A DNA stretch of 64,000 bases, taken from an uncultured Planctomycetales bacterium. GTDB taxonomy: Bacteria; Omnitrophota; Gorgyraeia; Gygaellales; Profunditerraquicolaceae. Below are positions 1 to 64,000 of this stretch, piece after piece. The notes under the pieces are model-generated. The model did no database searches. It saw only the letters and a list, made by a program, of their open reading frames with translations, and was not told the origin of the DNA. A program made the position numbers and the translations under genes. The DNA is taken from assembly GCA_964645795.1 (NCBI GenBank), contig CAZYCL010000005.1, forward strand, positions 26,006 through 90,005, given 5' to 3'. How positions within the stretch are numbered: position 1 is the first letter of the stretch; each line of letters opens with the position of its first letter.

Positions 1-2308
1 GCAGCGGCCAAGGCAGGGAATCCAGTTCTTGCAGCAGGGGCCGCAAGGAGTTTACCTTGACCGCGCCATTATCCCTGTAGACTAAACCTTTTACGGTATT
101 AAATTTTCCGGCCCCGGACAGCTCCCTGAATAGCTCAAGCGCCGTTCGCTCATACTCGCCAAACATGGAGAAATCGATGCGCGGATTCTTGACTAGGAAC
201 TCCGGTTGGCGGATATTATAATCCAGCCCGCATACCGCTATCTTTGTCCGGCAACGGTCTATGCGCCCTAGCAGGGCCAAATCGTTATCCAGGGAAGGGG
301 TGGAGACTTCCGCAATAAGAAGCCGGGGCGCCAGCTCGTTTATCAGTTTTACGAATGCCTCCTCTTCCATCTCTTCGGCGATGGCATCGATAACCCTGAC
401 CTTGATCCCGTTTGCCAAAAGCAGGGAAGCGGTATAGGCCAAAAAGAACGGAAAAGGCAGGTAAGCCTCTTCTGTCTCATTCTTCATATGCGGCCAGCGC
501 GAGCCTGCGCGCACCCCGCATAGCCCGTCTTTGCTCCACGGCATGTTCGCCAAGACTACGTCTACCGGCAACAGCGGCTGGGCAAGATATTTCCTGTTGG
601 CCTTTTCTTCTATAAAAGGCAGACGTTGTCGATATAGCTTTTCTCTTACGAAGGCGATATAACCCGGCAGATCCGCTTCCTGCAGTATTTTTACCTTAGC
701 CGAAAATACCGGGCATCCCTTCTTTTTCTTAAGCCTGATTGTCTTTTTGCTTGAAGACACCTGGGCCATAATAAACCGGGCCTGGTTAAAACAATCGCTG
801 TTGCGGATCTTCGGCTTGACAACCGCATCTTCATAACTGGAACCAAACTCAAATAACACGCTGGGAAGACGCTCGCTGCCTGTATCTGAACTGACCCCAA
901 GCGAATCAGAATAAATATTGTGTAACGGGATATCCACCCATTTGTTTTCCTTGGCGTTTATTTTGGGGAAAACCCCTTGTTCCCAGGAATTCATCCAGCG
1001 GCTAAAATGCGCTGCCGGGACCAGGATCCCGGATTCGACTTCCAAAAGACGCATATTACGCCAGGCTTTTAATTCAACCGACCAGCTGACCGTGTGTTCA
1101 TCTTCCAATAATATGCTCCATGTCTGGATTAAGGCTATCCCGGGCCAGCGGAAAGTAATGGTAATTTGGCGTTTGGAAGGCTTTTTCACCTCCCAAAAAG
1201 CATAGCTGGTATAAAAGTGCTGCGGGACAATCATCTGCTCGCTAAAGGAACCGACAAATCCGTTATAGCTGGTAACGGCCGAGTTATCCCAGAAGATCTG
1301 CACAGACCTGTTTTCGGAATCCGCTACCAGGCGCAGCCTCCCCGCCTCGATGGACTCTTTGTTTTTTGTAGACCTGTAAAATATGCCAAGTAAAGAAAAA
1401 TAAAGGTTGGACGGCGAGAACGTATTGATGAAAAAGTAGCATAGCTTGGAAGGCGAGAAGGAGTTAAGGACCGGCGTTAACCCCAGAATATAATATATGT
1501 ATTTTGAGCCTCGCTTAAAGGCGTAAAAAAAGCCCCCCTTGCTATAATGCTCCAGATACCGGCGCCAGAGATACTCAAACCTCCCCTTTTTCCGGTTGGT
1601 TTCAACGTACGCCTTGAACCGGACCATATCTTCGATCAAGCTGACACGGCAGGAAAAAATATTGTCTTGTTTACCGGGGCTCGAACCAGTCGAGTCGTAA
1701 ACCGGCTTTACCAGAGCGAACAGAGCTCTCAGGCTATCATGATAATGGCTATTCAATATTTTGGGGTAAGCCGGATAAGGGACATCGCTGAATTCAAAGA
1801 TCAAGGCAGGATTGCCGGGCCCGGTATGTTGCCCGCTTACACCCAAATAATAAGACTTCAGCTCGTCGGAGCTGATCTTCTTCCAGCTCGTGTCATCTTT
1901 GCCGATCTTAGGGAAAAAACTGTTTTTGGTTACGCTGAACCACCGTTGGTAATCCGTATAAAGTTTAAGGCCTATCTCGTGCCTATTGACAAGCGGTTTT
2001 CCCGGGCAAATAAAGCCGACCTTCCAAGTGAATGTTTCCTGGTCAACGATAGAGATATCCCAGCTCTGGATGAAATCCTGATCTTTCCATTTCAAAAGCA
2101 AGCTTACCCTGTCCGGACCGAAATCGTTTACCTGCCAAGAGGCCCTTTCGGAATAAAAGCTGTCGCCTGCGCTATGGCCGACTATACTGGCAAGCCCCGT
2201 GTCTCTGGTTATTTCGGTGCCTGCCCAAAATATGGACACCCTCCCGTTTTCCGGGAAGACCGCAAGCCTGAGTTTCCCCTTATTCAGCTCAAACTGATTA
2301 TCTGGCAT
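1..2308 (-). CDS. B12-binding (class B) radical SAM protein, N-terminal ~769 aa only; the gene continues past the window start. Two ~135-aa tandem repeat modules, then a cobalamin-binding domain.
   Basis: Not in the supplied ORF track, because no stop codon lies inside the window. Hand translation of the minus strand from ATG at 2308..2306 gives an open frame all the way to position 1 (MPDNQFELNKGKLRLAVFPENGRVSIFWAG...). I checked frame continuity at 1..120, 361..720, 901..1140 and 1501..1620. The distal part (...PLLPVDVVLANMPWSKDGLCGVRAGSRWPHM...IAVCGLDYNIRQPEFL...GLVYRDNGAVKVNSLRPLLQELDSLPWPL) has the pattern of the B12-binding domain that precedes the CxxxCxxC core in class B radical SAM enzymes. 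The stop of the upstream gene (2316) sits 8 nt before this ATG. Confidence 0.55.
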   Translation of the reverse strand, partial: MPDNQFELNKGKLRLAVFPENGRVSIFWAGTEITRDTGLASIVGHSAGDSFYSERASWQVNDFGPDRVSLLLKWKDQDFIQSWDISIVDQETFTWKVGFICPGKPLVNRHEIGLKLYTDYQRWFSVTKNSFFPKIGKDDTSWKKISSDELKSYYLGVSGQHTGPGNPALIFEFSDVPYPAYPKILNSHYHDSLRALFALVKPVYDSTGSSPGKQDNIFSCRVSLIEDMVRFKAYVETNRKKGRFEYLWRRYLEHYSKGGFFYAFKRGSKYIYYILGLTPVLNSFSPSKLCYFFINTFSPSNLYFSLLGIFYRSTKNKESIEAGRLRLVADSENRSVQIFWDNSAVTSYNGFVGSFSEQMIVPQHFYTSYAFWEVKKPSKRQITITFRWPGIALIQTWSILLEDEHTVSWSVELKAWRNMRLLEVESGILVPAAHFSRWMNSWEQGVFPKINAKENKWVDIPLHNIYSDSLGVSSDTGSERLPSVLFEFGSSYEDAVVKPKIRNSDCFNQARFIMAQVSSSKKTIRLKKKKGCPVFSAKVKILQEADLPGYIAFVREKLYRQRLPFIEEKANRKYLAQPLLPVDVVLANMPWSKDGLCGVRAGSRWPHMKNETEEAYLPFPFFLAYTASLLLANGIKVRVIDAIAEEMEEEAFVKLINELAPRLLIAEVSTPSLDNDLALLGRIDRCRTKIAVCGLDYNIRQPEFLVKNPRIDFSMFGEYERTALELFRELSGAGKFNTVKGLVYRDNGAVKVNSLRPLLQELDSLPWPL

Positions 2309-2315
2309 TTATCGG

Positions 2316-3767
2316 TTAGATGAACTCTTCAAGCTGGTTCTCCTGAAGGTATTTGACAATATGATTGTGTTCGTTGACGTTCTCGCAGGAATCGCATTGC
2401 CGGTCATAAAGCTTCTCACCGCGGCAAAATTCGACATCCCTGTTATCCTTCATATGCTTGGCGGCCACGCGGTAACGATTGTATTTTTCGGAGAACCATA
2501 TCTCTTCCAGACTGTAATTGCGCAGGCTGTCTACCATCTTATTGCCGCAGCAAAAAAGCACCTCCCCGTCAAGCTGGATATTGCAAAAACTCCATCCGGT
2601 AAAACAACCCTGCCGCGCGAACATCCCGTGGGTCCTGCTGCCTTCCGATTGTTCGTAGGAATCCAGGTATACGCCGGAGAGCTCGTCCGTGCGTATCCCG
2701 CTGTCTTTAAGCTGCTTGACTGCCCTGGGCATGTTGTTTCTTAAATAATCGACCTGCTCCCTGCTTAGCTTAAGAAACTTATTCTGCTCATCAAGCAGTA
2801 TAATCTTGAACAGTACCGCGTCCACCCCCAACCTCATATCCATCTCTACGAAACCAAAAAGGTCTTTGCAGTTTAAATTATGTATAACGTGGGTCATGTG
2901 GATCTCGGTCTTCTTGCCTTTTTCCTTCTTATAAGAGCTCAAAAACCTGATATTCTCCGATATCCTGTGAAAATCGCTTTCGGGGCTGCGTGGGCATACC
3001 TGTTTATAGCTGGATGGCGTAGCCGCGGGAAGGCTAAAAGTAATAAAGGTGGCCCCTGAATCCAGCATGTATCTTGCCAGCTCCTCATCCAAGAAAAAAC
3101 CGTTGGTTATAGTCTCAAACTCCAGGCCGTTATCCCGGCACACCCCGACTATCTCTTTGATATTCGGGTGCATCAGGGGCTCGCCGTTAGCCAATAGGCA
3201 GATTTTTTGCACAGACATCCTGCCGGCGCTTTCTGCTATGCCTCTAAACATCTCCAGGCTCATTTTCCCCTTGAGGTAGTCGGGGTCTTTATGCGGATTC
3301 TGTGGCGAGTGCAGCCAGCAATGCAGGCAATCGGTATTGCAGTAGTGCAGGAGATCCACTACTATAGAATATGGCCCGGTAAAGGTATCTTCGCATATCA
3401 GGCCCAGGGCCCTTTGTAGCTGTGCGCGCTCATACCTGCTATCGTCTTTGATCCGGCTTAACTTCAATAAAAGGGAGGCCAAAACCCGGTCATCTACGCA
3501 AAGCCCCTTGCCGAAGGCCGATAGCCTTTTGTTAATGCCGCGAACGTAACTTAGCCACCGAGGTATGATATCTTTCACCGGGAAAAGCCCTAACTCCTCT
3601 TTGACGGACAGGCCGAAATCTTTTTCAAGCCTGCCCTTGAGCCTCAAGAAATTACTTTTGGTGACTGCGATCTCCCCGGTCCGGCAGCACTGATTACCAT
3701 CTGGGCCGCTTCCTTCGGCAGGCCGCTCTGCAAGCCGGATATACTCTTCAGTAGAATATTCTTTCAT
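2316..3767 (-). CDS. Radical SAM enzyme with a ~145-aa N-terminal extension and a Cys-rich SPASM/twitch-like C-terminus
   Basis: CxxxCxxC motif in YCNTDCLHC. C-terminal Cys clusters (CFTGWSFC...FCCGN...CDSCEN). Paralog of the 56844..58535 protein: both share LFPVKDI, GP..IV.D..H.CNT.C.HCW.H and a CD.C.N C-terminus. Confidence 0.7.
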   Translation of the reverse strand: MKEYSTEEYIRLAERPAEGSGPDGNQCCRTGEIAVTKSNFLRLKGRLEKDFGLSVKEELGLFPVKDIIPRWLSYVRGINKRLSAFGKGLCVDDRVLASLLLKLSRIKDDSRYERAQLQRALGLICEDTFTGPYSIVVDLLHYCNTDCLHCWLHSPQNPHKDPDYLKGKMSLEMFRGIAESAGRMSVQKICLLANGEPLMHPNIKEIVGVCRDNGLEFETITNGFFLDEELARYMLDSGATFITFSLPAATPSSYKQVCPRSPESDFHRISENIRFLSSYKKEKGKKTEIHMTHVIHNLNCKDLFGFVEMDMRLGVDAVLFKIILLDEQNKFLKLSREQVDYLRNNMPRAVKQLKDSGIRTDELSGVYLDSYEQSEGSRTHGMFARQGCFTGWSFCNIQLDGEVLFCCGNKMVDSLRNYSLEEIWFSEKYNRYRVAAKHMKDNRDVEFCRGEKLYDRQCDSCENVNEHNHIVKYLQENQLEEFI

Positions 3768-6604
3768 AAGGGCTTGTCGATGGATATAAGACCGCTGAAG
3801 TATTTATAAGCGCCGCAGCCCACCTCTTTGCCGGTGCGGGATACCTTTTCAAATCCGATACTCCTGCTTTTATAGACCTGGTTTGAGTTCTCCGCCGTTA
3901 CCTCGTATTGCCCTTTGTCCTCGCAGCTAAATGAGACAGCAGGAAGCCCTGCAGTATCGCGGCAGGATACGCTAAGCCGTTCTCCTGTTTTTCTTAACAT
4001 CTCTTCCCAGCCTAACAGGCCGAAGCCCTCAGGAAACTCCCCCTCACAGGCATCTGCGCATGACCAGCGGTAATAAGAATCAGAAATCATGATATTGGTC
4101 TGCTGTCTCTCCATCGAAGTGCCTGCAAAGACTTCCATGTCCACGTTCAAATGAAAGCCGTTACGCACGGACCTTAACTCCCATGTCTGGGATATGGGCA
4201 GGTACGGCCATATGCCTCGCACCAGCAGCCTGCCTTTTTTGTAAGCGATCTTTTCCCAGAGCGCATCCAGAGAACTGTACCATTGTTTTACATAAAAATC
4301 TTCGGAATAAATCGAGGTGTAGAGCCCGAAGTTCTTGGTCAACTCTTTATCTTTGTAGAAAATCCTGCATCTGCCTTTTTCAAACACAATCCTGTTGACG
4401 CCGGACTCGATTAAAAGCTGTTCCGATATGAGTTTCGATCCGGAGGGCAGCCTCGCCAGACCATTTGCGCAATCTTCTTTTTTCGGCTTAAGGCCGCCGT
4501 CCCCTCCCGCGCATATCCTTATATCGAAGAGAAGGTGCTCTCCTTTAGAGACGACCGCGTTATCTTTGGACTGGACATGAAGAAAGTATACCGTAGTGGT
4601 GGGCTGGCGGATTATCATGCCGTCCGAATCCCGGCTGTTCTGATCAAAGAGCTTCTTCAGGGAATTGAACATCGTGATACCGGAGACCTCGCTAAGAACT
4701 ATCTGCGGCAGCTCAATGCCGCTGGCCTGCGCATAAACCCCCAGGGTATTCGACGGATCGTTTTTCATCAACAGGTCTCTTGTGTCCCGGGCCTCGGTTT
4801 CCCCGGAGATCATCCCTTTTTCCTTGCCGGCAAACCAGGCGTTGTAGGCGGCGTCCAACAGGCAACGGAATTCTATATTGCTTAAAGGCATCTGCTGCCG
4901 GGCCTGCATGCTTACCCGGCATGAAATAACCCCCTGCGCCAGTTCCAGCCTCCAGGTCTCATGAAACGGAAGGCGGCGATGGAACCTGGATATATCAAGC
5001 CCCGACTCAGACCTCTTGTGGATGACCGTTTCGTAATCGGACTCCGGATAGGGGCTACGCTCATTGCAAAAATGCACCTGCAGGCCCTGCGAAGAAGTCA
5101 GCTTTCTGCCCGCTAAATAAATGCCTATATTATTTGCTGATGCGGATAGGGAGAGCTCTCCATGCTTAATGCTTTTGGGTAGCAGCCCTTCGGGCAGGGA
5201 ACGCAGGTAATCATCCCTTTTAAGCAAATCATCGAATATGCGCAGCTTTAGATCAAAAAGACACTGGTTTTGAGGCCTTTCGCTGATAATCGGAGCGGCC
5301 TCTGCGGTGATCTTTGATTTTAATACCTGCGCGTCCAGCTCGCTGGCTGCCGTCTGCACCTCCAGGAGCTTGCCCGGGACATAAACCTCATCGCTCATGA
5401 CCACCGAAGGAAGCTTATCGGCCTTAGGATCGCAACTAAGTCCCACAAAGCTTACCGCGGGGCTGTGGCTGTCAATGCACTCCCAGGGGGCCTTGACATT
5501 TGCGCCTTTGGCCTCGAACTCCTTATTTTTATAAGGCGTCATCCATCGCCTGTAAGCAGGCCTTAACATCAGGCCCGCGCTTATCTCCTCCAGTCCTACA
5601 TCCTGACGGGACTGCATGGCGATCCTTATATCCACGCATTGGCTATCCTCATCAAGCATAACCTCCCAGCGCTGCTTCAAAGGCAGATACCAAAAGCTTC
5701 CGTCCAGGACTATCCTGTCAGAAGAAGATTCTACCAGCTCCCAGTCCGACTCAAAAGACAGATACGGCTTGCCGTAAGCGCTCACCATAGAGTAACCGCC
5801 CCATTCTTTGGTAAGGGGTTCTTCATCCCAGGTCAATATCAGCCTGCCGTTGTTAAAAACGGCCCCGAGCCTCTTGCCCTGAAGTATGCCTATGCCCCTC
5901 CTGCTGCCTACGGTCCTTAAATAAAAAGAGCTGACCTCTTTGAGCGTGCCGTCCTTGACCAGCCTGCCGTCTTTGAAGAACAGGCCCCTTTCACAAAACA
6001 GGCGCGCGGTCTCCAGGTCATGGGTAACAAAGAGTATGGTCTTACCTTCCTTCTTTAGCTCGAACATCTTATCGATGCATTTGCGCTGCGCGTAAAGGTC
6101 GCCGACGGCAAATATATCGTCGACCAGCAGGATGTCCGGGTCCACGTGGATGGCGATAGCGAATGCCAGGCGCATGTACATGCCCTGCGAATAAACCCGG
6201 ACCTGGGCATTTATGAACTTGCCGATGTCGGCGAAGTTTATTATATCGGGCAGCCTCTTATCTATCTCCTCTCTGCTCAGTCCGAACAGGCTGGAGGTAA
6301 GATAGATGTTCTCCCTGCCGGTGAGATCCTCCTGGAATCCCGCGCCGATATCCATAAGGGCTGAAACCCTCCCCTTTACCAGGGCCGCGCCTTTATCGGG
6401 TTTAAGCATGCCCGCGATGATTTTTAGTAAAGTGGTCTTTCCCGCGCCGTTTTCTCCGATGATGGCCACGCACTCGCCCTCAGAGACCTCAAGATTGATC
6501 TCCTTTAGCACCCATATGTCTTCAGAGGCCGTGCGGCCGCACTCCTTGAACTCTATTCTGTACTTTAGCCAGACATCTTTTAGGGATACGGCGGTCTCTG
6601 TCAT
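3764..6604 (-). CDS. wzt: Wzt-type ABC transporter ATP-binding protein for glycan export, with an unusually long (~700 aa) C-terminal multi-repeat extension
   Basis: N-terminal 245 aa has Walker A (GENGAGKTT), a YSQGMYMRL signature-like motif, Walker B (ILLVDD) and an H-loop (VTHD), typical of Wzt/TagH. It is immediately upstream of an ABC-2 permease. The C-terminal 700 aa contains at least 3 copies of a repeat also seen in the 1..2308 protein. Confidence 0.75.
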   Translation of the reverse strand: MTETAVSLKDVWLKYRIEFKECGRTASEDIWVLKEINLEVSEGECVAIIGENGAGKTTLLKIIAGMLKPDKGAALVKGRVSALMDIGAGFQEDLTGRENIYLTSSLFGLSREEIDKRLPDIINFADIGKFINAQVRVYSQGMYMRLAFAIAIHVDPDILLVDDIFAVGDLYAQRKCIDKMFELKKEGKTILFVTHDLETARLFCERGLFFKDGRLVKDGTLKEVSSFYLRTVGSRRGIGILQGKRLGAVFNNGRLILTWDEEPLTKEWGGYSMVSAYGKPYLSFESDWELVESSSDRIVLDGSFWYLPLKQRWEVMLDEDSQCVDIRIAMQSRQDVGLEEISAGLMLRPAYRRWMTPYKNKEFEAKGANVKAPWECIDSHSPAVSFVGLSCDPKADKLPSVVMSDEVYVPGKLLEVQTAASELDAQVLKSKITAEAAPIISERPQNQCLFDLKLRIFDDLLKRDDYLRSLPEGLLPKSIKHGELSLSASANNIGIYLAGRKLTSSQGLQVHFCNERSPYPESDYETVIHKRSESGLDISRFHRRLPFHETWRLELAQGVISCRVSMQARQQMPLSNIEFRCLLDAAYNAWFAGKEKGMISGETEARDTRDLLMKNDPSNTLGVYAQASGIELPQIVLSEVSGITMFNSLKKLFDQNSRDSDGMIIRQPTTTVYFLHVQSKDNAVVSKGEHLLFDIRICAGGDGGLKPKKEDCANGLARLPSGSKLISEQLLIESGVNRIVFEKGRCRIFYKDKELTKNFGLYTSIYSEDFYVKQWYSSLDALWEKIAYKKGRLLVRGIWPYLPISQTWELRSVRNGFHLNVDMEVFAGTSMERQQTNIMISDSYYRWSCADACEGEFPEGFGLLGWEEMLRKTGERLSVSCRDTAGLPAVSFSCEDKGQYEVTAENSNQVYKSRSIGFEKVSRTGKEVGCGAYKYFSGLISIDKPL

Positions 6605-6612
6605 TTTAAAGC

Positions 6613-7398
6613 TTAAAGGCGCTTAAGTATTTCATCTTCCTTGCGGGAAAAAAGAAGGTAACCGAAGAACAGGCTGGCGAGGGAAAAAGAGGTGCATAGC
6701 AGCCACATCTCTACCCGGCCAAAAGCGCCTGCGTATAATATAGACCTGTAGATCTCCATGTAACAAGTTCCGGGGTTTAAGATTATTGCCGGCCGCCAGG
6801 CCTGCGGCACCGCCTCCAGAGGATAGAATACGGGCGTCACCCAGAACAAGAACATCAGCCCTACGTTTAGAAAATGCGCAAAATCCCTGAAATACACGTT
6901 GATCACCCCGAATAAGAATGCTATCCCGAGAGTAAACAAAAAATGCAGCAGAAGGATCAAGGGCAATAAAAAGAGGCTGGCGAGAACCTGGGGGTTAAAG
7001 ATCGCGAATATCGGGAGCATGAAAACCAGACCAAACAAAAAGTTTATGAATTGTGCGCAGGTCACGGAGAAGGGGATCGTCTCCCGGGGCAGAAGGAATT
7101 GATTCATTATTTCCGTATGGCGCTTAAACGATTGAGTGGCATCGCTTGCCACCCCGGAAAAAAAGAACCACGGCAGGAGGGCGCTGAGGATAAAAAGAGG
7201 GTAGCCCTTGATGTCGGTCTTCATTATTTGAGTAAATACAAAGCTCACCGCCAGCATTATAAAAAAAGGGTTGAGCACGCTCCAGAAGAACCCCAGGACT
7301 GACCCGGAGTACTTTTCCTTAAGGGACTTCAGAATCAACCCCCAGACCGCTTGCCGCCTGGAAATAATCAAACGAATCCTTTGTTTTAGCATAACCAA
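6613..7398 (-). CDS. wzm: ABC-2 type polysaccharide export permease (Wzm/TagG-like)
   Basis: 261 aa with six hydrophobic segments and the ABC-2 permease pattern, located 9 nt upstream of wzt. Confidence 0.7.
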   Translation of the reverse strand: MVMLKQRIRLIISRRQAVWGLILKSLKEKYSGSVLGFFWSVLNPFFIMLAVSFVFTQIMKTDIKGYPLFILSALLPWFFFSGVASDATQSFKRHTEIMNQFLLPRETIPFSVTCAQFINFLFGLVFMLPIFAIFNPQVLASLFLLPLILLLHFLFTLGIAFLFGVINVYFRDFAHFLNVGLMFLFWVTPVFYPLEAVPQAWRPAIILNPGTCYMEIYRSILYAGAFGRVEMWLLCTSFSLASLFFGYLLFSRKEDEILKRL

Positions 7399-7448
7399 AA
7401 GTGATTGTTAGCCTTTTTCTTGTGCTTAATGGCCATCGAGGAAGGCAA

Positions 7449-7476
7449 TTTATTATACCTCTATCGTCTCATAATT
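7449..7476 (-). promoter_or_regulatory. Putative sigma70-like promoter for wzm-wzt and the downstream radical SAM genes
   Basis: On the minus strand there is TTGAAT (plus 7471..7476), a 16-nt spacer, and TATAAT (plus 7449..7454). It lies in the 147-nt AT-rich gap between the SGNH gene stop (7546) and the wzm start (7398). Confidence 0.3.
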
Positions 7477-7545
7477 CAAGAGTAAGATGTCTTCTCTGGG
7501 GGCAGGCCGGGCACGCCGCAATATATATATTATTAAAGATAAAAG

Positions 7546-8571
7546 TTATTTTCGGGGAATTTTCGAAGCGAGCTTTTCGTAGACCGTTTCGGCGACAATC
7601 CGGTTACCGTAAGCACTAAGGTGCGGATCCGCCTTAAAGAATACGCCTGTTTTGTCCGAACAAGCCTTCTTCAGAGCAGGAAGAAGGTCAATATAGGCGA
7701 ACTTCGAGTTCTTAACGAGCTCGACCCAAGTTTCCCACGCATGCTGCCGGTCTTTTGTGCCTTGGACGAAATCCCGCGAAGGGATAAGTATAAAAATACA
7801 CTCTGCTTTGTTCTTCCTGCATATGCTCTCTATCGCATCAAACTGCCCCAGCGTAATCCTAAACGGCTCTTTGAACTCCAGGGGATGTAGGGCGGCGCCT
7901 GTTAAAGGAGTCTTGAACAACGGCCGCTTAAGCATCAAGGTAAAGAGCCGGCGTAACAGCGCGTAAGAACGCAGGTGCCTGTTTAAAAACAATCTGAATT
8001 GGATATTGCCTTTTATCTTATTCGATACCAGAAACCCGGCATCCTCCAAATAGGTTAGCCGTTCGCAGCCCAAGTCATCCCACCAGAACTGAACCAACAC
8101 CATATCGGGTCTCAGGCGGCCGCACTCCCGCTCCAAGAACTTCATCTCGTTATAAGTTGAGTAGCCTGGCACTCCCGCCTTAATTACCCTGATATTGCCT
8201 TTTGCAAAACTCAGCATCTTCTCTAAAAGGCTAAGGTATGTCTCTTCCAGCTCCACGCCTACGCCGAAAGCCAGTGAATCACCGATCCCCAGGAGCCTGA
8301 AGCCTGCCGGGTCTGCGCTATGGTCGCCGTCCCTCATGGCCATGGCGTTGGTATCGATGGATATGCTAAACTCCGGCTGTGAATATCTGCCTTTAAAATT
8401 TGCAGCCAGCGCATAACCATAATCATTGTTCCGGACAAAGTAGCCTTGGGGGAAGGCGTAATACGGCTGTTTCAGAATGAACCGTGCGGCAAATTCAAGA
8501 AGAACGAGGCTGACGATAATGACAAAAAAGACAAATACGAGGACCCTAAAGGGTTTTTTAACGCGGGGCAT
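7546..8571 (-). CDS. Membrane-anchored SGNH/GDSL hydrolase (polysaccharide esterase/acyltransferase-like)
   Basis: N-terminal TM helix. GDS motif in LGIGDSLAFG, a downstream block GVPGYST, and DPHLS (DxxH) near the C-terminus. Confidence 0.6.
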   Translation of the reverse strand: MPRVKKPFRVLVFVFFVIIVSLVLLEFAARFILKQPYYAFPQGYFVRNNDYGYALAANFKGRYSQPEFSISIDTNAMAMRDGDHSADPAGFRLLGIGDSLAFGVGVELEETYLSLLEKMLSFAKGNIRVIKAGVPGYSTYNEMKFLERECGRLRPDMVLVQFWWDDLGCERLTYLEDAGFLVSNKIKGNIQFRLFLNRHLRSYALLRRLFTLMLKRPLFKTPLTGAALHPLEFKEPFRITLGQFDAIESICRKNKAECIFILIPSRDFVQGTKDRQHAWETWVELVKNSKFAYIDLLPALKKACSDKTGVFFKADPHLSAYGNRIVAETVYEKLASKIPRK

Positions 8572-8583
8572 GCCGTGCTATTC

Positions 8584-9612
8584 TTATTTGGTCAATACTT
8601 CTATCAAGCAGACGGTGGACGCGCTATTGCCGTTATTGTCGGTAACGGCCAGCTTTACTTCAAACTTCCTTGAGCCGTAAGTAGCGCTCCAGAAGGTATT
8701 AACGGGATTCTTCCTGGTGGAGGTATCGCCGTCGCCAAAATCCCATTCGTAGGCGATGATGCGCGAGCCGCGCGAGTATGACTTCCCGGCTGAAAAACGC
8801 ACGGTAAGAGGAGAATGGCCTTTTTGGGGCCTGGCAGTGATGACCGCAACAGGCGCCGAAACCGGCTTCGGTCTTTGTTGTTTTATGGCTTTGGTTTTCT
8901 TTACAGGGCGCTCCTTTGCGTCCTTCCTGCTTTTTGCCAGGAGCTTGGGTGGGGCTGCTGGTGAAGGAGCAGGCGGTTTCTGCTTAATTGATTCTTCCTG
9001 CGGCCTGACCATCACTGCAGACGCTTGGACTCCGGAGACCGCCGGGGCCGCTTCCTGTCCGGAAACAACCGCTGCTTCCTGAACCGGCTTAACCGCGACA
9101 ACCGCAGAAACAACGGCTTCCTGGGGGCTAAAGCCTTCTTTCTGCAGGTCGCTCTGGATAAATACTGCCAGCTCCTCTTTCAATCTCCTGCGCATCTCCT
9201 TTTCATAAGCGAACTCCTGTTCTTCTTTTTCGTCGATCTTGCGGCGGAACTCCGGATCTCTTTCGTATTTTCTGTCCCGGGAGGCGATGAAAGGAAGACG
9301 CAACAACCCCTCGAAAAACTCAACGAACAAGGCAGGCGGGTTCAAAAACATCTCCTTGAACCTGCTTTCGATGTAGCCCATTTTTTGATAATACTGCTCT
9401 ACTGTCTTTTTTCTTCTCTTAAACCGCTTCTTGGCAAGCGCCAGCTCATCCGGGGCGCTGTTATTTGGTCCTACCGTATATTCAGGGATCAGCCTCTTGT
9501 CGCGCGTGACGATGTAACCCTTATCGTAAGGATAACCCCCTTTTTGGAATTTATAGGTGGCGCAGCCGGCGATTAGGAATAGCGAAAAAAAGAATATAAT
9601 ATACCTCTTCAT
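8584..9612 (-). CDS. Lipoprotein with a charged coiled region, an Ala/Pro/Val-rich linker and a C-terminal PKD domain
   Basis: The ORF track extends this frame to 9966, but that extension overlaps folE. Starting at the internal ATG (9612) gives MKRYIIFFFSLFLIAGC, a lipobox signal peptide, preceded by GGAGCC. The C-terminus IAYEWDFGDGDTS...KLAVTDNNGNSAS is a PKD fold signature. Confidence 0.55.
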   Translation of the reverse strand: MKRYIIFFFSLFLIAGCATYKFQKGGYPYDKGYIVTRDKRLIPEYTVGPNNSAPDELALAKKRFKRRKKTVEQYYQKMGYIESRFKEMFLNPPALFVEFFEGLLRLPFIASRDRKYERDPEFRRKIDEKEEQEFAYEKEMRRRLKEELAVFIQSDLQKEGFSPQEAVVSAVVAVKPVQEAAVVSGQEAAPAVSGVQASAVMVRPQEESIKQKPPAPSPAAPPKLLAKSRKDAKERPVKKTKAIKQQRPKPVSAPVAVITARPQKGHSPLTVRFSAGKSYSRGSRIIAYEWDFGDGDTSTRKNPVNTFWSATYGSRKFEVKLAVTDNNGNSASTVCLIEVLTK

Positions 9613-9629
9613 CTTGGCTCCTTGTGCGA

Positions 9630-10187
9630 TCACATCTTCATCAATGCCAGCGTCTCCGAGCGGGTCTTTTCGTTCTCCTGGAAAACGCCCCTGACCACCG
9701 AAGTCACGGTAAGGGTCCCTGGCTTCTTTACTCCCCGCATGGACATGCACATATGTTCGGCTTCGATGACGACCATGCAACCTTGAGGCTTTAGCTTGCG
9801 CATAATTATCTCGGCTATCTGCGAGGTCAGCCTCTCCTGGACCTGGGGCCGCCTGGCCAGTATCTCGACTACACGCGCCAGCTTGCTTAACCCCGTTACC
9901 CTGCCCTGTTTGGGGATGTAGGCCACGTGGGCCTTGCCCAAGAACGGCAACAGGTGGTGTTCGCATATGCTGTAAAGCGGTATCCCTTTAAGAAGGATTA
10001 TCTCGTCGTGCTTCTGCTCCAGCACCACCTCAAGCTCTTTTTCGGGATCCCTGCCGATTCCGGAGAATATCTCCCCGCACATCTCGGCGACCCTGCGCGG
10101 AGTCTCCTTCAGGTCCTTTCTCTGCGGGTCCTCGCCTATTGCCTTGAGGATCTCTGCTACCGCTTTTGCGATCTTTGTCTTATCCAT
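9630..10187 (-). CDS. folE: GTP cyclohydrolase I
   Basis: 185 aa. Carries the ICEHHLLPF motif and matches FolE along the whole length. Confidence 0.85.
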
Positions 10188-10267
10188 TGGAGTTGTCGAT
10201 AATGCGTAATTTTGCGAATAGTTTATTATCTAACGAATACCCTGATTCTGCAATAAGTTTTTCTCGC

Positions 10268-11653
10268 TTATTTGCCTATGCAAAATCTGCCAAAGATCTT
10301 ATCCAGCAGCCCCTGCGTCAGGCTCTCTCCCGTGACCGTATCCAGGCTCAAAACCGCTTCTTTTATATCCTGGCAGACAAGCTCCGCAAAGAAACCTTGC
10401 TCCAGGCTTACCAACGCCTCCCGGATCAACCTGTCTGCCTTTTTAATCGGCTCAATATCCCTTATGCTGCTTAAGGTCGCCGATTCGCGCAAGAGGGGTC
10501 TTCCCTGACAGACAAGCCCTGTTATCGCCTCCTCCAAAGCCGCGATATTAAGCATCTTCTTTGCGCTAACGCAGACCGCCCTGTTGACAAACCCCTTTAA
10601 ATCTTGCGGCTTGACCCTCTGCTTTAAGTCGATCTTATTAATGACCGGTATCGTCCGTTCTTTTTTTAACCGCATAAGCCGCCGGTCCGCGTCCGTCAGC
10701 CTCCTGCTGCCGTCTAATACAAAAAGCACTATATCCGCCGAGGCAATGTGGTCCCGGGCGCGCTTAACCGATTTTTTCTCAACCGTATTACGCGGAGTTA
10801 TCAATCCGGCGGTATCAATGACCCTCAACGGAATACCCCGGACATCGATCATCTCTTCGATGCTATCCCTGGTGGTTCCGGCAACAGGGGTGACTATCGA
10901 ACGCTCCTGCTTAAGCAGGGCGTTTAAGAGCGAAGATTTCCCTACGTTGGGGCTACCGCATATCACGGCCTTAACACCCTCCCTGAATATCCTTGTTTTA
11001 CGGTGATCTTCGATAATGGCGCAGAGGCGACGGGATATCCGCTTAAGCCCTTCCTCAAGCTGCCCCGACCGCAACGCCTCTATGCCTTCTTCGGGGAAAT
11101 CTATATCTGCCTCTAGCGCTGAAAGGATATCCATTAACGACTCTCTTAGCCCGGATACCTCCCTTGACAGGCTGCCTCTTAATTGCCTCAGGCCTATATC
11201 AAGAGCGGCTTCGCTTTTTGCGCGTATAATATCCAGGACCGCCTCTGCCTGCGCCAGGTCTATCCTGCCGTTCAAGAATGCTCTCTTGGTAAACTCTCCC
11301 GGTTCGGCAAGCCTGGCGCCGCGAGCCAGGACCAGCTCAAGCACGGCTTTTACTGCTGCCAGGCCGCCGTGGCAGTTTATCTCCACCACGTCTTCCCGGG
11401 TATAGGAGCGGGGCTGACGCATCACCGAAAGGATCACTTCATCGATCAGCCTGGAACCGTCTTTGATCCAGCCATAACGCAGGGTGTAACTCTTAAACTG
11501 CGACGGCCGCCCACTTCCCTTGGAATAAAATATCTTATCGGCGATAGAAAGCGCCTCCCTGCCGCTCAAGCGCACGATCCCGATGCCGGATTCGCCCATG
11601 GCGGTAGCTATGGCTGCTATCGTATCTGCGGATATTCCGGGTTTAGAAGTCAT
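10268..11653 (-). CDS. mnmE: tRNA modification GTPase MnmE (TrmE)
   Basis: N-terminus DTIAAIATAMGESGIGIVRLSG, G-domain GSPNVGKSSLLNAL, C-terminal CIGK. I placed the start at the internal ATG 11653, which forms an ATGA overlap with the upstream gene's stop (the track start is 11677). Confidence 0.85.
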   Translation of the reverse strand: MTSKPGISADTIAAIATAMGESGIGIVRLSGREALSIADKIFYSKGSGRPSQFKSYTLRYGWIKDGSRLIDEVILSVMRQPRSYTREDVVEINCHGGLAAVKAVLELVLARGARLAEPGEFTKRAFLNGRIDLAQAEAVLDIIRAKSEAALDIGLRQLRGSLSREVSGLRESLMDILSALEADIDFPEEGIEALRSGQLEEGLKRISRRLCAIIEDHRKTRIFREGVKAVICGSPNVGKSSLLNALLKQERSIVTPVAGTTRDSIEEMIDVRGIPLRVIDTAGLITPRNTVEKKSVKRARDHIASADIVLFVLDGSRRLTDADRRLMRLKKERTIPVINKIDLKQRVKPQDLKGFVNRAVCVSAKKMLNIAALEEAITGLVCQGRPLLRESATLSSIRDIEPIKKADRLIREALVSLEQGFFAELVCQDIKEAVLSLDTVTGESLTQGLLDKIFGRFCIGK

Positions 11654-12501
11654 ATTCCCTGTTTTTCGCACCACCAATGCTCCTCCACATCGCGGCAGAT
11701 GCTGGCTATATGATAGCCTTTGGAGTTAAGAAAATCCCGTACGTCTGCCAGCGTGTGCCCAAAATACTTCTCATAGAAGTAATCATGGATGCTGACAAGC
11801 AGGGCCGGCGAGACCTCTTCCAAAAACCTCCCTGCCCCGCGCAACACTAAAAACTCCGCCCCCTCCACGTCGCACTTTATGAGGCCAGGACGGCCCCTGA
11901 AACCAGCGCAACAGAACAGCCCGTCGATACGGTATATGGGGATACCGGGATCCCTGTTTTTATCCTGAAGGTTAAGTTGTTTCTCGTGATATAAGTCGGC
12001 CTTTGGGCCGAGCTTGAATATTTCTCTTCTTGTCTCTTCCAGAGCAGAATCGAGGCTCGCCGCAGTCGGGTGAGTATCAGAAATAAACCCCCGTAACAGA
12101 TGCAGCCTGTTTCTGTCGGCGAAGCGGCAGGCTTCTTTAGTTATGCTCAGATTTTTGACGTCCGAATCTACGGCGTAGACCTGGACGCTGGGCTGGGCAA
12201 ATAAAGCGGCGATTGAATAAATACCCTTATTGCATCCGATATCGATAAAAAAAGAGCCGGGGTGGCCTCTAAACCAGGCAACTGCCTTACTGATAGGCTC
12301 TTTTTCATACTCCTGCCAACCCCAGCTGGCTATGGCCGGCGGCACCGAAACAAAGACGTTGCCCGGCAACCTGATCTTTATCCTGTCTCCGCAAAGACGC
12401 ACAAGAAAATAGTATATGGCGCGTAAAATTCCCCATAACCAAGACCTCTTTTCCCAGAATTTCGCGTGCCTTATTTTTTTTGCTATCTCATAAAAGAACA
12501 T
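11650..12501 (-). CDS. FkbM-family SAM-dependent methyltransferase
   Basis: FIDIGCNKGIYS and IKCDVEGAEFLVLRG motifs, characteristic of the FkbM family. Confidence 0.7.
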   Translation of the reverse strand: MFFYEIAKKIRHAKFWEKRSWLWGILRAIYYFLVRLCGDRIKIRLPGNVFVSVPPAIASWGWQEYEKEPISKAVAWFRGHPGSFFIDIGCNKGIYSIAALFAQPSVQVYAVDSDVKNLSITKEACRFADRNRLHLLRGFISDTHPTAASLDSALEETRREIFKLGPKADLYHEKQLNLQDKNRDPGIPIYRIDGLFCCAGFRGRPGLIKCDVEGAEFLVLRGAGRFLEEVSPALLVSIHDYFYEKYFGHTLADVRDFLNSKGYHIASICRDVEEHWWCEKQGI

Positions 12502-13865
12502 TGCTTTACTCCTGCAAGATATGAGCGCACCTGACCGACAAGAAACAGTGAACCGGCTACCAAAACAAGGCTTTCTCTGCGGCAGCCCCGGATTGCCCGT
12601 CTTGTCGCCGCACGACAGTTGGGCTCAGCCTCGGCCTTAGTGCCCTTGAAGAACCCGGTCAACGCCTGCGGATGGGCAGCGCGCGGATTGTCTGCCATCG
12701 TAAGGATCACTCTGTCTGCGAATTTACCCAGGCACTCACAGATCCCCCTGATATCCTTATCTTTGGAGATACCCAGCAGTAGAATTATCTTTTTGCCCGG
12801 GAAGTTATCCCTTATGGCTTTTACCAAAGACTGGCTTGAGGCCTGGTTCTGTGCACCGTCGAGTATAATCAGGGGTTTGCGGCAGACGACTTCGCACCTG
12901 CCCGGCCAGACAGTATTATATAGGCCCCTTCTTACACGATCAACTCCGATATCGAATCCGTAAAAACCCAGGGCATCCACGGCGGATACCGCACAGGCGG
13001 CGTTGGTCAACTGATGGTCTCCTAATAATCTTATTCTCATGCGAGGGTAGCTTTTAAATACGCCCTTGATCATAAATCTTCCGGTTTTATCTTTTTTAAT
13101 GGCTGCCTCTTTGCCAACGACAAATAACCTGCCTGCGCAATCCTTGGCCCTCTTGCTGATGACCTTAAGCGCCTGTGTTTTTTGCGGCGCACTTATCACC
13201 AGGGGCCTCGCTGGAAAGCCCGCATCAAAAGCCTTAATGATGCCGGCTTTTTCAAATGCGATCCTGGATAATGTTTTCCCGAGCTTCTGCGTATGCTCCA
13301 GGCTTATCGGGGTTATCACGCTTACCAGCGGCCGGACGACATTGGTGGCATCAAGCCTGCCTCCCATGCCCGTCTCAAGGACTATGAAATCGGGCTTCTT
13401 CTCCTGAAAATACAAAAAAGCCAGCGCCGTATAGGCCTCAAAGAAAGAAATGGCGCCGTATCTTGAGTGCCTGAAAAAGGCTTCTGCTTTCTTGCGCAGC
13501 CCGCAGACCAGGCGCGCAATATCGCATCTGGTTATCATGCCCTGGAAGTCTCGCGGCCCTCGTACCTGGCCCTGTTTAGAAGTCAGTATCCTTATCCTTT
13601 CCCGAAAATCAACCAGATGAGGAGAAGTGTACAGGCCGACAGAATATCCGGCTTCTTTGAGGATGTGAGCGATAAAGGCGCAGGTTGAGCCTTTGCCTTT
13701 TGAGCCGGCAACGTGTATAAAGCGCAATCCTTCCTGAGGATTACCGACGGTCTCCAGGAAGTCGTAAAACCGCTCAAGCTTCAGAGATTCCTTATAGGAA
13801 TATTCCGGGATTTTTTCGTAATTAACGAGGGAGTTAAGGTAATCAGCCGCTTCTTGGTAGGTCAT
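12483..13865 (-). CDS. folC: Folylpolyglutamate synthase / dihydrofolate synthase
   Basis: Mur-ligase P-loop HVAGSKGKGST and FolC-like overall order. Confidence 0.8.
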   Translation of the reverse strand: MTYQEAADYLNSLVNYEKIPEYSYKESLKLERFYDFLETVGNPQEGLRFIHVAGSKGKGSTCAFIAHILKEAGYSVGLYTSPHLVDFRERIRILTSKQGQVRGPRDFQGMITRCDIARLVCGLRKKAEAFFRHSRYGAISFFEAYTALAFLYFQEKKPDFIVLETGMGGRLDATNVVRPLVSVITPISLEHTQKLGKTLSRIAFEKAGIIKAFDAGFPARPLVISAPQKTQALKVISKRAKDCAGRLFVVGKEAAIKKDKTGRFMIKGVFKSYPRMRIRLLGDHQLTNAACAVSAVDALGFYGFDIGVDRVRRGLYNTVWPGRCEVVCRKPLIILDGAQNQASSQSLVKAIRDNFPGKKIILLLGISKDKDIRGICECLGKFADRVILTMADNPRAAHPQALTGFFKGTKAEAEPNCRAATRRAIRGCRRESLVLVAGSLFLVGQVRSYLAGVKQCSFMR

Positions 13866-13965
13866 CGTCCCGTGTGCTAGTAAATTGGGGACGGTTTTCG
13901 TTAAGAGAGCCGTCCCCGATTGCTGGTTTTTCTTTGGGTTAACACGCTTTAGCTGGCGGGCGCAT

Positions 13966-15519
13966 TTAATGCCTGAAGTGGCGCATGCCGGTAAAGACCA
14001 TGCTGATCTTATGTTTATCCGCGGCTTTTATTATCGCTTCATCGGCGATAGAGCCGCCGGGCTGGATTATCGCTTTTATACCGTTCTTTGCGGCTAGTTT
14101 TATCGCATCTTCCTTGGGGAAAAACGCGTCCGATGCCAAAACTGCACCCTTAGCCAGCCCCGCGGATTTTTTGGTGGAAATATACACCGAATCAACGCGC
14201 GACATCTGTCCGGCGCCTATGCCTACCGTTCTTGTTCCCCTTGCAAGGACTATGGCGTTGGATTTTACGTGCTTTGCTATTTTCCAGGCAAAGATAAGAC
14301 TGGCCATCTCCTTCTTAGTGGGCCTTTTCTTTGTCACGACCTTAAGCTTTTCCTTATCCAGCAGCGCCAGGTCCTTGTCCTGGACAAGCAGTCCTGCCGA
14401 TACGCGTTTAAGATCCATCTCATCTGCTGCCGAGAAATCCGGACACTCAAGCAACCGCAGGTTTTTCTTTTCCTTGAATAGGCTTAAGGCCTCCTTCTCA
14501 AAGGCAGGCGCTATGACGCACTCTAAGAACCCGCTTTTAAAAACGGCCCTAGCGGTATCCAGGTCCATCTTCCTGTTTAAAGCCACTATCCCGCCGAAGG
14601 CGGAAAGCTTATCGCACTCCCATGCTTTGACATATGCCTTAGCTAAACTTTTACCTTCGGCCGCTCCGCAAGGATTGTTGTGTTTTACGACGACGGCTGC
14701 GGGAAGCTCAAACTCCTTTACCAACTCCATGGCGGAGTTCAGGTCCAGTATGTTATTAAAAGACAATTCCTTGCCCTGCAGCTGTTTCAGATTTATTATT
14801 CCGCCAGCTGCCCCAGTCTGGCGGTAAAAAGCGGCCTTCTGATGGGGGTTTTCTCCGTAACGCAGCTCCTGCAGCTTTTCAAACGCCAGGCTCAACCTTT
14901 GCGGCAACATACTCCCCTTTTGGCCGTGGAAGCACCTAGCCAGATATTCATTTATAGCCGCGTCATAGCTGGCGGTATGGGCGAATGCCTTGACCGCAAG
15001 AGAGCGCATGAACGACCTTGAGAGAGCGCCGCCGCTTTTTTCCAGCTCATCCAAAACCCGGCAATAATCGGCCGGATCGCAAACTACCGCCACATCCTTA
15101 TGGTTTTTCGCCGCGGACCTGAGCATCGACGGCCCCCCGATATCGATGTTTTCAATGACATCCTCTATCCCGACCCCCGGCTTCTGCGTAGTTTTTTCGA
15201 AAGGATAGAGATTGACCACTACCATATCGATAAGGCCTATGCCGTGCTCCTGCAGGGTCTTTATATGCTGCGGATTATCCCTTAAGGCAAGCAACCCCGC
15301 GTGGATAGCCGGGTGCAGGGTCTTTACCCTGCCATCCAGCATCTCGGGAAAACCGGTGTAGCCGGAGACTTCCTTTACCGGTATCGAGTTATCCTGCAGG
15401 AGCTTTGCCGTGCCGCCGGTGCTGATTATCTCGATACCGTATCCGCAGAGCCGGCGGACAAACTCCGAAACTCCGCTCTTATCCGAAACACTAACGAGCG
15501 CCCGCTTTATCTGGACCAT
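13966..15519 (-). CDS. purH: Bifunctional AICAR transformylase / IMP cyclohydrolase
   Basis: 517 aa. MGS-like N-terminus (ALVSVSDKSGV...IISTGGTAK) and an AICARFT domain. Confidence 0.9.
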   Translation of the reverse strand: MVQIKRALVSVSDKSGVSEFVRRLCGYGIEIISTGGTAKLLQDNSIPVKEVSGYTGFPEMLDGRVKTLHPAIHAGLLALRDNPQHIKTLQEHGIGLIDMVVVNLYPFEKTTQKPGVGIEDVIENIDIGGPSMLRSAAKNHKDVAVVCDPADYCRVLDELEKSGGALSRSFMRSLAVKAFAHTASYDAAINEYLARCFHGQKGSMLPQRLSLAFEKLQELRYGENPHQKAAFYRQTGAAGGIINLKQLQGKELSFNNILDLNSAMELVKEFELPAAVVVKHNNPCGAAEGKSLAKAYVKAWECDKLSAFGGIVALNRKMDLDTARAVFKSGFLECVIAPAFEKEALSLFKEKKNLRLLECPDFSAADEMDLKRVSAGLLVQDKDLALLDKEKLKVVTKKRPTKKEMASLIFAWKIAKHVKSNAIVLARGTRTVGIGAGQMSRVDSVYISTKKSAGLAKGAVLASDAFFPKEDAIKLAAKNGIKAIIQPGGSIADEAIIKAADKHKISMVFTGMRHFRH

Positions 15520-15534
15520 AACACCCTTTCATGC

Positions 15535-16236
15535 TTACTTATTGAACCTGAAGTTTACCAGATCCGCATCCTGCATCACGTAATCCTTTTGCTCAAGACG
15601 CAGCTTTCCTGCTTGTTTTGCCTGGTTCTCTCCTCCGGCTTTGATAAAATCGTCGAAGGCGATGATCTCGGCACGAATAAAACCGCGCTGTATGTCGGAA
15701 TGTATGACGCCCGCCGCCTCCCAGGCAGTGGTTCCCTTCCTGATGAGCCAGGCGCGGTTCTCTTTATCGCCTACCGTCAAGAAGCTTATGTATCCTGCTT
15801 CCTTTACTGCCCTGGCAAGCAGCGCATCCGGGTCCTCGGGCCCTGCGGAGTTTACCGTCACCACCGGTTTATTCGTCCAAAATCCCGCCCCCGAGAGAAG
15901 GCGTAACTGGTCGCCGGAAACGCCTGCACTAAAAACCGTGGCCTCCTTCTCCAAAGCCTGTTTTATCCTGCCCAGGACCGTTTTCTCCTCTTGGTTCTCG
16001 CAGCGTGAAAGCCTGGTCTCGACAAACTCAAGGTCGCGCAAGATAAGGTCCGCAAGGTATTCCTGGGCCACAATTATCGCATCCGCCTCCATCGCCCCGT
16101 CTTCGCCGACGAGCTCCACCTGCGCATAGCTCTTTTTTTTAGCCGAAACCAGCTTGTCCGCCTGGTCCAGACGCGCATCTTTTATGTTCTTTTTCCCCGG
16201 CCCTAGCTCCGGCACCGAAATAACGCTGATTTTCAT
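15535..16236 (-). CDS. YchF-like protein lacking the N-terminal P-loop (coiled-coil + TGS domains retained)
   Basis: Aligns to E. coli YchF from about residue 40 onward (DARLDQADKLV vs DPRLDQLAEIV). The C-terminal TGS domain matches strongly (RAWLIRKGTTAWEAAGVIHSDIQRGFIRAEII...KDYVMQDADLVNFRFN). There is no GxxxxGKS motif, and only 15 nt separate it from the upstream gene, so no room exists for a G1 motif. Confidence 0.6.
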   Translation of the reverse strand: MKISVISVPELGPGKKNIKDARLDQADKLVSAKKKSYAQVELVGEDGAMEADAIIVAQEYLADLILRDLEFVETRLSRCENQEEKTVLGRIKQALEKEATVFSAGVSGDQLRLLSGAGFWTNKPVVTVNSAGPEDPDALLARAVKEAGYISFLTVGDKENRAWLIRKGTTAWEAAGVIHSDIQRGFIRAEIIAFDDFIKAGGENQAKQAGKLRLEQKDYVMQDADLVNFRFNK

Positions 16237-16251
16237 TTATGCTTTCCTTTT

Positions 16252-18204
16252 TTACTCTTCCTGCTTCTTAGTGGCCTGGTACTGGGCCATGATCCCCGAG
16301 GCGATCTTGTGCGGGACCTCCTCGTAATGCGAAAAGCGCATGGTGTAGAAGCCGCGGCCCCCGGTAAGCGAGCGCAGGTCATTGGCGTATTTGAACATCT
16401 CCGCTAAGGGTATCTGGGCTTTGACTATCTGGGTCTTGCCTTTGATATCCATACCCATGATCCTGCCCCGTCGCGAGTTTATGTCTCCCGATATGCCTCC
16501 CAGGCAATCTTCGGGGATAGAAACCTCCGCATCCATTATCGGCTCAAGCAAGACCGGGCCGGCCTCGGTTATCGCCTTCCTCAAGGCCATGGCCCCGGCT
16601 ATCTGAAAGGCCATATCGGAGGAATCTACCTCGTGGTAAGAGCCGTCATATAATACTACCTTAAGGTCCTCTATCGGGTAACCTGCCACCGCGCCCTCGA
16701 GGCAGGCCTGACGTACGCCCTTTTCTACCGAAGGAACATAGTTCTTGGGGATCGCTCCGCCGAATATTTTTTCCACAAACTCAAAACCTTTTCCTCTTTC
16801 AAGCGGCGCAACCTCTATCCAGACATCCCCATACTGACCCCTGCCTCCTGATTGCCGCTTGAACTTGCCCTGGACCTTTACGGATTTGGTGATCGTCTCT
16901 TTGTAGGACACCTTGGGCGTGCCCAGCTCCACGTCCACGTTAAATCTTTTTTTCATCCTGCCCACCATGACATCCAGATGCAAGTCGCCCAGCCCCGATA
17001 TAATTAACTCCTTTGTCTGGGCATCGTGCCTTACGCTGAACGTGTGGTCTTCCGCGGCCAGCTTATGCAGGGCCTGGGAGATCTTTTCTTCGTCCTCCCG
17101 GGATTTAGGCTTTACGGATACCGATATCGCCGCCTCCGGAAATGTTATCGGAGGCAATATTACGGGGTTCTTTTCATCGGCAAGCGTATCGCAGACCGCC
17201 GTCTCTTTAAGCTTTGCTATCGCCACTATATCCCCGCAAGATGCCGAATCCAGCGGCCGTTGCTCTTTACCCTGCAGGATATAGATCTGGCCGATCCTTT
17301 CCTTGGCCTTTTTACTTACGTTATAAAAACCGGTGTTTGATGCAAGGCTGCCTGAAAAAACCCTCAAAAAGGTAAGTTGTCCGACATAGGGATCGGATAT
17401 GTTCTTGAAAACAAAGGCCGAAAAGGGGGCGTCCGGGGAAACCGCGATCTCTTTTTTCTCTTCGGGTTTTGCGGGATTAGCCGCCTCGATCTTTTCTCTT
17501 AAAAGCGGCGAAGGAAGGTAGTTGACAATGCCCTCCAGAAGCTCGGGGATGCCTTTATCGGTGAGCGCCGAACCTGAAAGCACAGGAAAGAGCTTGCGTT
17601 TAAATACCGCCTGGGCCATGCCGCTGGATATCTCATCCAGAGACAGCTTTAGCACCTCGAGGTATTTTTCAAGCAGCTTATCGTCGCTTTCGGCTATCGC
17701 TTCTATCAAAAGCGGGTCTTCCAGCGAGTTTATCACTATGCAGTTCTTGGAAAACCTGCTCTTGAGCTCAGCCAGCACCTTATTGGTATCCGTGCCGTCC
17801 TTATCAAGCTTATTGATGAATATCATGCAAGGGACGCCCGCTTCTTCAAGCAGGTCCCAGGCGCGCTCTGTGCCAACCTCGATGCCCCCTGCCGCATCCA
17901 CTACCAGGACCGCCGCATCCACGGCCCGGATCCCGGCGATCACTTCGCCGAAGAAGTCGGCGTAACCGGGGGTGTCTATCATCTGGATCCTGTGGCCCTT
18001 GTAATCGCAGTAAAGAAGGCTTAGGTTTATCGAGCTCTTTCTTTCTATCTCATCAAAGCTGTAGTCGCTTGTCGTCGTGCCGTCTTCAACGCGGCCCTTT
18101 CGGGTGGTGGATTTACAGGCGCTAAGCAGGCTTTCGGCGAGGGTAGTCTTGCCGGATTGGGCGTGTCCCAGAAGAATGAAATTACGCTTGTTCGTGATAT
18201 CCAT
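16252..18204 (-). CDS. Elongation factor G family GTPase (EF-G2-like paralog)
   Basis: G1 LLGHAQSGKTTLAESLL (the EF-G2 / ribosomal-protection-like variant of AHIDAGKTT), DTPG, NKLD. 650 aa with EF-G domains II-V. AGGAG RBS 10 nt upstream. Confidence 0.75.
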   Translation of the reverse strand: MDITNKRNFILLGHAQSGKTTLAESLLSACKSTTRKGRVEDGTTTSDYSFDEIERKSSINLSLLYCDYKGHRIQMIDTPGYADFFGEVIAGIRAVDAAVLVVDAAGGIEVGTERAWDLLEEAGVPCMIFINKLDKDGTDTNKVLAELKSRFSKNCIVINSLEDPLLIEAIAESDDKLLEKYLEVLKLSLDEISSGMAQAVFKRKLFPVLSGSALTDKGIPELLEGIVNYLPSPLLREKIEAANPAKPEEKKEIAVSPDAPFSAFVFKNISDPYVGQLTFLRVFSGSLASNTGFYNVSKKAKERIGQIYILQGKEQRPLDSASCGDIVAIAKLKETAVCDTLADEKNPVILPPITFPEAAISVSVKPKSREDEEKISQALHKLAAEDHTFSVRHDAQTKELIISGLGDLHLDVMVGRMKKRFNVDVELGTPKVSYKETITKSVKVQGKFKRQSGGRGQYGDVWIEVAPLERGKGFEFVEKIFGGAIPKNYVPSVEKGVRQACLEGAVAGYPIEDLKVVLYDGSYHEVDSSDMAFQIAGAMALRKAITEAGPVLLEPIMDAEVSIPEDCLGGISGDINSRRGRIMGMDIKGKTQIVKAQIPLAEMFKYANDLRSLTGGRGFYTMRFSHYEEVPHKIASGIMAQYQATKKQEE

Positions 18205-18295
18205 AGTCTTGGCTCCTTGTAATAATATTTTATATTATCTTGAGGAAAAGACTCCTGGTGCGTATAAAAAGATATATGGGTGCGAGGATAAAAAG

Positions 18296-18324
18296 ATTAT
18301 ATAACAGCTGGAAAGGCCGGTCAA
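18296..18324 (-). promoter_or_regulatory. Putative strong sigma70-like promoter upstream of the EF-G2-like gene
   Basis: On the minus strand: TTGACC (plus 18319..18324), a 17-nt spacer, TATAAT (plus 18296..18301). It is about 90 nt upstream of ATG 18204. Confidence 0.4.
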
Positions 18325-18355
18325 GGTTTAATAAGGAAAGCGGCGCCTTAAGGCT

Positions 18356-19528
18356 TTACTCCAGATAAGCGTAGATCTTGCCTTTGAAGTTACGCAGGAC
18401 GTACTTGCCTTTTGCCTGGGAAAGGATATAGTTGGGCCCCACCGGTATCTTGCCGCCTCCGCCGGGACCGTCGATGACGTAAGTGGGCACGGCATAACCC
18501 GAGGTGTGACCCCGTAGCTTCTCCATTATATTAATGCCCGTGGCCACCGGCGTGCGGAAGTGTTGCGTGCCGCGCACAGGGTCGCACTGGTATATATAAT
18601 AGGGCCTGACCCTTATCTGCAGCAGCTCCTGCATCAGCCTTTTCATGATATACGGACGGTCGTTTATGCCTTTAAGCAGCACTGTCTGGCTGCCCAGGGG
18701 GAACCCGGAATCAGAGAGCATGTCGCAGGCGATCTTGCATCTTTTGGTTATCTCTTTGGGGTGATTAAAGTGTATGCTGATCCAGATAGGCGAGTATTTT
18801 TTGAGCATGCTCACCAGCTTATCGGTAATGCGTTGCGGCATGGTTACCGGCACGCGCGTGCCTATCCTTAAGAACTCTATATGCGGCACGGAGCGGAGCT
18901 TTTCGATGAGGCCCTCTATCTCTTCGTCCTCTAGAACAAAGGGGTCTCCTCCGGAAATAAGCACGTCTCTTATCTTACGGTTTGATTTTAGGTATTCAAT
19001 GGCTGCGTCAAAACGGCAAGCAGAGTTGGTTTCCTGGTGGTCTCCCACGAGCCTGCGTCTTGTGCAGTGACGGCAGTACAGAGCGCAGTGCTCGGTTGCC
19101 AATAGCAGGACCCTGTCCGGATAACGGTGCACCAGGTGCGGGGCCGGAGAATCCCTGTCTTCGGCGCAAGGGTCAACCATCTCGTGAGGGCCGACTACAG
19201 ACTCGCTTACCACGGGGACCGCCTGGCGTCGAAATGGGCAGCTTGGGTCATCCGGGTCCATAAGCGTGGCCCAATAAGGGGTAATGGCCATGGAAAGCCT
19301 GCCGCTGGCTTTCTTTATCCCCTCTTCTTCGTCTTTGGTAAGATTTATGATCCGGGCGAGATCATCCCTTGTGCGGATCCTGTGTTTAAGCTGCCAATGC
19401 CAATCTTCCCAGTCCAGGGGGTTGACCTCTTTGAACAGCTCGATCTGCTGATAATCCTGAGGTCTGGGCGCCTTTTTTGTGACCTCCTGCACCGGCTTCT
19501 GATTGTCTGCGGCTATAGTATAGCTCAA
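18356..19528 (-). CDS. KamA-family radical SAM aminomutase (lysine 2,3-aminomutase-like)
   Basis: CALYCRHCTRRR (CxxxCxxC), C-terminal YVIDGPGGGGKIPV, 390 aa. Its start overlaps the upstream gene's stop (19525/19528). Confidence 0.75.
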   Translation of the reverse strand: MSYTIAADNQKPVQEVTKKAPRPQDYQQIELFKEVNPLDWEDWHWQLKHRIRTRDDLARIINLTKDEEEGIKKASGRLSMAITPYWATLMDPDDPSCPFRRQAVPVVSESVVGPHEMVDPCAEDRDSPAPHLVHRYPDRVLLLATEHCALYCRHCTRRRLVGDHQETNSACRFDAAIEYLKSNRKIRDVLISGGDPFVLEDEEIEGLIEKLRSVPHIEFLRIGTRVPVTMPQRITDKLVSMLKKYSPIWISIHFNHPKEITKRCKIACDMLSDSGFPLGSQTVLLKGINDRPYIMKRLMQELLQIRVRPYYIYQCDPVRGTQHFRTPVATGINIMEKLRGHTSGYAVPTYVIDGPGGGGKIPVGPNYILSQAKGKYVLRNFKGKIYAYLE

Positions 19529-20529
19529 TTTATCCCCTTTCTACGCTTAGAAGCGCTAAGTAAAATAGCCTCAATAAGGTCTTCGTACTTCATCCCGGCG
19601 GCATAAGCCATGAGCGGGAAGTTGGATTCGCGGGGGTTGAGCCCCGGCAAAGGGTTTATCTCCAAAACGAACGGTGTGCCTTCGTTATTAAGGCGGATAT
19701 CGGTGCGGGAGATATCGAAGCAGCCGACGGCATGGTGGGTCTTAAGAGCGGTCTCTTTAACCCTGGCCTCCGACTGTTTATCGAGCCTGGCCGGACAATA
19801 AAAAGTGGGGTTAAGCCCCATCTCCTGGTTGCCCTGGAACTCTTTCATCCTCCAGGAATAAAAGAACTCTCCGCTATCCTTGCAGCCGGAAAAATCTATC
19901 TCCAGTATCGGCAGGATCACGGTCTTAGCGTTCTCCAGGATCCCCACGGTCAACTCTTTTCCCTCGATGAACTCCTCTACCAGCGCTTCCTGTTTATACT
20001 GCTGGAGTATGCTCCCGACTCTGGTGCGCAGTTCTTCTTCTTCGTAGACAACGTTTACCTTGTTGATCCCTTTGGCTGAACCTTCACGGTTAGGTTTCAC
20101 GATGAGCGGGAACTTCAATTGTTTGTCCAGCTGGTCGGTGATCGAGGTAAAAAGCTGAAAGCGCGGAGTAGGGATGCCCTCGGCAATAAGGATCTTTTTT
20201 GTCAGGGCCTTGTTCAGGGCCAGGGCGAGAGAAAACGTGTCTGAGCCCGTATAAGGTATCCCCATATAATCAAGAAACGCCGGTATCTCTGATTCGCGCA
20301 ACCTGCCGGTATTGCCTTCCGCGATGTTAAACACTATGTCTACGGGATTTTTTCTAAAGTAGGAAAAAATATTCGGGTATTCGACGTCGATCGCCTCGAC
20401 TGAATGGCCCTTGGACTGGAGGGCATTAATTATGGCGTTTACCGTTTCCGGGGAATCGCATTCGGAAAAATAATCGGGGGGCTTGGATTCGTCTTTTTTC
20501 TTAAGGTTGTAAGTCAGGGCTACCTTCAT
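19525..20529 (-). CDS. D-alanine--D-alanine ligase family ATP-grasp ligase
   Basis: 334 aa. Ddl-like three-domain order. C-terminal FVLEINPLPGL...AAGM resembles Ddl EVNTLPGMT...AGM. Confidence 0.65.
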   Translation of the reverse strand: MKVALTYNLKKKDESKPPDYFSECDSPETVNAIINALQSKGHSVEAIDVEYPNIFSYFRKNPVDIVFNIAEGNTGRLRESEIPAFLDYMGIPYTGSDTFSLALALNKALTKKILIAEGIPTPRFQLFTSITDQLDKQLKFPLIVKPNREGSAKGINKVNVVYEEEELRTRVGSILQQYKQEALVEEFIEGKELTVGILENAKTVILPILEIDFSGCKDSGEFFYSWRMKEFQGNQEMGLNPTFYCPARLDKQSEARVKETALKTHHAVGCFDISRTDIRLNNEGTPFVLEINPLPGLNPRESNFPLMAYAAGMKYEDLIEAILLSASKRRKGIN

Positions 20530-21519
20530 CTAATTTAGATTGTGCCTCTTCATTGCCGCCTGGATGATTTTGCCGATCATCTGTTCATAGGAAATGCCTG
20601 TCGCCTGGGAGAGCAGCATGAATACGTCTTCGGTTGAAAGCGAAGGCAGGGGGTTTATCTCCAGCACATAAGGCCTGCCTTCCTTATCCACCCTGAAATC
20701 AACCCTGCCGAAGTCGCGGCATTCAACCGCCCTGTATGTCTTTAAGGCCAGGTCGCTGAGCTCCTCTTTAAGGTCGGCACTGATGTGTGCCGGACATATA
20801 TACTCAAGCCTGTCCGAGGTGATGCGCGCGAAGGTATAAAATTTATCGTTAAGCTTGAGCCTTCCGTCGATCTTGATCTGCACTACCGGCAACACCTCCG
20901 GCTCCTCATTGCCCACCACCGCTACCGTAAACTCCTGCCCCGAAACAAACTCTTCGACTAGCGCCGGCTGCTTGTAGACGCTGACCACGTATTCCACCTG
21001 TTTTTTCAGCTCCTCAAAGTTTTCTACCCGGGAATTCTCGGTCAGCCCCTTGGAGGAACCCTCGCAGCGCGGCTTGACGATCAAAGGATATGAACAGTGA
21101 TCGGTATTGGTCAATTCATGCAGGTTTTTTATCTCGAAGAATTTTGGGGTGGGGATGCCTTCGGCCAGGAATATTTTCTTGGCTATGAGCTTATCCAGCG
21201 TCAGCCCGAGGGTAAGGGCGTCTGAGCCTACGAAGGGGATCCCTGCGACTTCAAGCAGGATCGGTATTTGGGACTCCCTATTCCTGCCGCTCAGGCCCTC
21301 GGAGATATTAAAAACGATATCGACGTTCAGCGACTCCCATTTTTCAAGCACCTTAAAGACATTGCCGATCTTCTTTACTTTAAATCCGTTGGCTTCAATC
21401 GCGTCGGCGATGACCTGTATGGTGCTGGGGTGATCAAACTCGGCGTTGGCATCAACGGGATCGTTTTCCTTGAACTGATAATCTGTCTTTAAATCGTAGG
21501 TGAGCCCGACTGTTTTCAT
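20530..21519 (-). CDS. D-alanine--D-alanine ligase family ATP-grasp ligase (paralog)
   Basis: 329 aa. Similar to the neighbour (YVLEINPLPSL). Its stop abuts the next gene's ATG (20530/20529). Confidence 0.65.
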   Translation of the reverse strand: MKTVGLTYDLKTDYQFKENDPVDANAEFDHPSTIQVIADAIEANGFKVKKIGNVFKVLEKWESLNVDIVFNISEGLSGRNRESQIPILLEVAGIPFVGSDALTLGLTLDKLIAKKIFLAEGIPTPKFFEIKNLHELTNTDHCSYPLIVKPRCEGSSKGLTENSRVENFEELKKQVEYVVSVYKQPALVEEFVSGQEFTVAVVGNEEPEVLPVVQIKIDGRLKLNDKFYTFARITSDRLEYICPAHISADLKEELSDLALKTYRAVECRDFGRVDFRVDKEGRPYVLEINPLPSLSTEDVFMLLSQATGISYEQMIGKIIQAAMKRHNLN

Positions 21520-21570
21520 TTTATTAATTTATATTTATATATGTTTAGCGCGCAGCCTGTGCGCAGGATT

Positions 21571-21600
21571 AAAAAAAAGGGCTCTTTGAATGCAGAGCCC
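21571..21600 (-). terminator. Rho-independent terminator downstream of the GT2 gene at 21686..22735
   Basis: On the minus strand: GGGCTCTGCATTCAAAGAGCCC followed by TTTTTTTT. The plus strand shows A8 at 21571..21578 and the stem GGGCTCT/AGAGCCC at 21579..21600. Confidence 0.55.
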
Positions 21601-21685
21601 ATGAGTATCCCGATATTTTTCAATTTATTTTACTTTCCCCCCAGATATTTATTAACGTAACTTATTGCGGTTACGATACTTTTTA

Positions 21686-22735
21686 TCATAATCTGCTATC
21701 ATTGTCAAGATTTTTTTGATGTTTGGAAAGCGGCGGGGTTCCATTTTTGCCGACGAGAAAAGCGATATTTAGGAAGAATTTACGATTGTGGGCGTTTTTT
21801 CTCATATTTCTTTTTTTAAATGCGCGCGCGAAGGCGTTTCTTTGAGAAAAAATTATCGCGGCTACCCGCGGCCGTCTTAATATTATATATATCCATGCAG
21901 CTGCCTCAAAAATAATATTGGCGGGTAATCGCAGCAGGAACCCGAAGACGGTTTCATTCTTTATAATGGTCAGGTAACGGTTCTTTACCAGGTCTGCGTG
22001 AAGCTCATCGCTTAAGAACCTGCGGGCATAGGGGGAACCGATGCCTTTTTCCTGCCTTACCGTAGCGCCCCTTTGGTGGTAAGCCAGCGCCCCCGGCACA
22101 TAATAGGCGCGCCACCCGCCAAGATTGGCCCTCCAGGCCACATCCAGGTCTTCGTAAAATATATGGAAATCGGGGTCAAAATAATCCCGGCCTTCCTTTA
22201 TCTCCTCAAGCATCTGCCTGCGCAAAAAGAATGCCGCTCCGCATGAGCCGAAAACGAACCCCTCCCTGTCAAACTGCCCCTTATCGGCACAGGAGTAACC
22301 GCGCTCTTTTGCGGTCCTCAAAAACCCGAGGAATAAACCTGTGCTGTCCAGGACTGTCTTGTTTGGGCGCAAGATCTTGCCGCTTACCATCCCTATCTTT
22401 TCGCCGGCCCTGAACCCTGACAGGGCCCTGGCGATAAAATCCTCATCCAGCGTCACGTCGTCATTTAGACAGAGCAGGAACTCAGCGCTGCTCATGGCTA
22501 TCCCTTGGTTAAGGCCCTGACAATAATAAAGATTCGTGGGGCTGGAATATACCTTGGCCTGCGGGCAGCAGGAGAGGACAACCTCAGCGGATTGTTCTTT
22601 CAGGGAATTGTCAATAACGATAATTTCGCGGGGAGGATGGCTCTGCCCTTTGATCGAATTCAGGCATTCTCGGATATAGCCGTATTTTGCGACTGTAACG
22701 ATTATAACGCTTACTTGTCCGGTCTGCTCCTGCAT
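21686..22735 (-). CDS. Glycosyltransferase family 2
   Basis: N-terminus VSVIIVTVAKYGY..., DNS and a DxD-like motif (LNDDV); GT-A fold pattern. Confidence 0.7.
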   Translation of the reverse strand: MQEQTGQVSVIIVTVAKYGYIRECLNSIKGQSHPPREIIVIDNSLKEQSAEVVLSCCPQAKVYSSPTNLYYCQGLNQGIAMSSAEFLLCLNDDVTLDEDFIARALSGFRAGEKIGMVSGKILRPNKTVLDSTGLFLGFLRTAKERGYSCADKGQFDREGFVFGSCGAAFFLRRQMLEEIKEGRDYFDPDFHIFYEDLDVAWRANLGGWRAYYVPGALAYHQRGATVRQEKGIGSPYARRFLSDELHADLVKNRYLTIIKNETVFGFLLRLPANIIFEAAAWIYIILRRPRVAAIIFSQRNAFARAFKKRNMRKNAHNRKFFLNIAFLVGKNGTPPLSKHQKNLDNDSRL

Positions 22736-22753
22736 TATAGCGGTATACCCCTT

Positions 22754-24499
22754 TTATTGTTTTTCCTGCCAGGCCAGGTACTCCTGGTATCCGGGATTAT
22801 CGCGCATCAATTGCTGGTGGGTCCCTGTCACCAGTTTGTCGGCAGCCGAGATAAAACAGACCTTTTCGGCCGCAAGGATAGAACAGAGGCGGTGAGAGAT
22901 CAGGATGACCGTCGTCTCTTTAAGGCCTGCCCTGATGCCCTTGATTATCTTTTCCTCCGCATGGGCATCGACCGAAGAAAGCCCTTCGTCCAGGACCAGG
23001 ATACGGGGTTTTTTTATCAGGGCCCGTGCAACCGCCAGACGCTGCTTCTGGCCTTCGGAAAGCCTGTAGGCGTGTTCGCCGATGAACGTATCGTAGCCAT
23101 GCTTGAGGCTGCCTATAAATTCGTCTGCGCCGGCCAGGCGCGCTGCCCAACGGACCTCTTCTTTGGAAGCGCCTTTCTTGCCGTAGCTTATATTGTTAAA
23201 AACCGTATCGCTCCAGAGCATCGGCTCCTGAAGCACTGCTGCGATCTGGTCTAAATATGCGCTTACATCCATGCCGTCTATCGTTTTGCCATCGACCAGG
23301 ATTTTGCCCGAGGCCGGCTCATAGAGCCTCAGCAGTAGATTTACTATCGTGGTCTTACCGCAGCCGGATGGTCCGGCCAGGGCAACAAACGAGCCTGATT
23401 CTATGTAAAAGGATACGCTTTTTAAAACATCTTTGTCCGGCTCATAACCAAAGCTTACGTTTTCAAACCCTACTGCCCCTGAACTAAGCCTGATCTTTGG
23501 CATTATTCTTGCGCTTGCCTGGTCTCCGGGCTTATCCAACACATCCTGAAGGCGCTCACAGGAAACCAGCCCCAGGGAAAGGCTATGGAAAGACCCTGCG
23601 AAAATTGCATGGAACTGTGCGAGCTGCCCCAGGTACAGGGCAATAGCGCTGAATGTGCCCAGGCTCATGCTTCCTTTTATCACCTGAAATCCTCCGTAAA
23701 AGACCAACAGCCCCACTAGCGCCCGCTGGACAATGCTGCTGGCCAATGATACGGCCATGTTCCTTTGGGAGGCCGAAAGGCTCAGCCTGATATTCTTGAT
23801 GATCCTGGAAACAAAACCCCTCATTTCCCTCCTCTGGGTAGCAAAGACCTTTATCAACTGGTTGTAATAGAGCATCTCCTGAGCCCGCTCAAAATTATAT
23901 TGCGAGCTTTCCACCCAGTCTTTGGTCTTCTGTTTTAACAGAGAGGCTTGTCGCACCAAAAACAGATATGAGAGTGGCAACAATACCAGGAATGCCAGGG
24001 CGATGGTCTTTTGCAGATAAAAGATCACCGCCAGGATCAATATAAACCTGGGAACGCAGAATATGACCTGCGGGATGCTGTTTGAAAGAAGGTGCGTGAC
24101 GCAACCGATGTCATAAGAGATGTTGTAAAGGTGCTTTGCGGAGGAGTCGCTGTGGAAGAGCGGATAAGAAAGGGAGTTTAATTTCGAGAAAATCTTTTTG
24201 CTTAATGCGAAGTTTATCTTAAGCTCCACGTAGCGGCTTATATAGCTTATCAGCGCGTTTAAAGCATTGGCCAGGATAAATATCCCTCCCATCGCCAGCA
24301 TCAGGAGGAAAAAGAGCCTCAGGTCCTTTCCGGCATATGCCTTATCCACGGCGAGCTTCGCCAGAAAAGGTCCGGCAAGGTATAAGGCAGAGACGGCGAT
24401 GTTCAAGAATGCCACCAGAAGCCCCTGCTTCCAGTAGGCAGCCATATAAGAAGAAAAACCCATATATTTGACCGGAATAAGAAATATTTTTCTCATCAA
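22754..24499 (-). CDS. Fused ABC exporter (transmembrane domain + ATPase; MsbA/NdvA-like)
   Basis: Six TM helices at the N-terminus, then Walker A GPSGCGKTT, signature LSEGQKQRLAVARAL and Walker B ILVLDE. Confidence 0.75.
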   Translation of the reverse strand: MMRKIFLIPVKYMGFSSYMAAYWKQGLLVAFLNIAVSALYLAGPFLAKLAVDKAYAGKDLRLFFLLMLAMGGIFILANALNALISYISRYVELKINFALSKKIFSKLNSLSYPLFHSDSSAKHLYNISYDIGCVTHLLSNSIPQVIFCVPRFILILAVIFYLQKTIALAFLVLLPLSYLFLVRQASLLKQKTKDWVESSQYNFERAQEMLYYNQLIKVFATQRREMRGFVSRIIKNIRLSLSASQRNMAVSLASSIVQRALVGLLVFYGGFQVIKGSMSLGTFSAIALYLGQLAQFHAIFAGSFHSLSLGLVSCERLQDVLDKPGDQASARIMPKIRLSSGAVGFENVSFGYEPDKDVLKSVSFYIESGSFVALAGPSGCGKTTIVNLLLRLYEPASGKILVDGKTIDGMDVSAYLDQIAAVLQEPMLWSDTVFNNISYGKKGASKEEVRWAARLAGADEFIGSLKHGYDTFIGEHAYRLSEGQKQRLAVARALIKKPRILVLDEGLSSVDAHAEEKIIKGIRAGLKETTVILISHRLCSILAAEKVCFISAADKLVTGTHQQLMRDNPGYQEYLAWQEKQ

Positions 24500-25407
24500 C
24501 CTGATCGCCTTAGGAACTGCGGTTGTTTTAAGACGTATCTATTCGCGCACAGGATCATCGCCAGTCTCGGGATGTCATATAAAAAAAGCGGCAGTACGCT
24601 CAGCGCATATCTGGATAACCCCTGGTTTTTGCGTATCATATAATACCTGTTACGAAAACACAGGTACTGCCTTAGCTTTGCGTCGAACCTGCAGCTGTTA
24701 CCCTGATGGAAACATAGCGCCTGAGGCACGAAGATCGCGCCCCATCTTTTTTTCTGCGCGCGCCACGAAAGGTCAACATCCTCCGCCAGAAAAAAGAACC
24801 TTTCATCAAAGTATCCGTTGGCATCTTTTACCTCTTCCAGCAACTCTTTTTTGTACAAAGAGGCGGCGGCGCAGCTGCCAAACAGTTTTTTTTGCGCATT
24901 AAACTTTTCTCCGTCGGGTTCTCCCCGGCCGATATCATAAAACCTTCTGAAAAAACTCAGGGCAACGCCGCTTGAGTATATAGTCCTTTTGTCAGGCATC
25001 AGGATCTTGGGCTGGAGGATGCCGACATTGCCGGATAAGCCGGTAGAGGCGGCGAGCAGGCCGCGCAAGAATCCTTCATCCAGGATGACATCGCAATCGA
25101 GAGTCAGGACCCATTCGCAATCCTCCTTAACCAGCTCTATGCCCTGGTTCCTGGCTTTGGCAGCTCCGAGATTCCTGTTGTTTCTTATCAGCAGCACCTG
25201 CGGATACTTGCTTGCGATCAGCCCTGCGGTGCCGTCGCAAGAGTTGTTGTCTACGACGGCTACTTTGCCCAGCAATCCGGCTCCGGCGCGAAACAGGGAA
25301 TCGAGGCAGGCGCCGATGCAGTCCATGCTGTTAAAAGAAACGACGACGGCGCAAACTCGCCCCCGCTTATCGGTCATCGCTTTTTCCTTGCCCCAGGGCG
25401 AGCGCAT
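24496..25407 (-). CDS. Glycosyltransferase family 2
   Basis: VCAVVVSFNS...VDNNS...DCD pattern. The start may be the internal Met at 25377. Confidence 0.7.
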   Translation of the reverse strand: MRSPWGKEKAMTDKRGRVCAVVVSFNSMDCIGACLDSLFRAGAGLLGKVAVVDNNSCDGTAGLIASKYPQVLLIRNNRNLGAAKARNQGIELVKEDCEWVLTLDCDVILDEGFLRGLLAASTGLSGNVGILQPKILMPDKRTIYSSGVALSFFRRFYDIGRGEPDGEKFNAQKKLFGSCAAASLYKKELLEEVKDANGYFDERFFFLAEDVDLSWRAQKKRWGAIFVPQALCFHQGNSCRFDAKLRQYLCFRNRYYMIRKNQGLSRYALSVLPLFLYDIPRLAMILCANRYVLKQPQFLRRSG

Positions 25408-26524
25408 AAAGCGCTTCTGTCTGGCTAACCATCTCCTGCTGCTGGTAGCTAGATGAAATAGATGCGCGCGCCTTCTCCGACATGCGCCTTAAAAGTTCCG
25501 GTTCGCTTAAAAGCCTGATTATCCTTTCGCTTGTGCCAATAACATCTTTTCGACCTACCAAAAAACCGTTTTCTCCCTCCGTCACAACCTCTTCAACCCC
25601 CCCGGTATCGGTGGCTACGACCGGCTTGCCAGCGGCAAGCGCCTCCAGCACCGCCACCGGCAAGCCTTCCCATAGCGAAGTAAGAACAAATATATCGAAG
25701 GCCTGGACGATCGTGGCGGCATCCCTGCGCCATCCCAAAAGCATCACGGTATCCTCCAGCTTCAGTTTGCGGATAAGCGCCTGGAGCTGCCGGCGAAGGT
25801 CTCCGTCACCTACAAGCACGAATCTTGCGTTGGTAATCTTTTTCTTCACCAGGGCCGCGACTCTAATGAAATCGGCGGGAGATTTTTGCGGCTTAAGGCA
25901 GGATACCGTGCCTATGACCGCTTCGTTATCCTTTATTCCCAGCGATCCCCTGATGGCCGGAGCCTCTTTAAAAGATTCATCGTGTTCTATGCCGTAGCGG
26001 ACGATGGCAAATTTCTGCTCCGGCGCAATGCCGCTGGCTATGCCTGCCTGCCTGTCGCGATCGCAGACCACGATTATCTTGCTAGAGCAACAAGCTGCCG
26101 CCCTTTCAAGCAGCATAAAGATCCTTCTTGCCGGGGCAGGCTGGCAATCATGAAAACTCCAGCCGTGCACCGTATGAAAAACGCTCTTTGTGCCGGCCAG
26201 AAATGCGGCAAACCTGCCCAGGATCCCGGCCTTTGAGCTGTGGGTATGGACGATCTGCGCCTTATGCTTCCTGATCGCGCACCATATCTCAAACAATGCC
26301 AGGATGTCCCGTAAGGGGTTTATGTTTCTTTCAAGGAATGGCGATCTTAGCAGGGTCAGGCCCGGTAAACCGAGGGCTTCATCAACAAGCAGGCCTTCTT
26401 TGGCGCTGATAAGGATGGGGTTGTATCTTTCTTTATCGATGCCGGCAAGGAGCCTTAAAAGCTGGGTCTGCGCACCGCCCAACTCCAGCTTCGTAATCAC
26501 AAAAAGGATGTTAGTTCTTCGCAT
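25367..26524 (-). CDS. Glycosyltransferase family 4 (GT-B)
   Basis: N-terminus ILFVITKLELGGAQ and a C-terminal EGLPVAVLEALAAGKPVVATDTGG donor-binding motif. Confidence 0.7.
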   Translation of the reverse strand: MRRTNILFVITKLELGGAQTQLLRLLAGIDKERYNPILISAKEGLLVDEALGLPGLTLLRSPFLERNINPLRDILALFEIWCAIRKHKAQIVHTHSSKAGILGRFAAFLAGTKSVFHTVHGWSFHDCQPAPARRIFMLLERAAACCSSKIIVVCDRDRQAGIASGIAPEQKFAIVRYGIEHDESFKEAPAIRGSLGIKDNEAVIGTVSCLKPQKSPADFIRVAALVKKKITNARFVLVGDGDLRRQLQALIRKLKLEDTVMLLGWRRDAATIVQAFDIFVLTSLWEGLPVAVLEALAAGKPVVATDTGGVEEVVTEGENGFLVGRKDVIGTSERIIRLLSEPELLRRMSEKARASISSSYQQQEMVSQTEALYALALGQGKSDDR

Positions 26525-26561
26525 CGGGAGAATGGGCCTAACGTGTTCTTTTGCGGAAAGG

Positions 26562-27299
26562 TCAGCGGGAAAACTCTACTTTTCCCCAGCTTATAAGGTT
26601 GTTCTTGACGATTATGATAACCCCCGCGACTCCGGGCACGGATTTTGCGTAATCAAGGGCGGGCTTAAGGTCTTCTTTGGATTTTATTTTGTTGCAGGTG
26701 GCGGTGGCGACCGCATCAGCAAGGACGGTACTCCGGGATAAAACTACCACGCTGTCAGCACAACCAAAACTTAAAGAATGCCCAATAGTTGCCGAAGATG
26801 TGCATATGCCCAAAGGCGTATCCTTGGGCTTGATGTTAAGTCTGAGCTTATTCCACAGCTTTGACCTGCCGGCATACAGTCCGACGCTGCGCCTCTTGGA
26901 GGTCTTTAAAAAGATGTCTCCGCCGTTCTCTACGATGACGTCCTTATACCCCTGTTTGAGCAGCCCCTTGCCCAGGAACTCCGCGATAGCCCCGGCCACA
27001 CTTGCCATCGGCCCGACATCGGCCTTCTTGGCAACACAAGCCATCTCCTGGATGATGCGCGGAGCGTTGATCTCCACGCTTATCGGCCTCAAGGTCGTAA
27101 GGAACCTGGGGTCCTTGTTGATGTAGTTCTCTATGTCCCAACGGTAAAGCCTTATCTGCTCACAGATTTGCTCTTTATCCACTGCCCTGTTGGTAAAGAT
27201 CTCCAGGTCCGTCTCTTTGGCTATTATATGGGTGAACTTAAGGTCTTTGGACCCGGCCCAGTCCCTGTAAAACCTTCTTTGGTAGCGTAAGCTTTTCAT
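26562..27299 (-). CDS. UPF0280 / ApbE-like family protein
   Basis: 245 aa. The GPMASVAGAIAE motif and overall size fit the UPF0280 family; function unknown. Confidence 0.4.
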   Translation of the reverse strand: MKSLRYQRRFYRDWAGSKDLKFTHIIAKETDLEIFTNRAVDKEQICEQIRLYRWDIENYINKDPRFLTTLRPISVEINAPRIIQEMACVAKKADVGPMASVAGAIAEFLGKGLLKQGYKDVIVENGGDIFLKTSKRRSVGLYAGRSKLWNKLRLNIKPKDTPLGICTSSATIGHSLSFGCADSVVVLSRSTVLADAVATATCNKIKSKEDLKPALDYAKSVPGVAGVIIIVKNNLISWGKVEFSR

Positions 27300-27301
27300 G
27301 C

Positions 27302-28309
27302 TTAACAGATGCGGGGGAACTGCTCCCCGGCAAGCTCCTCGATAATCCTTCGGGTTTTGAAAACGGTGCGCAGGATAACCTTCTTTTTTGGTTCGGGCAA
27401 AACCTCTCCGATAACGGCCGATTTTCTGCCTAAGGGATGCCTCTTCAGCCAGGCCAATATCATTTGCGCCTGCCTGGCCTCGACTACCAGCACGGCTTTA
27501 CCTTCGTTGGCGACAAATATCGGGTCTATCCCCAATATCTCCGAAGCCGCCCTTACCCTGGCAGAAACCGGGATGGATTTTTCGTCTATCATTATACCAA
27601 AATCCGAGGATTGCGCAATCTCATTAAGCGTGGTTGCCAGGCCTCCCCGTGTCGGATCGCGCATGAATTTTACCGCTTTTGTCCTTCTAATAACCGGCAA
27701 CAGCAGGCCGTTGAGCGCAGCGCAGTCGCTTTTAATACCGAACCCGAAATCAAGCTCTTTTCTCCTTGCCAGTACCGCCAGTCCGTGCTCACCGATGCAT
27801 CCGGTAACGATGATCTTATCCCCGGGCTTTATGCGCCTTATGGAAAGGTCCCTGTCGGCCATCACCCTCCCTATCCCGGATGTATTGATGAAAATCTTGT
27901 CGCAGGCCCCCTTCTCTACCACCTTAAGGTCTCCGGCAGCGATCTTCACTCCTGCATCCTTGGCGCTGCGGCTGATCGAATCAATCACCCTTTCAAAAAT
28001 ACCTTTCTCCAGACCTTCCTCGATTATAAGGCCTAAGGATAGAAATTGCGGCACTGCCGCAGACATCACCAGGTCATTGACCGTGCCGCAGACCGCAAGC
28101 TTTCCGATATCGCCTCCCGGGAAAAAGACGGGGCTGACCACAAAAGAATCGGTAGTAAAAGCCAGCTTTTGGCGGTATGGTATCAAAGAGCTGTCCCTGA
28201 GCTCTCCAAGCACGGGGTTAGAAAGCTTCTTAAGAATGACTCCTTCTATCAGCTGGCGGCTCAACTTCCCTCCGCTGCCGTGGCCTAAGAGTATCTTTTG
28301 CCAAACCAT
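27302..28309 (-). CDS. hypE: Hydrogenase maturation carbamoyl dehydratase HypE
   Basis: GHGSGG N-terminal motif; AFTTDSFVVSPVFFPGGDIGKLAVCGTVNDLVMSAA aligns with E. coli HypE; terminal PRIC cysteine. Confidence 0.8.
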   Translation of the reverse strand: MVWQKILLGHGSGGKLSRQLIEGVILKKLSNPVLGELRDSSLIPYRQKLAFTTDSFVVSPVFFPGGDIGKLAVCGTVNDLVMSAAVPQFLSLGLIIEEGLEKGIFERVIDSISRSAKDAGVKIAAGDLKVVEKGACDKIFINTSGIGRVMADRDLSIRRIKPGDKIIVTGCIGEHGLAVLARRKELDFGFGIKSDCAALNGLLLPVIRRTKAVKFMRDPTRGGLATTLNEIAQSSDFGIMIDEKSIPVSARVRAASEILGIDPIFVANEGKAVLVVEARQAQMILAWLKRHPLGRKSAVIGEVLPEPKKKVILRTVFKTRRIIEELAGEQFPRIC

Positions 28310-28311
28310 GA

Positions 28312-28941
28312 TTATCTCCCCAGCTCTATCCCGTTCTCTTTAAGGTCTTCTTCCAGCTGCTTGACGCCGGTAAATATGCGTGCCCTTATTTCCAGCGCCC
28401 TGGCGCTTTCCACGAGCTCCGGGCGGTCATCCGTATAAAATACCTGGCGCGCGGTTACTCCGAGCGATTCAAGCACCTTCCTGTAGATTTGCGGGTCTGG
28501 CTTGACCAGACCCATCTCGCACGAAGCAAAGACCCTGTCAAATATGTCAAATACCGGAAAATTATCCCTGATATACTCGTAGTGGAGCAGGTTTACATTG
28601 GAAAGCACCGCTATCTGATACCTTTTTTTAAGACGGGCGGCCAGCTCGCGCACCCGCTTGTTAGTCTCGGTCAAGAAAAAAATCCCGTTCCATATCCGGC
28701 AGAACTCCTCATACCCCAGCTCCATCCCCAGCATATCCTTTACCCTGGAATAGAAGTCCCGGCTGGACACCTTTCCTTCTTCGAAGGACCTGGTTATCTG
28801 AGAATCGAAAAAAAGCTCGTAAATCTCTTCGGCGGACTTTTTGGTGTATACGGATATGCGGCGGCTGGCGATGTTATGGTCGAAATCAAGGAGCACCCTG
28901 CCCAGGTCAAAGACTATCACCCTTATCGCATCTTGAGGCAT
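28312..28941 (-). CDS. HAD-superfamily hydrolase
   Basis: Motif I VIVFDLGRVLLD (DxG), 209 aa. Confidence 0.6.
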   Translation of the reverse strand: MPQDAIRVIVFDLGRVLLDFDHNIASRRISVYTKKSAEEIYELFFDSQITRSFEEGKVSSRDFYSRVKDMLGMELGYEEFCRIWNGIFFLTETNKRVRELAARLKKRYQIAVLSNVNLLHYEYIRDNFPVFDIFDRVFASCEMGLVKPDPQIYRKVLESLGVTARQVFYTDDRPELVESARALEIRARIFTGVKQLEEDLKENGIELGR

Positions 28942-29909
28942 CAGTTCCCCTTTCCCTTGCTCTTCCTGAAAAGGTCAAGGAACCGGTCTTCGTACTCCTT
29001 ATACACATTCCACTTATCAAGCTCAAGCTTAAGCTCATATGCGCGGGTGAGGTCCTTTTTGGATTCCTCGAAGAGTTTTTCGATCTTGTCTTTGACGGAG
29101 ATCGGAAGATGCGTGAGCTGATTAAGCGTGTTCTTGATCTTTTCGATCTCATCTTCTCCGATCGGGCTTGGGCCGCCGGATCCGGTCTTTATGTACTCCA
29201 GGAATTTATCGATCTCCCCTTCCATGGCGTCGGCCTGCTCAAGCAGCTCGTCGAGGTCCAATTGCAGGGAGAACATCTCTTTGAGCTTCGAGAGCACCGC
29301 GCAGGAAGCCTTGGGGTTCTCGATCTGTATCGTGTAAAACGGTATCTCTCCCAAAAGACAGATCCCCTCCAGTCCCTCTTTTTTGGCGTAGCCCAAAAAA
29401 AGCCCGTTCATACCGCTTATCTGGCTCTCCGATATTATGCTGAGGCTGTGTTTTTTCAGTATCTCGGTCAACTGGGCGGACGTAGCGCAGCCCCATACCG
29501 CCGGCTCCTGCGCATGCTCTATGGGTTGGGGCATCGAGGCGATGCCGGCGACCATCTTGATGTTCATGGCTTTTGCCAGCTGGATTATCCTTCTGGAATA
29601 AGCCTCTGCCCGCGAGAGGTCCGGCTGGGCATTGCTGATAAACACTACTATATCGCTCCTGCCGTTCTTGTTCTTGTAAAAATAGAACTTGTTCGACGGC
29701 AACTGCGGCAGCGTCAATAACCCCTCCTTAACCGTACAGCCGGTCAGGTAAAAGAACTCCTCCGAAGGTATCTCGGCGAACTCCTGGGCACCTAACTTTT
29801 CTACTAAAAATACCGCGGCTTTCAACGCCACCTCTCCCATGCCCGGCCAGGCCACGATCAAAACGGCATTCTTTAATCTGGGCTTCTTATAAATTTTTAT
29901 TCCTTCCAT
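28941..29909 (-). CDS. PAC2-family (proteasome-assembly-chaperone-like) protein with a C-terminal coiled coil
   Basis: N-terminus AVLIVAWPGMGEVALKAAVFLVEKLGA fits the PAC2/COG1938 pattern. The C-terminal 100 aa is charged and heptad-like. Confidence 0.4.
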   Translation of the reverse strand: MEGIKIYKKPRLKNAVLIVAWPGMGEVALKAAVFLVEKLGAQEFAEIPSEEFFYLTGCTVKEGLLTLPQLPSNKFYFYKNKNGRSDIVVFISNAQPDLSRAEAYSRRIIQLAKAMNIKMVAGIASMPQPIEHAQEPAVWGCATSAQLTEILKKHSLSIISESQISGMNGLFLGYAKKEGLEGICLLGEIPFYTIQIENPKASCAVLSKLKEMFSLQLDLDELLEQADAMEGEIDKFLEYIKTGSGGPSPIGEDEIEKIKNTLNQLTHLPISVKDKIEKLFEESKKDLTRAYELKLELDKWNVYKEYEDRFLDLFRKSKGKGN

Positions 29910-29927
29910 TTCTCTCCTTGAATGCTT

Positions 29928-31055
29928 TTAGATCTTGTAGTTTTTTAGGAATATCTCCAGAGCCAAAGCACCCTTATGAAGGTTGGAGATATTTGCGTAT
30001 TCGTCGGCCATGTGCGCACAGGCATCACAACCAAACCCCGTAGCTATGGCCGGGATATTTTTTTGCTGGAAGAAGGTGATCACCGTAGCCCCTTCCGAAC
30101 CTCTTATCACCGGATGCGCCCCGGCCTGTTTCATCGCCTCAAAAAGCGAACGCACCAAAATATGCTTATCCGTAATTGCGTAAGGCTGCTGGATGCCTTC
30201 GATCTCTACCTGGAAGCTCCTGCTGCAGGCGCAGGCGATGAGTTTTAGCCTTTTGATGATCTCCTGCGCCCTCATCCCGGGCAGGAACCTGAAATCGAGT
30301 TCGAACTCGCACCATCCGGCTACCACATTTACCTTATCTCCACCTCTTATCGTTCCGATGTTCATGGTCGGCGGCCTTAGATACCTGTGTTTGCCTGCGC
30401 GGGGCAGTCCGTGCTCTTTGAGTTTTGCCAGCACGCACACCGCCTGATCGATAGCGTTAGTACCCAGGTGCGGGTATGCCCCGTGCGCTTTTTTTCCCCT
30501 GATCTTGACCTTTAAATGGAGCAGGCCCTTCTGGGATACTATAATACCGAAGTCATCCGCATCTAAAACCAGCGCCTGGCTGGCGCAGATCAAACTTTTT
30601 TCCAAAAGCGGTATGAGCCCCAGAGACGAACCGCTTTCTTCATCTGCGGTAGCGGCAAAGATAAGGTCGTAAGGAAGGCGTACGCCCTTCTCGACTATCC
30701 TGTTTATCGCCTCCATCCCACAGGCAAGATTCCCTTTACAGTCGCTGGCCCCCAGCCCGTAAAGCCTTGCACCGTTCATGCTGGCCTTAAAGGGGTTCTT
30801 CGACCAGTCTCTGCCCGCAGGCACCGTGTCCAAATGGGGAGTCAGCAACAAGGATTCCCGGCTGTTCTTTCCTTTTAATAGCGCGATGATGTTGGTGCGG
30901 TTCTTTTTAAACTCTATTGCGCGCACTTTCAGCCCCAGGCTTTTCAGGTGCCTGGCGACATAATAAGCTATCCGCGCCTCGTTGCCGGGCGGATTCTGGG
31001 AATCTATGGCGATGAGATCGCTGATAAGCCGCTCAAGCCTGTTTCTGTTTTTCAT
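29928..31055 (-). CDS. M20-family metallopeptidase / deacylase (ArgE/DapE-like)
   Basis: IAIDSQNPPGNE, HLDTV, metal ligand pattern, 375 aa. Confidence 0.65.
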   Translation of the reverse strand: MKNRNRLERLISDLIAIDSQNPPGNEARIAYYVARHLKSLGLKVRAIEFKKNRTNIIALLKGKNSRESLLLTPHLDTVPAGRDWSKNPFKASMNGARLYGLGASDCKGNLACGMEAINRIVEKGVRLPYDLIFAATADEESGSSLGLIPLLEKSLICASQALVLDADDFGIIVSQKGLLHLKVKIRGKKAHGAYPHLGTNAIDQAVCVLAKLKEHGLPRAGKHRYLRPPTMNIGTIRGGDKVNVVAGWCEFELDFRFLPGMRAQEIIKRLKLIACACSRSFQVEIEGIQQPYAITDKHILVRSLFEAMKQAGAHPVIRGSEGATVITFFQQKNIPAIATGFGCDACAHMADEYANISNLHKGALALEIFLKNYKI

Positions 31056-31704
31056 GTTCGGGAAAACCTCTCAGCGGGCAATCTTTGCATTTTGGTCTTT
31101 TTTTAAGGCAGTACTCTTTGCCCAATCTAACTAAAAGGGCATGAAACTCGTTGAATAATTTTGCGTCTTTCTTAAGCGAAGTGGTAAATAAATCCTGGAC
31201 CTGGGAATAATCGCTGTCGGCAGCGATCATCCCATGCCTGCCCAATATCCTCTTGGTATAGGCGTCAACTACAAAGACCGGCTTTCCCAGAGCGTAAAGC
31301 AGGATGGAATCCGCAGTCTCCTGGCCTACGCCATTAATCCCCAGCAGCTCTTGCCGCAGCCTTCTTTCTCCGGTCGCTTTCATCCTCCTGATGCTTGCGC
31401 CGTAGCGGTTGAAGAAAAAATCAAGGAAGCTCTTAAGCCTGCGGGCTTTTATATTATAGTAGCCTGCTGACCTGATGAGCGACGCCAGCCTTTTGTGCGA
31501 AAGACCGCGGAGTTTTCTCGCATCCAGGAGGCGCTTCTTTTTCAGGTTATCGAGCGCCTTCTCGACATTAGCCCAGCTTGTGCTCTGAGTAAGTATCGCC
31601 CCGACCATCACCTCGAAATCGGTCTCGGCCGGCCACCAGTGCTGCGGGCCGAAGGCGTTGAATAATCTCCTGTGAAAAGCGCTTAGCACAACGCAGGCAC
31701 TCAT
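31033..31704 (-). CDS. Endonuclease III-like HhH-GPD DNA glycosylase with a [4Fe-4S] loop
   Basis: HhH motif LLGINGVGQETAD...D and C-terminal CKDCPLRG Cys ligands. Confidence 0.6.
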   Translation of the reverse strand: MSACVVLSAFHRRLFNAFGPQHWWPAETDFEVMVGAILTQSTSWANVEKALDNLKKKRLLDARKLRGLSHKRLASLIRSAGYYNIKARRLKSFLDFFFNRYGASIRRMKATGERRLRQELLGINGVGQETADSILLYALGKPVFVVDAYTKRILGRHGMIAADSDYSQVQDLFTTSLKKDAKLFNEFHALLVRLGKEYCLKKRPKCKDCPLRGFPEHEKQKQA

Positions 31705-33638
31705 TCCTTTAGTTCGAGAGGATTATATTTGTAGTAGGCGAATATCGTATAGGCGGTACCCGCGACGGAACCGGTGCTGTGCCCCTTGGGGGTCCTCCAG
31801 CCATGCCCGGTATCTACATTATCAAGCGAGGCATAAGGCAGGCAGCTTTCCCCTTGGCCCGACGGCGAAGGGCTGGAGATAATCATCTTGCCCAGCTCTG
31901 CCAGATACATGTCGGCCTTTAGCTCATAGGTCCTGGCTTTGGCTATCGCTCCCTTCTTGAAATAATACTCGGCCATTATCCTGTATGAGAGGATCATCTG
32001 GGCGGTCCATTCCGGAGAAACTACCCCTCCGCGGCTGGTGTGGCGCTGGGCAGCGAAATCGAAACCTTTGACTGAGACGGTTTGGCCTTGCGGCCGCGCG
32101 TACTTTACTTCTACTGCGCAGTTCTTCTGTGCGAACTCCATGATCCTGTCTGGATTCATGCCTACTTCAAAAAGCTTTTCTGGACCGATGGCAGCTATCG
32201 ACCAGGCATAAGTGTCGGTGGCAATGGTCGAGTCGCCTTTGCCGCGCCTGATAGGCACCTCGCCCTTGGCGTAGGCGTAATTCAGCAGCCAGCTCAACGT
32301 CTTCTCAGCCGCCCCTTTATACATCTCCTTGCCGGTAAGCTTGTAGAGCATCCTAAAGAAGGCGTAGGCATCCAGGTTGTGTTCTGTAGAGTACCAATCT
32401 ATGCCCGGGCCTCCCCGCAGGCCTCCGTCATCATCCTCGCCCTGCAAATACATGACCCCTTGGGCGATCTGCTCGGCCAGCCCGAGATAATTGTTATCCT
32501 GGGTCTTAGAGGTGTACTGCACAATGGCTATCCCCAGCCAGACATTGGGCCCGACGTTAACGACGAACTCCGCAGGAGAGCCGTCATTGGCATAATAGGC
32601 GTTAAAGAATCTGCCGTCCGATCGTTTGGCGCGCCCGGAAAAGAAATCCAGGATCTTTTTGGCACGCTCATAATCTGCAGAATTGGTGTAAGCCTGCAGC
32701 ACCAGTGCCTGGTCATATAAGAACGCCCAATTCTCTACCTCGCTGTCACCCTCAAAGCTTATGACCAGGCCGGTCCTGGGGTTCTGATGGACTCTCAGCC
32801 ACCGGTACATCTTGTCGATATTGGCTTTTTCAAGGCTGGCCTTTTGGCGGTCCAGGCGCAGCAGGTCTTCGGCAATGGCATTTTCCTTGTTCTGGATAAA
32901 CACCAGCTGCTCCTGAAGGGCGCCCTTTTCCTTTGAGATCCTCTCTATCAGAGAGTTCAGTTTGTCGATCTGTACCAGGTTCCCTTTCTTCTCCTGATCT
33001 CGCCTTATCCTTTCCTCTTCGAGTGTGCGTATGCGCATCTCAGCTTCATGGATCTTTAGCTGCAGGTCCTCTCTTTCTTTGGCAGTCTCTTTTATCTTTT
33101 GCTTGGCAACGGTGGAATCCTGCAGGATCTTTACCAGCTGATCAACCAGGGCCTTATTGCCCTTTATCAACTGCATGTTGACGAAGCCGTTCAGGGCCAC
33201 CCCGATCAACAAAAAGGATATGACCGTCATCGTGACCGGGAAGAACAGCTTCCTGGCCCAGGCATAACGCATGATCTGGTTGTTCTGCCCGGCGTCTATC
33301 TCCTCATATTTGAGCCCGACCAAATACTTATTGTTGGCCGCTGGAACTTCTTCCACCCAGGTAACCGCGGTCATCGCCGTGACCGGGACCTTTAGGACCG
33401 GCATCTCCATCTCCAGTCCCAGTTTTACCTGTTTGCTCTTTATGGCCTGAGCTAATTCCTGGTTGAGATTATTTATCGCCAAACATATTCCGCCCCGGCT
33501 GACATTGTTGGTAAAACCCTGCAGCCATCCGGAGATAAATTTCTCGCTGTCGAGGCTCAACACCCTGAATTGGACGGGAAAGACAGAATCCAGGCGCAGG
33601 TAGCGGCGGCGGTTGCGCATGGGATCATTTTTATTCAT
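31701..33638 (-). CDS. PilZ-domain (c-di-GMP receptor) membrane protein fused to a coiled coil and a C-terminal (alpha/alpha)6 glycoside-hydrolase-like domain
   Basis: PilZ motifs RNRRRYLR (RxxxR) and NVSRGGI (D/NxSxxG). One TM helix (TMTVISFLLIGVALNGFV). A heptad-rich segment. The C-terminal ~380 aa is rich in aromatic residues in a six-hairpin-glycosidase-like pattern (WLGIAIVQY, DGGLRGG, TEHNLDAYAFF). Confidence 0.6.
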   Translation of the reverse strand: MNKNDPMRNRRRYLRLDSVFPVQFRVLSLDSEKFISGWLQGFTNNVSRGGICLAINNLNQELAQAIKSKQVKLGLEMEMPVLKVPVTAMTAVTWVEEVPAANNKYLVGLKYEEIDAGQNNQIMRYAWARKLFFPVTMTVISFLLIGVALNGFVNMQLIKGNKALVDQLVKILQDSTVAKQKIKETAKEREDLQLKIHEAEMRIRTLEEERIRRDQEKKGNLVQIDKLNSLIERISKEKGALQEQLVFIQNKENAIAEDLLRLDRQKASLEKANIDKMYRWLRVHQNPRTGLVISFEGDSEVENWAFLYDQALVLQAYTNSADYERAKKILDFFSGRAKRSDGRFFNAYYANDGSPAEFVVNVGPNVWLGIAIVQYTSKTQDNNYLGLAEQIAQGVMYLQGEDDDGGLRGGPGIDWYSTEHNLDAYAFFRMLYKLTGKEMYKGAAEKTLSWLLNYAYAKGEVPIRRGKGDSTIATDTYAWSIAAIGPEKLFEVGMNPDRIMEFAQKNCAVEVKYARPQGQTVSVKGFDFAAQRHTSRGGVVSPEWTAQMILSYRIMAEYYFKKGAIAKARTYELKADMYLAELGKMIISSPSPSGQGESCLPYASLDNVDTGHGWRTPKGHSTGSVAGTAYTIFAYYKYNPLELKE

Positions 33639-36019
33639 CAGCGGCTTTCCTTTTCTATGACCACCCTCTGCTTGATGCCCTTGGCGATCTCGCCGAACGA
33701 TGATTTGAAGCTCTGGTAATCTTCCTGGGGGATGCTTTCTTTAACGACCTGCGTCCTTTCCCTGAACTGGATCACTCGGCTGCCCCGGAGGCGGTAGCCG
33801 GATGAGAAACTAAACCACGGTGTCTTTTTGTCCACGTCTGCCGGGATATATTTTATAACAAAACCGTCCGGTAATGCAATCTCAAATATGGATTCCCTGA
33901 TCTGCGTTGCTCCGAAATCAATGGGGTAGCGGCGCTTATCCTTGGCTATCAGGGATGTATCAAGCCTGCCCAGCTGCGGCATTATCCTTAAATTTCCGGC
34001 AGCCGTAAAGTACTCCGGTCCGCTGAAAGCGTAAGACAAAATTATCGGCAGGTTTAAATCCTTCAGATTGTCTATCCTGTAACCGGCCAACCTTGAACCA
34101 ATGGAAATCTCCTGTATGCGCTCTTTGAGCTTTTCCTGGATAAGCTCCGGCTGGGTATATAGAAGCCAGTAGCGTTGTGCCTGATCGTAAATGCCCCTGG
34201 TGAAGATTTCTCTCTTGGCCTTAATAGTCTCATCGCCTTCCACGGTTATCCTAAGGGTCTGAAGAAGGCTGTTATGGCTGGCGTCTAAACGCGGGGTCTG
34301 GTCTATGCTGTAGCCTGAATCCCTAAAGACCATTACCTGACGGCCCTGGTCATCGCGCGGCAGGTCCTTGAAAGGGCATGTTTCTGCAGTAGGATCCATA
34401 AAAATGACCTGCGGGCCGAGGTCTAGCGCCGCGATGCAGTGGTTGAATATGCTCGAGGCAAACCCCTTGTCCGCATCATAATAATCCCGGGTGGATATCA
34501 GTACCGGATAAGCCTTCAACCCGGCCTCTCTTAACATGGATACCAACAGTATCGCCTGGTCTTTGCAGTCGCCGTACCTGTTCTTGTAGATATCGCTGGC
34601 GCTGTGCGGCTCATGCCCTGCCTGGCCGTACTCTACCGCTACATAACGGATCTTTTGCGCGCAAAAATTATATATGGCGCGCGCTTTTTCCTCCTGGCCT
34701 TTACGGCCACGCACCAGCCTTTTCACCTCGGCTTTAAGGCCCGCATCGCAGGCGATCTTCTCGCGCGCCAATCCCCACCACCAGTCATAAACCTCTTGCC
34801 ACGAAGAAAAGCTGGACACTAGTACCGATGGGTTGACGTGCGAGAACGGGGGCATATTGGCTTCGGGTATGATCTGGGGTATATCCTTGAACTTCCAGCG
34901 ATATACATCTTTATCCCCGCCCCTCGTCATCACCGGGCTCATCTGGGCGTTGAAGTCGTTGTACTCCTGGTTTACGGCTCTGACATGAAGCTTTCTGCCC
35001 TGGGGCAGACTGATGCTCAAATGCGCCTCAACAAGCGGCTCCTGTGACTGCAAAGGGTAGACCAGCGCAAAATCCTTATTGTTGACCAGCCGGCTGCGGT
35101 AGATCTTCAGTTTGTATTCGATGAAGACGCCTTCCGCGACTTCGGGAAAAGATATGATGAAGGCGCGCACATTGCTGTAAAGCGGGAAGTTCAGATATTT
35201 TGAGACGTCGCGGATGTGCCTGGTGCCTACTTCTACGACGCTGCCGTCGCTTTTTATGGTGCGGGCGTACTCCAGCTGGATGCGTTCGTAAGTAGAATCG
35301 TAATCAACCGCGGTCTCGGCAAACTCTTCTTTGCCCCGCTCGTTGATTATCTTGACGATATAGTGAAGGCTGGTGATCTGGGTATTCTGAGGAGTGATTT
35401 CGGTTGCCTCATCGGCGTAGAGCATGATGGCGCCCGCCTGAGGATATTTGTCCTGGGAAGGGCAGGCGCAGATCTTATCGTAAATCTTGCGGTCGATATC
35501 CTTTATATTAACGCAGCCGCTCTTTCTTTCGATCGCCTCGATACGCAAGGCAGCCATTGCGGCCAGGTCCTTATCCTTTATCTTGCGATGAATCTTTACT
35601 GCCTCATCGAAAAGATTGAGCTTCTCACAAGTAAGCGCGTGATAAAAAAGGGCCTGGTCGTCGCCAGCGTCAAACTTACTGAAGAACTCCAGCGCCCGGG
35701 TAAAATCCCCGGACCGGTAATTTGCGATAGCCAGATATCTGTCGCAGCGCGGGTCTTTCGATCTTTCAAACGCCGCTATCGCATCTTCGAAATCGCCGTG
35801 CGAATAGTAAAGCTTGCCCAGCTCAAAGAACAGGGCCTCGTCCTGCGGGGCCGAGGCAATGGATCTTTTATATTCCGCCGCCGCCTCTTTATAATACTGT
35901 TCGGACAATAACGCAAGCCTCTCGGCCTGGCCTGTTTGGCTTGATTGCGAACAACCCGCAAGAAAAATAAAAAAGCAGAGCAGATACAAAGAAATGCTGG
36001 GTTTGATCCTGTTCTTCAT
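33638..36019 (-). CDS. TPR + DUF3857 + transglutaminase-like cysteine protease domain lipoprotein
   Basis: Signal peptide with lipobox (FLAGCSQ), N-terminal TPR-like repeats, and a transglutaminase core YGDCKDQAILLVSMLR with downstream His/Asp. Confidence 0.55.
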   Translation of the reverse strand: MKNRIKPSISLYLLCFFIFLAGCSQSSQTGQAERLALLSEQYYKEAAAEYKRSIASAPQDEALFFELGKLYYSHGDFEDAIAAFERSKDPRCDRYLAIANYRSGDFTRALEFFSKFDAGDDQALFYHALTCEKLNLFDEAVKIHRKIKDKDLAAMAALRIEAIERKSGCVNIKDIDRKIYDKICACPSQDKYPQAGAIMLYADEATEITPQNTQITSLHYIVKIINERGKEEFAETAVDYDSTYERIQLEYARTIKSDGSVVEVGTRHIRDVSKYLNFPLYSNVRAFIISFPEVAEGVFIEYKLKIYRSRLVNNKDFALVYPLQSQEPLVEAHLSISLPQGRKLHVRAVNQEYNDFNAQMSPVMTRGGDKDVYRWKFKDIPQIIPEANMPPFSHVNPSVLVSSFSSWQEVYDWWWGLAREKIACDAGLKAEVKRLVRGRKGQEEKARAIYNFCAQKIRYVAVEYGQAGHEPHSASDIYKNRYGDCKDQAILLVSMLREAGLKAYPVLISTRDYYDADKGFASSIFNHCIAALDLGPQVIFMDPTAETCPFKDLPRDDQGRQVMVFRDSGYSIDQTPRLDASHNSLLQTLRITVEGDETIKAKREIFTRGIYDQAQRYWLLYTQPELIQEKLKERIQEISIGSRLAGYRIDNLKDLNLPIILSYAFSGPEYFTAAGNLRIMPQLGRLDTSLIAKDKRRYPIDFGATQIRESIFEIALPDGFVIKYIPADVDKKTPWFSFSSGYRLRGSRVIQFRERTQVVKESIPQEDYQSFKSSFGEIAKGIKQRVVIEKESR

Positions 36020-36022
36020 CTT

Positions 36023-37129
36023 TTACCGGCCTGTCGTGGAGTTCCGAGCGTAATTATAGTAAGAGTTGCAAGATCCCTCGGATGAGACCATGCATGGGCC
36101 AACCGGGTCTTGCGGCGTACAAGCCTTGCCAAAAAGCGGGCAGGCTTTCGGCAATATCAACCCTTTCAGGACATCGCCGCACCTGCACTTGCGCGGCATG
36201 CCAGCGGTATGGGTCTTAACCGAAGGCAGGAGTCCGGCGGCATCAAAATCGGACAGGCTTCTTTTGATAACAAGTCCGCTGTCGGCAATGACCCCCAGCC
36301 CCCGCCAAAGCGCGGCAGCGGGCTTGAACACCCGATAGATTATCTTTCTTGCGCGGGGGTTGCCGTTTGTTTTGACCAAACGGCTGTACTGGTTTTCCAA
36401 TACGGGCCTTGGTCTGTTTATGCCGCGGATAAGAAGGTAAAGGCCCTGCACGATGTCCAGGGGCTCAAATCCCGCGATACAACAGCTTATGCCGTGCTTT
36501 TTGGGAATAAATGCGTAGGGCCTGGTGCCGATTATCGCCGATACGTGCCCCGGGCAGAGAAACCCATCAAGGGCCAGCCTCTTGTCTTTAAGCAGATGCC
36601 TCAATGCCTGCGGCATGGTCTTTAGCGCACAGAGAAAAAATAGATTTTTTAACTTCTGTTTTCGGGCGGCCAGAATGCTGGCAGCAATGGTTGGGGCGGT
36701 GGTTTCAAATCCTACCGCAAGAAATATGACCCTTTTATCGGGGTTAAGCCTGGCGATCTTAAGGGCATCTATGGGAGAGTAAGCCAGGCGGACATTTCCG
36801 AAATGCGCCCTTTCTTTTTCCAGAGAAGAGCCGCTGCCCGGCACGCCTAACATATCGCCGAAGCTTACGATAAGGTTTTTTTCGTCTCCGGAAAGGGCGA
36901 TGGCTTGGTCAATATAAGACTGGTCGCTTACGCATACGGGGCAACCCGGGCCAGAGATAAGCCGCAGGCTCGCGGGTAAAAGCTTGTCCAGGCCGAACCT
37001 TAAGAAATTGTGAGTATGTGTGCCGCAGACCTCCATTATGCTGACTTGCCGCTTAGGCATCAACGCCTTTATCTTTGAAGCGACCTTCAATACCAGCTCT
37101 TTACTGCGGTACTCATCAACGTATCTCAT
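36023..37129 (-). CDS. hypD: Hydrogenase maturation factor HypD
   Basis: MEVCGTHTH, GPGCPVCV and C-terminal CPLFG...C motifs. Confidence 0.8.
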   Translation of the reverse strand: MRYVDEYRSKELVLKVASKIKALMPKRQVSIMEVCGTHTHNFLRFGLDKLLPASLRLISGPGCPVCVSDQSYIDQAIALSGDEKNLIVSFGDMLGVPGSGSSLEKERAHFGNVRLAYSPIDALKIARLNPDKRVIFLAVGFETTAPTIAASILAARKQKLKNLFFLCALKTMPQALRHLLKDKRLALDGFLCPGHVSAIIGTRPYAFIPKKHGISCCIAGFEPLDIVQGLYLLIRGINRPRPVLENQYSRLVKTNGNPRARKIIYRVFKPAAALWRGLGVIADSGLVIKRSLSDFDAAGLLPSVKTHTAGMPRKCRCGDVLKGLILPKACPLFGKACTPQDPVGPCMVSSEGSCNSYYNYARNSTTGR

Positions 37130-37325
37130 CTATGATCTTAAGGGTATCCTTGGCCCTGCGGGCATCTATCTTTTCAATGGCAAAGCCGGCGTGCACCAGC
37201 ACATAATCTCCCTTCTTCAGCCCGCAGAGAAGCTGAATGTTCACTTTTCTTCTAAGCCCCGAGCTTTCGACGCTGGCAAACTCTTCGCCTATTTCTTTGA
37301 CCTTCATGGGAATACCCAGACACAT
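37116..37325 (-). CDS. hypC: Hydrogenase maturation chaperone HypC
   Basis: 69 aa starting MCLGIP with an essential Cys2; OB-fold size. Confidence 0.75.
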   Translation of the reverse strand: MCLGIPMKVKEIGEEFASVESSGLRRKVNIQLLCGLKKGDYVLVHAGFAIEKIDARRAKDTLKIIDEIR

Positions 37326-37326
37326 A

Positions 37327-38451
37327 TCAACCTCCTGAAAAAGCCGCTATCACCGCCTGGCCAAGCGATATCCCTGAATCAGAGCAGGAAAGCTTTTTAT
37401 GGATGAAAACTTTAAATCCCGATTTATATAATAAGCCCAAAGCCAGCTTTAGTAAAATATTATTTTGGAATACCCCGCCGGACAAAACCACCTTTTCTAT
37501 GCCGCTGGCTTGCCTTATGCGCCTTGACAATAACAGGGACATCTGCGCTATGCTCAGATGGAATTTATAGGCCATCTCGGCCCTGGGCAGGCCTTTTTTG
37601 ATATCCGAGACTATCCCGCCAAAGATCCCCTGCGGGCGGATAATATAAGCGTTGGCGCGCCTGTCTAACGCAAAACCGTAGGCTTTGGCCCTGCCCCTGA
37701 AAAAAGACGCTTGCCTTTCCAGCTTGATCGCAAGCTCCGCCTCTAACCCAGCGGAAACCTCGCCCAATATGATAGCGGCGGCGGCATCAAAGAGCCTGCC
37801 CATGCTGCTGGAAAGCGGACAGTTTACCCCCTTTACCTGCATGCTTCGAATCAGGCGCCATTTGCGAAGAGAAATGAGACTGACAAACGGGATATCTGAT
37901 TTCAGGAAGTCGTTACCGTAAAGACCGTGAAGCCAGAAGCAGGCAAGCCGCCATGGCTCTGCGATCGCCCGTTCCCCTCCGATCAAAGGAACCTCTTCAA
38001 GATGGGCCAGCCTCCGGCAGCTCTTGTAATCACAGACCAAAAACTCCGCCCCCCAAAGACCGGAATCGGTCCCCATCCCCGTTCCATCAAAAGCCACCCC
38101 TATCACCTTTTCGTTCTTCAGGCCGTTCTCAGCCATGCATGAGGCAATATGCGCGTGATGGTGCCCTATGCCTATTGCCTTAATCCCGCCTAACCCGCCT
38201 TCTGAGACAAAAACGGTCGAACGGTAGCCGGGATGCAGGTCGTAGGCTGCGATGCGCGGACGCAGCTTCATAAACCTGTCGACATCCTTGACGAACGCCT
38301 GATAATCATCGTAAACACCCAGGTCATTATGGACCGGGCTCAGATATGCCGAGTTTTTCCTTACCAGGCATACCGTGTTCTTTGTGTGGCTGCCCGTGGC
38401 AAGCACGGTTGCAGGGGACCTAAAGGCTAGTTTTACGTCTGCGGCGCTCAA
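37327..38451 (-). CDS. hypF: HypF-like carbamoyltransferase, C-terminal Kae1/YgjD-like domain only; no acylphosphatase, Zn-finger or YrdC domains
   Basis: VLATGSHTKNTVCL at the start corresponds to the beginning of the HypF Kae1-like domain. HHHAHIASC metal site and VVLSGGVFQN motif. The upstream gene is an unrelated exonuclease, so the N-terminal half is not encoded here. Confidence 0.6.
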   Translation of the reverse strand: MSAADVKLAFRSPATVLATGSHTKNTVCLVRKNSAYLSPVHNDLGVYDDYQAFVKDVDRFMKLRPRIAAYDLHPGYRSTVFVSEGGLGGIKAIGIGHHHAHIASCMAENGLKNEKVIGVAFDGTGMGTDSGLWGAEFLVCDYKSCRRLAHLEEVPLIGGERAIAEPWRLACFWLHGLYGNDFLKSDIPFVSLISLRKWRLIRSMQVKGVNCPLSSSMGRLFDAAAAIILGEVSAGLEAELAIKLERQASFFRGRAKAYGFALDRRANAYIIRPQGIFGGIVSDIKKGLPRAEMAYKFHLSIAQMSLLLSRRIRQASGIEKVVLSGGVFQNNILLKLALGLLYKSGFKVFIHKKLSCSDSGISLGQAVIAAFSGG

Positions 38452-39278
38452 GGGACCATCTCCATATCGATAATATTGTCCACCCTGAATGTCCTTTCGT
38501 CCTTTTTCAAAGAACAGTACCCTATCAGGTAGAACTTATTATTGGTTTCTCTTACCTGGCGCGGAACGACTATGCGCTCGGATAACTGGGCATCGGTGCT
38601 GCCCAAATATTTTATCTTTATGCTTATCTTCTTATCGATGGCCTTCTGGATTTCGCCGACCTTGCGGTTATTGATGTCGTCAAGCAGGGTGGCATTGATG
38701 CCGAAGAGGCTGACGAATTTATCAAAATCATCTATGCCTTTCTGTTGAAGCATTTCCACAAACCTTAGAAAGACATCGTAGGTCAGCAGAACATCCGCCA
38801 GGGCACGGTGATCCTGCTTGGTCTTCACCCCCAGCTTCTCAACCACTGAAGATAATGCATACCTGTCCTGCCCCGGAAGGAGCCGGCGCGCCATTTTCAA
38901 GGCATCAACTACGATCAGGTCTTTCGGCAGGCAGGCGCCGATAAGAGAAAGCTCCTCTTTGATGAACTCCATATCGAAGCTGGCATTATAGGAGCACAGG
39001 CAGCTGCCTTCGATAAAATCCAGAAACCTTGGCAGCACATCCTTGGCTAGAGGCGCATCTTTTATCATATCCCGGCTTATGCGGTTTACCGCGTAAGCCG
39101 CCGGGGAAACCTCTCTTTGGGGATTTATAAGCGAGCTGAACTGGGCAATCGCCCTTTTGCCCTCAAACCTTAGAGCGGCTATCTCTATGATCCTGTCTCC
39201 GGCGCCAGCACAAAGTCCGGTGGTTTCAGTATCAAAGATAGTGAACTCGATCTCTCCAAGCTTCTTATGCATGCTCAT
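38448..39278 (-). CDS. DEDDh 3'-5' exonuclease (DnaQ/epsilon-like) fused to a C-terminal WYL-like domain
   Basis: Exo I FDTETTG, Exo II YNASFDMEF, Exo III HRALADV. The C-terminal 90 aa (IKIKYLGSTDAQLSERIVVPRQV...KFYLIGYCSLKKDERTFRVDNIIDMEMV) matches the WYL consensus (WYL.A.c...R.FR.DRI). Confidence 0.6.
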   Translation of the reverse strand: MSMHKKLGEIEFTIFDTETTGLCAGAGDRIIEIAALRFEGKRAIAQFSSLINPQREVSPAAYAVNRISRDMIKDAPLAKDVLPRFLDFIEGSCLCSYNASFDMEFIKEELSLIGACLPKDLIVVDALKMARRLLPGQDRYALSSVVEKLGVKTKQDHRALADVLLTYDVFLRFVEMLQQKGIDDFDKFVSLFGINATLLDDINNRKVGEIQKAIDKKISIKIKYLGSTDAQLSERIVVPRQVRETNNKFYLIGYCSLKKDERTFRVDNIIDMEMVP

Positions 39279-40170
39279 GCCTTGAGGCTATGTAGGCGGG
39301 GATCATCTTTACCGGATGATACCCCAGCTTTGTGCGCCTGAGGTTCTCCAATCCCGAATCGTCCATTATGTTAACGAACTCAAAATCCTTCAGGTCGCTG
39401 CAAAAAGACGAAAAGATGAACTGGCTCAGGCCTTTGATCTTCAGGTCCGCCACCTCATAAGCTATGCAAAAGGTCTGCCTATCGATTACAAAACCCAGAC
39501 TGAATGCCTTAACGGCTTTACCTATCAACACTACCCTGCCGCTCAGCTCCAAGGACCTCCATGAGTTGAATATGAAATCCAGACACCTGAATCCGTCTTC
39601 CATAAGTCCGCAGTAAACCGCGTCCCGGTTGGATTCCTTTCTTGAGCTCGCCCATTCCTTATAAAGCCGCAGGCAGCCGCCTTTTCGCGAAGCAGAAAGC
39701 GGCAGATAACAAAACTCATTATTCCTTACGAAATGGTTGAAGCAGGCGCGCTGAGATTTGTATTTATTGCCCGGCAGCCCTGCGATATCGCTTCTTTTGC
39801 ACAGGTATTCCGGATATTTTTCGCTTATCTTATAACCCCAGCGGCTGAATCTGTCGATATCGGACTCCTGTAAATTCTCAATGCGGGAAATCTGCGGGTT
39901 CCTGCGGTTTATCCCGTCCATGAATTCAAATGATTCCATCAACGCGGCAGGCGAGATGTTTTTACCCAGCGGGGGAAGGTACATGAACGCCCCCGAGCCG
40001 TCAACAAAGAAAACGCACAAGTTGCCTGAAACCACAGACCACCTGATATCAAAGATGGCTTTCCATATATAAATATTTTCGAAGGTGTATACCGATAAGT
40101 CGTTTGCACAAAAACCCAGAAAATCCTTGAATAGCTGCCTGTCTTTGGCTGCCAGACTCTTTGTTTTCAT
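39265..40170 (-). CDS. DUF2156-family protein (homolog of the MprF C-terminal domain; putative aminoacyl-tRNA-dependent aminoacyltransferase)
   Basis: 301 aa with a tandem GNAT-like pattern similar to the LPG-synthase C-terminal domain; no TM domain. Confidence 0.5.
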   Translation of the reverse strand: MKTKSLAAKDRQLFKDFLGFCANDLSVYTFENIYIWKAIFDIRWSVVSGNLCVFFVDGSGAFMYLPPLGKNISPAALMESFEFMDGINRRNPQISRIENLQESDIDRFSRWGYKISEKYPEYLCKRSDIAGLPGNKYKSQRACFNHFVRNNEFCYLPLSASRKGGCLRLYKEWASSRKESNRDAVYCGLMEDGFRCLDFIFNSWRSLELSGRVVLIGKAVKAFSLGFVIDRQTFCIAYEVADLKIKGLSQFIFSSFCSDLKDFEFVNIMDDSGLENLRRTKLGYHPVKMIPAYIASRHEHA

Positions 40171-40664
40171 CAGCCTATGTCCAGCTCAAACAAGTTGGTT
40201 ACGTTATCGTAGGATTGGATCAGATGCGGGTTGTTCTCTAAAATCCGCCGGTTCCGGGGCCGAATGAAATACTCCTTAAGGTAATTAAGATATTCGTCTT
40301 TCAGGGCGCCGTGAAAATGCTCTTTTATAAAGGGGCAGGCCGGATGCAGGGCAAGATAAACCTTTTCGTCCTGCCGGTTGATGACAAAAGGATATAGCCG
40401 GCATTCAAACGGCCTCTTATCATAAATGCCGCATCTGTTGGTCGCCTGGTTAAGAAACGGGCAGATAAAGCCCTGCCCTTCGGGACCGGGCTTCAGCTTT
40501 AACCTTTTATCAGCCAGAATAAGTCCGGCATTCTCTTTACCGGCTGCCAACCCCGCGCCCTCTTCATCAAGCAGCCGCACGCTCCATACCGAGCGTTCTT
40601 GGCTGAACCTGCAGCAGCCTTGACAAGCAAGGCAATAGTCGCTCTTTAGCAGCTGCCGTATCAT
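40170..40664 (-). CDS. YkgJ-family Cys-cluster (CxxCxxCC) putative Fe/Zn-binding protein
   Basis: CLACQGCC near the N-terminus, with further Cys pairs (CPF...C...C, CPF). Confidence 0.5.
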   Translation of the reverse strand: MIRQLLKSDYCLACQGCCRFSQERSVWSVRLLDEEGAGLAAGKENAGLILADKRLKLKPGPEGQGFICPFLNQATNRCGIYDKRPFECRLYPFVINRQDEKVYLALHPACPFIKEHFHGALKDEYLNYLKEYFIRPRNRRILENNPHLIQSYDNVTNLFELDIG

Positions 40665-40981
40665 TTTACGATACTACCGTTGGCTACCCGGCGCAATGTA
40701 GTGATTATCGATATCCCGTTTTCATCGGAAGCCGCAAGCAGCATGCCCTGGCTCTCAATGCCCCTAAGCAGCGCGGGCTCCAGGTTGTCGACAACGATCA
40801 CCTGCTTACCTAATAAATCCTCTTTCTGATAAGACCCTCTTATGCCGGCCACCAGCTGCTTAGTCTTATCTCCCAGGTCAACAGTGACAACATACAGCTT
40901 ATCCGCATTGGGATGCTCGCTAACTTCTTTTATTTCAGCAACTTTCAACTCTAATTTTTTGAAATCCTCTATACTGATCAT
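40661..40981 (-). CDS. tRNA-binding protein (Trbp111/CsaA-like OB-fold)
   Basis: 106 aa, LKVAEIKEVSEHPNADKLYVVTVDLG...VAGI pattern of the Myf/EMAP domain. GGGAGGAAG RBS 4 nt upstream. Confidence 0.65.
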   Translation of the reverse strand: MISIEDFKKLELKVAEIKEVSEHPNADKLYVVTVDLGDKTKQLVAGIRGSYQKEDLLGKQVIVVDNLEPALLRGIESQGMLLAASDENGISIITTLRRVANGSIVK

Positions 40982-41093
40982 TCTTCCTCCCTGGATTAAG
41001 CTATCTTGCTCAAACCCGGCTCGTTAGGGCCGAGTCATTAATGATATCACGCTCCGCTTAAAATAACAAGCTCAAAGGCTTCCAGGATAGCTA

Positions 41094-41122
41094 TTGCAAT
41101 TGAGGCAAGTAACTAATATAAT
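41094..41122 (+). promoter_or_regulatory. Sigma70-like promoter for the plus-strand GT-C/GT2 pair
   Basis: TTGCAA (41094..41099), a 17-nt spacer, TATAAT (41117..41122). It lies 31 nt upstream of ATG 41153, in the divergent intergenic region. Confidence 0.45.
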
Positions 41123-41152
41123 TATCTAATCCAGGCAAATCAGGTCAAAACT

Positions 41153-43489
41153 ATGATCTCCGGAAAAAAAGCTCTTCCTCTTATTGCCCTCTGTGCTATC
41201 CTAATCTTTCATCTTGGTGCTAACTTCATCTGGCTAAGGCTTGATAAAACCGACCTCCTCTATGACGCCCACCACCATTATCTCTTCAGCCTTACAGTCT
41301 TTGACCAGATGCGCTCCCATATACTGCCTTCGTTGTCCGAGGTCCTGGAGCGCATCGGGCCGCATCACCGTTGGCACGGTATATTCCCCGGATACGCAAC
41401 TGCCCCTTTCTACTTTTTCTTCGGCGTCAGCCAAGATGCCGGGGTGATGGCAAGCTCTCTTATATTTCTTACCGTACTGATCCTGGCTACTTACGGAATA
41501 GGCAAGACGTCGCTGGACCAAAAATCCGGCGTATTGTCTGCGTTCATCGTGGGCATGTATCCGGCAGTTTTCAACCACTCAAGGCTCTATATGCTCGATC
41601 TTCCGCTGACCTCCATGGTAGCCCTTAGCATATATTTGCTTTTAAAATCAGATGACCTGAGGCTAAAAAGGTACTTTCTGCTATTTTCCGTTGCTGCGGG
41701 CCTCGGCCTTCTTTGTAAATTCAACTTCCTGATCTTTGTCTTCGGCCCCTTTATTTATATTTTGATACGCGCGCTGTTGGTCCGGGCGGCAGGCAGCAAG
41801 AAGCGCATAGCCGTTAATCTGCTGCTTGCCCTGGGGATCGCCGCGCTCATAATCATGCCGTTTTTGGCGCTCAAGCACAACGAGCTAAAAATGAGGATCT
41901 ATGAATTCTCCAGGCTAAACCCTGCTTACTCTGGTGGGTTTAGCTCATGGGCAGAGGCCTTAAAGGGGTGGGCGGCGTCATTTACCGACTATCTGTTATG
42001 GGCGGTCCCGGAGACCGTAAACACATTGACATCTTTCATGTTTTTTTTACTGTTGGCGCTGGCGCTCCCGTTTTTTCTGATAAAAAAGTGCCGCTTCAAG
42101 GCAGCCATCGTTCTCTGGGCCTTCGCGCCGTTTGTGATACTGGCCTCTTGCTTCCTTTGTCAGAATATCAACAGGTACCTGATGCCCAGCCTGCCGGCCT
42201 TGGCAGTCGTCTGCGGCGTAGCGATCTCTTCCATAACCAATAGCGCCATTCGTAAGGCAACTACCGTGCTTATTGTCTTCTTTGGGATATGGCAATATCT
42301 GGTCATATCTTTCAATCTTGGCTTCTGCGTGCCGGACGAGAAGCTTACTATCCCCATTCGCATCAACAGGCAATGGTCGGCCTTTACAGAGCCTTCTCTT
42401 GACATTAAGCTGCTTAATCCAAGGATAAACCCCGGCTATAGAAACGGCGCTGCCGCGGCCAGTTATCCGGACCGTCATAACCTGCCCTATCGGCCGATCC
42501 TGGAGCGGATACTTGCCTCTTCGTCGGGGATGGCCGTGCGCCCCATCAATCTCTTCTTTACCGACGATATCCCGGAAATCTATGAACCGATGGAGTATCT
42601 GGCCTTTGCTGGCCGCCTTCCGTTGCTTTTTTCGATCAATCCGCGCGTCTTCGAGCCCTCCAGGTGGAGCTGCCAAAACGTTGCGCTTTCAATCTCCGGC
42701 GCAGATTATATCATCGCCGCGCAAAACACGGTTTCCGCAGACCTGCCTGACCGGATCAAAAAAAACATTGCCGCCTCCAGGAACTATCTGGACAGGTATC
42801 TGGATTCGTTCGCGCTTCTTGGCTCCTGGCCTTTGGGGCAGGATAACCGGCTCCTGCTTTACCGGCGCAAAGAAGGGTACTCGGAAATATCCAGCGGCCG
42901 GCTGCGGCTGTACTTTCGCAACGGCATTATAAAGCTTTTCTCTGCCTGCGGACCGGTCCTGATCAATGAAGGCCTGGAGGCATGGGTTTACGCCGGGAAT
43001 AACCGGTACAGCTCTTGCCTGGGCAATTGGAGCATGCATAATATATCCGGTGATGAGATCAGGGCCGAGGTGTCCTGGCCTGATATAAATACCAGGCAGC
43101 GCTGGGTCCTGCGCCTGCAGAAAGAAAAACTGCTTGTCAACATTAAGACCTCTACGGCCAGGGCGCCCCATCCGCAAGGAGCAGGGTACTCTCTATACCT
43201 GAACCCAAAATATGTGCGCTTCTCTACGGCTGGCCTTAAGCCGCGGCTGCTTCAGAAAGGGGTGATTGCTGACAACGTCGTGGCTCTTGAGCAAGAGGAG
43301 CTGCCTCTTTGGTTTCATGCGGGCCGGATGGACGGATTTAAGTTTTTTTCTCAGGCGCCCGTGCAGAAGATGACGTTAGCTGCGCAAAAAGAGTTTGTAA
43401 GGATAAATGTTTATGCTTGGCCGGTCAACTCCGAGATGACAAAAGAGCTGGCGTTCTATCTATGGTTTGGTGCGGATAATACAAAGTAA
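41153..43489 (+). CDS. GT-C fold glycosyltransferase (ArnT/PMT-like, families GT39/GT83) with a large C-terminal soluble domain
   Basis: About 11 TM helices at the N-terminus with a first-loop DxxxD-type motif; 778 aa. Confidence 0.6.
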   Translation: MISGKKALPLIALCAILIFHLGANFIWLRLDKTDLLYDAHHHYLFSLTVFDQMRSHILPSLSEVLERIGPHHRWHGIFPGYATAPFYFFFGVSQDAGVMASSLIFLTVLILATYGIGKTSLDQKSGVLSAFIVGMYPAVFNHSRLYMLDLPLTSMVALSIYLLLKSDDLRLKRYFLLFSVAAGLGLLCKFNFLIFVFGPFIYILIRALLVRAAGSKKRIAVNLLLALGIAALIIMPFLALKHNELKMRIYEFSRLNPAYSGGFSSWAEALKGWAASFTDYLLWAVPETVNTLTSFMFFLLLALALPFFLIKKCRFKAAIVLWAFAPFVILASCFLCQNINRYLMPSLPALAVVCGVAISSITNSAIRKATTVLIVFFGIWQYLVISFNLGFCVPDEKLTIPIRINRQWSAFTEPSLDIKLLNPRINPGYRNGAAAASYPDRHNLPYRPILERILASSSGMAVRPINLFFTDDIPEIYEPMEYLAFAGRLPLLFSINPRVFEPSRWSCQNVALSISGADYIIAAQNTVSADLPDRIKKNIAASRNYLDRYLDSFALLGSWPLGQDNRLLLYRRKEGYSEISSGRLRLYFRNGIIKLFSACGPVLINEGLEAWVYAGNNRYSSCLGNWSMHNISGDEIRAEVSWPDINTRQRWVLRLQKEKLLVNIKTSTARAPHPQGAGYSLYLNPKYVRFSTAGLKPRLLQKGVIADNVVALEQEELPLWFHAGRMDGFKFFSQAPVQKMTLAAQKEFVRINVYAWPVNSEMTKELAFYLWFGADNTK

Positions 43490-43493
43490 ACGC

Positions 43494-44327
43494 ATGGTCA
43501 GCGTAATAATTATCACTTATAACCGCGCCCGGCTCCTTAAAAGGTGCCTCGATAGCCTGTTGGCGCAGGCTGCCGCCGGGGCCGCGGAAATTATCGTCGT
43601 CAATAACGGCTCCACCGATAATACCGCGGAACTGTTAGGCAATGAGTACTGCGGCCGGATAAAGCTCATTGACACTGCCCCGAAAAGCTTGTCCGCCTGT
43701 AAACAGATGGCTTTCGATGAAAGCCGGGCAGATACCGTTGTTTTTCTCGATGACGACTGCGTGCCCAAGGAGGGATGGCTGGAGCTCATTAAAAAGTCCT
43801 GCCGCACTTATGACATACTGGGAGGGGCGGTGCTGGCTGAAGAGGGGACTGAATTTCCTCGATGGTGGAGATCCTCCTTGAACTGGCTTATCGGGATAAA
43901 CCCCGATCCCGGCTTCTCCTATCTTCCGCTGGGCAGCAATATTGTCTTCAACAGGAAGGTGCTGGAAAAGATCAACCCCATGCTTAAATCCTCGGTCTCT
44001 GTGACAATCGGGCCCCTGCCTTACGCCGAAGACTATCTGCGAGTAAGGTTAGCGCTTGCCTGCGGATTCTCAATAGGCTTCATCAAAGAGGTGGCGGTCT
44101 TTCACTATGTTCCTGCCCAGAGACTAAAAATTGGCTATCTGATAAAAAGAAGCTGTTATGAGGGAACTGCGCGCGCGCGGGTAGAAAGATCTATCCCCTT
44201 ACTTTTGCGCTCTTTTCTGGGCATCTTCTATAACCCCGTCCTATTGCTCTTGTCTGCCGATATCAATAGGCTCTTCCGCTTCCTGGCTTCAGCAAGCTAT
44301 ATCTTAAGCTACCATCGCAAGCGTTAA
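43494..44327 (+). CDS. Glycosyltransferase family 2
   Basis: MVSVIIITYNRARLLKRCLDSL, VVNNGSTD and LDDD motifs. Start placed at ATG 43494, just after the upstream stop. Confidence 0.65.
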   Translation: MVSVIIITYNRARLLKRCLDSLLAQAAAGAAEIIVVNNGSTDNTAELLGNEYCGRIKLIDTAPKSLSACKQMAFDESRADTVVFLDDDCVPKEGWLELIKKSCRTYDILGGAVLAEEGTEFPRWWRSSLNWLIGINPDPGFSYLPLGSNIVFNRKVLEKINPMLKSSVSVTIGPLPYAEDYLRVRLALACGFSIGFIKEVAVFHYVPAQRLKIGYLIKRSCYEGTARARVERSIPLLLRSFLGIFYNPVLLLLSADINRLFRFLASASYILSYHRKR

Positions 44328-45340
44328 TCCGCATTTACAATCTTGTGTAATGCCAGTCCTTCGCAGATAGCACAATCAAAGTTGCAGTCGCATTTACCGT
44401 CCCGGATGATCTCTCGAGAGCGTCTGGCCTCATCCGAGGTCCAGATATCCATAAATGACTCCTCCAGCATGTTGCCTATGGTCGCGCTAGACCAGCAGAA
44501 CTTCACGGAGCCGTCGCTTAACAATTTAACTGAAGTGACTGCCTGGTAGCATTCCAGGCGCCCGCAGCTGCGCGTAAAAGGACTATCCTTGCGCCTGACT
44601 GCCCTGGCAAGGCTACCTCTTAACCAGACAAGCCAGCGGGAGTAATCGCCCCTCTCTTTTTCGCTGAGCGCAAACCTTCGGTTGACGGACTCATCCGGTG
44701 TATCGCTAAACGTTTGTATAAAATGCCCTATCCCGTGTCTTAAGGCAAATAATTTCACGCCCAACAGGTCCAAAGGTTTTATCTCTTTGGACATAACCGA
44801 AACCAGGGAAAATGAAATAGCGGGAAACTTCTTCCTGACCTTAATGCAATTGGAAAAGGCCTCTTTAAAAAGCCGCATTTCGAAGCTCCTCAGCCTTTTG
44901 AATTTTCTCGGGTCAAGAGTATCTATGGAAATGTTTATCCTGTTCACTCCTGCCCTGATTGTCTCTTCAAGGAAACCGTAATCTCTGAAGCGCAGCCCGT
45001 TGGTACATAATTCGATGGTCTTTATTTTGCATTTTGCCGCATGCCTGATGAGACTCTGGAATCCCGGCCAGATCGTAGCCTCTCCGCCGCTTAAGCAAAG
45101 CCGTTGCGGTATACCCCACGCGCATATCTCGCCGATGAACTCTGACAGGCGTTCGAAAGTAAGCAGGCTGCCGGTTTTCTCCTGGTGATAGCAGTAAGCG
45201 CAACGGCTGTTGCAGGATGTAGTAATAGAAATCATTAGGTCCATAGGGGCAAGGCTGGGGGCGCAGTCAAGATACGACTTCTTGATTAGTGACTGCTTTT
45301 CTTCTGATATGGCCTTACGCATGGAAATCGCGCTTATCAA
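44324..45340 (-). CDS. Radical SAM / SPASM-domain enzyme
   Basis: CNSRCAYC core, and a C-terminal SPASM pattern CGRLEC...FCW...CDCNFDCAIC. Confidence 0.75.
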   Translation of the reverse strand: MISAISMRKAISEEKQSLIKKSYLDCAPSLAPMDLMISITTSCNSRCAYCYHQEKTGSLLTFERLSEFIGEICAWGIPQRLCLSGGEATIWPGFQSLIRHAAKCKIKTIELCTNGLRFRDYGFLEETIRAGVNRINISIDTLDPRKFKRLRSFEMRLFKEAFSNCIKVRKKFPAISFSLVSVMSKEIKPLDLLGVKLFALRHGIGHFIQTFSDTPDESVNRRFALSEKERGDYSRWLVWLRGSLARAVRRKDSPFTRSCGRLECYQAVTSVKLLSDGSVKFCWSSATIGNMLEESFMDIWTSDEARRSREIIRDGKCDCNFDCAICEGLALHKIVNAD

Positions 45341-46709
45341 CCGCCTTAAAAAAATATAAAGCTGCCAGATAAAGAATGGGGGCGATGATCAATGAAGGGA
45401 AAAACTCTGTCTTAAAGTAACGAATGAGCGCAAACATAATCAAACCGGATAAAACCGGCTTAATCGAAAAGTATGCCAAGGCCTTGGAGTATTCCTTTGT
45501 TGCTTTCCTGAAGTACGCTAAAACCTGCCCTGTAGCATAAGCGACCAGCGATACAAACGCAGCTCCCAGGAAACCATAACGCGGGATCAACAACAAGTTA
45601 AGCGCGACACTAATGGCCGCGGAGATGCCCGTGAAGAATGGGTCCAGCCTTTGCTCGTGTGCGGCGATGAGAATAACATTGACCGCAACCCCCGCGAATA
45701 CGAAGATTTCGCCCCACATCAGGACCGCAAAAGCAGGCGAGGCGGAAATGAACCTTTCTCCGTATAGCAGGGAAATAATCTGCTTTGAAAACATGGTCGA
45801 GTAAAAAGCCAGGGGGATTATTATTATCAAAAAGTATTTTATCAGCATGCGGTAACGTTTTTTAAACTCCTCCTTTGAAGAATCGAAGGATTTTGATAAC
45901 AGTGGCAGCATCGAAATAGCGAATGCCGCCGGAATGACGTTTAAGCTCTCGGAAATCCTGGTCCCCGCAGAATATAAACCCAGAGAAACATCGCCGTTGA
46001 ACTTGTAGAGCATTATGTGGTCAAAGCGATGGTAGATAAAGATAAAGATTGTGCTCAAGCCCAATGGCCAGGATTCCCCGAAGATCCTGCGCCACAAAGC
46101 TGGTTCTAATTTAAATACGGGCTTTATGAGCCTATCGGCAAAGAACATCAGCGCAACAAGCGCCGCCAGATATATGAATACCGAGTAAAAATAATAGTCT
46201 ATTAGGCCTTTGCCCCTGGAGGCTAGCCCAAGCACAAGCAGTATCATCAGCGCTTTTTTAGATAAATTCAAGAAGACAACATATCCCATTTTCAGCTTAA
46301 ACTGGAATACCGCTTCATAGACACAGCTTATGGAAAAAACCAGCATAGTAAGCGTTGCGAATGCCGATAAAACCAGCATTCCTGCGTCCGGACGGATAAA
46401 CCAAACGGTGACCCAGAACGCCAGCATTGCGCACAACGATATTGCGGCCTGTATCATAATGCAATTTCCGAAAAGCAGGGGTGCGAATCTTTCCTGCCTT
46501 GACATCTCGCGTATCAAGATCGGTCTGAACAGCTGGCTGTTAAGGGAAGAGAGGAGGAAAAGGAAAACCGAGAGAAAAGAAAGCTTGCCGAAGCCGCTTT
46601 CTCCGAAGCAACGGGCTATAGAAGCCGCCAGCACCAAACCGATTAGGTTCTCCGCGAAATTGCCTGCGATAATAACGAAGCTATTTTTTATTATTTTTTC
46701 CATTACCAT
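45315..46709 (-). CDS. wzx: Wzx-type oligosaccharide flippase (MOP superfamily)
   Basis: 464 aa, about 12-14 TM helices, polysaccharide-biosynthesis-protein pattern. Confidence 0.6.
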   Translation of the reverse strand: MVMEKIIKNSFVIIAGNFAENLIGLVLAASIARCFGESGFGKLSFLSVFLFLLSSLNSQLFRPILIREMSRQERFAPLLFGNCIMIQAAISLCAMLAFWVTVWFIRPDAGMLVLSAFATLTMLVFSISCVYEAVFQFKLKMGYVVFLNLSKKALMILLVLGLASRGKGLIDYYFYSVFIYLAALVALMFFADRLIKPVFKLEPALWRRIFGESWPLGLSTIFIFIYHRFDHIMLYKFNGDVSLGLYSAGTRISESLNVIPAAFAISMLPLLSKSFDSSKEEFKKRYRMLIKYFLIIIIPLAFYSTMFSKQIISLLYGERFISASPAFAVLMWGEIFVFAGVAVNVILIAAHEQRLDPFFTGISAAISVALNLLLIPRYGFLGAAFVSLVAYATGQVLAYFRKATKEYSKALAYFSIKPVLSGLIMFALIRYFKTEFFPSLIIAPILYLAALYFFKAVDKRDFHA

Positions 46710-47658
46710 TTTTATAATAATCCATTAAGCATTGCGCAAGAAAACCCTGGTTATAGGCCAGGTAACGCCCGTAATCAAGCAACCCGTAAAGTAATGCGCG
46801 CCGGATACCGAGCCCCTGGCCGTAATAATGCGCGCCTTTAAATAATACCGCAATAATGTTGGCGGCCGCCTTTATTTGTTTCAGCATCCAGATCAATGTC
46901 GCCCCGGTTATTTGGGCAAAATTGTATCGGCGCCTCTGAGGCGATCCGGATGTATTTAGGCATAGATAGCCGCCCTTGCCGTAATTATGGCTGGTTTTAA
47001 ACAGCTCTGCGGCTGTTGCCTTGTGCCGGGTATAAACCACGGCGCGCATATTATACTGGAAAAAATATCCGAGCTTTTTAAGCCTGATGCACAAGTCCAG
47101 GTCTTCTCCTCCTGGCATAATAAAACTTTCATTAAAGCCTCCCGCAGCACAAATGGCGGATCTTCTAAAAGCTGCGTTTGCGCTGATAAGACAGTATATG
47201 CCTTTATTATCCATAAGGGGTGTTTCGTTCAGGCGTATCCATGCGCAGTATTGGCTTACCGGCGAAGCTGCAGGCCGGGACTCTACCCTACCTCCCACGC
47301 CAGCCAGAAGCTGGTCCTCCTCAAAGGCGCCCGCCATTTCAGCGATCCAGCTCTCGCAGGCAACGCAGTCAGAGTCGATGAACGCAATTATCTGGCCACG
47401 GGATCTGCCAAGACCAAGGTTGCGCGCAGAAGCTGGCCCGCTGTTCTGCTGGAAAAAATAATAGAGCCGGCGGTCAGAGTTGCTTATAAGGGGCTGGACG
47501 GCTTCGGCGGTTGTGTCTTTAGAGCCGTCGTCAACGACTATAATCTCATATTGGTCCTTAGGGTAGGTCTGGCGAAAAAGCGATTTCACCGTCTCTGTTA
47601 TCGAATCGGCTCCGTTAAAAACCGGCACTATCACGCTTACAAATGGGGTATTGACCAT
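46681..47658 (-). CDS. Glycosyltransferase family 2
   Basis: VSVIVPVFNGADSI, VDDGSKD and DSD motifs. Confidence 0.7.
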   Translation of the reverse strand: MVNTPFVSVIVPVFNGADSITETVKSLFRQTYPKDQYEIIVVDDGSKDTTAEAVQPLISNSDRRLYYFFQQNSGPASARNLGLGRSRGQIIAFIDSDCVACESWIAEMAGAFEEDQLLAGVGGRVESRPAASPVSQYCAWIRLNETPLMDNKGIYCLISANAAFRRSAICAAGGFNESFIMPGGEDLDLCIRLKKLGYFFQYNMRAVVYTRHKATAAELFKTSHNYGKGGYLCLNTSGSPQRRRYNFAQITGATLIWMLKQIKAAANIIAVLFKGAHYYGQGLGIRRALLYGLLDYGRYLAYNQGFLAQCLMDYYKNGNGKNNKK

Positions 47659-47665
47659 GGTCTGA

Positions 47666-48529
47666 TTACCGCAGTATTTCTCTCATGACCGCCTTTGAAT
47701 TTTTCCACATGAACAAAATCATGCAGAGGCTGTCCAGGGGCAGTAATTCGCTTCTGCCGCTCAACGAATCTTCTTCAAATAAGCGCTTTAAAAGAAGCGC
47801 CTGTTCGTAGAACCTGCTCAAACCCGCTGCTACTCTTCTAAGCTTATTCTGACTGCGGCCCGGCAATATGCTTACGGGCTCCTGCCACCCCCAGTAATTT
47901 CTTAACACTGACGTGACGGTATCGTTGCGTAAATGACTGACCTGTGCCTGGGGCTCATAGATCAGCTTGAAGCCCTCCCGATAAATTCGCCGGGACAGCT
48001 CTACATCCTCATAATTATTGACCAATCCGGCGTCGTAGAAACCGATCTTCTTAACTATATCCTTTTTAAATACGGTGTTGGAGCCATACAAAAACGGCGG
48101 ACAATCCAGAATATGTTCACCCCAGGCCTGAACCATGTGTGCGGCCCTCCACCTGTCGGCGACCCTGTCCTGGTTGGTCTCCGTCAGCCTGCCGCCCGCT
48201 CCGGCTACGCCTTCCTTTACGGCATGCCCCATAAGCCTCTCCAGCCAATAACTATCGGCTTGGCAATCAGAGTCGATAGTAGCGACAAACTCATGCCTGG
48301 ATTCACGGAAAGCGATATTGCGCGAACAGGACAACCCTTTGTTTACGCTATTTCGTATGACCCTTGCCCCGTAACCCTCGGCCTTTTTTGCCGTGTCATC
48401 GCTTGATCCGTCATCGATAACGATTATCTCTGCGGCCTCATACGTCTGACCGATCGCACTCTCCAGGCAGCGTTCGATCGTCTTTGAAGAGTTATAGCAG
48501 GGTATATAAAAAGAAACCTTCTCCTTCAT
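47666..48529 (-). CDS. Glycosyltransferase family 2
   Basis: VSFYIPCYNSSKTIERCLESAIGQTY, IDDGSSD and DSD motifs. Confidence 0.7.
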   Translation of the reverse strand: MKEKVSFYIPCYNSSKTIERCLESAIGQTYEAAEIIVIDDGSSDDTAKKAEGYGARVIRNSVNKGLSCSRNIAFRESRHEFVATIDSDCQADSYWLERLMGHAVKEGVAGAGGRLTETNQDRVADRWRAAHMVQAWGEHILDCPPFLYGSNTVFKKDIVKKIGFYDAGLVNNYEDVELSRRIYREGFKLIYEPQAQVSHLRNDTVTSVLRNYWGWQEPVSILPGRSQNKLRRVAAGLSRFYEQALLLKRLFEEDSLSGRSELLPLDSLCMILFMWKNSKAVMREILR

Positions 48530-49611
48530 CTTTTATCCAAGTAGACTTCCTCGATCCTAATGACAATATCGTCCCAGTTGTAGTTATTGCGCACTCGCTC
48601 CAATGCCTTTATTCCGGCATCAACCACTATCTCAGGGTTATCTATCAAATACTCAAGTTTTGTCTTTAGATCGGCAGGGTCGCCGCTCTTAAAAGAAAAC
48701 CCGCAATTATCTATGACCTCCAGCGACTCCTGGATATCGCTGACTAACACCCCTTTGCCGCAGGCCATTGCTTCCAACAACGATAGCGACAGCCCTTCAA
48801 TTTCTGAGGGCAGGACAAAAATATACGCATTGCGGTAAAGGTCCCTGAGTTGCTCTCCGCTTACAAATCCAAAGAACTCTACCTTGGGACCAGCCAATGA
48901 ATGAAGAAATTTTGCATATTTAACCTCGGACCCGGCATCTCCGGCTATTATCAGTTTCATGTCGCGTTCCAAATCATTAAAGGCCCTGATCAGATAATGA
49001 ACGCCCTTTTCCGGGACAAGCCTTCCTACATAAAGAATATACGCGCCCTGCATGCCCCGGCTAACGCCATGAACATTCGCATCCTCTATAGATACGCCGT
49101 TGGGGATAAAAATAAGCTCTCTGTCTGTTTTTTTCTCAAGATGCTCTTTAACGGCCATCGATACGGCTATTGTCTTATGAGGAAATATGATTGCCGGATA
49201 TTCACAAACTTTCAGAAATAGCCTGGCCGGATATTTCCACTTTCTTCTTTTCCAATCAAGGCCATGTATGGTAACTATGCTTTTCTTCCCCGACAAGCGC
49301 GCCAAAACCGAGAATATCGAAGGGCCGAGGGCATGGAAGTGCACGACTTCGCAATCCGTAAAGATTGCGTGCAGGGTCGAAAGAAAGACGTGGATAAAGG
49401 TGCCCAGATGTTTACTGTTAAGCGTAGGTATATATATGGGCTTAATGTTGGGGCACAGCCCCTGTGATTGTTTTCTTCGATAGGAGCTGCGGCCGTAAAC
49501 ACAAACGGTGTGCCCTCTTTCGGCAAGGCGCCTGGCAGTTTCGTCTATTGAAGTCTCTACGCCGCCGTATAAAGACAAAAACCCTCTGCCGCCGATCATC
49601 GCAATTTTCAT
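48526..49611 (-). CDS. Glycosyltransferase family 4
   Basis: GT-B N-terminus MKIAMIGGRG..GGVE and a C-terminal EGLSLSLLEAMACGKGVLVSD motif. Confidence 0.7.
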   Translation of the reverse strand: MKIAMIGGRGFLSLYGGVETSIDETARRLAERGHTVCVYGRSSYRRKQSQGLCPNIKPIYIPTLNSKHLGTFIHVFLSTLHAIFTDCEVVHFHALGPSIFSVLARLSGKKSIVTIHGLDWKRRKWKYPARLFLKVCEYPAIIFPHKTIAVSMAVKEHLEKKTDRELIFIPNGVSIEDANVHGVSRGMQGAYILYVGRLVPEKGVHYLIRAFNDLERDMKLIIAGDAGSEVKYAKFLHSLAGPKVEFFGFVSGEQLRDLYRNAYIFVLPSEIEGLSLSLLEAMACGKGVLVSDIQESLEVIDNCGFSFKSGDPADLKTKLEYLIDNPEIVVDAGIKALERVRNNYNWDDIVIRIEEVYLDKR

Positions 49612-49614
49612 AAT

Positions 49615-51096
49615 CTAACGCCTGTATCCGTTCAAATAACTTAAGAACCTGAATAGCGAACTGAACCTCGACCTCAAATTTCTTCCTGACAATGACTGCG
49701 CTGCCTGGGAAAGGATAAAGCCCGGCCGGAAATACCTCCTGGCATAACAGGCTTTTATGATTTTTTCCAGCCGCCTTGAGCCGATATGCGGCAGCTCAAG
49801 CAACCCCTCCCTGACGTTATCTACGGGCACAAAATCTTTAGTCCTTATCCATTTATTTGCCATTGCCGCCTTGTAAAGGCCGGTCTGCGGCAGAGGCAGG
49901 GCAATGCTGTAATGCACGAACCGGCCTGCGCACTGCTTGGCAGCCTGGATGCTTTTTCTTATCGTTGTCTCCGTCTCAAGGCGGCTTGCCCCCAACAATA
50001 CCGAGACCTCCGGTTCAATCCCCGCATCCTTTAATAATCTGGTCGCCTTATAGACATCTTCGACAGTCAAGCCTTTATTGATATCATTGAGTATCTGCTG
50101 GTCGAAGGATTCACTGCCCAAATATACCAGGCGGCATCCGGACCCCTGCATCGCCTTTAACAGCTCCTGATCAAGAAGATAATCCGCACGGCTACAGCAT
50201 ATCCACTCCAACCCCAGATCCTTGATGCCGCGGCAGATTTCCATGGTTCTTGCTTTATCCCAAACAAACTGATTATCGCAGACCTCTACCGCCCTGTAAC
50301 CCAGGGAGGCTATTTGGTGAAACTCTTCTATGACTTTTGCTGCCGCCCTTAGCCGTAGCTGCGGCTTTGGCGCATTAATTCTGGCGCACTCCAATTCCGT
50401 CGCCTGGTCAGCCGCCTGGGAAGCGCAAAAAGTGCAGCTATACCTGCAGCCCCGCGAAAAACACCCTATGGTGGCCGGATGAGCGCGAAGGCGGTTTATA
50501 GAATAATCCCCCTTAAGGAGCTTTCGGTCAGGCGCGGGCAGTTGGTTTATATCCAACAGCGGCCTGGCGGGATTATGAATGGCTTTACCCTGTCTTATAA
50601 ACGAGAGGTTCTTGATCGCGGGGTAATCCGTTGACAAAAAGCGCCCCTTAAGAATATCTGCCAAGGCCTCCTCCGGCTCGCCACGGATTACAAAATAATC
50701 TTCATCTTTTAAGAACATCTGCGGCCTCCATGTCGGGTAGGGGCCGGTAAATATGCACTTGGTGTCCTGCGAATTCTCGGATATTAGTGCTGCTGCTGCA
50801 AGATCCTCAGGAGATGACAGCCATACGGTAAAAAAAACAGCCAGATCAGGCTTATTGTCTTGTATATACGAGATCATCTTTGCTGTATTATAGCCTTCTG
50901 CGGGGCAATCCAAAAACCTTACGTGGCTGGCGTAATCCTTGGCAACTGTGGCCATCGTCAACAGGTGTATAGGCGGTTTGTAATCGAATCCGTAATTGCA
51001 ACCGTAAACCCGGTCTACGGCCAGCTTTTTCTTATTTAATCCCCTGGGAGGTACAACAAACAACGCTGACAGTTTCTGGTCGCCGGCCATAATCAT
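49615..51096 (-). CDS. B12-binding (class B) radical SAM enzyme
   Basis: N-terminal cobalamin-binding-like domain, then FSRGCRYSCTFCAS (CxxxCxxC); 493 aa. Confidence 0.75.
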   Translation of the reverse strand: MIMAGDQKLSALFVVPPRGLNKKKLAVDRVYGCNYGFDYKPPIHLLTMATVAKDYASHVRFLDCPAEGYNTAKMISYIQDNKPDLAVFFTVWLSSPEDLAAAALISENSQDTKCIFTGPYPTWRPQMFLKDEDYFVIRGEPEEALADILKGRFLSTDYPAIKNLSFIRQGKAIHNPARPLLDINQLPAPDRKLLKGDYSINRLRAHPATIGCFSRGCRYSCTFCASQAADQATELECARINAPKPQLRLRAAAKVIEEFHQIASLGYRAVEVCDNQFVWDKARTMEICRGIKDLGLEWICCSRADYLLDQELLKAMQGSGCRLVYLGSESFDQQILNDINKGLTVEDVYKATRLLKDAGIEPEVSVLLGASRLETETTIRKSIQAAKQCAGRFVHYSIALPLPQTGLYKAAMANKWIRTKDFVPVDNVREGLLELPHIGSRRLEKIIKACYARRYFRPGFILSQAAQSLSGRNLRSRFSSLFRFLSYLNGYRR

Positions 51097-52319
51097 CCTT
51101 GTGCTTCAGAGTATATCTTCAGCAACGAACCGATGTGCTTCTTTTGATCGTTTATCGACTTTAACCCTTCTAAACCCGCTCTCCCCAGCTTCTCGGCTTT
51201 AGCCGGATCGTCTAATAATATTCGCATTTTGGCGGCTAGGTCTGCTGCATCCTGCCTATGAAACAAGAGTCCGTTTATGTTGTCCTGCACTACCTCCGGT
51301 ATCCCGCCTGCGTCCGATGCCACAACGGCCTTGCCGCAGGCAAAGGCTTCATAGATAACAAGCCCCGCTACCTCCGGCCAGGAAGAGGGGACGACAACAA
51401 AGAGGCTCTGGCGGATGCAATCGATGAGCCTGTCCCGTTCCAGATAACCGAGAAACTCCACATCGGCCAACGCGTTTTTTCGGCACAGCTCCTGCAGGCC
51501 GCGGCGCTCCTCTCCCTCTCCTGCGATCTTGAGCGCCAACCCTCCTAAATCGGCAGCCGCCCTTAACAAAACATCTACGCCTTTCTTCTGACCGAGGCTG
51601 CCGATATAAAGGACGTAGCCGCCGTCTTTAGGGGCTGGCCCGAATCCATTAAGGTCAACGGCGCAAGGAAGATGCCTGATCTTCTTTTCATCAAACCCGA
51701 ATTCTACCATCTTTCGTTTTGCGAAATCGGAGGGGGTGATGAATAGATCTATATTATTCCTGTACAGGCCGCCAGCCTGCGTAAAATATGCCTCAACCGA
51801 AGCCAGGAGGCTGGCGGGATAAGAATCCTTGAGACATTTGTTGATGAATGCCCTGTAGAACCTGGCGCCCTTGCACTTTTGGCAAGGCGAGCCTTTGGAA
51901 AACAGCGAATAGGCCGGGCAGATCAGCTTATAATCATGCACGGTCATTACCGTAGGTATACCGGCCTTGCGCAATACCGGCAGTATCGAAGCCGAAAGGT
52001 GGTGGTAAATATTATGGATGTGGGCCACGTCCGGCTTATGTTTTTTTATAAGCTCCGAGATGTTGTCCCTGGCCCTGAAAGAATAAATGAAATCGCAGGA
52101 GCTTCTGAGAAGCTTTAGAGGTTCTCTCAGGGAAAGCGCCGAGAAATTTGTCCCTGGGACGAAGTGCTGCGAATAAAAAGAGGGCTGATTGCGGATATCC
52201 TGCGTGAAAAAATCTATGACCGTATGACCGCCTTGCGATAAGGACCGGCGCAGGTCGAGCACGTATCTTTCTGCCCCTCCCAGATAATAAAGGAATTTAT
52301 GGCAGAGGAGTATCTTCAT
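51093..52319 (-). CDS. Glycosyltransferase family 4
   Basis: The track ORF extends to 52442 and overlaps the upstream gene. The internal ATG at 52319 (MKILLCHKFLYYLGGAERY) lies 1 nt after the upstream stop. C-terminal EVAGLVIYEAFACGKAVVASDAGG motif. Confidence 0.7.
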   Translation of the reverse strand: MKILLCHKFLYYLGGAERYVLDLRRSLSQGGHTVIDFFTQDIRNQPSFYSQHFVPGTNFSALSLREPLKLLRSSCDFIYSFRARDNISELIKKHKPDVAHIHNIYHHLSASILPVLRKAGIPTVMTVHDYKLICPAYSLFSKGSPCQKCKGARFYRAFINKCLKDSYPASLLASVEAYFTQAGGLYRNNIDLFITPSDFAKRKMVEFGFDEKKIRHLPCAVDLNGFGPAPKDGGYVLYIGSLGQKKGVDVLLRAAADLGGLALKIAGEGEERRGLQELCRKNALADVEFLGYLERDRLIDCIRQSLFVVVPSSWPEVAGLVIYEAFACGKAVVASDAGGIPEVVQDNINGLLFHRQDAADLAAKMRILLDDPAKAEKLGRAGLEGLKSINDQKKHIGSLLKIYSEAQG

Positions 52320-52320
52320 C

Positions 52321-53430
52321 TTATCCGGCAACGATCTCCTTCTGCAAAATCTCTTGCAGTTGTCTGCCCAGGACGCGTAGGCAGTATTGGGATTCGACGC
52401 AGGCCCTTGCCTTTTCCCCTGTTCTCTTGCGCAAACCCTCATCTTCGACTAAAGCCGCTACTTTGTCGATGAACTCGTTTTTGTCTTTGGCCAGAAAGCC
52501 GGTGTCGGCTTCCCGGATTATCCTGGCTGCTTCCCCTACCCTGCTTGAAACCGTAGGCTTGGCCATAGCCATGTACTCAAATAGCTTAGTCGGGCTCTTT
52601 GCCATATTGAACCTCGTCTCCTGCATGAGCGGCAAGGTCCCTATATCGATCCCCTCCAGGTACGCGGGGATATCATCCGGACTTACCCAGCCATCGAGGA
52701 GTACCTGCCGGCGGCAGGGCAGCTCATTGACCGCGGCTTCTATATCCTTAAAATAGGCGCCTGTCCCGGCAAGGCGTAAAAAAAGCTGCGGGTACTTGGC
52801 GGCCAGGACCGAAAAACACTCCAGGAGGAACATTATGTTATTGCGCATCTCAGGATGATATATTGTGCCTATCCAGGACAACCATAACTTGGAATCGCCC
52901 CGCACGTTGTTTTTCGGCTTAAATATATCGGTATCGACCCCCGTAGGAATATAGTGCATGCTCTTGCTGAATTTCCCGAAGTACTCATAAAGATAGTGGC
53001 TTGCCGAAATGCAGGCATCGGCGTAACCGCAGATAAGGCGGGTAAAAAACTCCATTTTTGAGCTGGGCCAGCAATTGAAATAGCACTTCGGGTCCTCCCG
53101 TATATTCCAGTCGTCACAATCAAAGACGATCCTGTTTTTCCTAAACAGAGAAACCAGCCATGGCGCCAGCGTATGGTAATTAAGCCTCTGGATAAAAAAA
53201 ACCGCGCCTTTTTGCGCCGAAAGGTATTTGATCGCCGGAAAATTCAGGCTGAGCTTGCGTGCGAATGGCATCTGGAACTCTTCTTCACCGTACTTTGCCC
53301 CCAGGCGCTCTGCAAACGAGAAGACCTCTGTCTCCATACCTAGCTCTTTGAGCTGCCTGGCAAAGTTGAAGCATCTGACCCTTGCCCCTGAAAGATTATA
53401 TCCTTCACGGGTGATGAATATTATTTTCAT
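52321..53430 (-). CDS. Glycosyltransferase, GT-B fold (GT4-like)
   Basis: 369 aa. C-terminal half has a donor-binding pattern (KLFEYMAMAKPTVSS). Confidence 0.55.
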   Translation of the reverse strand: MKIIFITREGYNLSGARVRCFNFARQLKELGMETEVFSFAERLGAKYGEEEFQMPFARKLSLNFPAIKYLSAQKGAVFFIQRLNYHTLAPWLVSLFRKNRIVFDCDDWNIREDPKCYFNCWPSSKMEFFTRLICGYADACISASHYLYEYFGKFSKSMHYIPTGVDTDIFKPKNNVRGDSKLWLSWIGTIYHPEMRNNIMFLLECFSVLAAKYPQLFLRLAGTGAYFKDIEAAVNELPCRRQVLLDGWVSPDDIPAYLEGIDIGTLPLMQETRFNMAKSPTKLFEYMAMAKPTVSSRVGEAARIIREADTGFLAKDKNEFIDKVAALVEDEGLRKRTGEKARACVESQYCLRVLGRQLQEILQKEIVAG

Positions 53431-55556
53431 TTTGCTTTACCGGCCTGCGCCGTTGATACCAGTATAGAATACTCGTCTGAGGCGGCCTTCGCCGAACCGT
53501 CATCGCGCATACACAGCCCCAGCTCATCATCCCATCTTTCCGCCGGGCTTGCGCTATCCCAAAGCCGCGCCTGCCTGGTCCATTGCCAGGGCAGGAATCC
53601 TGCCGCGCCTGATTCTAAAAATCCGGCGAAATCCTTTCTTAATTCTTGCGCCTGGCGCATCTCTTCGGCCAGACCATAGCCTGCCGGATTCCATACCTCC
53701 TGAAAAACAACAGGCTTAGGATATTTATCCAAGTCCTTGAACTTGCCCGGCTCGTATGTATGCAGGCATCCGTAATCCAGGATATCCAGCATTTGGATGC
53801 TTGAGTCGTCTCCTATGGTAACCGGATGCCGGTCATTATTCCTGCGCAACTCCCTGATCATGGCCTTGGCCCAACCCTTAAGCAAGCACAGGTCTTTTTC
53901 GTCCAGGCGAGGTTCATTCCAGAGGTCCCAGACGATGCCCGGGCTATCTTTATACCTCTTGGCCAGGAGCCGGATGAATTTTTTTTGAAAGAAGACCTTT
54001 CTTTTGTCGGTGATGCGCTCCTTCATTGACAGCCAGCCGAGGGGATCCCCCATCTCCCCGGGAACAAGAGAAAAAATATCCATACAGAATATCAGCCCTT
54101 GCTCATGGGCAAGCCATATAACCGCGTCGAGTATCCTGAGCGAATCCTCCTGAGGCAGGGGCATCTGTGCTACAGAGTCAAAATATGGATCCGGCTCTTT
54201 ATTAAGCACCTGCCGGAAGTAGTCGCCGAACCACTTGGGATGGTGATAATGGATGCGCACAATGTTGAGCCCCATTCGGCGCATCTTACGGAAATCCTCC
54301 CTTACGCGCAAAAGATTGGGCTTTACCCACATAAGCTCGCCGCTGCGGCTTTCATAATAGTTGATCCCCAGAAGCAGGCTGGGCGTGCCATCGACAAAGA
54401 ACTTCCCGGCCTTGACCTCAACGGTCGGCCCTGATTTTAAGGCGCCCTTATCCAAGAGCAAAAACCCGTTTTCTTCTATATCCAGGATTTCTCCCCCCTT
54501 GACAAGCCAGGTCTTTATTCTGTAAAAACCGCTTTCTCCTTCCGGCGGAGTCCATTCAATAGTGAGCTGGCGTCTTTCCAGAGGCCCCAGTAGCAGCTCA
54601 TTTTTTTGCAGGTGAACGGACCTGTTTTCTCCATCGAATATCTCAAACGTCAACCCCAGCGCCTCCGGTCTTCTTGCGCAGTTGGCGGCTTTCACCGATA
54701 TTAGGACCTTTTCGCTCTCCAGATACGCCGCCTTGTCGGGTTGCAGTTCGAATATGACGCCGGCAAACGATAAAAAACGCATGATGCTCTTCAGCTCTTG
54801 TGCGGCGCGCGCAGCTTCTTTGAACGGGTGCTGGCCGGCTGCTCCTGCCAGAAAACACCACTTCCTTGGGATACTCTTATCGTTTCCGCGGTATGGATTG
54901 CGCCAGCTCTTCACAAAGACTGCGTGTCCTCCCATGCCCGGCACGCCTATAAGCTCGGACTGTGCATAGAAATCTCTGCATGGCAGACGGTAAGGGAATA
55001 CGTTGCCGCGCGTGGGGATCACGGGGCTTGAGCGCAAACTCGTGGCGACCACAAGACGGCTGCTGCCATCTGATCCCTCGTAATGCTTTATGCCCAGCTG
55101 CGAAAGGAATTTATCGCGGGCATCTTCCTGCTTGGCGACTTGCCATCTGCCGCTCTGTTTTATCATCGGAGACCAAAACGGCTTTGCGTACACGCTAAAC
55201 AGCCCTCCCCCGGAACACAAATACTCGCTGATGTTCTCAAATGCAGCTAAGGGAAAGTTCTCCCCGTATGGCAGGATAAGGAGGTCAAAGTTGTCGGTGT
55301 TTAGGAGTTGCTTGTCTGAGAGTTGACCGGAATCAAGTAGGGCGACTTCAAAATCCGCGCTTAAGCTCTTCTGCAGCCAGCGCGAGCTGCATGCTTTCGG
55401 ACGGCCGCCAGAAGCGGGAAATCCTTTTTCGCTGAATATGGCTATCCGCAACCTCTCATCCTTGGCTTTGCAGTGCGCATGGTCCGGCCAAAAGTAAAGA
55501 AATGGCAACGCAAGCACACAGACGGCCAATCCCCGGAATATCGTCTTTGGCATCAT
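53427..55556 (-). CDS. Secreted glycoside hydrolase family 5 protein with an N-terminal class-I-glutamine-amidotransferase-like domain
   Basis: Signal peptide. GH5 catalytic acid motif WDLWNEP. The N-terminal ~250 aa has a GATase1/beta-galactosidase-trimerisation-like pattern (RIAIFS...LLILPYG). Confidence 0.6.
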   Translation of the reverse strand: MMPKTIFRGLAVCVLALPFLYFWPDHAHCKAKDERLRIAIFSEKGFPASGGRPKACSSRWLQKSLSADFEVALLDSGQLSDKQLLNTDNFDLLILPYGENFPLAAFENISEYLCSGGGLFSVYAKPFWSPMIKQSGRWQVAKQEDARDKFLSQLGIKHYEGSDGSSRLVVATSLRSSPVIPTRGNVFPYRLPCRDFYAQSELIGVPGMGGHAVFVKSWRNPYRGNDKSIPRKWCFLAGAAGQHPFKEAARAAQELKSIMRFLSFAGVIFELQPDKAAYLESEKVLISVKAANCARRPEALGLTFEIFDGENRSVHLQKNELLLGPLERRQLTIEWTPPEGESGFYRIKTWLVKGGEILDIEENGFLLLDKGALKSGPTVEVKAGKFFVDGTPSLLLGINYYESRSGELMWVKPNLLRVREDFRKMRRMGLNIVRIHYHHPKWFGDYFRQVLNKEPDPYFDSVAQMPLPQEDSLRILDAVIWLAHEQGLIFCMDIFSLVPGEMGDPLGWLSMKERITDKRKVFFQKKFIRLLAKRYKDSPGIVWDLWNEPRLDEKDLCLLKGWAKAMIRELRRNNDRHPVTIGDDSSIQMLDILDYGCLHTYEPGKFKDLDKYPKPVVFQEVWNPAGYGLAEEMRQAQELRKDFAGFLESGAAGFLPWQWTRQARLWDSASPAERWDDELGLCMRDDGSAKAASDEYSILVSTAQAGKAK

Positions 55557-56719
55557 CTAAAAGAAGTATTGTAGGCCTTCAGGAGGCTGTCGGCGGTTAC
55601 CCTCCAATTATACTCCTGTTCTGCCCTTATCCGCGCCTTCTTCTCTAAGGCCTCCCTGAGATTCTTATCGGCCAATACCCTGGTTATGCCTTTGGCCAGT
55701 GCGTCGCTGTTGCCGGCCTCAACCAATACTCCGGCATCTCCAAGCATGGCCGCAACCTCCCCTACGTTGCTGGCAACTATCGCCTTGCCGCTAGCCAGAT
55801 ACTCCACGATCTTCAGCGGGCTTTTGCAGGCGGTTACGTCGTTAGACTCGAAGCAGGCTACGCATACATCGCTGGCAGCAATATACCTGGGGATATCTTC
55901 GTGCGGCACCGCTCCCGTAAAGATCAGCCTGCCATCCAGCCCCATCTGAGCGGCCTTCTTCTTAAGCTCACCTGCCATATAGCCGTCACCGACGATCATG
56001 AAAAGAACGTCCTGTCGATATTCATCCAAGAGCTTTCTGGCGGTAAGCATGAAAAGCTCCACGTACTGGCCGCCGTGCAGCTGCCCCAGATAAAGCACCA
56101 GGGGCTTGTCAATGCGGTATTTTTCCCTTACGCTGCTGCCCGAGACCCGGGGGTTAAATCTGTCCAGATCAGCGCCTACATGGGCATCGAATATGAGCTT
56201 AGGCTGCTTTATGATCCTGAGGCATTCTTTCTTCAGCCGGCTGCTGGCTACCGATACGGTGTCGGCCGCAAGAGGTATCAAGCCTTCAAGCCGGCCGATA
56301 AACCAGCGGATAAGATCCCTGCCGAAGCCGGGAAATGTAGAGACCTCGTATATCTTTAACTCCCAATCATCCCAATCGTAATGCAGGTGTTTATTCCTTA
56401 ACAGGGCCGCTGTCATTGCCGGGATGCTGGCGTGGTAAAAACATTTTTGGAAATGCACGATGTCGCACCATCCGGCTAACCTCAAAACCCTTATGATATT
56501 AGCCAGGAGTATATGCGGGCCGTGGAGGCGGCAAAGAGGAATGGCGGTTATCCCTTCTGAAATCCGGAGCTCTGCCTGCCCCTTCCATTCCAGAGGAAAG
56601 TAAACCAGCTTTACCTTATGGCCCGACCTTTCAAGCTCCCTGGCGATATAGACGACACGCACGGTCCAGGGCTCGAACTTGGAATTGATGTCATGGGGGT
56701 GAAGCATGAGGATATTCAA
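55553..56719 (-). CDS. Glycosyltransferase family 4
   Basis: GT-B pattern with a C-terminal KIVEYLASGKAIVASNVG motif. The start may be TTG 56719 or ATG 56707. Confidence 0.7.
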   Translation of the reverse strand: MNILMLHPHDINSKFEPWTVRVVYIARELERSGHKVKLVYFPLEWKGQAELRISEGITAIPLCRLHGPHILLANIIRVLRLAGWCDIVHFQKCFYHASIPAMTAALLRNKHLHYDWDDWELKIYEVSTFPGFGRDLIRWFIGRLEGLIPLAADTVSVASSRLKKECLRIIKQPKLIFDAHVGADLDRFNPRVSGSSVREKYRIDKPLVLYLGQLHGGQYVELFMLTARKLLDEYRQDVLFMIVGDGYMAGELKKKAAQMGLDGRLIFTGAVPHEDIPRYIAASDVCVACFESNDVTACKSPLKIVEYLASGKAIVASNVGEVAAMLGDAGVLVEAGNSDALAKGITRVLADKNLREALEKKARIRAEQEYNWRVTADSLLKAYNTSFR

Positions 56720-56843
56720 ATCAGCCCCCGGGGAAAATAGTGGTCCTTTTGACGGCCTTCAACAGCCAAAGCGCGGCATCGAACAAAAATGAGAGGAGAA
56801 AAAGGGAGATTGTGACAAGCGCCTTTAATACGGGCTTCATAAT

Positions 56844-58535
56844 CTAATAGTATTGGTAGAGGTCGTACTTCTTAAGCTCGTTGAGCGTCCTGATGATGGT
56901 CTGATGATTGTCGCAGTGGTCGCAGTGCTCATCGTAGAGGACCTGGCCGTTGGCGAACTTCGCCTGGGTATTGTCTTTGAGGTACTTTGCCTGCCTTCTC
57001 CAGCGCCAGTAATCCCTTGAGTTCCAGACGTCCCGGAAGCGCTGCCGGTCAAGGTAGCCGACGGTGCGCAGATGGCAGCAGAAGCTCATATCATACTTGG
57101 CCGGAATCAGGTTGAAGTACCATCCGATGGTGCAGCCGTGCTTAAGAAAGAAATCCTTGGACCAGGCGCCGGTCTTCTCGTCGTAATGGCCGAGCTGGAA
57201 GGCAAAGTTATCCACCAGTTCAATTTTTTTGCCCCTCAGTATCTCTTCCGCCCGCGGGACCTGTTTGCGGATCGCCTCCATCTCTGCGGGGCTCAATTGC
57301 AGGAACCTGTTCATATGGTCGAGTCTTATAAGATAAAAGCGCACCGCATCCGGGGCTATATCGGCATCCATTTGCGCCATCTCTACCAACTCATGGTGGT
57401 TTAGCGTATGGATAACGTGGCTGACTATGAGCCTGGGCTTGTCCTTGCCCGCTTCTCTCTTAAGCCTCATAAACTCTTTCAGGTTGTTCCAAACGCGAAA
57501 AAATGTCTCGCCGGGCTGAACGGTAGAGATCTTGCCGTAGGTCTGGGCGCTTCCGGCTGGGAAGCTGCAGTATATCTCATCAACGCCCAGATCGATGACC
57601 TCCCTGGCTATCTGACGGTCAAGCAATATCCCGTTCGTAAAAAACATCACGCCCAGCCCTTTCTGCCTGGCATACCTTAACATGGGCATGAATTTGTCGT
57701 ACATCAATGGCTCACCGTCGCCCTGGAGTATAATGCCGTCGGTCTTCATCTCGGAGGCGTCGTCGATTATCCCCTTGAATATATCGAAATCGAACTTTCG
57801 GTCCAAAAACTCCTGCGGATGATGCACTCCGGGCGTATGTACCCAGCAGTGCTGGCATTTGGTATTGCAGCGATGGTAGGGATCGAAGACTATTGTCTGC
57901 GGACCAAGGAATGCCTGCTCTGAAATCACCCCCAGAAGCCTTAAAAGCTCCTTTTCCCTGCCCGGGTTGACTTCCGAATGAAGGCCGATCTTGTTGAGTA
58001 TCTCCATAAGCTTGTCGTCTTGATAAAGAAACTCGATATTAAGCCCACCGACGCGCTGTTTCAGCTTTTCTAAATAATCCAGGAAATGGGCTGCAATATC
58101 TTTTACGGGAAAAAGCTGCAGTTCCAGGCCGCTAAAATCCCTATTATCTCCCAGGGAACCTGCGATCATCTGCGCTATCAAGTGCAGGCGGCCGAAGTTG
58201 TATCTGGAGATGCCTATGCTGATGGCGGCAGCGGGGGCGCGCGCTTTAGATCTCTCTATCAAGGCGACCTTCTCGTTGAAGCCGTCATTGCATCCGGCTA
58301 TCCGGTCATGCAGCTCCTCAAAATCACCCAATATCAGAATATTGCCAACCGCCATTTCCTTAGCCTCCGCCTTTTTCGAGATCGCCGTATCTTGCGCCAT
58401 AGGATGCCTGCAAAACGCCTTGATATAGCGTGATATTAACGCCGGCTCCCGGAATAATCTCCCGGCCTTCTTAAAAGATGCGCTTTTTATCTCCGAAAGT
58501 AATATACCGGCTTTCTTAAAATATCCGCTGTACAC
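56844..58535 (-). CDS. Radical SAM enzyme with a ~230-aa N-terminal extension and a Cys-rich C-terminus (paralog of 2316..3767)
   Basis: CNTKCQHC core; shares LFPVKDI and a CDHCDN C-terminus with the 2316..3767 protein. Confidence 0.7.
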   Translation of the reverse strand: MYSGYFKKAGILLSEIKSASFKKAGRLFREPALISRYIKAFCRHPMAQDTAISKKAEAKEMAVGNILILGDFEELHDRIAGCNDGFNEKVALIERSKARAPAAAISIGISRYNFGRLHLIAQMIAGSLGDNRDFSGLELQLFPVKDIAAHFLDYLEKLKQRVGGLNIEFLYQDDKLMEILNKIGLHSEVNPGREKELLRLLGVISEQAFLGPQTIVFDPYHRCNTKCQHCWVHTPGVHHPQEFLDRKFDFDIFKGIIDDASEMKTDGIILQGDGEPLMYDKFMPMLRYARQKGLGVMFFTNGILLDRQIAREVIDLGVDEIYCSFPAGSAQTYGKISTVQPGETFFRVWNNLKEFMRLKREAGKDKPRLIVSHVIHTLNHHELVEMAQMDADIAPDAVRFYLIRLDHMNRFLQLSPAEMEAIRKQVPRAEEILRGKKIELVDNFAFQLGHYDEKTGAWSKDFFLKHGCTIGWYFNLIPAKYDMSFCCHLRTVGYLDRQRFRDVWNSRDYWRWRRQAKYLKDNTQAKFANGQVLYDEHCDHCDNHQTIIRTLNELKKYDLYQYY

Positions 58536-58553
58536 TCTCCCCCCGCTGCCGCC

Positions 58554-59633
58554 TTAGACCAGGACAAAAGGATAGTCTTGTTTGAAATAACAGTTTAAAA
58601 GAAAATGGCAGTTATTCCTGCAGCCATGGATCTGCGCCCTGGCCTCTTTTGCCTTATCCGAGAACCAAAGCCGGCTGACATCATCGCTGGATATATTTCC
58701 CAGCGGCAAACAGTTATAGCACAAAAAGACATCCCCCCGGGAGCTGACATGAAGCGCTGAATCCATATTGCATTTTGTTTTCTTTACGAACCTCTCCGGG
58801 GCCTGATAATAGAGATCGAAGGCCTCCAGCTGCGCCAGGCTATTGGTGATCTTGGAGCTGCCGCTTTTTAGTCTTATCAGCTCTGCGATCACCGCGTGCA
58901 CTTTTTTCTTATCGCGCGGCCAGAGCATGCTGAATTCTTCATTCTCATACCAGCGCTTGTCCGGAATGGTGTTGTTGGGCTGCATCGCCGCCATAAAATA
59001 TACCGAGTTCAATCTCGGATCCTCTTGCGCCCACCGGGCCAGATTCAATATGTCATCCAGATTCTTATCGTATATGACGGCGCAGATCCCCTTGTAAAGG
59101 CCGTCGCATCTTTCATCAAGCAGCCCGATCGCGCCTATCGCCTTATCGTAGGCCCCCTCCACCCCCCTCAAGTAATCATGGACAGACCTGTTGGTGCTGT
59201 CCAGGGATATAATTATGCTTTCCAGGCCGGAATCGTTGATCTTCTCGGCCATCACTTCGTCTATAAGATAGCCGTTGGTGGCTATGTTGGTGGCAAATCC
59301 TTTCTGTGCGCAAAAACTTACAAGCTCCAGCGTTTCTTTTTTTAAAAGCGGCTCTCCGCCTCCGAAGTTTATCTGCAGCCTGCCCCGGCATATCCGGCGC
59401 AGCGATATAACGCAGCGCTTCCAGTCCTCTAAGCTGGCTTCCTTTGCCTTATCTGTAAAAATGTCGTCCTGCCACTTCCTGCACATCTTGCAGCGCAGCA
59501 TACAGTCGTCAGTGATGCCGAAGCAGACGAACTCCGGACGCAGACGCTCATCTTTAGTAAAAGAGGCCAGGACCGAGCTTGTCTCGTGCCTGACCAAAGT
59601 AATCAGGTCTTTAATGCTGCGCTGGGCTCTCAA
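58554..59633 (-). CDS. Radical SAM / SPASM-like enzyme
   Basis: CMLRCKMC core; C-terminal CYNC...GCRNNCHFLLNC. Apparent TTG start, with an in-frame stop 8 codons upstream. Confidence 0.7.
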   Translation of the reverse strand: MRAQRSIKDLITLVRHETSSVLASFTKDERLRPEFVCFGITDDCMLRCKMCRKWQDDIFTDKAKEASLEDWKRCVISLRRICRGRLQINFGGGEPLLKKETLELVSFCAQKGFATNIATNGYLIDEVMAEKINDSGLESIIISLDSTNRSVHDYLRGVEGAYDKAIGAIGLLDERCDGLYKGICAVIYDKNLDDILNLARWAQEDPRLNSVYFMAAMQPNNTIPDKRWYENEEFSMLWPRDKKKVHAVIAELIRLKSGSSKITNSLAQLEAFDLYYQAPERFVKKTKCNMDSALHVSSRGDVFLCYNCLPLGNISSDDVSRLWFSDKAKEARAQIHGCRNNCHFLLNCYFKQDYPFVLV

Positions 59634-59709
59634 TGTTTTATAAGTTTCTCTTGCCTAGCGGCTGAACTGGCGCCAATCTATGCCTTTTATCAAACAGTTC
59701 AAGCGCCAG

Positions 59710-59742
59710 AAAAAATACTTTATGCCCCTGTAAAGGGCATAA
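59710..59742 (-). terminator. Rho-independent terminator after the UGM-like gene
   Basis: 8-bp perfect stem TTATGCCC/GGGCATAA (59720..59742) with a 7-nt loop. On the minus strand it is followed, after 4 nt, by TTTTTT (plus A6 at 59710..59715). Confidence 0.55.
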
Positions 59743-59769
59743 GGCAGACCGCCCTTATTGCAGTGCTTT

Positions 59770-61122
59770 TTAAACTTCTGCCATCCGGTTTCCTTCATAT
59801 CCACCCCTCGTATTCTTGGCATCCCAGACCGCTGCCTCTGCGGCCACATGCCTTGCGTCCAAGATCACCTCTTCCATCGACAGGTATCTCCATGAGCCGT
59901 ATCTGCCCGCAAGCAGTATATCCCTGCTTTTAAGGTAGCCGGCGATCTCCCTCCTTACCTGTTCGTAGACATGGTCGTATATAGGATAGCCGTATTTTAT
60001 GTCGTTTATGTCCTCGGCTATTATCTTTTGCCCGGTACTTATGATCCCTACCTTGCGCAAATCGGAAAGGATGCGGCCGATGATCCTGTTTTTGTCAGGC
60101 CTGGCATCTTTGGAGTAGGAGACTTCGGTATAAAGCGCGCTTGTGCCTTTGGGGGCCAGGGACGGTGAAAAATTATGAAAGAACCCCGCCCGGAAGAAGC
60201 TTATTTGCGGGTCGGGAAAATAAACCCAGTGCCGGCCAAGATACTCCCTGCCGCACAAACCGATATTAAAATTGAAGATCGAGTTCCACCTCAGCTTCTT
60301 GAATAAAGCAGCCTGCGCCGCCGGCAGCCCCTTGGCCAGCCCCGGCAGTTCCGGCAGCGGGATTGTAGAGATCAGGACGTCGTATTTTACCGACTGCCCC
60401 GAAGAAACCCGAATTTGCTTATTAACCAGGTCTATTTCGATCACTTCCGAACCGCGATGGATATTCTTGAGGCTTCCTGTAAGTGCGGCGGGCAGCTCGT
60501 TTATCCCTCCATGCTTGGGATACCAGAAATGCGCGTTATATCCCAGGGGCTTCTTGTTCTCTTTGATCGTTCCTTCGACTATCTGATTTAGCGAAGGCAC
60601 GGGTATGACCCCTTCAAGCCAGCTGCAAACCATATCCTGCGGCTCAACCGTCCAGAACTTGCGGTTGTAGGGCACCATGAAGTATTTGGCGATGCCGCTG
60701 CCGAACTTACCGTTTATCCACTCAAGAAAATTACCGGGCTGGCAACAATGGCCGTTTTTAGAACTCTCAATGAACCCCATAAGGCACTCTTTGACTACGG
60801 GTGCCGGCAGCCCATAGAGGTTTGCCTGGAAAGGGTAACGGGTGTACCTGTCGTAAGAATAAACCCAGGAGCTTTTATGGTGGCCGCCGAGGTTCTTTTT
60901 AAGCAGCTTTTTAACCAGTCCGAATGCGTAGTTGCTTTTAAAATGAAGGAGATGCCCGTCGTAGTCAAAAGTAAAACCCTTGATCTTTTTGGAGCGGCAC
61001 AGGCCCCCGGTCTGCGCCTCCTTCTCGAAGAGTTGGCAGTCTATGCCTTTTTTTTGCAGATGCCAGGCTGTGCTTAAGCCACTTAAGCCCGCCCCCAGTA
61101 TCAAGACTTTGGAATTAGCCAT
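59770..61122 (-). CDS. FAD-dependent oxidoreductase, UDP-galactopyranose-mutase-like (amine-oxidase superfamily)
   Basis: Rossmann VLILGAGLSGLS...EKE...GG. YNRKFW and C-terminal GRYGSWRYLSMEEVI resemble the UGM motifs Y.EKQWG and GRLAEYKYYDMHQVI. Confidence 0.5.
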   Translation of the reverse strand: MANSKVLILGAGLSGLSTAWHLQKKGIDCQLFEKEAQTGGLCRSKKIKGFTFDYDGHLLHFKSNYAFGLVKKLLKKNLGGHHKSSWVYSYDRYTRYPFQANLYGLPAPVVKECLMGFIESSKNGHCCQPGNFLEWINGKFGSGIAKYFMVPYNRKFWTVEPQDMVCSWLEGVIPVPSLNQIVEGTIKENKKPLGYNAHFWYPKHGGINELPAALTGSLKNIHRGSEVIEIDLVNKQIRVSSGQSVKYDVLISTIPLPELPGLAKGLPAAQAALFKKLRWNSIFNFNIGLCGREYLGRHWVYFPDPQISFFRAGFFHNFSPSLAPKGTSALYTEVSYSKDARPDKNRIIGRILSDLRKVGIISTGQKIIAEDINDIKYGYPIYDHVYEQVRREIAGYLKSRDILLAGRYGSWRYLSMEEVILDARHVAAEAAVWDAKNTRGGYEGNRMAEV

Positions 61123-62107
61123 CTATCACCACCCTGCTCATAATCAGGCCAAGAACAAGGCTGACCGACAACACTATAAGGATAAACGCCAGGGACAACG
61201 CCGGCGCGGCCAGCATTACAAATATCCCGGAAACCGAGTAGAGCAGCGCAAGCATCGACATCGCCACCAGCGCCCTCCTTGGGGAATGACCGTTCTTCAG
61301 GAAGCGCAGCGCCAAATGATCGTTGCTTTTTTTAAAGATCGAGCGGGACTTAAACAGGCGCATCAGCATAAGAAAAGAAGTATCGAAAATCGGCAGCCCG
61401 AGTATCAGGAATGGGCTCATGAGGGCGAATTTATTCTCTTGCGAGGCGTACTTCAATACCAGGGCCGCGGAAGCCAGGAAAAAACCCATAAAATGGCTGC
61501 CGTTATTTCCCATGTATACTTTTGCCGGCGGCAGGTTAAACACCAAAAAGCCGGCTAGCGCCCCGATAAAAGAACAGATAAGCAGGGCCATGACTGCATC
61601 GCCGCGCAGGAGCGCAACCGCCATAAACCCCAGCCCGCAGACCAGCCCCGTTGAGCCGGCCAGGCCGTCTATTATATCAAGATGGTTGACCGCATTAGTG
61701 ATGAAGATCACCCAAAGAAAGGTAATGGCGATGTTTGCGCCCAACCCTATATGCATGATCTGCGTAGTCACCCCGAAGAAAACAAGCATACAGACCGCCA
61801 GTATCTGGGAACTGAATTTGGCCTTGACCGACAACTCCCGAATATCGTCGATAACTCCGATCACCAGCATAAAGAATGACGTCATGATGATGACCGCTGC
61901 CTCGGAGCAAAAACTTCGCCTGAAAAGCATCGCCAGGCAAAAGGCGCAAATAAAGGCCAGGCCGAACGCCACCCCGCCGGTAAGCGGCATGCCTTTCAAA
62001 ATAAGCAGGTTGCGCCTTAAGGATATCTTGCGCAGTATAAAAGTAAAACCGCAGCTTAATGCAAACGCCGCGGCAGCAACGGATAATAAACCGTACGTTT
62101 GGCTCAT
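61115..62107 (-). CDS. Polyprenyl-phosphate N-acetylhexosamine-1-phosphate transferase (WecA/WbpL/MraY family)
   Basis: About 10 TM helices with conserved DD-containing loops (VIDDIRE, NAVNHLDIIDGLAGS). Confidence 0.7.
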   Translation of the reverse strand: MSQTYGLLSVAAAAFALSCGFTFILRKISLRRNLLILKGMPLTGGVAFGLAFICAFCLAMLFRRSFCSEAAVIIMTSFFMLVIGVIDDIRELSVKAKFSSQILAVCMLVFFGVTTQIMHIGLGANIAITFLWVIFITNAVNHLDIIDGLAGSTGLVCGLGFMAVALLRGDAVMALLICSFIGALAGFLVFNLPPAKVYMGNNGSHFMGFFLASAALVLKYASQENKFALMSPFLILGLPIFDTSFLMLMRLFKSRSIFKKSNDHLALRFLKNGHSPRRALVAMSMLALLYSVSGIFVMLAAPALSLAFILIVLSVSLVLGLIMSRVVIDG

Positions 62108-62135
62108 TGGCTGTTCGTTTTCCCCAAATACATAT

Positions 62136-62163
62136 ATTATAATATATTTAAATGTGCGTTCAA
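62136..62163 (-). promoter_or_regulatory. Putative sigma70-like promoter for the WecA-like gene
   Basis: On the minus strand: TTGAAC (plus 62158..62163), a 16-nt spacer, TATAAT (plus 62136..62141). It is about 30 nt upstream of ATG 62107, in an AT-rich 74-nt gap. Confidence 0.35.
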
Positions 62164-62181
62164 GTTTGAAGTGTGGTTAAA

Positions 62182-63567
62182 TCAAGAAAGCTCTTTTGAC
62201 CAGACGTCAAAATCACTCTGCCCGCAATACTTGCGGCCGGAGTAGATGCCGCTAAGTAACGCCCTGTCGGAGTTATCGTAACGAAAGAGCCCTCCCCTGC
62301 CCATGGTTTGAAGATTTTCAAAGCCTGCAAGATATTGCTTCAATATACCCAACTTTTCCAGATACCCGCATGAATAGACGGGATAAGCGTTCTTGTAGCG
62401 CACCACAAAACCACTGATAAGATGCCTCTGCGCTCTTATGCCGATCTTTTCCAGCTCTCCCACCGCGTAATCGATAAGGTCAATATCATTCATGCCCCAT
62501 AAAGGCTCTTTTGGGGAACAGAAATACTCCAGCCCCAGGGCAGTCTTATGAAAATCCGCCACCATTGCCGGACTCCAGTTTTTATAGTTCTGTATCCTGC
62601 AGAGCCGGACATCCGGAGAGTGGACATATATCCACTGATCGGGGAAAAGGTCTTTTTTATCAAGGATTATGTTGACCGCCAGAAAACTCCTGAAGCTCAA
62701 TGCCTCTGCCGCATCCAGTACATGGGCCGGCGCGTGAGGATCCATGAGCTTGATCAGGTCGGTAATAGCCGCGCTTGAAAAAACGTGGTCCGCCCGGATC
62801 ACCCGCAGCGCCCCCGTTTCGCGGTCCAGTGATTCAACGGACAGCACCCTGCGGTTATCGTGACGCAGCCCTACCACATCGTTATTGAAAAGGGTCTGTG
62901 TTCCGTTATCAGCGATTATCTGGCCGAAGCGCCTGTAAAATTCTCCCGGCCCCGTGCGCGGGTACCGGAACTCCTCTGCCAGGGTCTTGGGGCTGTTATA
63001 CTTGAGGTTCAGGGCATCCTGTATTGCTATGCGAAGCGACAACCCTCTGATCCGTTCGGCGGCCCAGTCAGCGGAAAGTTCGCGGCAAGAGATATCCCAG
63101 ACTTTTTTGTTGTAGGATTTGAAAAATATATCGTAGAGGCGGCTCCCGAAGCGGTTGATGATCCATCCCTCGTAAGTGCTGTCGTCTTCGGGCTTTAGCG
63201 CTTTACACCAGAGGTAGCTGCCTACGCATAAAGCGCTTTCAAATATTCCGAGGTTCCAGAAGGTATTAAAGAAGGAAAGGGGGTAATTGAAGTATTTTCT
63301 TCTGTAGTATATGCGGGACTGTCTTTTGACCCTGAGCATATCGCTGCCCATGACCCTGTCCCAAAGTCCTTTTATCTCTTCGTGATCCGAGAGGAAGCGG
63401 TGGCCGCCGATATCAAAGAGGTAGCCGTTAAAGCTTATGGTGCGGCACAGGCCGCCGCAGGAATCCTCCCTCTCTATCACCAGGGTGTTTTTCTTTGCCT
63501 GGCCCAGGGCATAGGCGCACCCCATGCCTGCCGGTCCGGAGCCGATAATAACGATCTCTTCTTTCAT
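62182..63567 (-). CDS. FAD-dependent oxidoreductase, long-form UDP-galactopyranose-mutase-like
   Basis: IVIIGSGPAGMGCAYAL...ERE...GG Rossmann; YNKKVWDISCRELSADWAAERI resembles eukaryote-type UGM YNFKVWA...AWLGERV. Start set at the internal ATG 63567 (MKEEIVIIGSG); the track start is 63684. Confidence 0.5.
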   Translation of the reverse strand: MKEEIVIIGSGPAGMGCAYALGQAKKNTLVIEREDSCGGLCRTISFNGYLFDIGGHRFLSDHEEIKGLWDRVMGSDMLRVKRQSRIYYRRKYFNYPLSFFNTFWNLGIFESALCVGSYLWCKALKPEDDSTYEGWIINRFGSRLYDIFFKSYNKKVWDISCRELSADWAAERIRGLSLRIAIQDALNLKYNSPKTLAEEFRYPRTGPGEFYRRFGQIIADNGTQTLFNNDVVGLRHDNRRVLSVESLDRETGALRVIRADHVFSSAAITDLIKLMDPHAPAHVLDAAEALSFRSFLAVNIILDKKDLFPDQWIYVHSPDVRLCRIQNYKNWSPAMVADFHKTALGLEYFCSPKEPLWGMNDIDLIDYAVGELEKIGIRAQRHLISGFVVRYKNAYPVYSCGYLEKLGILKQYLAGFENLQTMGRGGLFRYDNSDRALLSGIYSGRKYCGQSDFDVWSKELS

Positions 63568-64000
63568 GATGGCCTTGCCCCTCTTGCGCACGGCAAAAGC
63601 GTCTTCCTTCCAGATGCTACCCGGATAACCCCGCAGATCGCCCCTAATCCCATCGTTATGTTGTCCAAAAAGGTGAACAGACAAGACCGTAGCGCGAAAA
63701 ACAGCCCCCTCTCCCTGTAAAGGAATTTAAAAAAATCGTAATTCATCGTCACCCATATAAAAACCGCGGCCGCGGCCAAAACAAGCAGCCCGGGAAAATA
63801 AGCGGCTGCCGCCAAAAGCGGCAAAGTTAAACAAATAACAATGATGCTTGATATTTGCCGGGGCCTGGCATGGGCAAAACCCCTATCAAGCCTGCCGATC
63901 TGCGAAAAACCTTTATAGGAGATGAATAATCGCGCCCATTCAAAAGGGACCATGAAATCATTCTTCAACAGAGAAAGAAACCCGTACTTCTTCAGGTGCG
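63564..64000 (-). CDS. Hypothetical membrane protein, C-terminal fragment (frame open to the window end)
   Basis: The frame has no stop between 63968 and 64000. Hydrophobic segments (IIVICLTLPLLAAAAYFPGLLVLAAAAVFIWV). Confidence 0.35.
   Translation of the reverse strand, partial: HLKKYGFLSLLKNDFMVPFEWARLFISYKGFSQIGRLDRGFAHARPRQISSIIVICLTLPLLAAAAYFPGLLVLAAAAVFIWVTMNYDFFKFLYRERGLFFALRSCLFTFLDNITMGLGAICGVIRVASGRKTLLPCARGARPS

Follow-up and report, generated by a model that had tools for sequence, protein, structure and literature searches.

The stretch of DNA analysed here, called the window, is 64,000 nucleotides long and contains four genes for an exporter and for radical SAM (rSAM) enzymes that are all encoded on the minus strand. 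The gene for Wzm, an ABC-2 membrane permease (6613..7398; Pfam ABC2_membrane, E 7e-16), lies directly upstream of the gene for Wzt (6604..3764), which encodes a protein of 946 aa with an ABC ATPase domain and a three-module tail. It is followed by the gene for an rSAM/SPASM enzyme of 483 aa (2316..3767; Pfam Radical_SAM, E 2e-13, and SPASM, E 2e-8), and, lastly, by the gene for a B12-type rSAM protein (2308..1), which is cut off by the window start. The spacing of the operon is tight, i.e., the gap between Wzm and Wzt is 8 nt, the start of the rSAM/SPASM gene and the stop of Wzt share 4 nt, and the remaining gap is 7 nt. The original prediction had assigned a common repeat to the Wzt tail and the B12-type rSAM protein; its coordinates were correct, but the orientation had to be amended, because both proteins are encoded on the minus strand. 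A Pfam search revealed no glycosyltransferase inside this Wzm-Wzt-rSAM operon, and an Rfam scan of the window did not find RNA families.

The nucleotide-binding domain of Wzt comprises aa 1-235 (5900..6604, minus strand; Pfam ABC_tran, E 1e-20). It reached 150-200 bits with the TagH/Wzt-type models of NCBIfam; the top models were TagH and the galactan Wzt, with scores below the equivalog cut-offs, and the score was 200 bits for TagH versus 129 bits for DrrA. The closest solved structure is Wzt of Aquifex aeolicus (8dku/7k2t, E 3e-63), but the full-length Aquifex protein (404 aa) aligns to the window Wzt over aa 10-242 only, i.e., the ATPase. TarH/TagH were the other best PDB matches. Judged by sequence, the ATPase and the adjacent ABC-2 permease are a Wzt/TagH-type ABC exporter, and a Wzm gene ahead of Wzt was also found in most related loci with upstream sequence. 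In the remainder of Wzt, aa 236-946, neither Wzt_C nor any other Pfam domain was matched at E<=0.1.

This remainder is made up of tandem copies of a module of about 230 aa, five copies of which are distributed over the two proteins. Two are found in the B12-type rSAM protein, namely rA (aa 3-235; 1604..2302) and rB (aa 315-545; 674..1366). At least three segments had been predicted for the Wzt tail, and it turned out to hold exactly three full modules, i.e., w1 (aa 237-467; 5204..5896), w2 (aa 477-702; 4499..5176), and w3 (aa 728-944; 3773..4423); like their host genes, all five copies are on the minus strand. Pairwise BLASTP analysis revealed that the two rSAM copies are the most similar pair (rA versus rB, E 6e-22). 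Between the two proteins the E-values were 3e-11 (rB versus w1), 3e-10 (rA versus w1), 2e-8 (rB versus w2), and 5e-7 (rB versus w3), and within Wzt they were 3e-11 (w1 versus w3) and 4e-8 (w1 versus w2). When the Wzt tail was shuffled 100 times, the scores did not exceed 24.6 bits, while the best real match between the proteins had 48.9 bits, so that the predicted sharing of one repeat by both proteins was borne out. Against a profile of 45 copies the five window copies reached E-values from 3e-48 (w2) to 5e-62 (w3; 2e-61 for rB), which confirm the domain boundaries and are no independent test, since the profile contains these five copies. No module was detected in the 483-aa rSAM/SPASM enzyme by the HMM search.

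A sixth, divergent copy was detected on the plus strand at 42875..43486 (HMM E 4e-22, profile positions 4-125). Its host protein, which carries it at the C-terminus, is a membrane glycosyltransferase of the GT-C type (PMT_2/GT39-like; gene 41153..43489, plus strand), the N-terminal part of which matches Pfam PMT_2 with an E-value of 5e-12. The C-terminal half of this module copy has diverged past detection. Over 412 copies, 13 positions are conserved at >=70%, i.e., T, G, S, W, Q, W, Y, W, G, F, P, N, and R, and His, Glu, and Asp are absent from them. These residues may simply be core residues. All 13 are kept in w3, and 7 of the 13 are kept in w2, which has diverged most among the three modules of Wzt. 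A segment with the letters LPSV, which had been taken for a linker between repeats, is in fact a conserved beta-strand inside the module, and its Pro is conserved in 90% of the 412 copies.

Structure modeling was used to assign a fold. Two independent models agree on the same domain, and in these models the module is a galactose-mutarotase-like beta-supersandwich that can be superimposed on aldose 1-epimerase. The great majority of its fold relatives are carbohydrate-active proteins, and the fold is used by sugar enzymes as well as by carbohydrate-binding accessory domains. At the level of sequence, no matching family was found in Pfam and NCBIfam, and the profile gave nothing significant against the PDB sequences. 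The module is thus, by its sequence, a previously undescribed and unnamed family, in agreement with the expectation that the repeat is not a named domain. The galactose mutarotase-like superfamily comprises the aldose 1-epimerases and the N-terminal or central supersandwich domains of GH36, GH38, GH97, GH94, GH2, PL families, and OpgG/OpgD. In contrast, the module occurs next to an ABC-exporter ATPase, radical SAM, or GT-C, a context that is new for the fold; its identity to the superfamily is 5-13%, and none of the Pfam member families was matched in the profile search.

The catalytic part of the B12-type rSAM protein begins in the window with aa ~600-769 (1..511, minus strand), where Pfam B12-binding was matched at aa 623-726 with an E-value of 5e-4, which is under the curated cut-off. 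The uncut protein (locus L002) has 1072 aa, contains Radical_SAM and the sequence CPFSCMFC, which agrees with the CxxxCxxC motif of the class, and aligns end to end with HpnJ and BchE. By these sequence features, the enzyme is assigned to class B (B12-binding) of the radical SAM enzymes. The best NCBIfam match was HpnJ (TIGR03471; 259 bits versus a cut-off of 577.6), BchE was matched with 178 bits (cut-off 481), AprD4 was the fourth-best match with 128 bits (cut-off 500), and the PhpK-type methylases reached 117 bits (cut-off 600). ApyD was also among the best family matches, far below its curated cut-off, and further near families were rSAM_ocin_1, a peptide maturase, and the lipid enzymes HpnR and rSAM_ladder_B12. 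The protein scored above the curated NCBIfam cut-off neither of HpnJ nor of any named B12-rSAM methylase family, and therefore the label "methylase" was not assigned. The original prediction of a methylase that installs the export signal read by Wzt thus found no support in these matches. HpnJ catalyzes a ring contraction on a sugar, and AprD4 is a sugar dehydratase. The matches to both span about 400 residues of the catalytic part, and the likeness is thus to radical SAM enzymes with a B12-binding domain that rearrange or dehydrate a sugar ring. In contrast to the window enzyme, HpnJ and AprD4 have no N-terminal supersandwich modules, and their substrates, a hopanoid glycoside and an aminoglycoside, respectively, are not polymers. 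The linker between rA and rB was also considered as a membrane anchor, and this was rejected, because no segment of it exceeds the customary hydropathy threshold and the orthologue P0014 lacks the hydrophobic insert.

A search of 1.84 billion representative proteins with the module profile yielded 588 protein clusters, and 490 proteins were found at E<=1e-10. Among the best 150 of the 588, 93 have a Wzt nucleotide-binding domain together with 2-8 modules, and 12 contain rSAM domains, ten of them without a Wzt domain and two with Wzt, modules, and rSAM in one chain. A further ten of these 150 are GT-C proteins with modules. Arrays of two to five copies are usual in Wzt, and longer ones (up to eight) are rare. 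Besides the B12-type rSAM and GT-C proteins, the module is also found on SPASM-type radical SAM enzymes. All relatives with a name or a genomic location belong to Candidatus Omnitrophota, a restriction that rests on a pattern-limited genome scan and on few named representatives. The fold class is common, but the sequence family was seen in three contexts only (Wzt, rSAM, and GT-C) and in Omnitrophota, so that the module is not a generic Ig/FN3-like domain of unrelated proteins, an outcome under which the original prediction would have failed.

The modules form similarity groups that follow the host protein and the position in the array, and not the genome. It follows from this grouping that the rSAM and Wzt copies of one genome are old paralogues and that a shared module is no proof of a shared ligand; the two sets of modules of one genome could bind different things. 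The copy w3 has 34% identity (134 bits) to the last module of the GT-C protein P0016. The copy w1 bears the first-position motif VFNNGR, which in the form [VIM]FNNG[RK] was found, strongly conserved, in the module next to the nucleotide-binding domain in 48 of the 150 top relatives.

The genomic neighborhood of the relatives was analyzed with a scan of GTDB genomes, which was based on an alignment of five sequences and one motif and returned 22 loci that are biased towards Wzt with FNNG[RK][LIV][FL]LN. When the Wzt tail alone served as the protein query of such a scan, no locus was confirmed. Seventeen GTDB loci include sequence beyond Wzt on the downstream side, and in each of them the gene next to Wzm-Wzt is an rSAM gene; the fetched flank contains one to eight such genes per locus. 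Two loci have a gene in which modules are joined to a B12-type rSAM, like that of the window. In ten loci a GT2 glycosyltransferase is fused to rSAM/SPASM, in eight of them directly after Wzt. These are the rSAM proteins of 634-640 aa, the N-terminal ~320 aa of which are the GT2 glycosyltransferase; that this part is a diverged module was rejected, as the hhalign probability was 0.2%. At locus L024 exporter and enzymes are joined in one ORF of 1902 aa, which consists of a Wzt domain, two modules, a B12-type rSAM, another module, and an rSAM/SPASM domain. P0028 and P0129 are similar single-chain fusions of Wzt, modules, and rSAM, so that three such proteins were found. The fusions of the module to Wzt, rSAM, and GT-C recur in many genomes, and these fusions and the synteny in 17 of 17 loci support the original prediction in part. 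No description of the module or of such a gene cluster was found in the literature, nor one of radical SAM chemistry on exported polysaccharides.

Fold, position in Wzt, and fusion partners together suggest a carbohydrate-binding role of the module. In known Wzt proteins a carbohydrate-binding domain follows directly after the nucleotide-binding domain, as a single jelly-roll unit that forms a strand-swapped dimer (PMC9445017). In the Wzt proteins of Omnitrophota the module array starts right after the nucleotide-binding domain and takes the place of this jelly-roll. The similarity to Wzt_C of the cap-dependent O-antigen ABC exporters (PF14524; E. coli O9a, Raoultella terrigena, Aquifex aeolicus) lies in the fusion directly behind the nucleotide-binding domain and in the genes that adjoin the exporter and make or modify the exported polymer. 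By analogy, the module likely has a similar task, i.e., delivery of the lipid-linked polymer to its transporter (PMC9445017). In contrast to Wzt_C, it is not a jelly-roll but a mutarotase-like supersandwich of ~230 aa in tandem arrays of 2-8, and the suspected likeness to the carbohydrate-binding domain of the O9a and Aquifex Wzt was not confirmed, because there is no homology and the fold is not shared. The module is present on tailoring enzymes, whereas, to our knowledge, Wzt_C has not been reported on such enzymes. It resembles the CAZy concept of carbohydrate-binding modules (CBMs), which are non-catalytic, often in tandem, and joined to various catalytic partners with a common polymer as substrate; the binding is putative here, and the expected effects would be substrate targeting and avidity. 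However, classical CBMs are mostly extracellular and on degradative enzymes, whereas the partners of the module are mostly cytoplasmic proteins of biosynthesis and export.

Our main reading, to which we give a probability of nearly 0.6, is that the module is a non-catalytic, putative glycan-binding domain that is common to the exporter and the tailoring enzymes and docks them on one polymer. The ligand of the modules would be the lipid-linked glycan that the cluster makes, so that exporter and tailoring enzymes would stay attached to one and the same chain. On the cytoplasmic side, the rSAM enzymes would then rewrite sugars of this chain, ahead of export by Wzm/Wzt. The sugar-acting HpnJ and AprD4 among the nearest curated rSAM families were counted in favor of this reading. 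Most known SPASM-type rSAM enzymes are peptide maturases; this was counted against it, and so was the absence of a glycosyltransferase from the window operon.

These last points lead to the improbable alternative that the cluster makes something other than a polysaccharide, i.e., a SPASM-matured ribosomal peptide, or an isoprenoid or other glycolipid with hopanoid-like side-chain chemistry, and that the module binds this product. ABC-2 exporters do occur in clusters with SPASM rSAM peptide maturases, and among the nearest NCBIfam families there are both peptide maturases (ApyD, rSAM_ocin_1) and enzymes of lipid synthesis (HpnJ, HpnR, rSAM_ladder_B12), but all these matches are far under the curated cut-offs. 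RiPP-type and "ladderane-like" clusters have been reported from genome mining of Omnitrophota (PMC9902471), which would also agree with such a product. However, the ATPase is nearest to Wzt and TagH/TarH, GT2 glycosyltransferases are fused to rSAM in the ten related loci mentioned above, GT-C glycosyltransferases carry the module as well, and its fold is that of sugar-handling proteins, all of which argues for a glycan. Somewhat more weight, though still that of an unlikely explanation, is given to a docking or scaffold function, in which the copies on Wzt, rSAM, and GT-C proteins bind each other or the nucleotide-binding domain instead of the glycan. The three independent proteins with exporter and enzymes in one chain indicate that proximity itself was selected, the first-module motif would suit a fixed contact with the ATPase, clustering by position and host is expected of structural parts, and the same fold is found in structural or interaction domains (YidC P1, PnsB2, and a PBCV-1 capsid protein). 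On the other hand, carbohydrate-active proteins predominate by far among the fold relatives, and known Wzt C-terminal domains bind glycan (PMC9445017). The GT-C copies argue in the same direction. The fusions have inconsistent numbers of hydropathy segments (7-12), but in characterized GT-C enzymes the soluble domain is periplasmic, and by analogy this module is probably periplasmic as well and thus out of reach of the cytoplasmic Wzt and rSAM copies.

Two further explanations carry very little weight. The modules could be active aldose-1-epimerase (mutarotase) enzymes that interconvert sugar anomers or epimers during synthesis, as the fold might suggest, but this is very improbable. Characterized mutarotases need a His/Glu pair, which is not conserved in the module, and no His or acidic residue is found among the 13 positions conserved over the 412 copies. 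As there is also no match to Pfam Aldose_epim (PF01263) at E<=0.1, a catalytic signature is lacking and the module does not belong to the aldose 1-epimerase enzymes. Its identity to enzymes of this type is 7-10%, and arrays of 2-8 copies fit binding modules better. Chance similarity or a compositional artefact, with no shared domain at all, might be suspected from the pairwise identity of merely 20-27% among the copies, but is ruled out for practical purposes by the BLASTP values down to 6e-22, the shuffled controls, the 490 proteins at E<=1e-10, and the concordance of the two models.

The docking reading can be extended, tentatively and with clearly less confidence, to the whole pathway. A surface glycan would have its sugars extensively rewritten by up to eight rSAM enzymes while it is docked to the exporter, and the mutarotase-fold modules would be the common address tag. 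The enzymes would be of the B12 type and the SPASM type, some of them fused to glycosyltransferases or methyltransferases, and a periplasmic GT-C would be tagged as well. The closest precedent in idea is WbdD of E. coli O9a, an exporter-linked enzyme that modifies the polymer, which is then read by the exporter tail (PMC3482155, PMC9445017). In contrast to the systems described here, WbdD is a SAM methyltransferase/kinase that carries a coiled-coil ruler and does not belong to the radical SAM enzymes, and it has no domain in common with Wzt. The loci described here contain up to seven or eight rSAM genes.

Recognition by ABC-dependent exporters is understood for one domain type only, namely the jelly-roll of Wzt, which reads a cap at the chain end. 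The tandem mutarotase-fold modules would be a second, unrelated putative solution in a whole phylum, which is also present on tailoring enzymes. An O-antigen-type exporter is linked here to a large rSAM battery, in some genomes physically by gene fusion, and genome-mining tools may label such clusters as peptide or "ladderane-like". Should the extended reading be right, radical chemistry at the level of the polymer would here be coupled to polysaccharide export for the first time, and the module would be a new family of carbohydrate-binding modules. Omnitrophota are tiny, largely uncultured, and partly predatory or host-dependent, and their surface glycans are likely important for host contact. 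The module offers a concrete handle for finding its ligand and for pulling out the glycan.

One further gene lies upstream of Wzm, also on the minus strand (7546..8571), and encodes an SGNH/AlgX-like hydrolase or acyltransferase (Pfam Lipase_GDSL_2, E 6e-7, and ALGX, E 7e-6, both slightly under the cut-offs). Weak matches to this protein were seen in four related loci (L009, L011, L019, and the window's own L002), and it is possibly part of the same glycan system.

The operon at the start of the window lies on the minus strand and is tightly packed, with intergenic gaps of only 8 and 7 nt and two genes sharing 4 nt. It encodes the permease Wzm (7398..6613, Pfam ABC2_membrane), the exporter ATPase Wzt (6604..3764, 946 aa, Pfam ABC_tran at aa 33-164), a radical SAM (rSAM)/SPASM enzyme (3767..2316, 483 aa, Pfam Radical_SAM and SPASM) and a B12-type rSAM protein, which starts at 2308, runs past the window start and has a sub-threshold Pfam B12-binding match at aa 623-726. 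An identical Wzt is present in a public 73.7-kb contig (L002), and thus the sequence past the window start could be read there. The cut protein has a full length of 1072 aa, and it is followed by four further intact rSAM genes, of which three are SPASM-type and one is B12-type, and by another rSAM gene cut off at the edge of the fetched stretch.

The original prediction was that the N-terminal part of the B12-type rSAM protein and the Wzt tail carry the same repeat, and the pairwise alignment it proposed bore this out and extended it. BLASTP revealed five significant local alignments, the best with 48.9 bits (E 4e-10), versus a maximum of 24.6 bits with the Wzt tail shuffled 100 times; the common repeats are real. 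The unit has a size of about 230 aa. As predicted, the rSAM protein contains two copies (rA, aa 3-235; rB, aa 315-545); the Wzt tail, for which at least three had been predicted, contains exactly three (w1, aa 237-467; w2, aa 477-702; w3, aa 728-944). BLASTP after cutting the proteins into pieces gave E-values of 6e-22 for rA-rB, 3e-11 for rB-w1, 3e-10 for rA-w1, 2e-8 for rB-w2, 5e-7 for rB-w3, 3e-11 for w1-w3 and 4e-8 for w1-w2. The stretch ..LPSV.., which had been taken for an inter-repeat linker, instead belongs to the unit itself as a conserved strand, with 90% conservation of the Pro. That the repeat is not a named domain was confirmed, as Wzt aa 236-946 and rSAM aa 1-560 had zero Pfam or NCBIfam matches. 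The spacer between rA and rB (1367..1603, minus strand; aa 236-314) shares the motif EHY..GF.YA..RG.KYI with an orthologue (P0014) and contains a Phe/Tyr/Leu-rich insert that P0014 lacks; the hydropathy of the spacer stays below the transmembrane threshold throughout.

Models of rA (5 sequences; 71.5, 0.76 and 16.9) and w1 (45 sequences; 92.9, 0.90 and 19.1) were both all-beta. They matched aldose 1-epimerases, accessory domains of GH36, GH38, GH97, GH94 and GH2, polysaccharide lyases and OpgG/OpgD, and also YidC P1, PnsB2 and a PBCV-1 capsid protein. Foldseek was concordant, with 46 PDB matches at E<=1e-3, none of them a Wzt domain. The mutarotase-like fold might suggest that the modules are active mutarotases, but the module has no Pfam Aldose_epim match, and the positions at least 70% conserved across 412 copies (T, G, S, W, Q, W, Y, W, G, F, P, N, R) include neither His nor an acidic residue, which argues against such activity. 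The aromatic and polar signature would be compatible with sugar binding. Known Wzt carbohydrate-binding domains are jelly-rolls that form strand-swapped dimers and read a terminal cap (PMC9445017). The tail studied here occupies the same position and would be a variant of the known substrate-recognition tails of Wzt, but it is neither homologous to the classical domain nor of the same fold; the full-length Aquifex Wzt structure aligned with the window Wzt only at aa 10-242.

A profile from five copies was scored against 1.84 billion representative proteins and had 588 matches at E<=1e-3 (490 at E<=1e-10); the few with a source name were all Candidatus Omnitrophota. The best 150 of the 588 were classified with HMMs and phmmer queries from window proteins, and a sample with Pfam. 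A Wzt ATPase with 2-8 modules, mostly 3, was found in 93, two of which also end in rSAM/SPASM. Ten combine modules with a B12-type or SPASM-type rSAM without the ATPase; module fusions to Wzt and to rSAM proteins recur across genomes. A further ten are GT-C (PMT_2, 'GT39') membrane glycosyltransferases with 2-4 C-terminal modules, and 37 have modules only, many probably being fragments. An Omnitrophota MAG encodes, on one 18.3-kb contig (P0082, MCM8813220.1; P0111, MCM8813222.1), an 1881-aa protein of about seven modules without another recognisable domain, two genes away from a 1461-aa module-bearing rSAM protein.

The motif [VIM]FNNG[RK], conserved in the first post-ATPase module (around residue 244-250), led to 22 loci in GTDB species genomes, 17 titled as Omnitrophota MAGs and five titled only 'uncultured Planctomycetales', 'bacterium' or 'uncultured bacterium'; the window, too, is therefore very probably of Omnitrophota origin. 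ORFs were called and scored with the same queries. Five of the 22 loci stop at or within Wzt, and the remaining 17 all have rSAM genes directly after it, one to eight inside the fetched flank. Two (L025, L026) have a module-B12-rSAM gene, like that of the window, immediately after Wzt. A GT2-rSAM/SPASM fusion of 629-640 aa, the N-terminal 320 aa being a GT2 glycosyltransferase (Pfam E 6e-34), is present in ten loci, directly after Wzt in eight and second in two. The unusual rSAM fusions of these clusters, at L012 12011..13930 and 16408..18381 and at L026 12968..17386, join GT2 to rSAM/SPASM (640 aa), rSAM/SPASM to a class I methyltransferase (658 aa), and three tandem rSAM/SPASM units in one chain of 1473 aa. 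In one Omnitrophota MAG a single 1902-aa ORF (L024 9284..14989) comprises Wzt ATPase, two modules, B12-rSAM, a module and rSAM/SPASM, and ATPase-modules-rSAM fusions from other sources have 1856 aa (P0028) and 1217 aa (P0129). Any single one of these exporter-enzyme fusions may be an assembly or frame artefact. The exporter is tied to rSAM enzymes by three independent lines, i.e., single-chain fusions, fixed synteny and the shared module.

A scan of all window ORFs revealed a divergent sixth copy (about 42875..43486, plus strand; E 4e-22, the match limited to the first half of the profile) at the C-terminus (about aa 575-778) of a 778-aa GT-C (PMT_2/GT39-like) membrane glycosyltransferase (41153..43489, plus strand). 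Thus, a single genome places the module on three kinds of protein: exporter, rSAM enzyme and GT-C glycosyltransferase. Nearest-neighbour BLASTP among the 412 copies grouped them by host class and position, rSAM copies with other rSAM copies and first Wzt modules with one another; those in the last Wzt position were nearest to other last Wzt modules and to the terminal GT-C module (34-40% identity). Copies within one genome are therefore old paralogues, not recent duplicates, a pattern that weakens the inference from a shared module to a shared ligand but fits a division of labour among positions.

The best reading, with a probability of about 0.6, is that the module binds glycan and is common to the exporter and tailoring enzymes. 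The original interpretation finds partial support: the shared module, the fusions, the synteny and the fold are in its favour, whereas the proposed role of the B12-rSAM enzyme as methylase or maker of the export cap would be no more than an analogy. For the catalytic part of the 1072-aa protein, end-to-end alignments were obtained with HpnJ (259 bits), BchE (178 bits), ApyD (141 bits), AprD4 (128 bits) and P-methyltransferases (about 120 bits), all far below the curated NCBIfam cut-offs, and the protein appears by sequence to be a B12-binding-domain rSAM enzyme outside every named family. The main rival, in which the module is a protein-protein scaffold, is rather unlikely. Still less probable is that the cluster product is not a glycan, since the glycosyltransferase fusions (GT2-rSAM, GT-C-module), the Wzt/TagH-type ATPase and the fold, taken together, favour a glycan or glycoconjugate. 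The searchable literature yielded no account of the module, of mutarotase-fold Wzt tails or of Wzm/Wzt-rSAM clusters; the finding bears on glycobiology, on the enzymology of radical SAM proteins and on the biology of Omnitrophota.

A second polysaccharide cluster (44324..58535, minus strand) encodes two GT2, two GT4, a Wzx-like flippase (Polysacc_synt) and a GH5-like protein. The module is absent from its proteins, and three rSAM genes are interleaved (a 338-aa SPASM type, 493 aa and 563 aa), so rSAM enzymes lie inside more than one glycan cluster of this genome. The minus-strand run 18356..26524, with a lysine-2,3-aminomutase-like rSAM, two D-Ala-D-Ala-ligase-type ATP-grasp paralogues, GT2, an MsbA-type ABC exporter (membrane and ATPase domains), GT2 and GT4, may serve a further modification of the envelope, the addition of amino acids. 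Upstream of the SGNH gene, the longest ORF of a PKD-domain protein (8584..9966, minus strand, 460 aa) overlaps folE (9630..10187, minus strand); the public gene call has a later start (342 aa, L002 6993..8021), and the actual protein resembles a lipoprotein that ends in a PKD domain. At 36023..38451 (minus strand) hypD (E 5e-136) adjoins a 374-aa protein that matches just the C-terminal Kae1-like half of HypF, without the N-terminal acylphosphatase and zinc-finger part. At 31701..36019 (minus strand) a 645-aa protein, N-terminally PilZ, adjoins a 793-aa TPR/DUF3857/transglutaminase-like protein.

Follow-up and report, generated by a model that had tools for sequence, protein, structure and literature searches.

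What would a bacterium make with a KamA-family aminomutase whose gene directly follows those of two ATP-grasp ligases resembling D-alanine-D-alanine ligase (Ddl)? Three such genes, here called AG1, AG2 and KamA, lie on the minus strand of the window analyzed in this work, a 64,000-nucleotide stretch of an Omnitrophota contig. The reading that we favor, with a probability of roughly 0.5, is that of a housekeeping Omnitrophota operon for making β-lysine and, in a next step, building it into a small amide or peptide.

Layout and distribution of the operon

The operon begins with AG1 (20530..21519, 329 aa), continues with AG2 (19525..20529, 334 aa) and ends with KamA (18356..19528, 390 aa), which has a TTG start. 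The AG1 stop codon TAG (20532-20530) is followed without a gap by the AG2 ATG at 20529, and the KamA TTG (19528-19526) runs into the AG2 stop codon TGA (19527-19525), the two reading frames sharing 4 nt. A GGGGA Shine-Dalgarno motif for KamA, read from the sequence (19533..19537, minus strand), is embedded in the 3′ end of AG2, 4 nt before the TTG; ahead of AG1, inspection of the sequence revealed no recognizable motif of this kind. Between AG1 and the upstream GT2 gene there is a hairpin resembling an intrinsic terminator (GGGCTCT...AGAGCCC, T8 tail; 21570..21600, minus strand), which would close the GT2 gene and mark the 5′ boundary of the three-gene unit. On the other side, a sigma-70 promoter match (TTGACC-17-TATAAT, 11/12; 18296..18324, minus strand) lies between KamA and an EF-G gene; this near-consensus predicted promoter probably serves the EF-G gene and would mark the 3′ boundary. 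No terminator was found 3′ of KamA by inspection of the sequence.

Intergenic distances were surveyed at 80 Omnitrophota loci, 74 of them scored for AG1-AG2 and 65 for AG2-KamA. The gap between AG1 and AG2 is 0 nt at 36 of the 74 loci and lies between -4 and +2 nt at 56, while AG2 and KamA have a spacing of -4 nt at 37 of 65. Because these tight gaps and overlaps recur across Omnitrophota loci, the arrangement is not a matter of chance. The initial annotation had described the genes as abutting or overlapping, with a terminator upstream and a promoter downstream, and had taken them for one unit; the minus-strand ORFs and their junctions, the hairpin, the promoter match and the spacing across the 80 loci all agree with this description of a compact unit.

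A search for the kamA-ddl-ddl neighborhood, which that annotation had proposed, recovered it phylum-wide in Omnitrophota and its AG1-KamA core in Elusimicrobiota as well. An AG1-type ligase adjoins KamA at all of the informative species-level Omnitrophota loci (69/69), and the deep-branching lineages L086, L102 and L103 keep this pairing. AG2 is present at 64 of the 69 loci and missing from 5; it is absent in L061, L065, L071, L078, L082, L086 and L102. Two sequential ligases, as originally envisaged, are therefore the common state but not an obligatory one, as several lineages lack AG2. Median identities across Omnitrophota (AG1 73%, AG2 71%, KamA 77%) are near that of EF-G (73%) and above those of PurH (65%) and FolC (51%), which indicates that the three genes are under strong purifying selection of the kind usual for core functions.

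Of 8 distinct Elusimicrobiota loci, 4 have an orthologous KamA (58-59% identity) within 0.45-4 kb after an AG1-type ligase (47%). At the remaining loci, about half, the 7-10 kb around the ligase contain no KamA, so the function of the ligase may not need β-lysine. No KamA was found near the ligases of other subfamilies at the sampled loci L085 and L087. What is new here is the presence of the operon throughout the phylum Omnitrophota and the recurrence of its AG1-KamA core at about half of the Elusimicrobiota loci.

The aminomutase and its partner ligases

Judging by its sequence, KamA is a lysine 2,3-aminomutase (LAM)-type radical SAM/PLP enzyme. Its placement in the KamA family by the initial annotation holds (TIGR00238, 359.2 bits against a cut-off of 199.2), and it falls narrowly short of the AblA equivalog model (TIGR03820, 514.4 bits, cut-off 525.4). 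EpmB was considered as an identity and ruled out: KamA scores 246.2 bits on TIGR03821, where 369.3 are needed, and its LAM/AblA-type score (514) is far higher. When KamA is aligned to the Clostridium subterminale LAM (PDB 2A5H; E=1.7e-144), the Fe-S cluster motif CxxxCxxC is found as C148-x3-C152-x2-C155 (CALYCRHC; kept in 74/74 loci), the PLP-binding Lys337 as K360 (72/72 loci), and the carboxylate-binding Arg134 as R157 (72-74 loci). Asp293 and Asp330, which specify lysine, correspond to D316 and D353 and are likewise kept in 72-74 loci. The specificity check suggested at the outset thus finds the lysine pair and not the Lys/Asn of glutamate-type enzymes, so β-lysine is the expected product of KamA.

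The protein differs from LAM at its C terminus, where it stops at the position matching LAM residue 367; the zinc region is missing, and the LAM_C domain is matched at positions 1-56 of 127 only. The inter-subunit zinc site of LAM (2A5H) is presumably formed by Cys268 together with Cys375/377/380 of the C-terminal domain, and Cys268 aligns with Arg291 of KamA. PLP biosynthesis has been reported missing or incomplete in Omnitrophota (PMC10066038), so KamA would depend on PLP supplied in some other way, a point that counts against the favored reading.

The two ligases carry the Pfam domain Dala_Dala_lig_C (AG1, E=2.6e-41), in line with the initial description of two Ddl-like ATP-grasp ligases, yet both fall below the cut-offs of the Ddl models and have altered substrate residues. 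AG1 reaches 188.7 bits on NF002378 (cut-off 243) and 170 on TIGR01205 (cut-off 245.65), and AG2 reaches 204.7 and 174, respectively. Against the same Ddl cut-off of 243, orthologs from Elusimicrobiota and a deep lineage score 174-183 bits and P0150, a related protein from Bacillota, 197. An AlphaFold2 model of AG1 (pLDDT 90.7) finds Ddl or Van ligases as all of its top 50 matches in the PDB, with TM-scores of 0.70-0.81 (query length), and identity to the top matches is 22-26%.

The equivalents of Ddl Lys144, Glu180, Arg255, Asp257, Glu270 and Asn272, which serve ATP, Mg and catalysis, are invariant in AG1 and AG2. At the substrate sites (E. coli DdlB numbering), compared by sequence alignment in which the loops align poorly and are unstable in one large alignment, AG1 has Glu74 for His63, Ile233 for Tyr216 and Asp298/Val299 for Ser281/Leu282; AG2 keeps Ser281, has Asn at 282 and Glu at 63, and its omega loop is longer by a 7-residue insertion. 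The Glu in place of His63 is a family-wide feature, found also in members without KamA linkage. The C-terminal loop of the AG1 type reads NPLPSLSTEDVF and that of the AG2 type NPLPGLNPRESNFP. AG1 and AG2 are 40% identical and fall into separate subfamilies by loop motif and BLAST; they appear to be old paralogs with different specificity loops. Model scores and substrate residues together support the view that both are Ddl-like enzymes but probably not Ddl.

Genomic context, proposed pathway and alternative readings

The conserved neighbors of the operon are EF-G, a YchF-like gene, PurH, FolC, MnmE and FolE, and in other lineages the context is ProS-RimP-NusA-IF2 or ThrS-IF3-L35. The downstream gene had been labeled EF-G2-like, but it fails the EF-G2 model (578 bits, cut-off 890) and passes that for EF-G (670.9 bits, cut-off 659.4); a functional link to the operon, also raised earlier, is weak, since many loci have no EF-G at that position. 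Glycan clusters flank the block in the 64-kb window, those upstream lying beyond the terminator and not being conserved in deep lineages. None of the approximately 100 fetched loci is flanked by mur/dcw genes, so the murein context that would have suggested an ordinary cell-wall role is absent. The usual partners of β-lysine are missing too: no AblB-like GNAT acetyltransferase was found in the operon, nor in its flanks here or at L001 and L003, and tblastn with E. coli EF-P as the query returned no efp in the window or at any of the ~100 fetched loci, the range that it covered. The operon and its conserved flanks contain no NRPS genes and no β-lysine 5,6-aminomutase, 3,5-diaminohexanoate dehydrogenase, cleavage enzyme or ammonia lyase.

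In the pathway that we propose, KamA would convert L-lysine to 3,6-diaminohexanoate (β-lysine) using S-adenosylmethionine, a [4Fe-4S] cluster and PLP, as its conserved residues suggest. From the chemistry of its family, AG1 would form an acyl phosphate from a carboxylate, thereby activating it, and couple it to an amine, with β-lysine as one of the two partners. The predicted acidic pocket of AG1, in which His63 becomes Glu and Ser281, the holder of the D-Ala2 carboxylate in Ddl, becomes Asp, would fit a diamino, cationic substrate. AG2 may perform a second step, giving a three-part compound in most lineages; its Ser281 equivalent is retained, so the unit that it adds or accepts is probably an ordinary amino acid bearing a carboxylate, and since several lineages have AG1 and KamA alone, this step would be optional. 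The product would most likely be a cytoplasmic β-lysine-containing di- or tripeptide or short oligomer. A signaling peptide or a niche osmolyte is disfavored by the conservation of the operon in the company of housekeeping genes across the whole phylum, its freshwater and groundwater lineages included.

Conservation equal to that of EF-G is not obviously explained by a small free metabolite and would fit the recognition of a conserved macromolecule. We consider it unlikely that the ligases, one or both, attach KamA-made β-lysine to a protein (EF-P or a ribosomal protein), a peptidoglycan precursor or a surface glycan, a role like that of EpmA in gamma-proteobacteria or of D-aspartate ligase in enterococcal wall synthesis. 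The phylum-wide position among housekeeping and translation genes and the glycan clusters around the block speak for such a target, and modification of proteins or peptides by ATP-grasp enzymes has precedents in RimK, TTL, LysX and PGM1. The aminomutase, however, is of the LAM/AblA and not the EpmB type, efp is missing from the fetched loci, adjacency to EF-G is inconsistent, and known Ddl-type ligases are all small-molecule enzymes; a wall or glycan target is further disfavored by the lack of mur/dcw genes and by the terminator that separates the poorly conserved glycan genes from the operon. Very unlikely, in our view, is a cofactor as the target, with β-lysine or a β-lysyl peptide added to a folate-type carboxylate tail in the way that methanopterin and F420 have their tails lengthened by the ATP-grasp enzymes MptN and CofF. 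Folate genes do recur nearby: PurH, FolC, MnmE and FolE in this window, PabB and PabC between KamA and PurH-FolC in L102 and L103, the order AG-PHP-FolD in the Elusimicrobiota loci L090 and L097 (with MetH also near in L090), and ThyX two genes upstream in L101. This pattern was noticed post hoc and much of it is inherited synteny within one phylum; KamA is set apart from the downstream block by a strong promoter, other contexts have no folate genes, FolC is canonical (355.8 bits, cut-off 162.65), and we know of no β-lysine-containing folate. A more general proposal, which we rate as rather unlikely, is that the AG1-type ligase and KamA form an unrecognized housekeeping β-lysylation system of Omnitrophota and Elusimicrobiota with a conserved target (EF-P or another translation factor, a different ribosome-associated protein, or the tail of a folate-type cofactor), to which AG2 adds a second residue in most Omnitrophota. 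If this were true, β-lysine would be attached by an ATP-grasp enzyme and not by a tRNA-synthetase paralog.

It is also conceivable, if distinctly improbable, that AG1, AG2 or both are cell-wall dipeptide ligases forming D-Ala-D-Ala or a variant, linked to KamA through inherited gene order or through a β-lysine-containing wall dipeptide. The complete Ddl fold with its catalytic residues is compatible with this, as is the single-copy ligase gene in a housekeeping context in Elusimicrobiota, and COG/KO pipelines already name AG-type proteins D-alanine-D-alanine ligase (JGI product names). K01921 is stated to be present in 176/176 complete Omnitrophota genomes (10.64898/2026.06.07.730766, preprint), a count that, given this labeling, could rest on the AG genes. 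Set against these points are the scores of the tested members (174-205 bits where Ddl requires 243), the loss of Tyr216 and the Asp at the D-Ala2 carboxylate site in the AG1 type, the absence of a mur/dcw context at all of the ~100 loci (0 of ~100), and a translational coupling to KamA and recurrence in two phyla that chance order explains poorly. That KamA instead catalyzes the opening step of lysine fermentation or catabolism, with the ligases as functionally unrelated neighbors, is scarcely credible: fermentation of lysine by anaerobes does begin with LAM-type KamA enzymes, and Omnitrophota are fermenters, but the other steps of the kamA-kamDE-kdd-kce-kal cluster were found neither in the operon nor in its conserved flanks, most species have overlapping start and stop codons between KamA and the ligase genes, and a second phylum shows the pairing again.

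Comparison with known systems

For the favored reading, in which β-lysine is built into a small amide or peptide, several known systems offer partial parallels. Known β-lysine routes had been said to lack Ddl-like ligases, and indeed the literature that we searched describes no combination of KamA with one; finding the two together points to an undescribed β-lysine-containing compound or modification. The biosynthesis of streptothricin, viomycin and blasticidin S pairs a 2,3-aminomutase with enzymes that form amides, and there too a KamA-family aminomutase supplies the β-amino acid for the amide bond. Those pathways are encoded in Streptomyces clusters with NRPS or specialized ligases, whereas the genes described here belong to the core of a phylum and, unlike antibiotic clusters, are accompanied by no tailoring, resistance or export genes.

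The proposed sequential action of two different ligases has a counterpart, likened here by description, in the mycosporine-like amino acid pathway, where MysC (ATP-grasp) and then MysD (Ddl-like) add two amino-acid units to one molecule; its core substrate is 4-deoxygadusol, the genes form a secondary-metabolite cluster, and no KamA is involved. Carnosine synthase (ATPGD1/CARNS1), an ATP-grasp enzyme that couples β-alanine and histidine into a small cytoplasmic dipeptide, sets a precedent for ATP-grasp activation of a β-amino acid. It is likened to AG1 and AG2 through the ATP-grasp superfamily alone, being eukaryotic, of another domain architecture and without an aminomutase partner. The Ddl and Van ligases share with AG1 and AG2 the three-domain fold (TM ~0.8), the ATP, Mg and catalytic residues, and, toward the N terminus, an acidic residue at the Glu15 position or close to it, so an acyl-phosphate mechanism is expected. 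They differ in that identity is 22-31% and that the AG ligases carry a 12-residue N-terminal insertion, Glu for His63, Ile or Val for Tyr216 and, in AG1, Asp-Val for Ser281-Leu282.

In the EpmB/EpmA (YjeK/PoxA) system, as proposed here, a KamA-family aminomutase feeds β-lysine to a dedicated ATP-dependent ligating enzyme with a housekeeping role; that enzyme is a lysyl-tRNA-synthetase paralog and not an ATP-grasp ligase, while our KamA misses the EpmB cut-off and has no efp nearby. The closest parallel to the proposed pathway is AblA/AblB, which makes N-ε-acetyl-β-lysine in methanogens and some bacteria, and AblA is the best model of KamA. In both cases β-lysine would be made and then capped or derivatized by an enzyme of the same operon. 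The Abl route uses an acetyltransferase where the operon described here has one or two ATP-dependent Ddl-fold ligases, and the present genes are phylum-wide in largely non-halophilic hosts and encode a KamA without the C-terminal region. We infer by analogy that the operon is a functional counterpart of the AblA/AblB route in which an ATP-grasp ligase would replace the acetyltransferase.

Operon structure and phylogenetic distribution

Three consecutive minus-strand genes in the ORF listing encode two Ddl-like ATP-grasp ligases, AG1 (21519..20530, 329 aa) and AG2 (20529..19525, 334 aa), followed by the lysine 2,3-aminomutase-type enzyme KamA (19528..18356, 390 aa, TTG start). The initial annotation had placed these genes in one translationally coupled operon and suggested a beta-amino-acid peptide as its product, and the junctions read from the sequence bear out the coupling: the AG2 ATG directly follows the AG1 stop codon TAG (20532-20530), and the KamA start, with a ribosome-binding motif GGGGA 4 nt upstream, overlaps the AG2 stop TGA by 4 nt. 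The proposed upstream terminator and downstream promoter were also recovered in a consensus scan. A minus-strand hairpin with a T8 tail (21600-21579) separates AG1 from the glycosyltransferase gene upstream of it, and KamA is followed, ahead of the next gene, by an 11/12 sigma-70 match (TTGACC-17-TATAAT, 18324-18296); the scan found no terminator after KamA. The junctions are conserved across loci, with an AG1-to-AG2 gap of 0 nt in 36 of 74 and an AG2-to-KamA spacing of -4 nt in 37 of 65.

The nearest homologs are from Candidatus Omnitrophota MAGs. Among the best 80 loci from a scan with one genome per species, the full AG1-AG2-KamA set is present in 64, and 5 have AG1-KamA but no AG2; in the remaining 11 the contig ends within about 1 kb, so that a ligase of the AG1 type (the Ddl-like subfamily with Asp-Val in its C-terminal loop) adjoins KamA in 69 of 69 informative Omnitrophota loci. 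The operon is strongly conserved: median identities to the window proteins in Omnitrophota loci are 77% for KamA, 73% for AG1 and 71% for AG2, and 73% for EF-G, 65% for PurH, 51% for FolC and 48% for MnmE, which are encoded nearby. Three deep-branching relatives keep the ligase-KamA pairing ahead of the same PurH-FolC block, with one AG1-type ligase in two of these loci (L086, L102) and both AG1 and AG2 in the third (L103).

AG1-type orthologs sharing the Asp-Val loop (about 47-50% identity) are widely distributed in Elusimicrobiota as well, and an orthologous KamA (58-59% identity) lies 0.45-4 kb after the ligase in loci L084/L091, L093, L094 and L096; none was found within 7-10 kb of the ligase in L088, L090, L095 and L097/L100. 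Near the sampled members of other subfamilies, L085 (a fused double ligase beside an S58/DmpA peptidase) and L087 (a Bacillota protein), KamA was absent. It was also absent near the ligase at L089 and L101, although the L101 ligase (P0139) has the AG1-type loop. The linkage to KamA is thus particular to the AG1-type subfamily and is found in two phyla; no other evidence speaks as strongly for a functional connection.

Several extra genes accompany the Elusimicrobiota operons (L096 2475-2702 and 3827-4066; L084 12618-12866, 14097-14330 and 14456-15559; L093 5408-5635). An HTH_17 DNA-binding gene (75-82 aa) stands between ligase and KamA, and KamA is followed by a lysine-rich protein of 75-79 aa with two repeats (GYLYxxDKAGDVSRAKMA) that has no Pfam family; a DUF1015 protein comes next in L084 and probably also in L093. 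No family matches were obtained for the small proteins beside the Elusimicrobiota operon or for the unknown genes of L102 and L103. The lysine-rich protein might act as a regulator or serve as a substrate.

Active-site residues of the aminomutase and the ligases

KamA scores 359 bits against the KamA family model (cut-off 199). Among the specific models, that of the AblA-type lysine 2,3-aminomutase fits it best (514.4 bits, below the cut-off of 525.4), and it falls further below the cut-offs for glutamate aminomutase (473 vs 650) and arginine aminomutase (408 vs 600). The initial annotation had allowed that it might be an EpmB, which does not fit a score of 246 bits against a cut-off of 369. 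The solved Clostridium subterminale lysine 2,3-aminomutase (LAM; 2A5H) aligns with KamA end to end (E=1.7e-144), and this alignment places the Fe-S motif at C148/C152/C155, the Arg134 equivalent at R157 and the PLP lysine (Lys337) at K360. The two aspartates that specify lysine, Asp293 and Asp330, had been singled out as the substrate-diagnostic positions, and both are present as D316 and D353, making KamA lysine type; all these residues are kept in 72-74 related loci. Beta-lysine is therefore the expected product, as judged from these residues. KamA ends where LAM has residue 367, and it has Arg at the Cys268 position; it would therefore lack the inter-subunit zinc site of LAM, which involves Cys268 and the C-terminal region. 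The PLP-binding lysine is kept in all 72 loci examined despite reports that PLP biosynthesis in Omnitrophota is missing or incomplete (PMC10066038; PMC10407285), implying PLP salvage or an unrecognised pathway.

The description of both ligases as Ddl-like holds. Each contains a Dala_Dala_lig_C ATP-grasp domain and scores below the Ddl model cut-off of 243 (AG1 188.7 bits, AG2 204.7 bits), with 22-31% identity to solved Ddl enzymes; the top PDB matches of an AlphaFold2 model of AG1 (pLDDT 90.7) are all Ddl or Van ligases, with a TM of about 0.8. Because the large-family alignment (2748 columns) was too gappy to trust, residue signatures were taken from motif extraction and a 12-sequence alignment. 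The ATP, Mg and catalytic residues (equivalents of Lys144, Glu180, Arg255, Asp257, Glu270 and Asn272) are invariant. The substrate subsites differ from those of Ddl (E. coli DdlB numbering): the His63 position is Glu across the whole ligase family, and in AG1-type proteins Tyr216 is replaced by Ile or Val, and Ser281-Leu282, which holds the D-Ala2 carboxylate in Ddl, by Asp-Val. AG2 keeps the Ser281 equivalent, with an R-E-S-N loop and an omega loop enlarged by a 7-residue insertion. By motif extraction and BLAST against 150 family representatives, the two ligases fall into different subfamilies, and they are old paralogs; a recent tandem duplication was rejected in view of their 40% identity, separate subfamilies and different loops.

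The wider Ddl-like family comprises 1221 clusters at E below 1e-30. Many members, among representatives P0124-P0270, combine two fused ATP-grasp units in one protein of 650-720 aa, and the loops of the two halves are distinct; at L085 (8001-11432) such a fusion is followed by a Peptidase_S58 gene of the DmpA/beta-aminopeptidase family. JGI/KO-type pipelines name AG1-type proteins (P0004, P0006 and others) 'D-alanine-D-alanine ligase' despite missed NCBIfam Ddl cut-offs, and peptidoglycan completeness claims for these phyla that rest on K01921 may consequently count AG1-type genes; the supplement of the Omnitrophota complete-genome preprint contains no per-KO counts.

Genomic surroundings

Downstream of KamA lie genes for a short EF-G, a YchF-like protein, PurH, FolC, an FkbM methyltransferase, MnmE and FolE. 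The initial annotation had called the first two EF-G2-like and P-loop-less YchF-like. The latter description stands: the YchF-like protein (15535-16236, minus strand, 233 aa) matches YchF only in its last 90 residues, a TGS-like C-terminal domain, and its N-terminus (MKISVISVPELGPGKKNIKD) has no P-loop. The former does not, as the protein fails the EF-G2 model; the short EF-G (16252-18204, minus strand, 650 aa) matches EF-G models in two stretches, lacks about 45 model positions before residue 166 and passes TIGR00484 narrowly (670.9 vs 659.4). Only some species have it at this place, between KamA and the YchF-like gene, and the latter lies beside PurH in most Omnitrophota loci (30-66% identity).

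The folate and one-carbon genes PurH, FolC, MnmE and FolE span 9630-15519 on the minus strand, with the FkbM-family methyltransferase (11650-12501, minus strand) between FolC and MnmE, a position at which it was not seen in L001 or L003. Two deep lineages have PabB and PabC as insertions ahead of PurH-FolC (L102 5238-11071; L103 11530-17251). FolD lies downstream of the ligase in the Elusimicrobiota lineage L090/L097, together with MetH in L090, and ThyX lies near the ligase in another taxon (L101 5686-6462). This clustering may reflect inherited synteny or be a functional hint.

Glycan/O-antigen-like clusters flank the housekeeping block, upstream of the operon (21686-64000) and beyond FolE (2316-8571), and are not kept in deep lineages. 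Besides many GT2/GT4 glycosyltransferases, they encode SPASM and B12-binding radical SAM enzymes (HpnJ-like at 49615-51096) and an ABC exporter of the Wzm/Wzt type whose ATPase has 946 aa; two further large proteins (45315-46709, 53427-55556) matched no family. The region at 44-57 kb was considered as a dcw cluster, a reading rejected because its GT2/GT4 and radical SAM genes make it a glycan cluster. No GNAT, NRPS, lysine-fermentation or mur/dcw genes are present in the operon or in its conserved flanks, and tblastn with E. coli EF-P found no efp in the window or any fetched locus. Acetyltransferase and NRPS partners, as in known beta-lysine routes, are thus lacking here, and the murein context raised as a counter-case was not found at these loci.

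Proposed pathway and relation to known systems

The best reading of these sequence data is that the operon derivatises beta-lysine by means of Ddl-fold ATP-grasp ligases. KamA would supply beta-lysine, and the AG1-type ligase, whose more acidic pocket suits a diamino substrate, would form an amide with beta-lysine as one partner through an acyl phosphate, as ATP-grasp enzymes commonly do. AG2, given its different loop and retained carboxylate-binding Ser, would carry out an optional second step, probably adding or accepting an ordinary amino acid. We put at about one in two the probability that beta-lysine ends up in a small peptide or oligomer serving a housekeeping role.

Transfer of beta-lysine onto a macromolecule would accord with the high conservation of the operon proteins, but we consider it rather unlikely in view of the LAM-type KamA, the lack of efp in the fetched loci and the fact that Ddl enzymes have a small-molecule ancestry; a link to EF-P itself was set aside on the tblastn result for these loci and because KamA is not of the EpmB type. 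That the ligases are true wall dipeptide ligases is doubtful. The pipeline labels favour it, and the reported universal K01921 in Omnitrophota may rest on these very proteins, but all Ddl model cut-offs are missed, the subsite residues differ and a mur/dcw context is absent around the operon, and ordinary Ddl was rejected as the primary reading on the same grounds. Modification of a cofactor tail seems improbable, and the repeated presence of folate genes near the ligase, in several independent contexts, is a lead only; lysine catabolism we regard as highly improbable. An osmolyte role is made less likely by the missing acetyltransferase and by the phylum-wide occurrence of the genes, groundwater and freshwater MAGs included. 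Omnitrophota make spermidine, and their functional spermidine and ornithine decarboxylase enzymes are encoded and expressed (PMC10407285), which weakens the idea of a polyamine substitute.

Full-text literature searches, amidoligase neighbourhoods included, returned no description of a KamA and ATP-grasp operon, or of such a function in Omnitrophota or Elusimicrobiota. Derivatisation of beta-lysine by Ddl-fold ATP-grasp ligases would be a further route for this amino acid, core to one whole uncultured phylum and recurring in a second. If correct, it would bring a new metabolite or modification to Omnitrophota and Elusimicrobiota, a function for a large mis-annotated 'D-Ala-D-Ala ligase' subfamily that may now inflate peptidoglycan-pathway calls in metagenomes, and beta-amino-acid peptide ligases for the biocatalysis toolbox. 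The hypothesis is open to direct test by heterologous expression of three small genes.

To our knowledge, the known fates of beta-lysine are few: an osmolyte by acetylation, attachment to EF-P, antibiotics via NRPS-type enzymes, and fermentation. By the features examined, the operon does not belong to the Ddl, EpmAB or AblAB systems. It resembles AblA/AblB in that production of beta-lysine would be followed by its derivatisation through an operon partner, which is an acetyltransferase there and an ATP-grasp ligase here. BlsI of blasticidin biosynthesis may also be an ATP-grasp ligase. Carnosine synthase offers a parallel as an ATP-grasp enzyme acting on a beta-amino acid, and the arrangement of two ligases has its counterpart in MysC/MysD, a pair of ATP-grasp/Ddl-like ligases that act in sequence.

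What the first reader, a model, noticed from the sequence alone, without database searches (positions are those of the whole stretch)
31701..33638. PilZ c-di-GMP receptor fused through a TM helix and coiled coil to a periplasmic (alpha/alpha)6 glycosidase-like domain
Canonical PilZ motifs (RNRRRYLR ... NVSRGGI) sit at the cytoplasmic N-terminus. One TM segment and a ~150-aa heptad-rich stretch follow, then a ~380-aa aromatic-rich domain with six-hairpin-glycosidase-like blocks. The topology resembles Alg44 (PilZ-TM-periplasmic domain). Here, though, the periplasmic part looks like a polysaccharide-processing enzyme, not a membrane-fusion domain. This implies c-di-GMP control of glycan trimming or export across the membrane. 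It lies beside the transglutaminase-like lipoprotein and within a glycosyltransferase/EPS-rich region.
Basis: partly seen in the sequence, partly recalled or inferred. Interest (0 to 1): 0.55.

Follow-up and report, generated by a model that had tools for sequence, protein, structure and literature searches.

The report
Membrane c-di-GMP receptor with sugar-enzyme-like domain
This gene from an uncultivated Omnitrophota bacterium encodes a membrane protein with an intact cyclic-di-GMP sensor inside the cell, joined by a rigid helical stalk to a sugar-enzyme-like barrel outside it, a combination I found described nowhere and whose activity is untested.

Summary
ORF 31701..33638 (-) encodes 645 aa. 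It has a PilZ domain above Pfam's threshold, and both c-di-GMP motifs are conserved in 176/176 relatives apart from a variable Ser. One TM helix, a helical stalk and a 371-aa C-terminal domain follow. AlphaFold models that domain confidently (pLDDT 94), and Foldseek places it among (alpha/alpha)6 glycosidase and epimerase barrels.

Three corrections apply.
- The "coiled coil" is most likely an antiparallel alpha-hairpin, so the barrel would sit back near the inner membrane.
- The barrel is a separate family, remotely related to GH76. The GH76 catalytic Asp-Asp aligns to Gly-Pro, but a different set of invariant carboxylates lines the funnel.
- The neighbourhood is a phylum-wide syntenic block of unrelated genes, not an EPS operon. 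The transglutaminase-like lipoprotein is adjacent in 70% of loci.

The fusion occurs in at least 380 species-level genomes, and all named ones are Omnitrophota. Elsewhere the barrel occurs with signal peptides, in giant proteins, and fused after a TM segment to glycan-synthase modules.

The best reading is a c-di-GMP-controlled extracytoplasmic glycan-processing enzyme. This is a new variant of PilZ signalling. Its substrate, catalysis and ligand binding are untested.

The parts
31701..33638 (-). Whole gene: PilZ - TM - helical hairpin - (alpha/alpha)6 barrel, 645 aa plus stop
   Evidence: ORF. An identical protein (P0001) is present in public assemblies. More than 1,200 full-length relatives were found.
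33264..33614 (-). Cytoplasmic PilZ domain (residues 9-125)
   Evidence: Pfam PF07238 scores 27.6 bits against a gathering score of 22.5. AF2 gives a six-strand beta-barrel followed by a C-terminal helix, pLDDT 83-89. The nearest solved PilZ by sequence is B. subtilis MotI/YpfA 5VX6, with both motifs aligned, but the match is weak at E = 0.34.
33594..33608 (-). RxxxR c-di-GMP motif (R11-R-Y-L-R15)
   Evidence: R11 and R15 are each conserved in 176/176 aligned sequences. Motif definition taken from bioRxiv 10.1101/814665.
33489..33506 (-). [D/N]hSxxG c-di-GMP motif (N45-V-S47-R-G-G50)
   Evidence: D/N 176/176, hydrophobic h 176/176, G50 176/176. The Ser position is S in 92, G in 68, A in 9, N in 5 and C in 2. 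The window protein has Ser.
33180..33248 (-). Single transmembrane helix (residues 131-153)
   Evidence: Only hydrophobic window with mean above 1.6; the maximum is 2.35 for the window starting at residue 131. In the AF2 model it lies inside one unbroken helix, 116-215.
32994..33179 (-). Stalk arm 1 (residues 154-215), continuous with the TM helix
   Evidence: AF2 helix 116-215. The membrane-proximal half is the most conserved part of the arm.
32979..32993 (-). Predicted hairpin tip (residues 216-220, EKKGN)
   Evidence: The AF2 helix breaks here. It is the only indel hot-spot of the family alignment and the entropy maximum of the stalk.
32790..32978 (-). Stalk arm 2 (residues 221-283), running into the first helix of the barrel
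   Evidence: AF2 helix 221-283. Covariation with arm 1 is enriched on the antidiagonal i+j = 432-440: z = 4.1-4.9, p = 5e-5. Mirror symmetry of conservation peaks at i+j = 437.
31704..32816 (-). Extracytoplasmic (alpha/alpha)6 barrel (residues 275-645)
   Evidence: AF2 pLDDT 94, pTM 0.94. Foldseek matches GH126, GH15, GH76, MmpH and AGE/YihS barrels at TM 0.57-0.69 and 8-15% identity. The profile gives marginal GH76 hits at E about 2e-3.
32709..32717 (-). Y308-D309-Q310 motif at the N-terminus of inner helix 1
   Evidence: Y and D are nearly invariant across 22 diverse domain sequences at about 30-46% identity. Helix position.
32538..32552 (-). G363-P-N-V-W367 motif, aligned to the GH76 'DDNxW' catalytic motif
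   Evidence: G and W are invariant. G-P aligns to the D-D of 4mu9, 6u4z and 4c1s. The corresponding adjacent Asp pair in BcGH76 (D124/D125) is the nucleophile and acid/base (PMC8362039).
32376..32390 (-). S417-T-E419-H-N421 motif, with invariant Glu at the N-terminus of inner helix 3
   Evidence: E419 is invariant in both alignments. Helix position.
32214..32234 (-). D469...A-T-D475 motif, carboxylates at the N-terminus of inner helix 4
   Evidence: D475 is invariant and D469 nearly invariant across the diverse set. Both are invariant in the PilZ-fused clade.
32004..32012 (-). E543-W-T545 motif at the N-terminus of inner helix 5
   Evidence: E543 is invariant and T545 nearly invariant. Helix position.
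31797..31835 (-). Y602 ... G-H612-G-W614 loop before the last inner helix
   Evidence: Y602 is invariant and W614 nearly invariant across the diverse set.
33638..36019 (-). Upstream partner candidate: TPR - DUF3857 - transglutaminase-core lipoprotein (793 aa)
   Evidence: Pfam DUF3857 at 9.3e-30 and Transglut_core at 2e-11. Lipobox LAG|C, and GDC / NHC / DPT motifs consistent with a Cys-His-Asp triad, judged by inspection and not aligned to a solved transglutaminase core. Its stop codon overlaps the PilZ start by 1 nt. It is adjacent on the same strand in 42 of 60 informative loci.
31033..31704 (-). Downstream co-transcribed gene: HhH-GPD base-excision glycosylase-like protein (probably unrelated in function)
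   Evidence: Pfam HhH-GPD at 4e-15. A 4-nt ATGA overlap with the PilZ gene. Adjacent downstream in 67 of 74 loci.

Best explanation
The gene encodes a single-pass inner-membrane protein of Omnitrophota.

Predicted layout:
- The cytoplasmic N-terminus is a canonical PilZ domain with intact c-di-GMP-binding motifs.
- Its C-terminal helix is predicted to run without a break into the transmembrane helix and on into the first arm of an antiparallel alpha-helical hairpin of about 60 + 60 residues.
- The second arm returns and runs directly into the first helix of an (alpha/alpha)6 barrel on the outer face of the membrane.

The barrel belongs to a distinct family, remotely related to GH76 but without the GH76 Asp-Asp dyad. 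Its funnel is lined by its own invariant carboxylates and aromatics (D309, E419, D469/D475, E543, Y602, W367, W614).

Most likely mechanism (inferred): c-di-GMP binding to PilZ repositions the continuous helix. That shift is passed through the rigid hairpin and changes either the activity or accessibility of a glycan-cleaving or glycan-transferring site, or its contacts with periplasmic partners. In most genomes one candidate partner is the co-translated transglutaminase-like lipoprotein.

What is shown: the architecture, the fold, motif conservation, extracytoplasmic use of the barrel and the phylum-wide distribution. What is inferred: ligand binding, catalysis, the substrate and the direction of regulation.
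For: PilZ domain. It scores above Pfam's gathering score. RxxxR and the D/N, h and G positions of [D/N]hSxxG are each 176/176, using the motif definitions in 10.1101/814665. That paper also reports that PilZ domains in fusion proteins invariably retain c-di-GMP binding.

Full-length AF2 model. It gives a beta-barrel PilZ, helix 116-215, a break at 216-220 and helix 221-283 leading into the barrel.

Hairpin.
- The break coincides with the only indel hot-spot in the family.
- Stalk lengths differ by amounts that are not multiples of seven.
- Covariation is enriched on i+j = 432-440, z = 4.1-4.9.
- Mirror symmetry of conservation peaks at i+j = 437.
- A natural variant, P0159, lacks the whole stalk but keeps PilZ-TM-barrel.

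Barrel.
- pLDDT 94, and 292 (alpha/alpha)6 matches in the PDB.
- Each invariant motif lies at the N-terminus of one of six alternating helices, next to the long loops.
- E419, D475 and E543 are invariant at about 30% identity across standalone, giant-protein and PilZ-fused contexts.

Location outside the cytoplasm. Standalone relatives start with signal peptides or lipoboxes. In P0202, P0203 and P0209 a TM-like segment lies 12-32 residues before the barrel.

Link to glycan metabolism. P0203 and P0209 fuse the barrel to GT2 / beta-glucan-synthase-like modules. One relative, P0177, reaches Pfam's GH76 threshold.

Distribution. 380 species-level genomes carry a relative, and the top 80 are Omnitrophota.
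Against: - No biochemical evidence exists for c-di-GMP binding, hydrolysis or any substrate.
- The GH76 catalytic dyad is absent. The barrel could therefore be an epimerase, lyase, transglycosylase or lectin-like module.
- Foldseek similarity is spread evenly over hydrolases and epimerases at 8-15% identity.
- The Ser of [D/N]hSxxG is Gly in 39% of relatives. That could lower affinity in those proteins.
- The gene neighbourhood gives no substrate clue. It is a syntenic block of unrelated genes, and 30% of loci lack the transglutaminase gene.
- No GGDEF, EAL or HD-GYP gene was found in the window by motif scan.
- The hairpin rests on a monomer AF2 model and modest covariation from 159 sequences. 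A test taking the maximum over all bands was not significant, p = 0.16.
Confidence: 0.55

Rival explanations
1. It is an Alg44-like adaptor or co-polymerase rather than an enzyme. The PilZ-TM-hairpin-barrel protein would be a structural subunit of a trans-envelope polysaccharide (or other) secretion machine. The alpha-hairpin would dock on an outer-membrane or periplasmic partner, as in membrane-fusion proteins. The barrel would only bind or guide the nascent glycan, and c-di-GMP would switch on assembly or polymerisation.
For: The N-terminal PilZ plus one TM plus periplasmic part is the Alg44 layout (described in 10.1101/814665). The stalk is probably an antiparallel hairpin of the kind found in periplasmic adaptor proteins. 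Barrel relatives occur in the same polypeptide as GT2 / glucan-synthase modules.
Against: No HlyD/MFP domain was detected. No GT2 synthase, outer-membrane channel or export gene is adjacent, either in the window or in 80 related loci. Three invariant and two nearly invariant funnel carboxylates, kept across very different protein contexts, are more typical of catalysis than of passive binding. The hairpin-less variant P0159 keeps the rest of the protein.
Confidence: 0.2
2. It is a LapD/LapG-style inside-out switch. The receptor's periplasmic part (hairpin and/or barrel) would bind or release the co-translated transglutaminase-like (Cys-His-Asp) lipoprotein according to cytoplasmic c-di-GMP. 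This would control proteolysis or cross-linking of an envelope or surface protein. The barrel would serve mainly as a docking platform.
For: The transglutaminase-core lipoprotein gene overlaps the receptor gene by 1 nt and carries triad-like motifs. It is adjacent on the same strand in 42 of 60 loci, even where the genes further upstream differ.
Against: 18 of 60 loci lack the transglutaminase gene next to the receptor, so the pairing is not obligatory. The neighbour is Pfam Transglut_core + DUF3857. No match to LapG's own family appeared among its listed Pfam hits. The receptor has no HAMP, GGDEF or EAL modules. The barrel's conserved funnel is shared with relatives that have no such neighbour.
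Confidence: 0.12
3. The PilZ domain is a ligand-independent protein-interaction or folding module, and the protein is a constitutive membrane-anchored envelope enzyme or anchor with no second-messenger control.
For: Some PilZ domains do not bind c-di-GMP (10.1101/814665). [quoted passage not shown] No c-di-GMP turnover genes were found in the window.
Against: Non-binding PilZ domains have disrupted motifs. Here both Arg, the D/N, the h and the last Gly are each conserved in 176/176 at 40-76% identity, which indicates selection on the binding site. GGDEF domains and many pilZ genes are reported in Omnitrophota genomes (10.1101/2023.11.21.568195).
Confidence: 0.08

Closest known systems
Alg44 (Pseudomonas alginate co-polymerase; PilZ - TM - periplasmic MFP-like domain)
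   Same: N-terminal canonical PilZ, one transmembrane helix and a periplasmic C-terminal part. A probable alpha-hairpin like those of membrane-fusion proteins. The likely logic is the same: c-di-GMP sensed in the cytoplasm and output outside the membrane.
   Different: The periplasmic globular part is an (alpha/alpha)6 barrel, not a HlyD/MFP module. There is no adjacent Alg8-like GT2 or export genes. The family is confined to Omnitrophota as far as could be seen.
GH76 alpha-1,6-mannanases (e.g. BT3792 4C1S, BT2949 4V1S, BcGH76) and fungal Dfg5/Dcw1
   Same: The (alpha/alpha)6 fold and the only detectable sequence relationship: profile E about 2e-3, with a shared 'NxW...' helix and following repeats. 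Foldseek E about 1e-7. A few family members reach Pfam's GH76 threshold.
   Different: The catalytic Asp-Asp of GH76 aligns to Gly-Pro (PMC8362039). The window protein scores 14-16 bits against a gathering score of 25.9. The family has its own invariant residues: E419, D475, E543 and Y602.
GH76-like domain found by structure prediction in giant Omnitrophota 'Archaeovorin' proteins (West-Roberts et al., bioRxiv 10.1101/2023.11.21.568195)
   Same: Same phylum and the same kind of fold assignment (4C1S-like). The barrel studied here has clear homologues inside proteins of 2,000-7,886 aa. That paper also notes many small pilZ genes near giant genes.
   Different: Here the barrel is fused directly to PilZ in a 645-aa single-pass protein that is conserved across the phylum. 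The paper does not describe this fusion. I could not confirm that its domain is the same family, because no sequence was compared.
LapD-LapG inside-out c-di-GMP signalling
   Same: A cytoplasmic c-di-GMP receptor linked through the membrane to a periplasmic output. In most loci the neighbour is a transglutaminase-fold Cys-His-Asp lipoprotein.
   Different: The receptor module is PilZ, not a degenerate GGDEF-EAL with HAMP. The periplasmic part is a hairpin plus barrel. The neighbour matched Transglut_core + DUF3857, not LapG's own family. The pairing is absent in 30% of loci.
BcsA-PilZ with BcsZ (GH8, (alpha/alpha)6) in cellulose secretion
   Same: It combines a c-di-GMP-binding PilZ with a periplasmic (alpha/alpha)6 glycan-processing module in one functional unit. 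Barrel relatives are fused to processive GT2 / glucan-synthase modules.
   Different: In Bcs the PilZ gates a GT2 synthase and the GH8 enzyme is a separate soluble protein. Here the PilZ is fused to the barrel itself, and there is no synthase in the locus.

Membership tests
PilZ domain (PF07238), c-di-GMP-binding type | Match to the family profile above the curated threshold | tested here: met
   27.6 bits against a gathering score of 22.5, E = 3.8e-6, profile positions 1-99 of 102.
PilZ domain (PF07238), c-di-GMP-binding type | RxxxR motif | tested here: met
   R11-RYL-R15. Both Arg are conserved in 176/176 aligned sequences.
PilZ domain (PF07238), c-di-GMP-binding type | [D/N]hSxxG motif | tested here: met
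   N45-V-S47-R-G-G50 in the window protein. D/N, h and G are each 176/176. Ser is replaced by Gly in 68 and by A, N or C in 16 of the 176 aligned sequences.
PilZ domain (PF07238), c-di-GMP-binding type | Six-stranded beta-barrel followed by a C-terminal helix | tested here: met
   AF2 strands 14-27, 39-46, 50-56, 72-77, 86-97 and 104-114, then a helix from residue 116. pLDDT 83-89.
PilZ domain (PF07238), c-di-GMP-binding type | Binds c-di-GMP | not testable with these tools
   Needs ITC, DRaCALA or a similar binding assay on residues 1-125.
Six-hairpin (alpha/alpha)6 glycosidase / AGE-epimerase fold | Twelve helices in two concentric layers, with long loops on one face | tested here: met
   AF2 pLDDT 94 with 12 main helices. 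292 PDB matches at E <= 1e-3; the 50 listed are all (alpha/alpha)6 glycosidases or epimerases, TM up to 0.69.
Glycoside hydrolase family 76 | Match to Pfam Glyco_hydro_76 above the gathering score | tested here: not met
   14.1-16.4 bits against 25.9 for the window protein. Only some relatives pass, for example P0177 at 26.6 bits, and a few homologues carry a precomputed PF03663 hit.
Glycoside hydrolase family 76 | Adjacent Asp-Asp catalytic dyad (nucleophile and acid/base) | tested here: not met
   The DD of 4mu9, 6u4z and 4c1s aligns to G363-P364, and G363 is invariant in the family. Roles of the dyad are from PMC8362039. The underlying alignments are marginal, at E about 2e-3 to 0.1.
Glycoside hydrolase family 76 | Endo-alpha-1,6-mannanase activity | not testable with these tools
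   An enzyme assay is needed.
Alg44-type c-di-GMP co-polymerase | N-terminal PilZ, one TM helix and a periplasmic C-terminal part | tested here: met
   Extracytoplasmic location is inferred from signal peptides and preceding TM segments in relatives.
Alg44-type c-di-GMP co-polymerase | Periplasmic HlyD / membrane-fusion-protein domain | tested here: not met
   No HlyD/MFP family appears in the Pfam or NCBIfam results. The globular part is an (alpha/alpha)6 barrel. Only the alpha-hairpin resembles adaptor proteins.
Alg44-type c-di-GMP co-polymerase | Encoded with its GT2 polymerase and export genes | tested here: not met
   The flanking genes are transglutaminase-like, HypD/F, HhH-GPD, M20 peptidase, PAC2 and HAD. 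The same holds in the 80 related loci.
LapD/LapG-type inside-out system | Receptor with HAMP plus degenerate GGDEF-EAL, and a LapG-family protease partner | tested here: not met
   The receptor has PilZ only. The neighbour matches Transglut_core + DUF3857, and LapG's own family is not among its listed Pfam hits. It is absent from 18 of 60 loci.

The most novel reading that the evidence does not exclude
This phylum-wide Omnitrophota protein is a new type of inside-out c-di-GMP transducer. Ligand binding to PilZ would be passed mechanically along one continuous helix (PilZ C-helix, TM, hairpin arm) to switch a previously unrecognised family of extracytoplasmic glycan-active enzymes. These enzymes are GH76-related but have a different catalytic apparatus. 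The protein would thereby remodel the cell envelope, or act on host or prey surface glycans, in these ultra-small, putatively predatory or parasitic bacteria. The same barrel in the giant surface proteins of the phylum would be the catalytic unit of that lifestyle. The co-translated transglutaminase-like lipoprotein would be a second, LapG-like output.
Probability: 0.15. Interest if true: 0.8.

Novelty: new variant of a known kind. Interest (0 to 1): 0.5.

Why it matters
PilZ receptors are known to control processes outside the cytoplasm by gating a synthase (BcsA) or by acting through a membrane-fusion-like domain (Alg44). A PilZ wired directly to an enzyme-like barrel on the far side of the membrane would be a third solution.

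It would also be a compact system for studying how second-messenger binding crosses a membrane through a single helix.

The barrel defines an uncharacterised family on the edge of GH76, with a different set of conserved carboxylates. It recurs in the giant proteins that have been proposed to mediate the predatory or parasitic lifestyle of Omnitrophota. Assigning it an activity would therefore help annotate hundreds of proteins in a phylum with very little experimental data.

The protein is conserved in at least 380 species-level genomes, so it is probably part of the core envelope biology of the phylum.

Tried and rejected
- Sequence search of the full protein against PDB chains gave only noise.
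- NCBIfam and PADLOC gave only coiled-coil noise for the stalk.
- An EPS-operon context was considered and rejected. tblastn of the window's neighbours on 80 related loci shows a conserved block of unrelated genes: tRNA-binding, CxxCxxCC, LPG-synthase-C, RNase T-WYL, hyp genes, HhH-GPD, M20, PAC2 and HAD. The glycosyltransferase genes lie only at the far end.
- A single long parallel coiled-coil 'ruler' of about 17 nm was considered. I now think it less likely than a hairpin. It is not excluded, because a test over all antidiagonal bands gave p = 0.16.
- GH76 membership is rejected on the threshold and on the catalytic dyad.
- Pfam scans of 18 multidomain relatives for partner domains were mostly empty.
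- Literature searches for DUF3857 and for PilZ-glycosidase fusions found nothing relevant.
- A motif scan of the window for GGDEF, EAL, HD-GYP and further PilZ genes found none.
- There is no paralogue of either domain in the window.
- Mapping the invariant residues onto the catalytic residues of structural neighbours was not possible, because the tools do not expose model coordinates.

Full report

The ORF is at exactly the stated coordinates: 31701..33638 on the minus strand, 645 aa, starting at the first start codon after the upstream stop. Pfam finds a PilZ domain at residues 9-125, at 27.6 bits against a gathering score of 22.5.

The two c-di-GMP motifs, as defined by Galperin and Chou (bioRxiv 10.1101/814665), are R11-RYL-R15 and N45-V-S47-R-G-G50.

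There is one hydrophobic segment, residues 131-153. It is the only 19-residue window with a Kyte-Doolittle mean above 1.6. A proline-free stretch follows that is 56% E/K/R/Q/L. After that comes a 371-residue domain with 13.5% W/Y/F.

The protein is not an isolated case. A search of the 5.8-billion-protein collection returned 1,206 relatives. The best 120 are all 633-668 aa and cover 98-100% of the query at 59-76% identity. Every one that carries a source name is from Candidatus Omnitrophota.

**2. The PilZ domain**

I aligned the window protein with 175 PilZ-fused relatives, including representatives whose barrel domain is only 33-50% identical to the window's. Conservation is as follows:
- both Arg of RxxxR: 176/176;
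- the D/N, the hydrophobic h and the final Gly of [D/N]hSxxG: 176/176 each;
- the Ser: S in 92, G in 68, A in 9, N in 5 and C in 2.

The window protein has the canonical Ser. The full-length AlphaFold2 model gives six strands followed by a C-terminal helix, at pLDDT 83-89. The closest solved PilZ by sequence is B. subtilis MotI/YpfA (5VX6). Both motifs align, but the match is weak at E = 0.34.

Actual c-di-GMP binding cannot be tested here.

**3. The C-terminal domain**

A search of 1.84 billion cluster representatives with residues 275-645 alone found 979 relatives at E <= 1e-3. They fall into three groups:
- PilZ-fused proteins of about 650 aa;
- standalone proteins of about 370-450 aa, many starting with signal peptides or lipoboxes;
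- proteins of 2,000-7,886 aa.

I built a 22-sequence alignment across these contexts, at 29-46% identity to the window (A2). It gave an AlphaFold2 model with pLDDT 94 and pTM 0.94.

Foldseek against the PDB returned 292 matches at E <= 1e-3. All 50 listed are (alpha/alpha)6 barrels:
- GH126 CPF_2247 (3REN);
- the GH15 isomaltose glucohydrolase 5Z3A (identified in PMC12446779);
- GH76 mannanases (4V1S, 4C1S, 6U4Z);
- MmpH (7QSJ);
- AGE-type epimerases and isomerases (8H1L, 7AG4/2ZBL, cellobiose 2-epimerases).

TM-scores are 0.57-0.69 for nearly all of these, with identity of only 8-15% and rmsd of 5-7 A for most. The fold claim is confirmed, but no solved family is close.

At sequence level, the only signal is to GH76. 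The A2 profile hits 4MU9, 6U4Z, 6RY0 and 4C1S at E = 0.002-0.1. Pfam Glyco_hydro_76 scores 14-16 bits for the window protein, below the 25.9 threshold. A few relatives pass it.

In the alignments to three wild-type GH76 chains, the GH76 motif 'DDNxW' lies on the family's invariant 'GPNxW'. The corresponding adjacent Asp pair in BcGH76 (D124/D125) is the nucleophile and the acid/base (PMC8362039). So the GH76 catalytic apparatus is absent.

The family has its own invariant or nearly invariant residues: Y308-D309, G363/W367, E419 (in S-T-E-H-N), D469 and D475 (in A-T-D), E543 (in E-W-T), Y602 and W614. In the model, each of these motifs sits at the N-terminal end of every second helix: model helices 33-45, 88-105, 144-161, 200-210, 268-287 and 351-361. 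Each lies next to the long inter-helix loops.

In (alpha/alpha)6 enzymes that face forms the substrate funnel. This is established knowledge of the fold, and is illustrated for MmpH in PMC9883506.

Three invariant and two nearly invariant carboxylates, plus aromatics, are kept at about 30% identity across very different protein contexts. That argues for a catalytic site more than for a passive binding site. I could not measure distances, because model coordinates are not exposed.

**4. The stalk is probably a hairpin**

The full-length model (pLDDT 80, pTM 0.66) has one unbroken helix from residue 116 to 215. This covers the PilZ C-terminal helix, the TM segment and 62 further residues. A five-residue break follows at 216-220. 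A second helix of 63 residues (221-283) then continues as the first helix of the barrel.

Five observations favour an antiparallel hairpin over one long parallel coiled coil:
- The break coincides with the only indel hot-spot in the family alignment.
- The length of TM plus stalk in 173 relatives ranges from 128 to 210. The common values (149, 142, 141, 139, 145, 137, 161, 167) are not spaced by heptads.
- APC-corrected mutual information between the two arms (159 sequences, effective number 110) is enriched on the antidiagonal predicted from the break, i+j = 432-440. This gives z = 4.9 with a pair shuffle and z = 4.1 (p = 5e-5) with a column shuffle. The best band over all registers is 437, although a test taking the maximum over all bands is not significant at p = 0.16.
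- Per-column entropy is mirror-symmetric about the tip. The correlation peaks at i+j = 437 (r = 0.56) and shows heptad periodicity.
- An Omnitrophota variant (P0159/P0271) lacks the whole stalk and joins the TM helix to the barrel through about 38 residues. That deletion is easy to tolerate if the stalk is a hairpin that returns the chain to the membrane.

I estimate the hairpin at about 70% likely. It would place the barrel near the outer face of the inner membrane. This matches three multidomain relatives in which the barrel lies 12-32 residues after a TM-like segment.

**5. Genomic context**

The gene is translationally coupled on both sides. The upstream stop overlaps its start by 1 nt, and its stop overlaps the next start by 4 nt.

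Upstream is a 793-aa lipoprotein with a lipobox (LAG|C), TPR repeats, DUF3857 and a transglutaminase core, carrying Cys-His-Asp-type motifs. Downstream is an HhH-GPD glycosylase-like gene.

A scan of GTDB species representatives found 380 genomes encoding a relative. The top 80 are Omnitrophota, apart from a few MAG labels reading 'uncultured Planctomycetales' or 'Margulisiibacteriota'.

In those 80 loci:
- the transglutaminase-like gene is adjacent on the same strand in 42 of the 60 loci with enough upstream sequence, and absent from the locus in 18;
- the HhH-GPD gene follows in 67 of 74;
- M20 peptidase, PAC2, HAD, RNase T-WYL and LPG-synthase-C genes are also syntenic (examples).

This is a conserved block of functionally unrelated genes, not an EPS operon. 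The GT4/GT2/ABC genes lie 5-10 kb away. The pairing with the transglutaminase gene is frequent and tight, but not obligatory.

**6. Other architectures of the barrel**

Two relatives, P0203 (3,011 aa) and P0209 (2,179 aa), combine several modules. They have GT2 / 1,3-beta-glucan-synthase-like modules, a B12-binding radical-SAM module, a TM-like segment and then the barrel. One relative is fused to an S8 peptidase.

West-Roberts et al. (bioRxiv 10.1101/2023.11.21.568195) reported a GH76-like (4C1S-like) structure in giant Omnitrophota proteins, and small pilZ genes next to giant genes. They do not describe this PilZ-barrel fusion.

These associations link the barrel to glycan synthesis and processing outside the cytoplasm.

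**7. Most likely mechanism**

Shown: the architecture, the fold, the motifs, the extracytoplasmic use of the barrel and the distribution.

Inferred: c-di-GMP binds PilZ. The signal travels along the continuous PilZ-helix / TM / hairpin path to the barrel. The barrel then cleaves, transfers or edits a glycan at the outer face of the inner membrane, or changes its contacts with a partner such as the transglutaminase-like lipoprotein.

Rivals:
- an Alg44-like non-catalytic adaptor (0.2);
- a LapD/LapG-style switch that controls the transglutaminase-like protein (0.12);
- a ligand-independent PilZ (0.08).

**8. Comparison and novelty**

The protein works like Alg44 or LapD in that a cytoplasmic c-di-GMP signal produces a periplasmic output. 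It fails the membership tests for both:
- no MFP domain and no synthase neighbour, so not Alg44-type;
- no HAMP-GGDEF-EAL and no LapG-family partner, so not LapD/LapG-type.

It is a member of the PilZ family and of the six-hairpin fold class. It is not a GH76 member, because both the threshold and the catalytic dyad fail.

In databases it is annotated only as 'PilZ domain-containing protein' or 'hypothetical protein'. I found no paper describing it. That holds only for the library searched.

I rate it a new variant of a known kind. It deserves moderate interest as a conserved, testable inside-out c-di-GMP module, and as an entry point to an uncharacterised barrel family in a poorly studied phylum.

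Noticed in passing
window 36023-38451 (-) and 27302-28309 (-): The hydrogenase-maturation genes are split. A HypF-like gene with only the C-terminal Kae1-like domains (374 aa), a small HypC (about 37116-37325, placed from locus L001) and HypD lie upstream of the transglutaminase/PilZ pair. An AIR-synthase-type (HypE-like) gene lies eight genes downstream. In related genomes the hyp genes at this position are replaced by chorismate-binding and aminotransferase genes, or are absent.
   Followed up: partly
P0203 (3,011 aa) and P0209 (2,179 aa), relatives: The same barrel is the C-terminal module of multidomain proteins. These carry GT2 / 1,3-beta-glucan-synthase-like, B12-binding and radical-SAM modules, with a TM-like segment 16-32 residues before the barrel. 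This is an unusual synthase / radical-SAM / barrel combination.
   Followed up: partly
P0159 / P0271 (Omnitrophota, 532 / 552 aa): A natural variant of the family lacks the stalk of about 120 residues and joins PilZ-TM to the barrel through about 38 residues.
   Followed up: partly
window 33489-33506 (-), residue 47 of the family: The Ser of the [D/N]hSxxG c-di-GMP motif is Gly in 39% of relatives (68 of 176), while every other motif position is invariant. Whether the Gly variants bind c-di-GMP equally well is unknown.
   Followed up: partly
window 38448-39278 (-): An RNase T-type exonuclease is fused to a C-terminal WYL domain (276 aa). It is syntenic with the PilZ gene in many Omnitrophota loci.
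   Followed up: no
window 18356-21519 (-): Two tandem D-Ala-D-Ala-ligase-like ATP-grasp genes lie next to a lysine-2,3-aminomutase-like radical-SAM gene, just after an EF-G gene. They may form a beta-lysine or peptide-ligation pathway.
   Followed up: no
window 41153-44327 (+): A 778-aa PMT_2-type (dolichyl/undecaprenyl-phosphate-sugar-dependent) glycosyltransferase is followed by an overlapping GT2 gene on the opposite strand from the main block.
   Followed up: no
window 21686-27299 (-): An AbpE_bact-family gene (Pfam hit in locus L001 only), GT4, GT2, an MsbA-like ABC exporter and a second GT2 form the only glycan-biosynthesis cluster near the finding. It is 5-10 kb downstream and separated from it by unrelated genes.
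   Followed up: partly
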